A stretch of 27,370 bases of DNA from Candidatus Thorarchaeota archaeon (GTDB lineage: Archaea; Asgardarchaeota; Thorarchaeia; Thorarchaeales; Thorarchaeaceae), in the NCBI GenBank assembly GCA_048882485.1, contig JBHLRP010000046.1, positions 1 to 27,370 on the forward strand, read 5' to 3'. The notes below the pieces were generated by a model that was not told where the DNA came from, made no database searches, and saw only the letters and a program-made list of their open reading frames with translations. How positions within the stretch are numbered: the first letter of the stretch is position 1; each line of letters starts with the position of its first letter. Positions 1 to 27,370 of the stretch are shown piece by piece. A program made the translations under genes and the position numbers.

Positions 1-363
1 CACAGTTCTCCGCATCAGAGAAAGATGATTGCTGAAATCAATTCAGCCTACAAATGGGACCTCGTTATCATGGATGGGGTTGTTTCGTTTGTCGATGGAG
101 GGCCAATGCAGGGGACCCGAAAGGATTCCAATGTCTTTGTTGCTGGAACGGACAAAATCGCGATAGATGCAGTTGGAGTGGCACTGCTGAGATTGCTTGG
201 GACAACTCCTGAGGTCAGCCAGGGGCCTATCCTTGAACAGGAGCAACTGGCTCGTGCAATTGAGTTGGGGATTGGCATCTCTGATTTAGATGACATTAAA
301 TTTTCATCTGACACCCCCCATAGCAAAGAATTGGTTGAGAGAATCAGAACTGAGTTCGCTTGA
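1..363 (+). CDS. DUF362-family Fe-S protein, 3' part (5'-truncated by the window edge)
   Basis: Frame is open from base 1 (HSSPHQRKMIAEIN...). The pattern 'DLVIMDG...GGP...G...AGTDKIAIDAVG..LLG' is typical of the DUF362 C-terminal half. Confidence 0.75.
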   Translation, partial: HSSPHQRKMIAEINSAYKWDLVIMDGVVSFVDGGPMQGTRKDSNVFVAGTDKIAIDAVGVALLRLLGTTPEVSQGPILEQEQLARAIELGIGISDLDDIKFSSDTPHSKELVERIRTEFA

Positions 364-490
364 CCACCAAGCAAATTTATTCCTTTGGTAAGGCAATTCA
401 TCATTTCAGCAAAATACCATTCATTTTATTAGCCAGCACCACCATTAATGATGTTTGGTCTTTGACTTGGGACTGCGCGTGGTGTCCAGA

Positions 491-3400
491 ATGATGCAAA
501 GAAAATGTATACTGAGGCTGAGTGCTATTGCTATTTCTTGGATAATTCTTACATCATCCTTTACAATGGTCAGCTCATTATTATTCTTCGCAGATGAACA
601 GAGAATCTCGACCAGTCATGCCAATAATGGGCAGGTGGAAAGCTCTTTCCAGATTGGTTCGCCTATCGTGGAAAATGGCTATACTTGGTGGCCCTTCGAT
701 GATAGCGTAGATGCCGGAACCCCTGCTGAAGCCCATATTACGCTGTCGGATCAATTAGGACTTACACTTGTTGCCGACTTCTATGGATTTTGGGAATCGA
801 ATAGGAGTGTGCAAATCAACGAAACATACTCAGAGTATTATGATACAGTTGACATTCCTGGCACCAGTCAAACTGTCGACATTGGGATGCCGGAGCTACC
901 AAGACTCATAGCCTATGTACAGGTTCCATTAGGAGTTGATTTGGCAATTGAATCTGTAATAACAACTTCGACTATTGTAGAGGACTACAGTATCGCCCCA
1001 CTACAACCTCGTGTTGTTCCAGCTTGGCCTCGACAGTCTCCCAGAGTTCCATCCCCGGCAATCTTTGATGATTTCTATAACAGGAACGAACTCTATCCTT
1101 CATCCAATGCGAGCCTGGAAGGTGAATCTGGATCGTCACCCATCATAATGAGAGGAAGAAGACTTCTAGAGGTTAGCTTCTATCCATTTCAGTACAATCA
1201 TAGAAGTCATCAATTGAGAGTACAATCCAACATGATTGTTAGACTGGACTACTCGAATCCATCACAGATAGAGCAAGTCAGACTTGCTTTAAGATCCGAG
1301 CATTTCGAGGCTATTTTCAGAAGAACACTTCTAAACTACAAGTCATGGAATGCTACACCCTCTTTGGATATAGCAGTGAACGAGGAATCATTACCAAAGG
1401 ATTTCACAATAGCTAGTGCTTCAAATGATGCCGCTGAGTACCTAATAATTGTCAATGAAACTTTCATAGAAGATGCCCTTCGACTTGCAGCTTGGAAACA
1501 TCGGACTGGTCTTCGCACAAAAGTATATACTACTCAAGAAATTGTTGCTTTATTTGGTGCGACTGGGTCTGTGACATCTGGCCAAATCAAAGCCTTCATT
1601 CGGAATGCCTACAACAATTGGGACCCATGTCCTATATTTGTGCTTCTTTTTGGCGATAGCGAATATATCCCCACCAATTATGAGATGGTCCATTCGGATG
1701 ATTATTACTATCATCAGCAATTTGGGTATATTGGGGAAGACCTTCATTATTTCACAGTTGACGGATCTGATTATATTCCGGATATCTTCTATGGTCGAAT
1801 CTCCGTTGATACAGTTGATGAAGCTAAAACGGTAGTCGACAAGATTCTGTCATATGAGAAGAATCCTATATCTGATGATTTATTCTACAATAACATGCTT
1901 GCTGCAGGTTTCTTTGAAGATATCACAGAGGGCGAAGGTGAAAGCGAAAGGGACGTGGTCAACGGCGATGGCGAGGAAGATTGGAGTGCACAATTCATTC
2001 AATCTGCTGAATTTGTAAGAAACCACCTTGAAGACCTTGGGTATATAGTTCATGCCAACTATACCGCCAACACAACTGCACCACATTTGCCACCAAGTTC
2101 ATTTTGGGATGATCCTCAACGCGTTGACGAGTTTGCATGGCCGAATCATTTGAACACATATAATTGGCTATCCATTGAAGAAGCCGATTCTCACTATTCA
2201 GTGCAAAACATAACCGCAAACATCAATGAAGGAAGATTCTTGGTGTATCATGTTGATCATGGCGGCTCAAGGAATAGTCATTGGCTCACACACGAGCTAG
2301 GCGAATGGGAACGGAACGAGGGATGGGTATTCCCCCGATTCAATTCGACACATATACCCGGATTAACGAATGGTGCCAAATTGCCTCTTTTCATAAATAT
2401 TGACTGCAGCACTGGATGGTTCGATGGTGAGATTGACCAAATTGCCATGGATGCAGGGGGGAGTGAGAATTTCACGAATAATGAAGAAAGCCTTGCCGAA
2501 TTGCTTCTCAGGCATGATGCTGGAGGTGCAATAGCAGTAATCGCAGCATCCAGAATTATCTGGAATGAGGACGGCCAAGCGTTATTGAGAGGGATAATCG
2601 ATGCTTTCTGGCCGGGTCTAGTAACAACGGAATTCCCTCCAGTGTATGAGATGGGAGCTGCTCTCTATTATGGAAAGATGAACGTTTTGAAAGAGTACGG
2701 GTATATCAATCCATTCCAAACGGTTAATGCAACCTTCAGAATGTACCATCTATTTGGAGACCCAACTACTCCTCTCTGGACACAGGTGCCCTCCGAGCTC
2801 GTAGTTGATTATCCAAGAAAGATTGGAACGACTGGTGTCCAGAAATTCGTGGTCAAGGTAAGTGATGTAGCGGGCAACGAAGTAAACCGTGCAAAGGTTT
2901 GCCTTCAGATGGGAACCGATGTATACGAAGTTGGACTTACGAATTTTGGTTATGTCGAATTTGAGGTGAATAATCCGCATGGCGGAATCATGAATATAAC
3001 CGTGACACACTTCAACTCGACTCACAACTTCAAGCCGTATACTGGTTCTATTGAGATTATAGAGAGCGGTGCTAGAGTCCGAGTGGTTCCAGAAAGGACT
3101 CATCAAGAAACTACAGTAGATATCACTGTATTTGGCTTTACTCCTGGGCTGGATGTCACTGTCTATTTTGATAATGAAGAGAGGAGTCTCCTGTATACAG
3201 GCCCATCTGCACAATTTAGTTCCTGGAACGTGCCAGATGGCAGTTTTGGACCCATAAACATCGTAGCAAACCAGACAAATCTAGACATTATCTTCACAGC
3301 TGTCACAGTATTTTATCGTCTGCCTGAAGACCGCCCAGATCCACTATTATTGAGGGAATCGATTTATGGTGGCAGGAGCATCACGATAAAAGAAGAAACT

Positions 3401-4138
3401 TCAGATGGCTATTGGACACCAGTGGCAGATCCCATGAAACTGAATCTATTTCAGCCTTACCAGGTGTTCATAGATGTGTATAATGACGGGCAGACTCATG
3501 CTGGCGGCACTTGGCTTGACCTATACTATCATGCCTTTGGAGTTGGTCTTATGTGGAACCATATCGATTCTGCCCAATCTCCAGGTGCTCCAAATCCACA
3601 ACCGGCACCCGGGTCATCATGGACTGCGACTATAGACTGGATACCTAGAATCTCTGGAAAAACCTGTCTTACGGCCATTATTGCTCACCCCTATGACGAC
3701 GATATTAGCAATAACAGAGAATGGAAGAACGCCGGTGTCCTCCCAGTGATGTCGCCTGGGAACATTAGCTTTTATGTCGGCAATCCTGAGGTGAATGAAG
3801 AGTATGCGTTTTTGGAGCTACGTCAAGAGGATAACTACACAACGTATTGGAACGCATCTATTCGTGGATATTCTTCAACCGCCTTAGAAGGAATGCAAAA
3901 TGAGTCCGTCGAATTCGTAGTCGATGTCCCTGATTACGTCCAAGAAAACGAATGGCGGATCTTCATAGTAGAATTGTACATCAATGGTAAATTGATAGAA
4001 GGAATAATGATTAATGTCACAAAGGTTTCACCACCGCCTCCTCCAGGATGCGATATTCTTGACTACGTGGTGCCGATAGTTGTCGGGGCGATCGCATTGG
4101 TTGTGTTGGTAGTGCTCTTCAGAAGGAGGAGATCCTAG
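491..4138 (+). CDS. Secreted, C-terminally membrane-anchored gingipain-like cysteine peptidase (C25 propeptide + Peptidase_C25 + Ig/CARDB-like domains)
   Basis: N-terminal hydrophobic segment. Propeptide 'G.PELP....VQVP' and 'FYPFQYN'. C25 core 'YLII...LAAWK..GL', 'FVLLFGD', 'YGRISV', with His-Gly (DHGG) and Cys (IDCSTG) dyad and 'YHLFGDP'. Pro-rich linker, TM helix and RRRR tail. The ORF opens at TTG 455; ATG 491 is the likelier start. Confidence 0.85.
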   Translation: MMQRKCILRLSAIAISWIILTSSFTMVSSLLFFADEQRISTSHANNGQVESSFQIGSPIVENGYTWWPFDDSVDAGTPAEAHITLSDQLGLTLVADFYGFWESNRSVQINETYSEYYDTVDIPGTSQTVDIGMPELPRLIAYVQVPLGVDLAIESVITTSTIVEDYSIAPLQPRVVPAWPRQSPRVPSPAIFDDFYNRNELYPSSNASLEGESGSSPIIMRGRRLLEVSFYPFQYNHRSHQLRVQSNMIVRLDYSNPSQIEQVRLALRSEHFEAIFRRTLLNYKSWNATPSLDIAVNEESLPKDFTIASASNDAAEYLIIVNETFIEDALRLAAWKHRTGLRTKVYTTQEIVALFGATGSVTSGQIKAFIRNAYNNWDPCPIFVLLFGDSEYIPTNYEMVHSDDYYYHQQFGYIGEDLHYFTVDGSDYIPDIFYGRISVDTVDEAKTVVDKILSYEKNPISDDLFYNNMLAAGFFEDITEGEGESERDVVNGDGEEDWSAQFIQSAEFVRNHLEDLGYIVHANYTANTTAPHLPPSSFWDDPQRVDEFAWPNHLNTYNWLSIEEADSHYSVQNITANINEGRFLVYHVDHGGSRNSHWLTHELGEWERNEGWVFPRFNSTHIPGLTNGAKLPLFINIDCSTGWFDGEIDQIAMDAGGSENFTNNEESLAELLLRHDAGGAIAVIAASRIIWNEDGQALLRGIIDAFWPGLVTTEFPPVYEMGAALYYGKMNVLKEYGYINPFQTVNATFRMYHLFGDPTTPLWTQVPSELVVDYPRKIGTTGVQKFVVKVSDVAGNEVNRAKVCLQMGTDVYEVGLTNFGYVEFEVNNPHGGIMNITVTHFNSTHNFKPYTGSIEIIESGARVRVVPERTHQETTVDITVFGFTPGLDVTVYFDNEERSLLYTGPSAQFSSWNVPDGSFGPINIVANQTNLDIIFTAVTVFYRLPEDRPDPLLLRESIYGGRSITIKEETSDGYWTPVADPMKLNLFQPYQVFIDVYNDGQTHAGGTWLDLYYHAFGVGLMWNHIDSAQSPGAPNPQPAPGSSWTATIDWIPRISGKTCLTAIIAHPYDDDISNNREWKNAGVLPVMSPGNISFYVGNPEVNEEYAFLELRQEDNYTTYWNASIRGYSSTALEGMQNESVEFVVDVPDYVQENEWRIFIVELYINGKLIEGIMINVTKVSPPPPPGCDILDYVVPIVVGAIALVVLVVLFRRRRS

Positions 4139-4330
4139 CGTAATCTATGTTCTGAGAATTGGCTGTCTAAAACGGATAGCATTTCCAAATGGTTGGTATT
4201 ACTCAGTGTTACCTCTTTCATGCAAGTGTCATCTCTTGGGGTTTTGATAGAGATTTTTCTTGTAACAAACAGTTTTATACAATGAACGCATGAATAAACG
4301 ATTAAATCGCGTTTTTAGGAGGAATGTGAA

Positions 4331-4903
4331 TTGGCTGAATTGGATGAAACGGCACGTGAAACAAGGCGTGCGTTTAGAACAATTATAAGAATGATACAAA
4401 TGGATGACCATTTTCGTGAAACACTTGCAGGTTTCATCAAAAAGGACTCCGAAAATGTATACTCTTGGAATTTCGGCATAGGGGAAACAGTCGATACTAG
4501 ATCCAGTGGACTAAGCTTGAGTACTATCTGGGCTTGGAACTATCTATTAAACACTGTAAAACCAGCCTACGAAGGTGCCAAATTTGCAGCTGAGATAGCG
4601 TGGGAGTTTACCCACAGGAAGCCTACTAAAGCCAAATGGAAGCGAAGGCAGTGGTCAACGCAGGATTATAGTGAATATGTGACTCGAAAGATAATGAGAC
4701 AGCGCGACGCTTCTGGGGCTGATTGGTGGTCAATGAAATTCCTAGGTCATATCTTTCTTGGCTTAGGACCTTGGCCAGTTGGCGATGATGCAGATGATGA
4801 TGCAACAACTGCAATCTCAGCTGGAACAAGCCCTACTTCTCCAAGCAGGTCATATGGTACAGGACCTTGGCCCAAAGGAAATGGTGCTGGAACTACTGGA
4901 TAG
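4331..4903 (+). CDS. Hypothetical protein, 190 aa, Trp-rich, low-complexity tail with two GxGPWPxG motifs
   Basis: TTG start preceded by an AGGAGG Shine-Dalgarno-like sequence (4318-4323) and a TTTTATA box near 4273. Fills the gap between two genes. No family recognised. Confidence 0.65.
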   Translation: MAELDETARETRRAFRTIIRMIQMDDHFRETLAGFIKKDSENVYSWNFGIGETVDTRSSGLSLSTIWAWNYLLNTVKPAYEGAKFAAEIAWEFTHRKPTKAKWKRRQWSTQDYSEYVTRKIMRQRDASGADWWSMKFLGHIFLGLGPWPVGDDADDDATTAISAGTSPTSPSRSYGTGPWPKGNGAGTTG

Positions 4904-4936
4904 CTAAAGACAATCAAATCTTAGTAAGTCGCGTCA

Positions 4937-6406
4937 CTATCCCCTCCTTAGAAGATGTTCTAAACCCTCATTCAAGAACGCCATACTAGGATTCTCGCCA
5001 ATTGTGCGAATCTTCTCTCTCAACTCTCGAAGAGCACCTTCATCTCCACGAACATAGGCAAGTTTCGCCTTGAGTAACAGTGCTTGCCCAAGGATTCCGG
5101 GCAGATCATCTGAAATCGCTTTCTCTTCTAGAAGCGCTATCCATGGAATTTCTCTCTCCTCGAAATCCGCTTCGGCTCGCAGTGCATCCAATTGAGCCAA
5201 GTTTTCCATGATAATGAGCGCATATTCAACTGAATGCTTTCCTTCATACAGTTCAATGGCGTCCTCCATATTCTTTGCTGCATTATTCAGGTTTCCCTCC
5301 ACCATTTCATAAACGCCCGTCACAAAATATAGCCATCCTAGATTCCCCTCATAGCCTGATTTCAGAATCGGCTCACGTATAGAATCAAGAAGCTCACTGG
5401 CCCTGTCAAGAAGCTTCAGTAGACTCAGAGACCATGCTTGATTGAGAATCGCTCGTTGCCTGACAGTTGGATTACTCTCGAAGTCCTCTTCTGCGAATCT
5501 TCCCCACTCCAATCCGGACGCGGGATTCTTGATAACATTGTAGAGGTCAGAAAGCAGCAATGCGTAGGCGCCCACAGGAAGTTCCATTCGCTCTCTGATT
5601 CTAATGGCATCAGAGACTCGTTCAATAGCGAGATTATACTCACCTCTGGCGGCATCCAACCTTGCTAAATAGATCAGCGTAGAAGCCAAGCCTGCATCGT
5701 TTCCAAGTGTCTCCATAATGTCTCTTGCTTCCAGAAGTGCATTCCTTGCTTCTTTCACATCCCTACTCTTGAGATAGACAGACTTCACTCTCAGGTGGTA
5801 GGCTAGTCTTACTATGTCGTCGTGTTTCACAGCACTCGCAATTGCAAGCTCGGTGCTCCGTTCGATCTCCTCTGCATCTCCATCTCGCGAGGCCTTTTCT
5901 CGATAGCAGTCGTACAAGATGTTCTCGAAGAATTCAAACTCGGGTGATTTTGCAATCAATCTCTCCAATTCATCCAGATTTGAGGTGTCATAGAGTGTTG
6001 TTGGATATTGCAGCAGATCTGCTTCGTACTTCAGAAACCTCATCTCAATAGCCAACCAGTCTGGCGGATTTGTATCAAGCACAGCATCTGCGGCTGCGTG
6101 AACTTGCTCAACCGCATCATAGTTCCCCTGATGGACACTGGCATAGAAGAGGTTAGGACGAAGAATGGGGACAGTGCCGTATTTCTTTGATATTGAATCG
6201 ATGCTGTCGATATCTAAAAGAAGTGCTGAATGGTGAATTGCAAAGTACACCACCAATTCAGGACTATTTTCACTCAAGACTCTCTCATTGAGACGCTGTA
6301 CAAAATCGTAGTAGTTGCACGCCTCATCCATAATGTTCTGCAGGATTCCCCTGGACTCTTCGTCCAAGAACAGGAAATACATTGTAATTGTCCCGATTGG
6401 TTTCAT
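4937..6406 (-). CDS. Tetratricopeptide-repeat (TPR) protein
   Basis: 489-aa all-helical ORF with TPR patterns (LA..L..LARLDAARGEYNLA; LG.LY...G.LNNAA..MEDAIEL). Confidence 0.8.
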   Translation of the reverse strand: MKPIGTITMYFLFLDEESRGILQNIMDEACNYYDFVQRLNERVLSENSPELVVYFAIHHSALLLDIDSIDSISKKYGTVPILRPNLFYASVHQGNYDAVEQVHAAADAVLDTNPPDWLAIEMRFLKYEADLLQYPTTLYDTSNLDELERLIAKSPEFEFFENILYDCYREKASRDGDAEEIERSTELAIASAVKHDDIVRLAYHLRVKSVYLKSRDVKEARNALLEARDIMETLGNDAGLASTLIYLARLDAARGEYNLAIERVSDAIRIRERMELPVGAYALLLSDLYNVIKNPASGLEWGRFAEEDFESNPTVRQRAILNQAWSLSLLKLLDRASELLDSIREPILKSGYEGNLGWLYFVTGVYEMVEGNLNNAAKNMEDAIELYEGKHSVEYALIIMENLAQLDALRAEADFEEREIPWIALLEEKAISDDLPGILGQALLLKAKLAYVRGDEGALRELREKIRTIGENPSMAFLNEGLEHLLRRG

Positions 6407-6471
6407 AGCCCAACCATGAAACTAAGCGACCTTCTCCTTAACACTTTCGGAGAAGATGATTAGTCTGGTAC

Positions 6472-9400
6472 CTACTGCCTTTTGATAGCAGCATCTACCA
6501 TCGACATAATCTGATTCCAACGATAATGTCTCATGTCAATGGCGTTATTGGGACATCCAGCCGAGCAGGTTCCGCAACCTTGGCATAACTCCTTCACCAC
6601 GGTCATCTTCTCATCTTCGAACGTTGGAGCACCGTAGGGACATAGTTGAGAGCAGAGTTCGCACTGGTTGCATATCTCATGGTCAATCTCTGCATAGATT
6701 GGTTCAATATCGAACTTGCCTGCAGAGATCAAAGATTGGGCCATTGCCGCTGCACCCTTCCCGCTAAAAACAGCATTTCTAATGTCAGTTGGTCCCAAAC
6801 AAGCCCCCGCAAAGAATATGCCATCCTTGTAAGACTCCACAGGCCGCAATTTTGGATGAGCACAAAGGAAGAAGCCATACCCATCTGTGTTAACGCCGAG
6901 AGTTCTTGCGAGGTCGGATGTACCACCCGCAGGTCGCATAGCAGTGGCTAGCACAACTAGGTCATAGGTGAAGCTCGTGTTGCGACCAATATACAGGTCC
7001 TCCGAGAGAACTCTCACTCTATCTGTTTCCGGAACCGCCTCCAACTCAGATGCCTTCCCCTTTATCACAATGATGCCCATATCTAGAGCTCGCTGATAGA
7101 GATCCTCGTAACCAGGTCCATGAGTTCGAACATCGATCGCGTAGATGAAGACTTCAGTTTCTGGATACTTCTCTTTGATCTGTGTTGCTTGCTTGAGCGA
7201 GTTCTCACATCCAAAGTAGCAGCAATAGTCTTGCTTTGCCCTCGGGTCCCTAGAACCCACGCATTGGACAAATGCAATGCTCTCAGGTGTCTTTGCGTCC
7301 GTAAGTCGCCTTATTTTGCCATGGGTCGGTCCTGCAGCATTGGTAATCCGCTCGAACTGTGCATTTGTAATGACATTGGGTATCAGTCCATATCCATACT
7401 CCCGTGATTCGTATGGCTCGTATGACTCGCCGCCAGTTGCTACAATAATAGCACCTACATTCAGGTCTATTACCTCATCCTCCATATCATGAATGATAGC
7501 ATCAGGCTCACACTTCTCCAGACACATCTCGCACTCACTGCAGACAGCACAACTCAAACAGCGATTAGCTTCAAAAGCTGCCGCCCTTTTAGAAAGTCTC
7601 AGCTCGATTTCGTCGAAAGTTCCTCTGCGTTTGCTTCTTCCTAATTTCCTTATTGGTACCCTCGCCCCGTGCTTGAGTTGTGTCGTGTCGACCTCCTCAC
7701 TCGGCACAACTCTCTCTTCCATTGCCCTTCCTTCCAGCAAGTCGACCTTCTGCAAGTACCGGTCTATTGACTCAGCAGCTTCTTTCCCTTGCGCGATTGC
7801 TTCAATGACGCTAGATGGTCCCAAGACCACATCTCCGCCTGCAAACACGCCTTTCTGATTGGTTTCAAGCGAGACCTCACGGACTGAGAGAGTTCCCCAA
7901 GCTGTGGAGTCCAATTTCTCTAGACCTGATAGGTCGGTACGTTGTCCAATAGCTATGATGACGGTGTCGCCTTTGATAGTAGGTCCTGACACATCAGAGA
8001 ACCTGGGAGCGAAACTGCCATCGGCAGCATAGACTGATGTACACATGGTGGTTTCCAGTCCCGCAACCTTGCCGTTCTTCTCAAGAATTCGAACTGGACC
8101 TAATGACCCCATGATGACGATCCCCTCCTCCTCAGCATCCTCTATCTCCCAATCGTGAGCAGGCATTCTATCGCGTGATGTGAGGTCACGGGTCTCAAGG
8201 CATACAAGAGTCACCTTCTTTGCTCCCAATCGAACTGAGGTTCTTGCACAATCTATGCCTACGTTTCCCCCACCAATGATGATGACTCTCTCACCCATGT
8301 TCTTTGGTTTCTTGCCCTTCTTTGCATCCTGAAGAAACGGAAGGCCAAGCATTACTCCTTTGGAATCTCCTCCTTCCAGAGACAGTGTCGCTGGGCTTTG
8401 TGAACCGATAGCAAGGTAGACTGCCTTGTAATCCTTCTTCAGCTGTTTGAGCGTGATGTCTGTTCCAATTGTGGTGTTTAGCTGGAGATCTATTCCGTGA
8501 TCAAGTATCCAATTGATGTCGTACATGGATACTTCGTTGGAAACACGGTAGTTCGGGATTGAACTAGTAATCATTCCACCAGGGGTATCCGAGGAATCAA
8601 AGACAGTGACTGGATAACCCTTCTTCAGAAGATCAAGAGCACATGTCAGACCTGATGGACCTGCTCCGACTACTGCGACCTTCTTCCTCAATCTTGGTTC
8701 AATCTTCTCAGGGCGGTCTTTCTCATATTCCGCCACATAATCCGCCACGTACCTCTTGAGGTGACGGATGGCAATCGCCTCATCATGCTCACCTCTGACA
8801 CAGTCAGTTTCACATGGATGATGACAGACGCGCCCCAAGACTCGCTGAAACGGAGCTGACTTCCGCATGACATCAAGCGCCTCTTTGAGTCTACCATCCT
8901 TGTAGAGTCCTATGAACGCTTGATTGTTGACCTTTGCCGGGCATGCATTTCGGCATGGTGAAATCCCCAATTTCTCAATGGTATACGTATTCGGCACAGC
9001 TTGCGGAAACGGTCGATAGATGGCTGCGGATTCAGTCAGCCCAAAGTCATATCGATTTGATATTGTCATAGGACATTCCGGAACGCATTCTCCGCAGGAG
9101 TTACACTTCTCAGGGTCGATATAGCGCGCCTTCTTTTTGACCTTGAGTTTGAAATTGCCTACAAATCCCTCTACCTCTTCCAGTTCGCTATAGGTCATGA
9201 GATTGATGTTAGGGTGTTGTTCTACAGAAGCCATGATAGGTCCAAGAATACAGATTGCACAGTCATTTTGCGGAAACACCTTGTCAAGAAGAGCCATCTG
9301 CCCACCAATAGTTGGCAGTCGCTCAATTAGATGAACCTGGTACCCTCCATTAGCGGCAGCCAGAGCAGCAGATATGCCCGCCACACCTCCTCCAATAACT

Positions 9401-9849
9401 GCAATTTCAGGGATTATGGCAACACTCTCGAGGTCCAGTGACTCGAGGTCTCTTGCTCTTGCCACAGCCATCTCGATTAGACGTTTGGCCTTCTTGGTTG
9501 CTCCTTTCATATCATGCATTGTGCACCAAGATACATGCTCTCGAATGTTAACCATCTCAAAGAGGAACCTGTTGAGACCTGCACCTTCGATCGTCTTTCG
9601 GAAAATTGGTTCATGAGTTCTTGGAGTGCAGGATGCCACGATCACTCTGTTCAAGCCATACTTGGCAATCGAATCCTGTATGATCCTTAGACCGTCCGTC
9701 GAGCAGGTAAACATCAGGTCTGCTGAATGAGTCACATTGGGTAGAGATGCTGCATGGTCACTCACTGCTACAACATCAACACTGGCTGCAATGTTCAAGC
9801 CACAATGACAGACGAAGACCCCAATCCTCGCATCACTTTTTGCACTCAT
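6472..9849 (-). CDS. hdrA: Large heterodisulfide reductase A-like flavoprotein with an inserted GltD/NfnB-type FAD/NAD(P)H oxidoreductase module (HdrL-like)
   Basis: HdrA N-terminus 'IGVFVCHCG', 'ASCTPRTHE', 'NIREHVSW', GGGVAG and DCAIC. Insert 'PCRNACP...LGRVCHHPCE..C', GAGPSG, GGGNVG. HdrA C-terminus 'CVGSRD', 'HPKLRPV' and two CxxCxxCxxxCP. Likely start is ATG 9849 (MSAKSD), not the ORF-track start 9957. Confidence 0.88.
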   Translation of the reverse strand: MSAKSDARIGVFVCHCGLNIAASVDVVAVSDHAASLPNVTHSADLMFTCSTDGLRIIQDSIAKYGLNRVIVASCTPRTHEPIFRKTIEGAGLNRFLFEMVNIREHVSWCTMHDMKGATKKAKRLIEMAVARARDLESLDLESVAIIPEIAVIGGGVAGISAALAAANGGYQVHLIERLPTIGGQMALLDKVFPQNDCAICILGPIMASVEQHPNINLMTYSELEEVEGFVGNFKLKVKKKARYIDPEKCNSCGECVPECPMTISNRYDFGLTESAAIYRPFPQAVPNTYTIEKLGISPCRNACPAKVNNQAFIGLYKDGRLKEALDVMRKSAPFQRVLGRVCHHPCETDCVRGEHDEAIAIRHLKRYVADYVAEYEKDRPEKIEPRLRKKVAVVGAGPSGLTCALDLLKKGYPVTVFDSSDTPGGMITSSIPNYRVSNEVSMYDINWILDHGIDLQLNTTIGTDITLKQLKKDYKAVYLAIGSQSPATLSLEGGDSKGVMLGLPFLQDAKKGKKPKNMGERVIIIGGGNVGIDCARTSVRLGAKKVTLVCLETRDLTSRDRMPAHDWEIEDAEEEGIVIMGSLGPVRILEKNGKVAGLETTMCTSVYAADGSFAPRFSDVSGPTIKGDTVIIAIGQRTDLSGLEKLDSTAWGTLSVREVSLETNQKGVFAGGDVVLGPSSVIEAIAQGKEAAESIDRYLQKVDLLEGRAMEERVVPSEEVDTTQLKHGARVPIRKLGRSKRRGTFDEIELRLSKRAAAFEANRCLSCAVCSECEMCLEKCEPDAIIHDMEDEVIDLNVGAIIVATGGESYEPYESREYGYGLIPNVITNAQFERITNAAGPTHGKIRRLTDAKTPESIAFVQCVGSRDPRAKQDYCCYFGCENSLKQATQIKEKYPETEVFIYAIDVRTHGPGYEDLYQRALDMGIIVIKGKASELEAVPETDRVRVLSEDLYIGRNTSFTYDLVVLATAMRPAGGTSDLARTLGVNTDGYGFFLCAHPKLRPVESYKDGIFFAGACLGPTDIRNAVFSGKGAAAMAQSLISAGKFDIEPIYAEIDHEICNQCELCSQLCPYGAPTFEDEKMTVVKELCQGCGTCSAGCPNNAIDMRHYRWNQIMSMVDAAIKRQ

Positions 9850-10252
9850 AACTGCACTCTCGTGTAACAGAGGTTCCAGGAGAAGGAGGTCCGATAATAT
9901 GCAGGTTGTGTACGTTTGGTGACGCGGTGGATGAAATCTGGGCAGACACGGACACATGTTCGTGGTTCAATGTGCCTACAGAACCGTAGTGATAATGAAT
10001 CGGTTTCAGAATGAAATAAAGCTAGTGTGTTATATATCGTGCAAATTCGATAATAAGATGAGCGATAATGTGCTCTAGAGATGAAATCATGTCCGATTTC
10101 GCCATAGGAATGTCATATTACGAAAATGTATCTTCAAAGGCAAATTTGCTTCCAATTTAACATAAGTTGGCAGATCTCTCCCAAGCACCTCGAAAAAGGG
10201 AAGAGCTCCTAGATTTGAAGTTTAGATCAAGAAATGAAGCGGAGTCTAATAA

Positions 10253-11176
10253 TTAAAGTCCAGCATCCCTGATCATTTCCTCAATCTTGATTCGACCAAG
10301 TCTTGGGAACTTCTTAACTGGATATGAGAGGAGAACATCGACAGATTCTGAAAATGGTGCGTTTTTCACCCTCAATGAAATATGTTCAGCATCCCGAAAA
10401 TGCTCAGTCACAAACATGGCAAAGAGAATCGGCTCCATGGCACAGGAATATGATAGCCAAAATTCATCGGGAAATGTTTTGCGTAGCCACTCATCCATTT
10501 CATCCTTCTTGTAACTTTGTTCGTCGTAGGCTATTTTGAGAAAGAACCGTGAATTGTTTCCAAGACTTAAATTCCATCGCACTATAAACCATAATGCATT
10601 GCTGTCCTGCATCTCTCGAATGGCTCTACTTACCCGTTTTGCTGTCAGACCAGATTCCGCTGCAATTTTCCCAACTTGCATCCGAGCATCTCTCAAGAGA
10701 AGGTTCAGAACTCGAAGGTGCAACCTTTTAATTTGAAACGGTTCGCCACGCTGAGTCAATCTCGGATATAGCTGAATGTTGGTCACCGAGTCTAGCTGTC
10801 GAATGAAAGTTGAAATATTCTGAAGTCCCTCGGCACCGACATACTCGCAATGAAGCAGGTATAGTCTGCCGACTCCAGTAACAATTTGGGATACCTGAGT
10901 AATATTCTGATTGGCACCCATTATTTCCATGAATTCTTCTTCAATCTCTGAACCGTTGGTGAAGACCAAAGCAATTAGATAGTCAGAGTTGAGCATTGCA
11001 GGTCTCAAGACCACATCGAATCCCTCAATGACACCAGTTTCAACCAGCCGGTTAATTCTCTTGGTGATGGCAGTAGCAGTTAGTCCCAGCATCTCAGCTA
11101 GTGCTTGATATGACAGCCTGCAGTCCTCGTCAAGTGCAAGAAGGAGTCGTTTGTCAATAGAGTCCAAGACATCCAC
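10253..11176 (-). CDS. Lrp/AsnC-family transcriptional regulator with two tandem wHTH-RAM units
   Basis: 'LDSIDKRLL..L..DCRLSYQALA..LGLT....KRI.RL' and a second HTH 'L..LLRDARM....IA..SGLT.KRV'. GTG start. Confidence 0.85.
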   Translation of the reverse strand: MDVLDSIDKRLLLALDEDCRLSYQALAEMLGLTATAITKRINRLVETGVIEGFDVVLRPAMLNSDYLIALVFTNGSEIEEEFMEIMGANQNITQVSQIVTGVGRLYLLHCEYVGAEGLQNISTFIRQLDSVTNIQLYPRLTQRGEPFQIKRLHLRVLNLLLRDARMQVGKIAAESGLTAKRVSRAIREMQDSNALWFIVRWNLSLGNNSRFFLKIAYDEQSYKKDEMDEWLRKTFPDEFWLSYSCAMEPILFAMFVTEHFRDAEHISLRVKNAPFSESVDVLLSYPVKKFPRLGRIKIEEMIRDAGL

Positions 11177-11187
11177 CCTGACTAAAC

Positions 11188-11565
11188 TCAGTCAGTATTT
11201 GGTGGGATTAGCACTGTAAATAGATTATCATCAGGAGTGTCACGGAGCTCTTTTGATGCACAATAGATGCAGTCCGCTTTAATAACTGATAATTCAAAGC
11301 CAACATCTCTGAGTCTTTTGAGATATTCTAGATGCTTAGAGAGCTGATCGAACAGTTCTGAAGAATCCAGCTCTATTAAATCAGGAATCTCTGGAACCGA
11401 CATCTCGACCACAATGAAGAAGGCATCTCCAGCATGTTCGTTATATTCAAGCAGGATGCGCACCCAGGGCGTTCGATGTATCAGGGTTGCTACTTCATCC
11501 GATCCAGCCGCTTCGCGGAGAATGGATGCGGCTTCATCGAATTTCTCTTTAAGGCTATCATTCAA
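11188..11565 (-). CDS. Hypothetical protein, 125 aa
   Basis: Acidic, globular-looking ORF 11 nt upstream of the Lrp gene on the same strand. TTG start uncertain. Confidence 0.6.
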   Translation of the reverse strand: MNDSLKEKFDEAASILREAAGSDEVATLIHRTPWVRILLEYNEHAGDAFFIVVEMSVPEIPDLIELDSSELFDQLSKHLEYLKRLRDVGFELSVIKADCIYCASKELRDTPDDNLFTVLIPPNTD

Positions 11566-11602
11566 CTTCTATCACCAAAACATCATCGTTATCACATAGA
11601 TT

Positions 11603-11634
11603 AAAAAAGGAGGAGCACGAAGAGTGCTCCTTCC
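11603..11634 (-). terminator. Stem-loop followed by a U6 tract downstream of the CAAX-protease gene
   Basis: Minus strand reads GGA-AGGAGCAC-UCUUC-GUGCUCCU-CC-UUUUUU: 8-bp perfect stem (11611-11618 / 11624-11631) then poly-U, starting 8 nt after the stop codon. Confidence 0.6.
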
Positions 11635-11641
11635 AAGAAAT

Positions 11642-12565
11642 CTAGCTACCAATCGTTGGAATGGATGCAGGTTCCTCCTGGATGTCTATGAACTCAATTG
11701 CTCTTTCCCGCACAAGGTTTCTATAGCCAAAGACCAAGACTAATCCGATTACTACCGGGATATACAGCAGGATCATGTAGACGTAGCCATACCCACCAGG
11801 CACTAGTTGTATTACGTTGATTGGAATAATCTCGCTCACGGTGTTCCCCATTGCATGGAACAGCATTGCAGCTAGGACAGAACCGTTGGTGTTGTTGAAA
11901 ATCCATGTTCTCGTGATGGAAACAGGAATCCACCAGATGAAGAAGGTGAATAGTGCACGACCTTCCCACCCAGACAAGCCGGGAATGAATGCGAGAGGTA
12001 AGTGCCAGAGGCCTTCTATTATTCCCAGAATAATGCTTGATGTTGTTGCATCAAACCGAGCTTGTAACATTGGGAGTGCAAAGCCTCGCCATCCAAACTC
12101 TTCACTGAGCCCGCCATGGAGGCAACTTGCCAAAAAGGGACCTAGGAGTACTAGGGGTTGATTCAACCAGAGCAAGGCTGGTTGTTGCATTCCCAGAATG
12201 AATCCACTGGCTCGTGCTATCAAAAAGTATAGTGGATAGAAGGCAAAGATAGGGATGAGCCATTTTATTGTGAATCGTCTGCTCCAGAATCTTTTCCATA
12301 GTTCTCTAACACCCTCTCGTCCTCTCGTTTTGCCTGCTATCACAAATCCGCCAATTGTTGGACCAAATGGCATCGGGAGAAGGACTGCAAGCAGTGAAAC
12401 CAAACTAGCAAAATCAGTACCCGCAGTACCTACACCTGCAGGCATCTGCAGCAATCCCGAGATGAACAACGTATTAAACGCCCAAGTCCATCCGAACGCG
12501 ATGCCGAAGAACAACATCAAGTTCGTCGGGTCAAATTGATTTGCTCTGTAGCTTTGAATTGCCAT
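11642..12565 (-). CDS. CPBP (CAAX/Rce1-like, Abi) intramembrane glutamic metalloprotease
   Basis: Multiple TM helices with motifs EEFGWRG, 'GLWHLP' and 'FHAMGN'. Start likely ATG 12565. Confidence 0.9.
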   Translation of the reverse strand: MAIQSYRANQFDPTNLMLFFGIAFGWTWAFNTLFISGLLQMPAGVGTAGTDFASLVSLLAVLLPMPFGPTIGGFVIAGKTRGREGVRELWKRFWSRRFTIKWLIPIFAFYPLYFLIARASGFILGMQQPALLWLNQPLVLLGPFLASCLHGGLSEEFGWRGFALPMLQARFDATTSSIILGIIEGLWHLPLAFIPGLSGWEGRALFTFFIWWIPVSITRTWIFNNTNGSVLAAMLFHAMGNTVSEIIPINVIQLVPGGYGYVYMILLYIPVVIGLVLVFGYRNLVRERAIEFIDIQEEPASIPTIGS

Positions 12566-12788
12566 TGTAATCAAAAAGACGATGCTGTAATTGATATTAT
12601 ATTGAGCTTAACTCATGAGTTTGGCTTTCATCCTGTTCCTTCCTTGGGCGCCTCAAATCAAAACCAATCATTTCGTTTTTGTGCGCAATATAGGAAGATG
12701 GGCATTGACGAAAATGAAAGGAGGAAGAATGAAGGAGTGTAACCAGCAGGCTTATCTCTTCCAGAACCGGTGAGTTGCTGAATGGAAT

Positions 12789-13706
12789 ATGGACCTACTA
12801 GATAAGAGGATTTTAACTGAACTGACGAGAAACTGTAGAATAACTTACCAAGAGCTCAGCTCAAAGATAGGATTAACAGCTACTGGAGCTAGGAAACGGG
12901 TTGAGAATCTGATAGACGATGGAACATTATACTCCTTTTCAATCCGTCCCACATTGAATTCAATGAATGCGGATATTGCTATCGCACTCGTAGAAACAGA
13001 CGGTCAAGAATCTCCAGCTGATTTTCTCGAATCATTTGGAGAGAATGAAAGCGTTGGCGAAGTCAATCCCATTGCAACAAAAGAAGGTGGTTTCTACTTT
13101 GTAATCTCAGATTATATTGGTGCCAACGGTATTATCAATCTTGGAAGCTTTCTTAGAAAGCTGGATCATGTTGAGAAGGTGAAGTTGCATTCTGTAATCA
13201 CAGATCCACTATATCATGGCAATTCTGTGGAATTCAAGCCACTTGAACTAAGAGTAATGAAATATCTCACCCAAGATGCTCGGATGACAGTTAGCGAACT
13301 ATCTGAGAAATCAAATCTTACAGTAAGGCGAGTTAGAAACATCCTAAAGAAACTACAAGAAGATGGTGGCGTCAATTTCCTAATACGGTGGAATACTGCA
13401 GCCGCAGGAGCAGTTCGATTCTTCCTTCCTATTGAATATAGTTCCAAGGATACAAACCATGAAGGTGTGATTAATTGGCTCTTCGAAGCATATCCGAAGG
13501 AGTTCTGGCTCTACTGGATCTCAACAAATGAACCCCTGATCTTTGCAAGTTTTACTGCTGAATCGATTGAAGAGGCTAGAAGAATATCTCTAGAGGTGCA
13601 AGAGAATTCAATGGTATCATCAGTTGAAACATGGATATGCTATCCACCGTGCAAGTTCAAGACCTATCCGGAAAAATGGTTGGAAGAGAAGCTCAGCCAA
13701 ATATGA
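12789..13706 (+). CDS. Lrp/AsnC-family transcriptional regulator with two tandem wHTH-RAM units (paralog of 10253-11176)
   Basis: 'MDLLDKRIL.EL..NCRITYQELS.KIGLT...ARKRV..L' and a second HTH 'YLTQDARMTVSELSE..NLT.RRV'. Divergent from the CPBP gene. Confidence 0.85.
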   Translation: MDLLDKRILTELTRNCRITYQELSSKIGLTATGARKRVENLIDDGTLYSFSIRPTLNSMNADIAIALVETDGQESPADFLESFGENESVGEVNPIATKEGGFYFVISDYIGANGIINLGSFLRKLDHVEKVKLHSVITDPLYHGNSVEFKPLELRVMKYLTQDARMTVSELSEKSNLTVRRVRNILKKLQEDGGVNFLIRWNTAAAGAVRFFLPIEYSSKDTNHEGVINWLFEAYPKEFWLYWISTNEPLIFASFTAESIEEARRISLEVQENSMVSSVETWICYPPCKFKTYPEKWLEEKLSQI

Positions 13707-13967
13707 GATTAATTCGAGCTATTCGCAAATTTCACAAATGCATTCATGATATTGCCGAAGAATAGGATAGAAGAAGTGAAGACTGACTCATCCTTGCGCT
13801 ATATGACATACGCAGAGTTCATGCTTCTTGCAATTCAAATGCCCTATGATGCCAAAAAGGGACACTTCGTAACCTTGAAAAGGATACCCCTGACTGGGTC
13901 GCGCTATATTTAGAGATACATTTCAGGAAAGAGCGAATGTTCATGAAGACGCTATTTGGGTGAAGCT

Positions 13968-14912
13968 ATGAGCAAGCGAAAATACATCAAGCAGTACAAA
14001 TGGTCTAATGTTTTCGCAATGATGCGAGGAGGAGGAGGGGAGCTAAAGGAATGCACTGATGATTTCGAAGGACGCTTGGTGGTCATCACAGGTGCAACAT
14101 CAGGAATCGGATATGTAACTGCAAGAGAGTACGCGTCACATGGCGCAAACCTCCTTGTAATTAATCGTAATGAAGAAAAGTCGATCGCCCTATGTGAAGA
14201 GATTCGTCAGGAATTTCAAGTGGAAAGCGATTATAAGATTGCAGATTTTTCACGATTATCTGAAGTGCGCAAGGTTGGAAAGGAACTTCTAGAGTCAGAC
14301 CTAGACATCGATGTTCTTATCCATAATGCTGGTATCTATTCAACGAAAAAGATAATCACTGAAGATGAGAACGAGCTGGTCTTTCAAGTAGACTATCTTG
14401 GGTCTTTCGTCCTGAATTATATGCTCAAGGATAAACTGAAAGCACGCGGAAAAGCGCGTATCATCTTTGTTAATTCAGAAGGTCATCGATTTGCTGTTTG
14501 GGGCATAGGACTGCATGACCCTACATATGAAAAACGTAGACATTCCGGTTTAGGGAGTTATGGTGTAGCGAAGACAGCCCAGCTTCTTTCGATGATCAAA
14601 TTTGCTGAATATTTCGAAGGGAGCGGCGTGACCATAAACGCGATGCACCCAGGAACTGTCAAAACCAATACTGGTTCAGACAATGGTCGAATATACCGTT
14701 GGTATAAGAGAAACTTGGTCGATCGTATTTCCAAAGATCCACAAATATCTGCAACAGCACTTTATTATCTGGGAGTTTCTAAGGAAATGGATGAAATAAG
14801 TGGCAAGTTCTTCAATCTAACAAAGGAGGAAGAACCCGCACCTCCAGCATTAGATAGGGAGGTAGCGGAGGAGCTTTGGTATAAATCAATAGAAATGGCT
14901 GATTTGGAATGA
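13968..14912 (+). CDS. Short-chain dehydrogenase/reductase (retinol-dehydrogenase/WWOX-like subfamily)
   Basis: TGATSGIG, HNAG, YGVAK (YxxxK) and HPGTVKT. A GGGTGA RBS precedes ATG 13968. Confidence 0.88.
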   Translation: MSKRKYIKQYKWSNVFAMMRGGGGELKECTDDFEGRLVVITGATSGIGYVTAREYASHGANLLVINRNEEKSIALCEEIRQEFQVESDYKIADFSRLSEVRKVGKELLESDLDIDVLIHNAGIYSTKKIITEDENELVFQVDYLGSFVLNYMLKDKLKARGKARIIFVNSEGHRFAVWGIGLHDPTYEKRRHSGLGSYGVAKTAQLLSMIKFAEYFEGSGVTINAMHPGTVKTNTGSDNGRIYRWYKRNLVDRISKDPQISATALYYLGVSKEMDEISGKFFNLTKEEEPAPPALDREVAEELWYKSIEMADLE

Positions 14913-16507
14913 GCGAGAGCAATCATAGAACAGTTATTGTCGGCGGGGGAATGGCAGGCTTAACAGCTGCCGTGTATTTATCAAGGGCTGGACATGACGT
15001 CCTTTTGCTAGAGAAGAACAAGGAATGCGGCGGACTCCTGAATTCATTTGAAAGAAACGGATTCACCTTTGATGCAGGTGCAAGATCAATACTGAATGCT
15101 GGAATAATTCGACCTATGCTAAATGAACTGGGAATTGAGCTTGAATTTCTTGATAGCCCTGTATCAATAGGAATCGAGAGTGATATCATCCCTATGACTC
15201 CGCAAACTGGCTTGGATGACTATAAGCGATTGCTAGAGAAGTTATATCCTGAAAGTGTCAATGATATCGACAAAATCATCTCGAAAATTGAGAGGATTAA
15301 GAAAGATATGGGGATTCTATATGGTATTGATAATCCCTATTTCAGGGATATGAAAAGCATAAGCTATCTCCTCAAAGAACTCCTTCCTTGGTTTGGAAAA
15401 TTCATATTCGCCCTACGTCGAATGGGCAAAAACAACGAACCTGTTGAATCCTTTTTGGAAAGACTGACTTCAAATCAGTCCCTCATCGACATCATCGCTC
15501 AGCATTTCTTCAAGAAGACACCGACGTCTTTCGCCTTGGGCTACTTCTATGTATACACTGATTATATCTATCCAAAGGGAGGTACAGGCCAGTTACCGAA
15601 GGCGCTAGTGCGAAAAATCATTGAAGGGGATGGAAAGATTCAGACAGATACTGAAATTACCGAAGTGAATCTAGCTGATAAGAAGTTGAATGACAAGGAT
15701 GGTAACACGTATTCATATGATACTCTCATCTGGAGCGCAGATTTGAAGACATTGTATCGAGTACTAAAAACCCAGGGTTTGGGAGAGGAGGATACTCGAA
15801 AAATCATTGAGCAGAAAGATCTGCTACTATCAAAGCGCGGATGCGATTCTATCTATTCATTATACGTTGGTGCAGATATCCCCCTGGACTCCTTTGGTTC
15901 CATTTCTAACGGACATTTCTTCTATACACCGTTGAAAAGAGGTTTAGGTGAGATTCATTGGTCCGAGCTAGATTCTTTGATCGAGAATTTTGAAACTAGA
16001 TCAAGGGAAGAAGTTTTGCAATGGTTGGACAAATATTGTCAATTGACGACATATGAAATATCGATTCCAGCGCTCAGAAATGCCGCATTAACTCCCGAGG
16101 GAAAAACGGGCCTGATAATAAGCATGCTCTTTGAATACGATTTAATCAAAAAAGTCAGGGATGCCAACTGGTACGATGAATTCCGAGTCGAGGTCGAAAC
16201 CCGAATGTTGGATATGCTTTCGAATTCCATCTATCCAGGTCTGAAGGACAAGGTGCTCTTTCAATCATCTGCAACCCCACTCAGTATTGAAAAGATTGCA
16301 GGAACTTCAGAAGGAGCTGTTGTAGGGTGGTCATATTTATCACCCGTCCCTGTTGTAGACAGTCTCCGAAAAATGTCAAGCTCAGTTAAGACGCCGATTC
16401 CAAACGTATACCAAGCAGGCCAATGGGCTTATAGTCCAGCGGGAATACCTACTGCAATCCTTACGGGCTGGCATGCTGCGCAAAATGTAATGAAGACCAA
16501 GAAGTGA
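14909..16507 (+). CDS. Phytoene-dehydrogenase-like (CrtI superfamily) FAD-dependent oxidoreductase
   Basis: 'IVGGGMAGLTAA..L...G..V.LLEK...GG....F..GF.FDAG', YPKGG, 'ATP', and 'TPIPNVYQAGQW...GIP.A..G'. ATGA overlap with the SDR gene implies translational coupling. Confidence 0.85.
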   Translation: MSESNHRTVIVGGGMAGLTAAVYLSRAGHDVLLLEKNKECGGLLNSFERNGFTFDAGARSILNAGIIRPMLNELGIELEFLDSPVSIGIESDIIPMTPQTGLDDYKRLLEKLYPESVNDIDKIISKIERIKKDMGILYGIDNPYFRDMKSISYLLKELLPWFGKFIFALRRMGKNNEPVESFLERLTSNQSLIDIIAQHFFKKTPTSFALGYFYVYTDYIYPKGGTGQLPKALVRKIIEGDGKIQTDTEITEVNLADKKLNDKDGNTYSYDTLIWSADLKTLYRVLKTQGLGEEDTRKIIEQKDLLLSKRGCDSIYSLYVGADIPLDSFGSISNGHFFYTPLKRGLGEIHWSELDSLIENFETRSREEVLQWLDKYCQLTTYEISIPALRNAALTPEGKTGLIISMLFEYDLIKKVRDANWYDEFRVEVETRMLDMLSNSIYPGLKDKVLFQSSATPLSIEKIAGTSEGAVVGWSYLSPVPVVDSLRKMSSSVKTPIPNVYQAGQWAYSPAGIPTAILTGWHAAQNVMKTKK

Positions 16508-16515
16508 TTCTAGTT

Positions 16516-17220
16516 TCACTGATTACGAGCAGCAAGATACGCCTTGTTCTCTCTTTCAATCGCTTCCTTATGAGTGGTTAGTGGAGCTGAAATTGCATCC
16601 AGGAGCTTTTGGGTAACGGTCCCTGATTCAACTATTTGGATACCTGCTTCCTCCGCAGCTGCATAGACCTCTTTCGCTAAGCTCTCTTGATATTTCAAGC
16701 GAGATGCATGGGGTCGTAGAATAGGCCCAATGAAATCAACACCTGAATTATCAGCAATCTCTCGAGCAATATGTGTGACAACCTCGAAGTTTCCCATTTC
16801 AAACCACCCCCCACTGGACACGAATACAATCTTTGAGATGTTAACATTATCGTGAAACTTGGCTCGTGTTCTATCATTCTTTATCTCTAATAGAGGTTCG
16901 ACGAGAGGCATTAATCTGTTCAGAAGATTCTGGAAATTACCCGGTAAGGGCAGATAGATTGGAGTTGCAAGAACAAGTATGTCAGCTTCTCTTGCCTTTG
17001 CATATACCTGCTCCATATCGTCAGTATGAATACATACTCCTACTTTCTCATACCAACATTGGAAGTCTCCAATGCATGGTCTTATCTTCAGATCCTTTGA
17101 AAAAAGCAAGTCTACAGTTGCCCCCGCTTTCCTCATCCCTTCAAGCAATGGACCGAGTATCAAGTGGGTGTTTCCCTTTTCCTTATTCGGACTCCCATTA
17201 ATTGCTAGTACGTCCGTCAT
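16516..17220 (-). CDS. Flavodoxin family / iron-sulfur flavoprotein (Isf)-like NADPH-dependent FMN reductase
   Basis: 'INGSP...GNT', 'PCIGDFQCW...GVC...DDM', 'ADILVLATPIY'. Confidence 0.85.
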   Translation of the reverse strand: MTDVLAINGSPNKEKGNTHLILGPLLEGMRKAGATVDLLFSKDLKIRPCIGDFQCWYEKVGVCIHTDDMEQVYAKAREADILVLATPIYLPLPGNFQNLLNRLMPLVEPLLEIKNDRTRAKFHDNVNISKIVFVSSGGWFEMGNFEVVTHIAREIADNSGVDFIGPILRPHASRLKYQESLAKEVYAAAEEAGIQIVESGTVTQKLLDAISAPLTTHKEAIERENKAYLAARNQ

Positions 17221-17318
17221 TTCACATCCCTAACCAATCCTGATTGAGACCTGTACTGATGTAAGAAGATTTCTATCCGGAGGGGAGAAATATGACCTGC
17301 ACATCCAAGTCTGTATGT

Positions 17319-18581
17319 CTAGGATGAAAAATGAATCATTGAAAACTGATTTCTTTTCTTCTTGATTACTATAGTGAGCACAATCAAGCCTGCGATGATG
17401 GGGATTGAAGCACCAAGATAGCTGTAGAGCAGTGATGGTGTCGTATTACCAGTGGTGGGTTCGCCATTCGGTGCGGTTTTGTAATCAATAGTCGACCAAT
17501 TGAGTCTAAATGAATTTGCTGAGGGAACAAATTCCGCTAGATAGGCGCGAGCTTTTTCAACATTCAATGCACCATATCCCGATTTCTCATCCCATCCAAT
17601 GTCAAGCATGTCTGTCGCACCCCAGACCAACGCATCTTCAATTTGACTGTTTGATGCCCATGGAAATTGATTCCAAAGGAGAACAGCTGAAGCTGCAGCT
17701 ATTGGAGTGGAACAGGATGATCCTCCAAAGGTGCCATAATTGCCTGTGGTCTGCATATATGCAGGCACACCACCCGCTGGAGCAACTAGAAATAGCTGTT
17801 CGCCATAACCACCTTCATTATATGTGCCGGTTCTATCAAATCTTCCAATAACTCGAACAAATGGCAACGACTGAGGCACATCCTTTGGATGCAGCGGACA
17901 TAGAACATTATCACATCCAGCGAAGAAGAGTGCCTTTCCGTTTTCATATAGTTCTGAGACCTTATTCCTAAGTTCGACTAAAATCGGATCATCGAAGTCA
18001 ATCAAATACACTGTGGCAAGAAAACTCATCGTAAAGACCATTCTTCCGAAGCTCGTACCCCAATCGAAAATGTCTATCAATTTCTGCATGTATATTCGAT
18101 ACGAGGCAACATCCTCAACAGGATAGGCACCCCAAGGCCATGCACTATACAACGGGGCGTTTACGATTCCTGCCACACCTACTTCGTTGTTTATTGTGGA
18201 AGCAGCTACGGATGCAACCGCTGCTTCATGAGAACTTGAGCTAGAAGTTGGATAAGGCAAGTATGAAGTAGAACTGCTATCCCATGAGAAACTGGCCTTT
18301 GCTGTTATATTCAGGTCTCCATCTTGATCATTAATAATAGCCTCCCCGACTACACATAGCCCAATAGCATCAGGTGAATTGAAAGAATAACCATAGTCCC
18401 AGACGCTGTGTATCTTAATGGCATCCAAATGCCAAGGGTCACCTTCAGGGTCGTTCGGAATGAATCCCTGAACAAGAAGGATATTTCCAAACAAATGGGC
18501 AATGACCAAGAATATTATTGCACTCATAAGAGTGAATGATTTTGAGAAATGGCACTTCGAGATTGCTTCCTTATTGCCCAT
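17319..18581 (-). CDS. Divergent subtilisin-like (S8) protein, secreted with a C-terminal TM anchor
   Basis: Signal-like helix, 'PNDP...WHL..I', 'HEAAVASVAA...NN..GVAG', 'LVAPA', 'FGGSSCSTP', 'ATDM...GWD..SGYG.LNV'. TM helix and KKKR tail. Start uncertain (ATG 18581 or 18527); the ORF-track TTG at 18641 lies at the edge of the repeat's U-rich tail. Confidence 0.75.
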   Translation of the reverse strand: MGNKEAISKCHFSKSFTLMSAIIFLVIAHLFGNILLVQGFIPNDPEGDPWHLDAIKIHSVWDYGYSFNSPDAIGLCVVGEAIINDQDGDLNITAKASFSWDSSSTSYLPYPTSSSSSHEAAVASVAASTINNEVGVAGIVNAPLYSAWPWGAYPVEDVASYRIYMQKLIDIFDWGTSFGRMVFTMSFLATVYLIDFDDPILVELRNKVSELYENGKALFFAGCDNVLCPLHPKDVPQSLPFVRVIGRFDRTGTYNEGGYGEQLFLVAPAGGVPAYMQTTGNYGTFGGSSCSTPIAAASAVLLWNQFPWASNSQIEDALVWGATDMLDIGWDEKSGYGALNVEKARAYLAEFVPSANSFRLNWSTIDYKTAPNGEPTTGNTTPSLLYSYLGASIPIIAGLIVLTIVIKKKRNQFSMIHFSS

Positions 18582-18644
18582 GTCCAACAACCCAGATGAG
18601 AAGGAATCACGGACATACTGGAAATTAAAAACACTCATCAAAGC

Positions 18645-18786
18645 AATAGAAAGAATGGAAGGAGGGGCGACGGGTGCACCCTTGCAGGGTGTGTCAAATG
18701 CGGCCTATTCGTTTACAGCCGCACCTTCATCCGCCGCCTTTCACGAGCTCATTCCTGACTACATCGCGACACTGCGTCTTCTTCTC
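18645..18786 (-). repeat. Copy 3 (most diverged) of the vhuU-3'-end/SECIS/terminator module
   Basis: Minus strand translates CRDVVRNELVKGGG*, versus vhuU CREIVRKELVTGGG*. Followed by SECIS, hairpin and pyrimidine tail. No vhuU 5' part upstream. Confidence 0.85.
18693..18730 (-). ncRNA. Orphan eukaryote-like SECIS element (copy 3)
   Basis: AUGAA-GGUGCGGC-UGU-AAA-CGAAUAG-GCCGCAUU-UGAC: UGA/GA core, paired helix II, and AAA 11 nt after the core. Confidence 0.72.
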
Positions 18787-21179
18787 AAAATCAGAAATCC
18801 AGTAGCAATAGCAACAATAGCTACTAGAATTCCTGAGTAGACCAATCTAATTGATTGAAGTCCTATTGGCTGTGCCATTTGAACTGCGATTTCTAATTCT
18901 GATAGCATTCCAAATATCGATTGCAGAGAATCATAGTAATTACTGGGATTACTGACATTCGCGTAATGTGTGATGCTTTGGTGTAGATCTTCAGCCGCTT
19001 CCATTAAGAGACTGTATATTTCAGGATATTCTTCTTGTCGATTACCTGTTGAAGCAACAACGAAGTCCATTGTGCTGACTGCTTCTTTCCAATATTGTGG
19101 AATGAAACCTCTCTGGAGCGTATCAACGTCAAACACTGAGAGATGGTGACAGCCGTCCTGAGCGTAGCTCATAAGACCGTATGGGAACGCCCACAACCAG
19201 TGTTCATTCCATGTCCACTCCATTCTACTGGACGCATGATCATAGTTGCCCCAGGAAAATGCATCATGTGGGTGCCTTAATCCTAGAGCATGACCCGCCT
19301 CATGCATGGTGACATGAGTAAAGCCCAAAGTCCTATCCACATATGCTAAAATGGCTGCATCAAAACTTGGAGCAATAGTTCCGTTATCTTCAAAGACAAT
19401 GTGGTACTGTCCATGGATACGAATAGGAACTGAAACCGACACATTACCTGAGAGAGTTGATAGGCTACCAAGCGTGTTATTCAGAATTTCAGTAAAGGAT
19501 AGCGATTGTGTATATCTTTGGTAGTTATATTCATCGAGAAAGAAGACTTTCAAGGTGCCTTGATTTACTACAACTGACAATTCAGCGTTCATATGAGTGT
19601 CCCCGATATTTCCTTCGAGTCCAAGATATTCTAGAAGATCAATGTGATTTCCTTGAGGGATTTCACAATCAGTAGCAACCAATTTCATATACTTGAAAGC
19701 ATGTTCTGGATTCAAGGAAGCTGCCTCCTGTCGTACTATGAGAAAGGCATGCTCACCTGCACTATTCGTTATCTCTCCACTTGCGGAAGGATCAAAGTCC
19801 CAACCTGCTGGAAGTGCGAATAGAAACTCTCGGATTACTAGTTGCTCTGGGGTTGTAGCATTAAACAATGAAGTGTATCGGTTAAGCAAGTATTGGATAA
19901 TCCGTTCCCGATCATAGGTATGAGCTTCAGAATTGGTGCTGTCTTGGAGGATTGATGCAAAACTAGAATCGGATTCCCAATCCCATTCAGTGAGAGAATA
20001 AGTCCAATCGATTTGAGGATTTACTTGTTTAAACTCAGTAACTATGTATTCACAATCGAGACTTGTGCGGAAGTCATAATACGTGGGATCGAGATCTATA
20101 GTAAGTATTTCGAACTTCACTTCTTTAAACTTGGAAATACTCTGATGACTGGTTCCATAGAGTGGTAAATAATAGTAGGAAGGCAGAAGCTTACATTCCA
20201 CCGCCTTAGCAATATACTTGACCAAATCTTGGGTGAGTGCTTCTTGGGGATTGGTTCTATCTTCATATGTCCAAATGGGGGGAACATTTTCCTGAGTCAC
20301 ACTGTTCACATTAGGTGCCGCGCCTAGGGGAGGACCAGTGTAATAAGTTGGACCCGCTGAGAGGTCCAGCCACAGCAATCGAGACTGCTTCCCACCTCCA
20401 GCGATTTGATAGGTTGATTGCCAAGGCATTGAGATGGAGGTGTAGCCGTTAATCTCAGCATCTATCTCATTCTCTGATGAATTATAGTAATAGGGATGAT
20501 GGCCAGCTGGGTCGAATGAATAGGTGTCTATGATGATCAAAGTGGGAGTAGGGTCAGAAATGATGTTCTCGGTGATATAGGTCTCAATAAGACTTGAGGG
20601 AGCGTAGTAAGCCCTAGGGTGGTCCAGATTGATAAACCAAGGCGAGCAATCCTCCCTTGAATTTTCATAAAGATAGGCCCGATAGGCTTGGACATGGCTA
20701 AGACCAAGATATGATATGTCATAGGACAATGAGAAATTCATATCGTAGATCAATTGGTCTAATAGGCCATAATGGAGTGTGTTGATTGGCGCATACCATT
20801 GTGGGAGAGCACCAACAAGTGAGTCCTCAGAAATTCTTGTTTCATCGATACCCAAGAATACTATATTGATGTCATAATTCATGTGTTCGGGGAGGACTGG
20901 CAAAGCGAAAGATTCCTGAGCTACATCAAGGTTTCTATATTCTGCTAGTGCGGTCGAATCCGATGGCTTAATGCTGGTAGGTGAACTACTTCGAGTTTCG
21001 GATGCAAGGACCGCAAACCCGTTCGTAAGCAGAAGGATAATGACAACTGCGCCTAAGATGATTTTGCTCGAATCTTGAGATTCTAGATTTGGAAATCCCA
21101 TAGACATGATAATCACGTGAACTATGGAATACTTGAATATCAGAACTCGTGAACTCCCTAGTTGGTTTTTCATATTCAT
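18759..21179 (-). CDS. Secreted, membrane-anchored zinc metalloprotease (metzincin)
   Basis: HEAGHALGLRHPHD (HExxHxxGxxH) and a Met-turn-like LMSY. N-terminal hydrophobic signal, C-terminal TM and RRRR tail. The true start may be downstream (MSMGFP). Confidence 0.82.
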   Translation of the reverse strand: MNMKNQLGSSRVLIFKYSIVHVIIMSMGFPNLESQDSSKIILGAVVIILLLTNGFAVLASETRSSSPTSIKPSDSTALAEYRNLDVAQESFALPVLPEHMNYDINIVFLGIDETRISEDSLVGALPQWYAPINTLHYGLLDQLIYDMNFSLSYDISYLGLSHVQAYRAYLYENSREDCSPWFINLDHPRAYYAPSSLIETYITENIISDPTPTLIIIDTYSFDPAGHHPYYYNSSENEIDAEINGYTSISMPWQSTYQIAGGGKQSRLLWLDLSAGPTYYTGPPLGAAPNVNSVTQENVPPIWTYEDRTNPQEALTQDLVKYIAKAVECKLLPSYYYLPLYGTSHQSISKFKEVKFEILTIDLDPTYYDFRTSLDCEYIVTEFKQVNPQIDWTYSLTEWDWESDSSFASILQDSTNSEAHTYDRERIIQYLLNRYTSLFNATTPEQLVIREFLFALPAGWDFDPSASGEITNSAGEHAFLIVRQEAASLNPEHAFKYMKLVATDCEIPQGNHIDLLEYLGLEGNIGDTHMNAELSVVVNQGTLKVFFLDEYNYQRYTQSLSFTEILNNTLGSLSTLSGNVSVSVPIRIHGQYHIVFEDNGTIAPSFDAAILAYVDRTLGFTHVTMHEAGHALGLRHPHDAFSWGNYDHASSRMEWTWNEHWLWAFPYGLMSYAQDGCHHLSVFDVDTLQRGFIPQYWKEAVSTMDFVVASTGNRQEEYPEIYSLLMEAAEDLHQSITHYANVSNPSNYYDSLQSIFGMLSELEIAVQMAQPIGLQSIRLVYSGILVAIVAIATGFLILRRRRSVAM

Positions 21180-21232
21180 GCTTGATTAAATTCCCGAAAA
21201 ACCAACCACACCCTTTGCTTTTGTGCAAATTC

Positions 21233-21376
21233 AAATAGAAAGAAAGGATAGAAGGAGCAAGACTGGCGCACCCTTGCGGGGCTGTCCAACCCAGTCCAAG
21301 TCTTTGCGACCGGGTCTTCATCCGCCGCCAGTCACGAGCTCCTTCCTGACTATCTCGCGACACTCCCCATCATCAT
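21233..21376 (-). repeat. Copy 2 of the vhuU-3'-end/SECIS/terminator module
   Basis: Ungapped match of 21241-21376 to 22401-22536 (hand count 111/136 identical). Encodes DDGECREIVRKELVTGGG*, identical to VhuU, with four third-position synonymous changes. Confidence 0.93.
21284..21321 (-). ncRNA. Orphan eukaryote-like SECIS element (copy 2)
   Basis: AUGAA-GACCCGGUC-GC-AAA-GACUUG-GACUGGGUU-GGAC: 9/9 helix II positions pair (including GU), with AAA at the same spacing. Confidence 0.75.
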
Positions 21377-21470
21377 AGATCAGCCGGACTGAATGAAATA
21401 TAGGCTTAAATGCGTTCGAGTGGTGACACGATGAATGTTTAATCTAAAGAATATATGAGGATTAATAACA

Positions 21471-22283
21471 ATGCCATTTTTTGACAATGAAGGAGTTAGA
21501 ATATATTATGAAATTGAAGGGGGAGGGCCACCTGTGATAATGATTCATGGATTTGCCGCAAATATCGAAGCTAATTGGAAAGCTACGAATTGGGTAGATG
21601 TTCTTAAGGATGATTATAGATTGGTACTTGTAGATTGTCGTGGGCACGGGAAAAGCGACAAACCCAAAGATCCTGCTCAGTATGGAGAGAAGATGAACGA
21701 TGACATCGTTAAATTGCTTGATCATTTATCTATTGAGAGGGCTAATTTCTTCGGATATTCTATGGGGGCACGAATGACTACAGATATTTTGCTTCAAAAG
21801 CAAGAACGCTTCATTAGTGCTATTATTGGAGGATTCCCACTCTACTATCCTAAAAGAAGTACAAAACTCATGGCTAAAGTAATGATGAAAAGATGGATAA
21901 AAGGTTTAAAAAAAGCAAATCTTGATGATGTCAACGATAAAGCAGCTTTAAGATTCCGAAAGAGAATTTCACAATATCCTGACTCTCAATCACAAGATCT
22001 TGAAGCTTTAGTTTATGTTTTGGAAGGGGATATTCAACGTCCAGATGGTATACTCCCAACTGATCCTGAAAGGAAAGAAGCTCTTAGAAAGGTCAATGTG
22101 CCAGTTATGGCCGTTTACGGAGCTGATGACGATGTTATTAAAAGAGGTAAATCCACAGGAGCTCAATTAGTACCAGGTTCTTGTCAATTCCAAATCGAAG
22201 GAAAAGACCATATTACTGTTGTCGCAGATCCCAAATTTCACATGGTCGTAAAGGCTTTTTTGGATTTCGTAAACAAGAAATAG
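21471..22283 (+). CDS. Alpha/beta-fold hydrolase (Abhydrolase_1)
   Basis: 'G.GPPVIMIHGF', 'DCRGHGKS', nucleophile elbow GYSMG, acid residue in 'GADD' and catalytic His in 'DHI'. Confidence 0.9.
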   Translation: MPFFDNEGVRIYYEIEGGGPPVIMIHGFAANIEANWKATNWVDVLKDDYRLVLVDCRGHGKSDKPKDPAQYGEKMNDDIVKLLDHLSIERANFFGYSMGARMTTDILLQKQERFISAIIGGFPLYYPKRSTKLMAKVMMKRWIKGLKKANLDDVNDKAALRFRKRISQYPDSQSQDLEALVYVLEGDIQRPDGILPTDPERKEALRKVNVPVMAVYGADDDVIKRGKSTGAQLVPGSCQFQIEGKDHITVVADPKFHMVVKAFLDFVNKK

Positions 22284-22392
22284 CCCAATACCGATTTTTC
22301 GGATTAATTCACCTAAGAGAAATTCCATAATGCTATACCATTGTATAGAGCAGGTTATATTCAGTAATGCCCGGGCTACCCTAAGTTGTATT

Positions 22393-22536
22393 GAAGAAAG
22401 AGAAAGGATGGAAGGAGTGTGACGGGCACACCCGAGCAGGGTTGTCAAGCCCGGTCCGTTCGTTTACGACCGCGCCTTCATCCGCCGCCGGTCACTAGCT
22501 CCTTCCTGACTATCTCCCGACACTCCCCGTCATCAT
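22393..22536 (-). repeat. Copy 1 (functional) of the vhuU-3'-end/SECIS/terminator module
   Basis: Forms the real 3' end and 3' UTR of vhuU and ends in the pyrimidine tract CCUUUCUCUUUCUUC. Confidence 0.93.
22444..22481 (-). ncRNA. Eukaryote-like SECIS element of vhuU
   Basis: AUGAA-GGCGCGGUC-GU-AAA-CGAACG-GACCGGGCU-UGAC: AUGA/GA kink-turn core, helix II and apical AAA 11 nt from the core. Lies ~93 nt downstream of the in-frame UGA at 22574-22576. Confidence 0.88.
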
Positions 22537-22642
22537 CTTCCTCAACGACGACGAAATGAGCGCCGCATGATAGTCAGCAGTCGTAGCACCGCACAACCAT
22601 CTCGACGAGGTTGAGCAGTCCTTCTGGTATTTCTTCAGTCAT
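22478..22642 (-). CDS. vhuU: F420-non-reducing [NiFeSe]-hydrogenase small selenopeptide VhuU (54 aa, Sec at codon 23)
   Basis: Hand translation: MTEEIPEGLLNLVEMVVRCYDC-U-LSCGAHFVVVEEDDDGECREIVRKELVTGGG*. Supplies the D-x-U-x-S-C-x-x-H L2 motif missing from VhuA. Starts 11 nt after the vhuA stop with a GGTGTGA RBS-like sequence and is followed by a SECIS. Confidence 0.93.
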
Positions 22643-22653
22643 GTATCACACCG

Positions 22654-23970
22654 TTATCTCTTCACCATAGGCTCTGGGAGCTTCAAGCTCTCGTGAGCCT
22701 TGTCTTCGAAAATCTGCTTTGCTGCGACCATGAGAGACTTCTCTATGCCCGCAATGTTGTTGTTAGTGGCGACGACGAGGTTCGCTTTAGTGAGCATCCC
22801 CTCGTCGTCTGAGATGTAGTTATGCATGAGAATGCCTCGAGGCGCCTCCACGATACCTACTCCGTCTCCCGCTTTAGGTTCTACATTGGAGAGTTTCACA
22901 TCTGTGCTGACAATGTCGGGATCTTTGAGCAAAGTGGCAATCCATTCGAATGCTTGTACTAACTCCACAATCCTCGCATAGTGATACGCAAAGGTGTGGT
23001 GTGAAGGTCTACCTACCAGCTCTCTCATTTCCTTAAGCGCCGCGTCTGCCAGAGGAGTCGCCATCTTTTCATTGACGTTACACCGGGCGAGGGTGTTTGC
23101 ACGCCATATGCCGTCGGGGTATCCTGCTGGCTTATAGTACATGTGAGTTGCATAGCTGTGTTTCGCTACATGTTCACCATAGTACTTTGTGTAGTCCTTT
23201 GGCTCGAAATCTGCAACTATATCGCCGCCTGGCTCTTGCACTCGTACAGTACCATCATAAATGTCAAGTTCTCCTTTGTTTGAGAGACCTATGTAATAGG
23301 TTGGAACTACAGCGACCTTGGTGATCACATCCAGATAGTCTGTTACCACCTTCTTTGCAAGGTCGACTGTATTCAATGTAAGTTGCTGAATCTCTTCGAG
23401 TCGTCCAATGAAGAAGTCACGGTCTTCCTCCGCCATTGATGTTAGCATTCCACCGGGAATTCCTGTAGTCGGATGGACAGCTTTTGCACCGATGACTCTG
23501 ATTAGCTCCTGACCAAACTCCATCATTTTGATTGCTTGAACAGCTACGTCAGGCAGGTCTCTCAACACGGCTGCTACATTTCTATCCGCAGGGTTCGCAA
23601 ACGGCCCATATACAAAGTCAGGAGCGGCAAGTGCATAGAAATGGATTGCATGCGACGAGAACTGCTTTGCCTCTATCATCAACCTACGTAGTTTGATTGC
23701 AGCAGGAGGAGGCGTAATATCCCATGCCGCCTCAACAGCCTTGATTGATGCAAGATGATGAGGAATCGGGCAGATGCCGCAAATTCTAGGAGCAATCCGT
23801 GGAGCCTCCTCCATGGGGCGTCCCTCTAGGAATTTCTCAAAGAACCTCGTGCTATTCACGTTGAATTGCACATCTTTGACCTTGCCATCCTTGCCTAGTT
23901 TGAGTGTCAATGAGCCATGACCCTCAAGCCGAGTCACTGGATCAATTCGAATGGTTTTCTCATCTGTCAT
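22654..23970 (-). CDS. vhuA: F420-non-reducing (group 3c) hydrogenase large subunit VhuA/MvhA, lacking the C-terminal L2 motif
   Basis: 'IDPVTRLEGHG', 'RFFEKFL.GRP', L1 motif RICGIC, 'EAPRG.L.H.Y', 'NLVVAT.NN'. Ends without DPCxxC, which marks the split VhuA/VhuU type. Confidence 0.92.
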   Translation of the reverse strand: MTDEKTIRIDPVTRLEGHGSLTLKLGKDGKVKDVQFNVNSTRFFEKFLEGRPMEEAPRIAPRICGICPIPHHLASIKAVEAAWDITPPPAAIKLRRLMIEAKQFSSHAIHFYALAAPDFVYGPFANPADRNVAAVLRDLPDVAVQAIKMMEFGQELIRVIGAKAVHPTTGIPGGMLTSMAEEDRDFFIGRLEEIQQLTLNTVDLAKKVVTDYLDVITKVAVVPTYYIGLSNKGELDIYDGTVRVQEPGGDIVADFEPKDYTKYYGEHVAKHSYATHMYYKPAGYPDGIWRANTLARCNVNEKMATPLADAALKEMRELVGRPSHHTFAYHYARIVELVQAFEWIATLLKDPDIVSTDVKLSNVEPKAGDGVGIVEAPRGILMHNYISDDEGMLTKANLVVATNNNIAGIEKSLMVAAKQIFEDKAHESLKLPEPMVKR

Positions 23971-24890
23971 TTCGTCTTCGCCTCCTCGCGCTTGATTCTC
24001 ATTCTTCCAAGGTGACTAGTAGCATAGTCGAACCTCCAGAAAGTCCCCAACGGGTCTTTCACTTGTTCCGCTAACTTCTCGGGCTCAATTGGTGCATATG
24101 ATCCTAGCATCGAAATTGATGCTGCGCCATGGTCCTGCGTAACTGGGGGCGGTGGACCAAAGCATCCACGACAAGTGGCACCCTTGTTCACGCACTGACC
24201 TTCACACAGACCCCAGGTTGAAGAGCCTACGCAAATATAGCCTTGTTCCAGTAGGCATCTGTCTGGGTCAGCAATCCCTTGATATGGTCGTAGAATCTCA
24301 TCGATAGGAGTGTCCTTCTTCTCTCGATTGCAATAGTGGCACACAGTATGTGGCGGAAGGTCTATGGGCTTGCCTGAGAGAAGTGCACTCACTGCTGTGT
24401 AGATGAGGTCAGGAGTGGGCGGACAGCCGGGAAGGTAGATATCGATGTCTACAAAATCAGAGTTTGGCCTCACCACGGGGGCTATTCCAGGCAAGTTCTC
24501 ATGGGGAACCTCCCCATCCTTCACGGTCTTATTGTTCCTGAATTTGACATCATAGCACTCCTCGATATCAGAGAAATTGGCCAGACTTGGTATCCCACCA
24601 AAGCATGAGCATGAACCGAAAGCTATCAGTATCTGACATTTCTCGCGCATTACCTTCAGCAAATGAATATCCTCCTCAGTTCTTGCCATTCCCTCGTAGA
24701 GGCCCACAACGATTGATTTGTCTTCATAGCTCTCTAGATGATGAAGCTTGAAGTCTGCAACTGCTTGCCAGTATTTGATCTCCAGCGCTGGAAGGACCTC
24801 CGCCAATCGAAGGTGGATATCCACTAGACTCTGGAAGCAACCCCAGCAGCTCGAACCTTGGCCCATTGCAATTGGAACTGGATTTGCCAT
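23967..24890 (-). CDS. vhuG: F420-non-reducing hydrogenase small subunit VhuG/MvhG
   Basis: 'SSCWGC', 'AFGSCSCFGGIP', 'LPGCPP', 'VCHYC.R', 'CLLEQGYIC.G', 'CRGCFGP'. ATGA overlap with vhuA. Confidence 0.92.
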   Translation of the reverse strand: MANPVPIAMGQGSSCWGCFQSLVDIHLRLAEVLPALEIKYWQAVADFKLHHLESYEDKSIVVGLYEGMARTEEDIHLLKVMREKCQILIAFGSCSCFGGIPSLANFSDIEECYDVKFRNNKTVKDGEVPHENLPGIAPVVRPNSDFVDIDIYLPGCPPTPDLIYTAVSALLSGKPIDLPPHTVCHYCNREKKDTPIDEILRPYQGIADPDRCLLEQGYICVGSSTWGLCEGQCVNKGATCRGCFGPPPPVTQDHGAASISMLGSYAPIEPEKLAEQVKDPLGTFWRFDYATSHLGRMRIKREEAKTK

Positions 24891-24892
24891 CT

Positions 24893-25126
24893 CTAGACCT
24901 CCCTTAGTTGGAAGACGAGTTCATGATGCTCTTCTCCAGCAATTTCTACATCGCCCCACCGAAGTAGACCAAGGAGGTTCCACATGAGCACCTTCTTGTC
25001 AATCTCTGTTTTCTCGCTGATTGTGTTGACACTAGCTGGTCCTTCCTTTAGTGATTCAAGAATGGACTTCCTCTGTCGTGTTACAACAGCATAGTTCTGG
25101 TCAAAGTACATCGTGAACTCTGTCAT
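24893..25126 (-). CDS. Small winged-helix (ArsR-like fold) protein within the vhu operon
   Basis: 'RKSILESLKEGPASVNTISEKTEIDKKVLMWNLLGLLRWGDVE' fits a wHTH pattern. ATG 25126 overlaps the vhuD stop (ATGA); 2 nt gap to vhuG. Confidence 0.75.
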   Translation of the reverse strand: MTEFTMYFDQNYAVVTRQRKSILESLKEGPASVNTISEKTEIDKKVLMWNLLGLLRWGDVEIAGEEHHELVFQLREV

Positions 25127-25563
25127 ACCCATGACCTCCCTATTGGACCAACTTCTTTCACTTGTTCTATTAGCTTAGCGACCCCATCCGCGAAGATCTG
25201 GGCCTCAGAGGCGCTTGCCCATTGAAGCCGAATTCGCCTCGGGTCAATGCCAGCCTGCTTCACGGCTTCAGCCATAATCGCCCATCTCGCTCGGAGTTTG
25301 AGGTTTCCGGAGGTATAATGGCAATCTCCGGGGTGGCATCCTGACACTAGCACTCCATCAGCACCCTGGTTCAGTGCACTGAGAATGAACTCGATATCGA
25401 TGCGACCTGTGCAGTTCACCCGAATGATCCGTGCATTTGGAGGATACTGAATCCTGCTAGTACCAGCTAGGTCAGCCCCCGCATACGAGCACCAGTTGCA
25501 GCAGAATGCCACAATTCGGGGCTCCCATTCAGTATCCGCTTTCACTTTTGCCGCAGTAGTCAT
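25123..25563 (-). CDS. mvhD: Hydrogenase iron-sulfur delta subunit MvhD/VhuD (Cys form)
   Basis: 'EPRIVAFCCNWCSYAGADLAG.SR.QYP', 'CTGRID', 'GADGVLVSGCHPGDCHY..GN', 'WASASEA'. Start ATG 25563 overlaps the hdrA stop (TGATG). Confidence 0.93.
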   Translation of the reverse strand: MTTAAKVKADTEWEPRIVAFCCNWCSYAGADLAGTSRIQYPPNARIIRVNCTGRIDIEFILSALNQGADGVLVSGCHPGDCHYTSGNLKLRARWAIMAEAVKQAGIDPRRIRLQWASASEAQIFADGVAKLIEQVKEVGPIGRSWV

Positions 25564-27329
25564 CAAGCAGTACCTCCCTTGGGCTCCATAGGGGGACATA
25601 GAAACGCCTCAACCATTGCCAAGATCTGGTCATCGGTTGAATGAAGCATCATGATGGCGGAGCTTGGACACGCAGCAGCGCAAGTCCCACATCCATGACA
25701 TTTCGCTTCGGTCACAAATGCTATCGGCGGGTCGTGAGATTCATCCATAGCTATGGCTCCATATGGGCATGCTGAGATGCAGGTGTGACAAGAAGAGCAG
25801 AGCTCTGGGGTCACTCGCGATACTGTGGCTTCAATCTCCACCTCTCCACGAGCCATCAGACCTACTGCCTTTGCAGCTGCCCCACTTGCGTCAGTTATCG
25901 CCTCAGCGGCACTCTTTGCCGCTTGGGCACCACCAGCTATCATAACGCCGGCGGTGTGAGTGGTGAGTGGAGCTAGCTTCACATGCTCAGGATTGAAGAA
26001 GCCATCAGGACTTCTAGTGAGGCTAAAGACCTTTGAAACATCTTCAGATCCCTCAGGCGGAACCATCGCAGAGGCCAATACCAGCAGGTCTGGCTTCAGC
26101 ACCAAGTCATCGTCTGAGAATACGTCATGCCAATGTAAGACAAGCTCTCCATCAACGACTTCTGGCCGTGGTTTTTGCCCAGGCGGAAACTTGCTATAGA
26201 TGACATGCTTGGCCCTTGCTTCTCTATGAATCGCTTCATGCCCCTTGCCGTAGGTCCGGAGGTCTTCGTAGAGTATGAGTATCTCTTCGGTATCATCCTT
26301 GAGCTCAGCTGCAGACTTTGCAATTGCAGTGCAGCACACTCTCGAGCAATGCTCGTGTCCCTTTACGCCAGCCTCACGTGAGCCCACACAGCCAATGAAC
26401 GCTACCGTCTTTGGCGCTTTGCCATCACTTGGCTTCAACACCTCTCCTTTGAGTCGCATCTCCTCTAGCTCTGATAGTGTCACGATGTCGGGATGCTCCC
26501 CATAGGAATAGTATCCATCTGGCTTGAAGGGTTGGATTCCTGTGGCCACAATTATAGTTCCTACTCTATAGGTTGCATCTTTCCCGTTTGTGTTTACTGT
26601 AATGTCAAAGTTGCCGATATACCCATCAAGCTCAGTGACAGTTGAGTCTGTCAACATCTTGATCTTGTCATGTTTCTGGATTCGCTTAATCAGCTGATCC
26701 GCCAGAACGTCTCCCTTCTCATTAGTTGGGTAGACACTCGCTAGCTTTGCTACCTGTCCCCCGAGCTTCGATTCACGCTCGACAAGTATTGCATCAAAGC
26801 CTCGATCGGCGATATCAAGAGCGGCACGCATACCCGTGACTCCGCCTCCTACAATCAGGGTAATTGGTGCCACCTCAACGCTCTTGACTGGCAATGCCTC
26901 AAGAAGCGCAGCACGTGCAACTGACATTCTCACAAGATCCTTAGCCTTTTCTGTCGCCTCCTCCGGTTGCCGCATATGGCACCAAGACACATGTTCTCGG
27001 AGATTGACCTGATCGAATAGGTATCGATTTACATCTGCTTCCTCGACCACTCTCCTAAACGTAGGCTCGTGCATTCTCGGGCTACAGCTCGCTACAACCA
27101 CGCGGTTCAGATTATACTCCTTGATACTGTCCTTGATGAGCTGCTGTCCAGAGTCCGCACACATGAACATGGTTGTCGTCGAGAACGCGACATGAGGCAA
27201 GCTCTCCGCGCTATTGGCTACAGCCTCCACATCCACAGTTCCAGCAATATTGTGCCCGCACATGCAGACGAATACGCCAATTCTTGGCACTACAGCTGCA
27301 GCATCTATTCCAGCTTCTGCTTCAGTCAC
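25563..27329 (-). CDS. hdrA: Heterodisulfide reductase subunit A-like flavoprotein (short form, 588 aa)
   Basis: 'IGVFVCMCG.NIAG', 'ASCSPRMHE.TF', 'NLREHVSW.H', GGGVTG, 'CVGSRE...CSRVCC', 'H.KL.P' and two C-terminal CxxCxxCxxxCP. GGAGGTGA RBS before the GTG start. Confidence 0.9.
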   Translation of the reverse strand: MTEAEAGIDAAAVVPRIGVFVCMCGHNIAGTVDVEAVANSAESLPHVAFSTTTMFMCADSGQQLIKDSIKEYNLNRVVVASCSPRMHEPTFRRVVEEADVNRYLFDQVNLREHVSWCHMRQPEEATEKAKDLVRMSVARAALLEALPVKSVEVAPITLIVGGGVTGMRAALDIADRGFDAILVERESKLGGQVAKLASVYPTNEKGDVLADQLIKRIQKHDKIKMLTDSTVTELDGYIGNFDITVNTNGKDATYRVGTIIVATGIQPFKPDGYYSYGEHPDIVTLSELEEMRLKGEVLKPSDGKAPKTVAFIGCVGSREAGVKGHEHCSRVCCTAIAKSAAELKDDTEEILILYEDLRTYGKGHEAIHREARAKHVIYSKFPPGQKPRPEVVDGELVLHWHDVFSDDDLVLKPDLLVLASAMVPPEGSEDVSKVFSLTRSPDGFFNPEHVKLAPLTTHTAGVMIAGGAQAAKSAAEAITDASGAAAKAVGLMARGEVEIEATVSRVTPELCSSCHTCISACPYGAIAMDESHDPPIAFVTEAKCHGCGTCAAACPSSAIMMLHSTDDQILAMVEAFLCPPMEPKGGTA

Positions 27330-27370
27330 TTTACTTCACCTCCCCTCGAGAGGACAATAGTTGCCCTCAT
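27326..27370 (-). CDS. 3' end of the upstream operon gene (possibly another HdrA-like polypeptide), truncated by the window edge
   Basis: Open frame ...MRATIVLSRGGEVK*, whose TGA overlaps the hdrA GTG (GTGA coupling). Identity is a guess from only 14 residues. Confidence 0.5.
   Translation of the reverse strand: MRATIVLSRGGEVK

Follow-up and report, generated by a model that had tools for sequence, protein, structure and literature searches.

Comparison of sequences indicates that the 3' end of the selenoprotein gene vhuU in a Thorarchaeota genome (G000) is a real recurrent landing site for unrelated genes, which exchanges its SECIS element in the process. The vhuU array is one among dozens of gene-swapping sites in G000. 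Host homologous recombination at the conserved gene end, in which the second joint forms illegitimately and cassettes are later reshuffled between copies, is in our view about as likely to be right as wrong as its cause; as part of the same best explanation, the SECIS would be relevant as a long DNA-conserved stretch and not as a recognition signal.

Layout of the vhuU locus

The window is the whole analysed stretch of 27,370 nucleotides from G000, a 3.96-Mb short-read MAG (90.5% complete, 5.8% contamination). The initial annotation had claimed three direct ~140-bp copies of the vhuU tail and SECIS, with a hydrolase, a metzincin and a subtilase arranged around them. Both the copies, all on the minus strand, and the cargo order were confirmed (Table 1). 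In a search of the whole 3.96-Mb genome, copy 1 aligned with copy 2 along 136 nt at 81.6% identity (E 5e-32) and with copy 3 along 133 nt at 79.7% (E 2e-25). The four synonymous codon changes named between copies 1 and 2 were exact, but in the UTR 25 of 85 ungapped positions differ and not the ~21 claimed. A search for further copies, as had been advised, revealed a decayed fourth one in the window and others on contigs C8 (77554-77660) and C107 of G000.

Table 1. Features of the vhuU locus in G000 (window coordinates).
Feature	Position	Strand	Remarks
mvhA/vhuA, hydrogenase large subunit without C-terminal Ni motif	22654..23970	-	PF00374; upstream part of conserved anchor
vhuU, 54-codon selenopeptide	22478..22642	-	in-frame Sec TGA 22574-22576; stop codon 22478-22480
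Module copy 1 (working, predicted)	22393..22536	-	last 18 vhuU codons, SECIS, small hairpin, pyrimidine tail
Cassette A, alpha/beta hydrolase	21377..22392	+	CDS 21471-22283; PF00561; 38% GC; own flanks
Module copy 2 (displaced)	21233..21376	-	by sequence identity
Cassette B, metzincin-motif membrane-anchored protease	18781..21232	-	CDS ~21107-18759; HExxHxxGxxH
Module copy 3 (displaced, decayed)	18641..18780	-	by sequence identity
14-bp core, identical in copies 1-3	22476..22489; 21316-21329; 18725-18738	-	one interval where allele switches map
Cassette S, subtilase	17319..18640	-	PF00082; CDS 17319-18641
Flavodoxin, desaturase-like and SDR genes	13956-17220		candidate older cargo
Fourth module copy (decayed)	13762-13815	-	hairpin and tail only; 13.1 bits (best score in 1.09 Mb control DNA, 9.7 bits)

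The last five codons and the stop codon of cassette B lie inside module copy 3; its product is a metzincin by motif, with only a weak Pfam match (DUF7906), and no PDB relative was found. Cassette S occurs in the vhuU arrays of nine genomes, in first, middle or last position. A possible decayed tail after the subtilase (~17270-17310) was not significant alone. The fourth copy marks the flavodoxin, desaturase-like and SDR genes as probable older cargo; the desaturase/SDR pair lies directly behind a module in G096, G101 and G102. The description of the cargo as single-gene cassettes mostly holds, as 28 of 42 cassette intervals contain one ORF, with a median unit of 1.3 kb.

The array is independently supported: between window positions 17641 and 22974, including all three copies, a second assembly (GCA_048882825.1) agrees at every base, contigs that a different study obtained in run X2 span copy 3 and the joint between the metzincin and copy 2 with zero differences, and the sister genome has a consistent, reordered version of its own, thereby confirming that the array is real and not an assembly artefact. 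Contigs of four runs contained no joint of a cleanly excised cassette or of an empty site, a result without weight because rare forms are lost in contigs. The joints 16507-22397, 18439-22397 and 22514-22404 seen on them are backed by just 21-34 bases on a side, and relatives with other cargo are their probable source.

SECIS structure and allele relationships

The vhuU stop codon is at the same time part of the core AUGA of the SECIS, an overlap which published passages on Loki VhuU.1 likewise describe (PMC4989117). Copy 1 is predicted to form one three-way RNA junction, in which coding positions 22499-22506 pair with tail positions 22410-22417 to make the outer stem. In this hand-drawn structure 90% of cells were paired and 15 of 30 pairs had changed on both sides, values that lean in its favour as it was derived from the sequences on which it was tested. 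It was used instead of an RNAalifold consensus, which was set aside for pairing the AUGA core canonically. Across 27 genomes AUGA and GA are invariant and the stem covaries, with the eukaryote-like SECIS motif of Asgard located downstream of the Sec gene. A tRNA-Sec gene is present in G000, and an Rfam scan of 17000-27370 gave no match. The lokiSECIS of VhuU, as presented in passages of PMC4989117 and PMC11227280, shares the AUGA core over the stop codon, an A-rich loop and a GA past the stem; unlike in those passages, the SECIS here lies within a larger three-way junction, which also has a hairpin of the GCAA type and an outer stem involving the last codons.

The mvhA/vhuA gene of G000 has 96% DNA identity with that of its sister genome G005. 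The copy 1 allele is nearest to genomes of genus g5 (96% to G081), the sister not being nearest, and judged by these comparisons mvhA and the working SECIS allele differ in their affinities. Copy 2 matches the working module of G005 at 138 of 139 positions and that of its own genome at only 117 of 143. On the 3' side of the core, copy 3 has the same sequence in G005, and there too it stands before the subtilase. Allele comparisons support the proposal that incoming pieces arrive with a working SECIS allele of their own, derived from a relative.

Arrays in related genomes

The sister genome (95% identical DNA) carries cassettes A and B in swapped order with joints inside the module, and L146 shows a third order. 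The suggested comparison of regions downstream of vhuU revealed 55 spare module copies across 24 Thorarchaeota genomes, with differing cargo drawn from a shared pool. With cargo and order differing among relatives and an exact A/B swap, the idea of vhuU as a recurrent landing site was upheld. The arrays are concentrated in two genera (g1 and g5). Many spare copies are closer to the working SECIS of another genome than to their own; pure target-site duplication was set aside, since spare copies often match foreign alleles.

Spare copies range from about 25 to 140 bp, many sharing only 25-35 bp, and their left ends scatter along the module (model positions 2-116), so the common start point noted for copies 2 and 3 fails as a general rule. 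Spare copies that match a working allele at 90% or more measure 29-139 nt, the short ones being no more decayed (rho -0.32, in a test biased by the tail being more conserved than the rest of the module). Full-length copies lie distal to short ones in G096 and G102, an order which makes steady erosion behind a fixed site seem unlikely. Many high-identity spare copies lack the 14-bp core, and many begin flush with a cargo stop codon. Alleles switch in at least two places, in the core upstream of the SECIS (copy 3 of G005) and in the tail, where the hydrolase is preceded by different SECIS alleles in G000, G005 and L146.

In G020 the same cassette A, with the same ends, lies before corA between 13-bp repeats; the ends in the corA and vhuU contexts agree within 1-3 bp on the promoter side. 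In L146 an intermediate occurs, flanked by a vhuU tail at one end and by the corA repeat at the opposite end. The closest relatives of cassette A are on contigs of 31-36% GC, from which we infer a Lokiarchaeia-like origin. At the joints of cassettes A and B only weak similarity was detected, the original donor flanks being mostly lacking.

Repeat families at other gene ends

We found 53 direct-repeat families around genes of G000 against 7 inverted controls, with repeats of 20-450 bp. Their anchors are unrelated (tRNA, 5S, uS19, ahcY, trpS) and include both 5' and 3' ends. The tRNA arrays begin at the T-loop or anticodon loop, as integrase sites do. The array on C15 has 16 copies and shares a YdeI gene with the flank of cassette A in G020. 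Because about 50 such families with the same architecture exist at unrelated gene ends in G000, the system is not SECIS-specific, and the attachment system based on SECIS that had been envisaged is not supported. Moreover, so many unrelated anchors are too many targets for one site-specific enzyme.

Search for recombination machinery

The initial annotation had reported no integrase in the window, and none was found nearby either. A profile search of G000 for tyrosine recombinases (PF00589), serine recombinases (PF00239), IS110 (PF02371), reverse transcriptase (PF00078) and Y1 transposases (PF01797) gave no match. PF00589 is also absent from six array-bearing relatives (G005, G009, G011, G015, G020 and G035), being present in only 28 of 81 family genomes. 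About 50 vhu loci contained no integrase or remnant as judged by ORF clustering and coordinates, and no viral contig in IMG/VR carried the coding arm or tail of the module. A recombinase acting in trans, as had been postulated, thus found no support in G000, the six relatives or the viral contigs. Boxes of the attC type (RYYYAAC ... GTTRRRY) were absent from copies 1 and 3, with one isolated match in copy 2. The proposed integron-like nature was not sustained, there being neither a PF00589 match (IntI) nor attC boxes in copies 1 and 3, although reordering one-gene cassettes do fit it. Each of five genomes tested has two full-length RadA-family genes and no match to RecT or Rad52; DprA-family matches were short and weak in four of them and full in G034.

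Proposed mechanism and alternatives

In the proposed host recombination, DNA of a related Thorarchaeon would pair with the conserved mvhA-vhuU-SECIS stretch via RadA and cross over in the last ~15 vhuU codons, bringing in the donor SECIS, its terminator and the next gene. The far end would join the resident tail at a variable point with little or no homology, displacing the old tail and cargo downstream. Unequal homologous exchange between the flanking 25-140-bp copies may then have reordered, removed or moved single cassettes or blocks among strains and genera; the outcome is observed, and the exchange is its presumed cause. Since the Sec codon provides a nickel ligand, selection would keep the SECIS at first position working; the swapped codons are synonymous or lie in the cleaved extension, and spare tails may act as terminators for co-oriented cargo. 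This mechanism is favoured because of the A/B swap, the third order in L146, the scattered left ends, the two or more switch places, the disagreement between mvhA and the working SECIS allele and the many repeat families at unrelated anchors, and because recombinase profiles gave no match while RadA-family genes occurred in all five genomes.

Several observations speak against host recombination. Random illegitimate joints would rarely give equal cassette A ends at corA and vhuU, and no microhomology could be demonstrated at the joints. The shared 25-35 bp, and the 13 bp at corA, are short for RadA, with no RecT or Rad52 match. The integrase-like start points of the tRNA arrays also count against it, as do spare copies flush with a cargo stop codon, although deletion after insertion could also produce such ends. 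Homology-facilitated illegitimate recombination usually deletes resident DNA. In bacteria it is less frequent than ordinary recombination by orders of magnitude (PMC5361080).

The equal ends of cassette A at two unrelated anchors and the L146 intermediate could instead reflect a dedicated, unrecognised Thorarchaeota machine, a doubtful though possible alternative, which would place gene-sized units with defined ends into the ends of conserved, highly expressed genes. The target would be variable in length and duplicated or replaced, for instance through the second RadA paralogue, single-strand annealing or end-joining. The mostly one-gene units, the YdeI cargo common to arrays with different anchors, the roughly 50 families in each genome, in which 13-25 bp suffice for exchange, and the concentration in two genera agree with such a machine. 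However, no candidate enzyme was found, gene-sized units and conserved ends may also arise when selection retains a promoter with its CDS and deletions trim the remainder, and simple target duplication is insufficient for spare copies that often match foreign alleles. It is conceivable, though less likely than not, that a genome-wide, integrase-free gene capture by an enzyme of its own swaps in a donor end at almost any conserved gene, with a shared cassette pool shuffled across genera and from other Asgard classes. If such gene capture is real, the exact swap of two cassettes would make the vhuU array the cleanest case on which to test it.

The model proposed initially, site-specific integration at the 14-bp core by a recombinase supplied in trans from a transient mobile element, with left arms later eroding by deletion in a CIME-like accretion, appears unlikely. 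The orders in G000 and G005 could both be built by A and B entering first position in opposite order, several allele switches map at or near the core, the tRNA arrays begin as integrase sites do, and a tyrosine recombinase is present in a minority of family genomes. Integrase-bearing elements at a site can be rare. Nevertheless, the vhu loci, G000, its six relatives and the viral contigs yielded none of the expected traces, high-identity copies without core and switches in the tail do not fit, copies 1 and 3 lack attC-type R boxes, and dozens of anchors would need dozens of specificities. Retroposition was rejected, since copies remain at the locus, units include promoter-side DNA and no reverse transcriptase was found. 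That the array is a chimeric strain co-assembly, or that it arose by local duplication long ago and kept its neighbours, is extremely improbable and already largely refuted. Although the MAG is contaminated, the samples contain several strains with other hydrolase contexts and many contigs end at the module, such readings are contradicted by the identical second assembly, the bridging contigs, the sister's own consistent reordered version (4-10% diverged at silent sites) and the differing cargo of the 24 genomes.

The array represents an Asgard lineage acquiring and reordering accessory genes without the usual integrases, with a selenoprotein recoding signal exchanged between genera as a by-product and SECIS involvement as a special case of a general process. 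Exact junctions in the G000/G005 pair are open to testing. For annotation, spare SECIS elements behind non-selenoprotein genes of Thorarchaeota are to be read as recombination scars and not as new selenoproteins.

Comparison with known systems

Gene transfer is frequent in Asgard archaea (PMC13247210), and barely any mechanisms have been described there beyond integrase-bearing elements (PMC11529989) and integrons (PMC9668308). Our literature search turned up neither an account of these arrays nor a case of SECIS serving as an integration site. Integrons and CALINs, including archaeal ones (PMC9668308), similarly have rows of one-gene cassettes, a common pool, reordering and stop codons over the repeat. 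In contrast, the vhuU array has no IntI and no attC R boxes, its repeat is the tail of a host gene, and its cargo lies in both orientations with its own promoter. Partial anchor copies amid cargo, and active elements that may be rare, are shared with tRNA-anchored islands and tycheposons (10.1101/2020.12.28.424599); these use tyrosine or large serine recombinases at seven tRNA/tmRNA sites, whereas at vhuU, where no recombinase was found, the anchor is a selenoprotein CDS with SECIS. CIMEs and tandem ICE/IME accretion (PMC5704250) resemble the array in tandem units between direct copies of the target end, lack of an own integrase and a restored target. They descend, however, from elements that carry an integrase and use a fixed att site, whereas no parent element or remnant was found for the mostly one-gene vhuU units; a fixed att core in all copies was not observed, left ends being scattered and the core often missing, although erosion may have contributed to this.

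Arrays displaced at the 3' end (C-terminus) are known from the effector-immunity loci of rhs, CDI and Vibrio T6SS (PMC5361080, which cites Jackson et al. 2009), and a two-step model of an illegitimate joint followed by homologous exchange was proposed earlier for the Vibrio T6SS and rhs arrays (PMC5361080). Entry at a conserved anchor, an old 3' end driven downstream, displaced tandem 3' fragments of variable length and the integrase-free nature all recur at vhuU. In those loci, the swapped end is a new toxin tip with its immunity gene, whereas the VhuU protein is unchanged, its codons being synonymous or nearly so. At vhuU, unlike in rhs, CDI and T6SS loci, the swapped part is an RNA signal, the cargo genes are metabolic and surface ones that bear no relation to it, and the process acts at the ends of about 50 housekeeping genes.

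Copies of the vhuU module and their structure

Three direct copies of the module, which comprises the vhuU 3' end, SECIS, a small hairpin and a pyrimidine tail, were located as the initial annotation had described, and the genome-wide search which it called for revealed further copies on contigs C8 and C107, which are either dispersed array pieces or derived from co-binned relatives. Copy 1 (the working copy) and copy 2 differ by four changes in the coding part, all synonymous as had been noted, and at 25/85 UTR bases; the UTR divergence was therefore borne out, with a count higher than the ~21 originally given.

The vhuU gene has 54 codons with Sec at 22574-22576. Its motif at 22574-22582 is DC-U-LSC, with a Cys adjoining Sec, and is kept across the family; VhuU spacing is usually of DPCxxC type. 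Apart from the operon, the window encodes a second HdrA-like protein (6472-9957, 1161 aa), into which a GltD-like NAD(P)H module has been inserted, and a gingipain-like C25 peptidase (455-4138, 1227 aa) with a propeptide and a C-terminal membrane anchor.

The SECIS loop is of the Thorarchaeia type (PMC11227280). Among 27 working copies the SECIS is of eukaryote-like type, its AUGA and GA are invariant and its stem covaries. An outer stem, in which the last ten codons pair with the pyrimidine tail, encloses the SECIS and the small GCAA-type hairpin. For this outer structure, drawn from the same sequences used to test it, 90% of 796 cells were paired and 15/30 pairs had changed on both sides, as against 40-53% pairing in a slid control. 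Thus, the entire 110-140 bp module appears to be a single conserved RNA domain, which would explain its conservation as DNA across genera and would therefore make it a good recombination substrate.

Coordinates of module copies and other arrays in the source genome
Feature	Position	Strand	Remarks
hdrA-mvhD-mvhG-mvhA-vhuU operon	right half of window	minus	
Direct module copies 1, 2 and 3	22393-22536; 21233-21376; 18641-18780	minus	identity 77-82%; E 1e-18 to 1e-32 against the whole genome
Fourth module copy, decayed	13762-13815		13.1 bits, exceeds all matches in 1.09 Mb control DNA
Module copy	C8:77554-77660 (L091)		left-truncated, at extreme end of contig without vhuU; 107/107 identical to G015 working allele
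Module copy	C107:5255-5329		subtilase-type flank next
tRNA 3' ends (anchor)	C26, C82, C71, C63		
5S rRNA (anchor)	C14, C96		
uS19 3' end (anchor)	C85		
ahcY (anchor)	C4		
trpS promoter and first codons (anchor)	C29:32631-33731		5' end
rpL10e promoter and first codons (anchor)	C96:629-6476		5' end; intermixed with 5S rRNA 3'-end copies
Repeat array, ~16 copies	C15:19400-50300 (L087, L088)		cargo reshuffled in G004, G005, G011

Reordering, allele exchange and cargo

The sister genome G005 (95% DNA identity to the source genome G000; 4-10% difference at fourfold sites) has the order vhuU-M-metzincin-M-hydrolase-M-subtilase (M, module), while that of G000 is vhuU-M-hydrolase-M-metzincin-M-subtilase. 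Between the two, the left arm of each copy goes with the upstream gene and the SECIS side with the downstream gene. Comparison of relatives, which had been suggested as a check, thus disclosed an exact swap of two cassettes, a third order in locus L146 (M-metzincin-M-subtilase remnant-flavodoxin-short M-hydrolase) and a common cargo pool. The subtilase lies immediately behind vhuU in G004, G103 and G108.

The earlier view of copy 2 as an allele from a relative also held, as this silent copy of G000 is identical to the G005 working copy at 138/139 positions; the two genomes also agree fully in the right part of copy 3. The working SECIS of G000 has been swapped as well: mvhA has its nearest match in G005 (96%), but for SECIS and UTR the closest genomes are G081 (96%) and G035 (92%), of a different genus. 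The same mismatch was seen in G015. The vhuU 5' part is kept, including four inserted codons by which genus g1 is typified, and therefore the allele switch falls within the last ~15 codons, which are synonymous between alleles. VhuU-type peptides are cleaved after a conserved His, and these codons come after it. In sequencing runs X4 and X5 the stretch from the end of mvhA into the start of vhuU (22625-22786) is of another allele than in the window and run X2, despite an identical metzincin region; this is a recombined tract within the species, adjoining the anchor.

Among loci selected for module match, 55 spare copies were present in 24 genomes, chiefly of genera g1 and g5, with further ones in 14 metagenome contigs. 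The proposed single-gene cassettes were recovered in 28/42 intervals between copies (median interval 1.3 kb). The common pool includes nucleotidyltransferase, acyl-CoA ligase, Ssb-like OB fold, subtilase, PEPCK and beta-propeller proteins. A small ORF with a DUF6036 nucleotidyltransferase, a pair resembling toxin-antitoxin types, is the most frequent first cassette (L035:3600-4351 and eight further loci), and in G015 and G106 the stop codon of this cassette doubles as that of vhuU in the spare copy.

The hydrolase has an 88% identical relative in G020. Close relatives of its cassette on contigs of 31-36% GC (L149, L150) share the CDS and ~35 upstream bases only; GC and NCBI labels suggest a Lokiarchaeia-like source. 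The cassette precedes corA in G020, G097 and L148, and is flanked by 13-bp direct repeats in G020. Homology of the corA-side cassette to the window ends at 21376-21378, the exact edge of copy 2, and at the other end within ~20 bases of the copy 1 tail. Since the cassette ends alike at corA and vhuU, two unrelated anchors were used, with duplications of 13 and ~145 bp. L146, where one flank is a vhuU tail and the opposite flank the corA repeat, is intermediate between the two arrangements.

Arrays at other gene ends

Self-comparison of G000 revealed 53 families of direct, mostly intergenic, gene-bracketing repeats against 7 inverted controls; 20/53 had at least 3 copies. Cargo is bracketed also by trpS and rpL10e 5'-end copies, so the process works upstream of anchors too. 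Cassettes of the C15 array are rejoined at their own repeats in relatives. Its cargo includes a group 3-type hydrogenase gene cluster, and its repeat has a GGCGGCGG run in common with the vhuU core, the 14-bp stretch identical in copies 1-3. With repeat families at so many unrelated gene ends, the idea of a SECIS-based attachment system is not supported: the vhuU array is not SECIS-specific, and the SECIS is incidental.

Origin of the arrays

Left ends of spare copies are spread over model positions 2-116, and spare copies with 90% or higher identity to a working allele are 29-139 nt long. Full-length copies sometimes stand behind short ones, and allele switches fall in the core that precedes the SECIS as well as in the tail. 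The scattered left ends, mixed-length order and two switch sites fit host recombination, for and against which we find the balance about even. The copies, their reordering, the allele replacement, the recurrence at other gene ends and the lack of the enzymes searched for are demonstrated, while every step of the insertion chemistry is what we infer: anchored homologous recombination would occur at the gene end, with a variable second joint, and unequal exchange between module copies would follow. Such a model was put forward for Vibrio T6SS and rhs arrays (PMC5361080). Two full-length RadA-family genes (C45:20722-21438 and C22:16217-16906) are kept in 5/5 genomes tested, the second being a candidate for array machinery.

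Against host recombination stand the reuse of the hydrolase cassette ends, exchange across very short repeats, joints with no clear microhomology, and tRNA copies that start at integrase-like points; many copies also begin flush with the cargo stop codon, though later deletion could yield that. A dedicated machine behind the arrays is a doubtful explanation, and a transient integrase an unlikely one. The recommended search for recombinases turned up neither tyrosine nor small serine recombinases in G000 (a 3.96 Mb MAG, 90.5% complete, with the window as its entire contig C46), and IS110, Y1 transposases and reverse transcriptases gave no match there either. PF00589 was matched in 14/14 control genomes and in 28/81 family genomes (8/23 near-complete), with none in the other 53/81, G005, G009, G011, G015, G020 and G035 included; in the 28 there was no match near any vhuU module. 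The module was absent from the viral contigs searched. G000 is without any tyrosine recombinase, XerA included. An artefact, such as the chimeric assembly that had been named as a possible refutation, is highly improbable, as a second assembly, possibly of the same sampling campaign, is 100% identical across 17641-22974 and contigs of a 2023 study run without any difference across copy 3 and across the joint between metzincin and copy 2.

Our literature search retrieved no description of such arrays in Thorarchaeota, nor of SECIS as a landing site. The vhuU array is real and well supported, its mechanism is testable, and it is one instance of a broader pattern at gene ends of G000. The outcome resembles an integron array, the layout CIME accretion (PMC5704250) and the probable mechanism rhs-type 3' displacement, but the array departs from each of these known systems in a defining feature.
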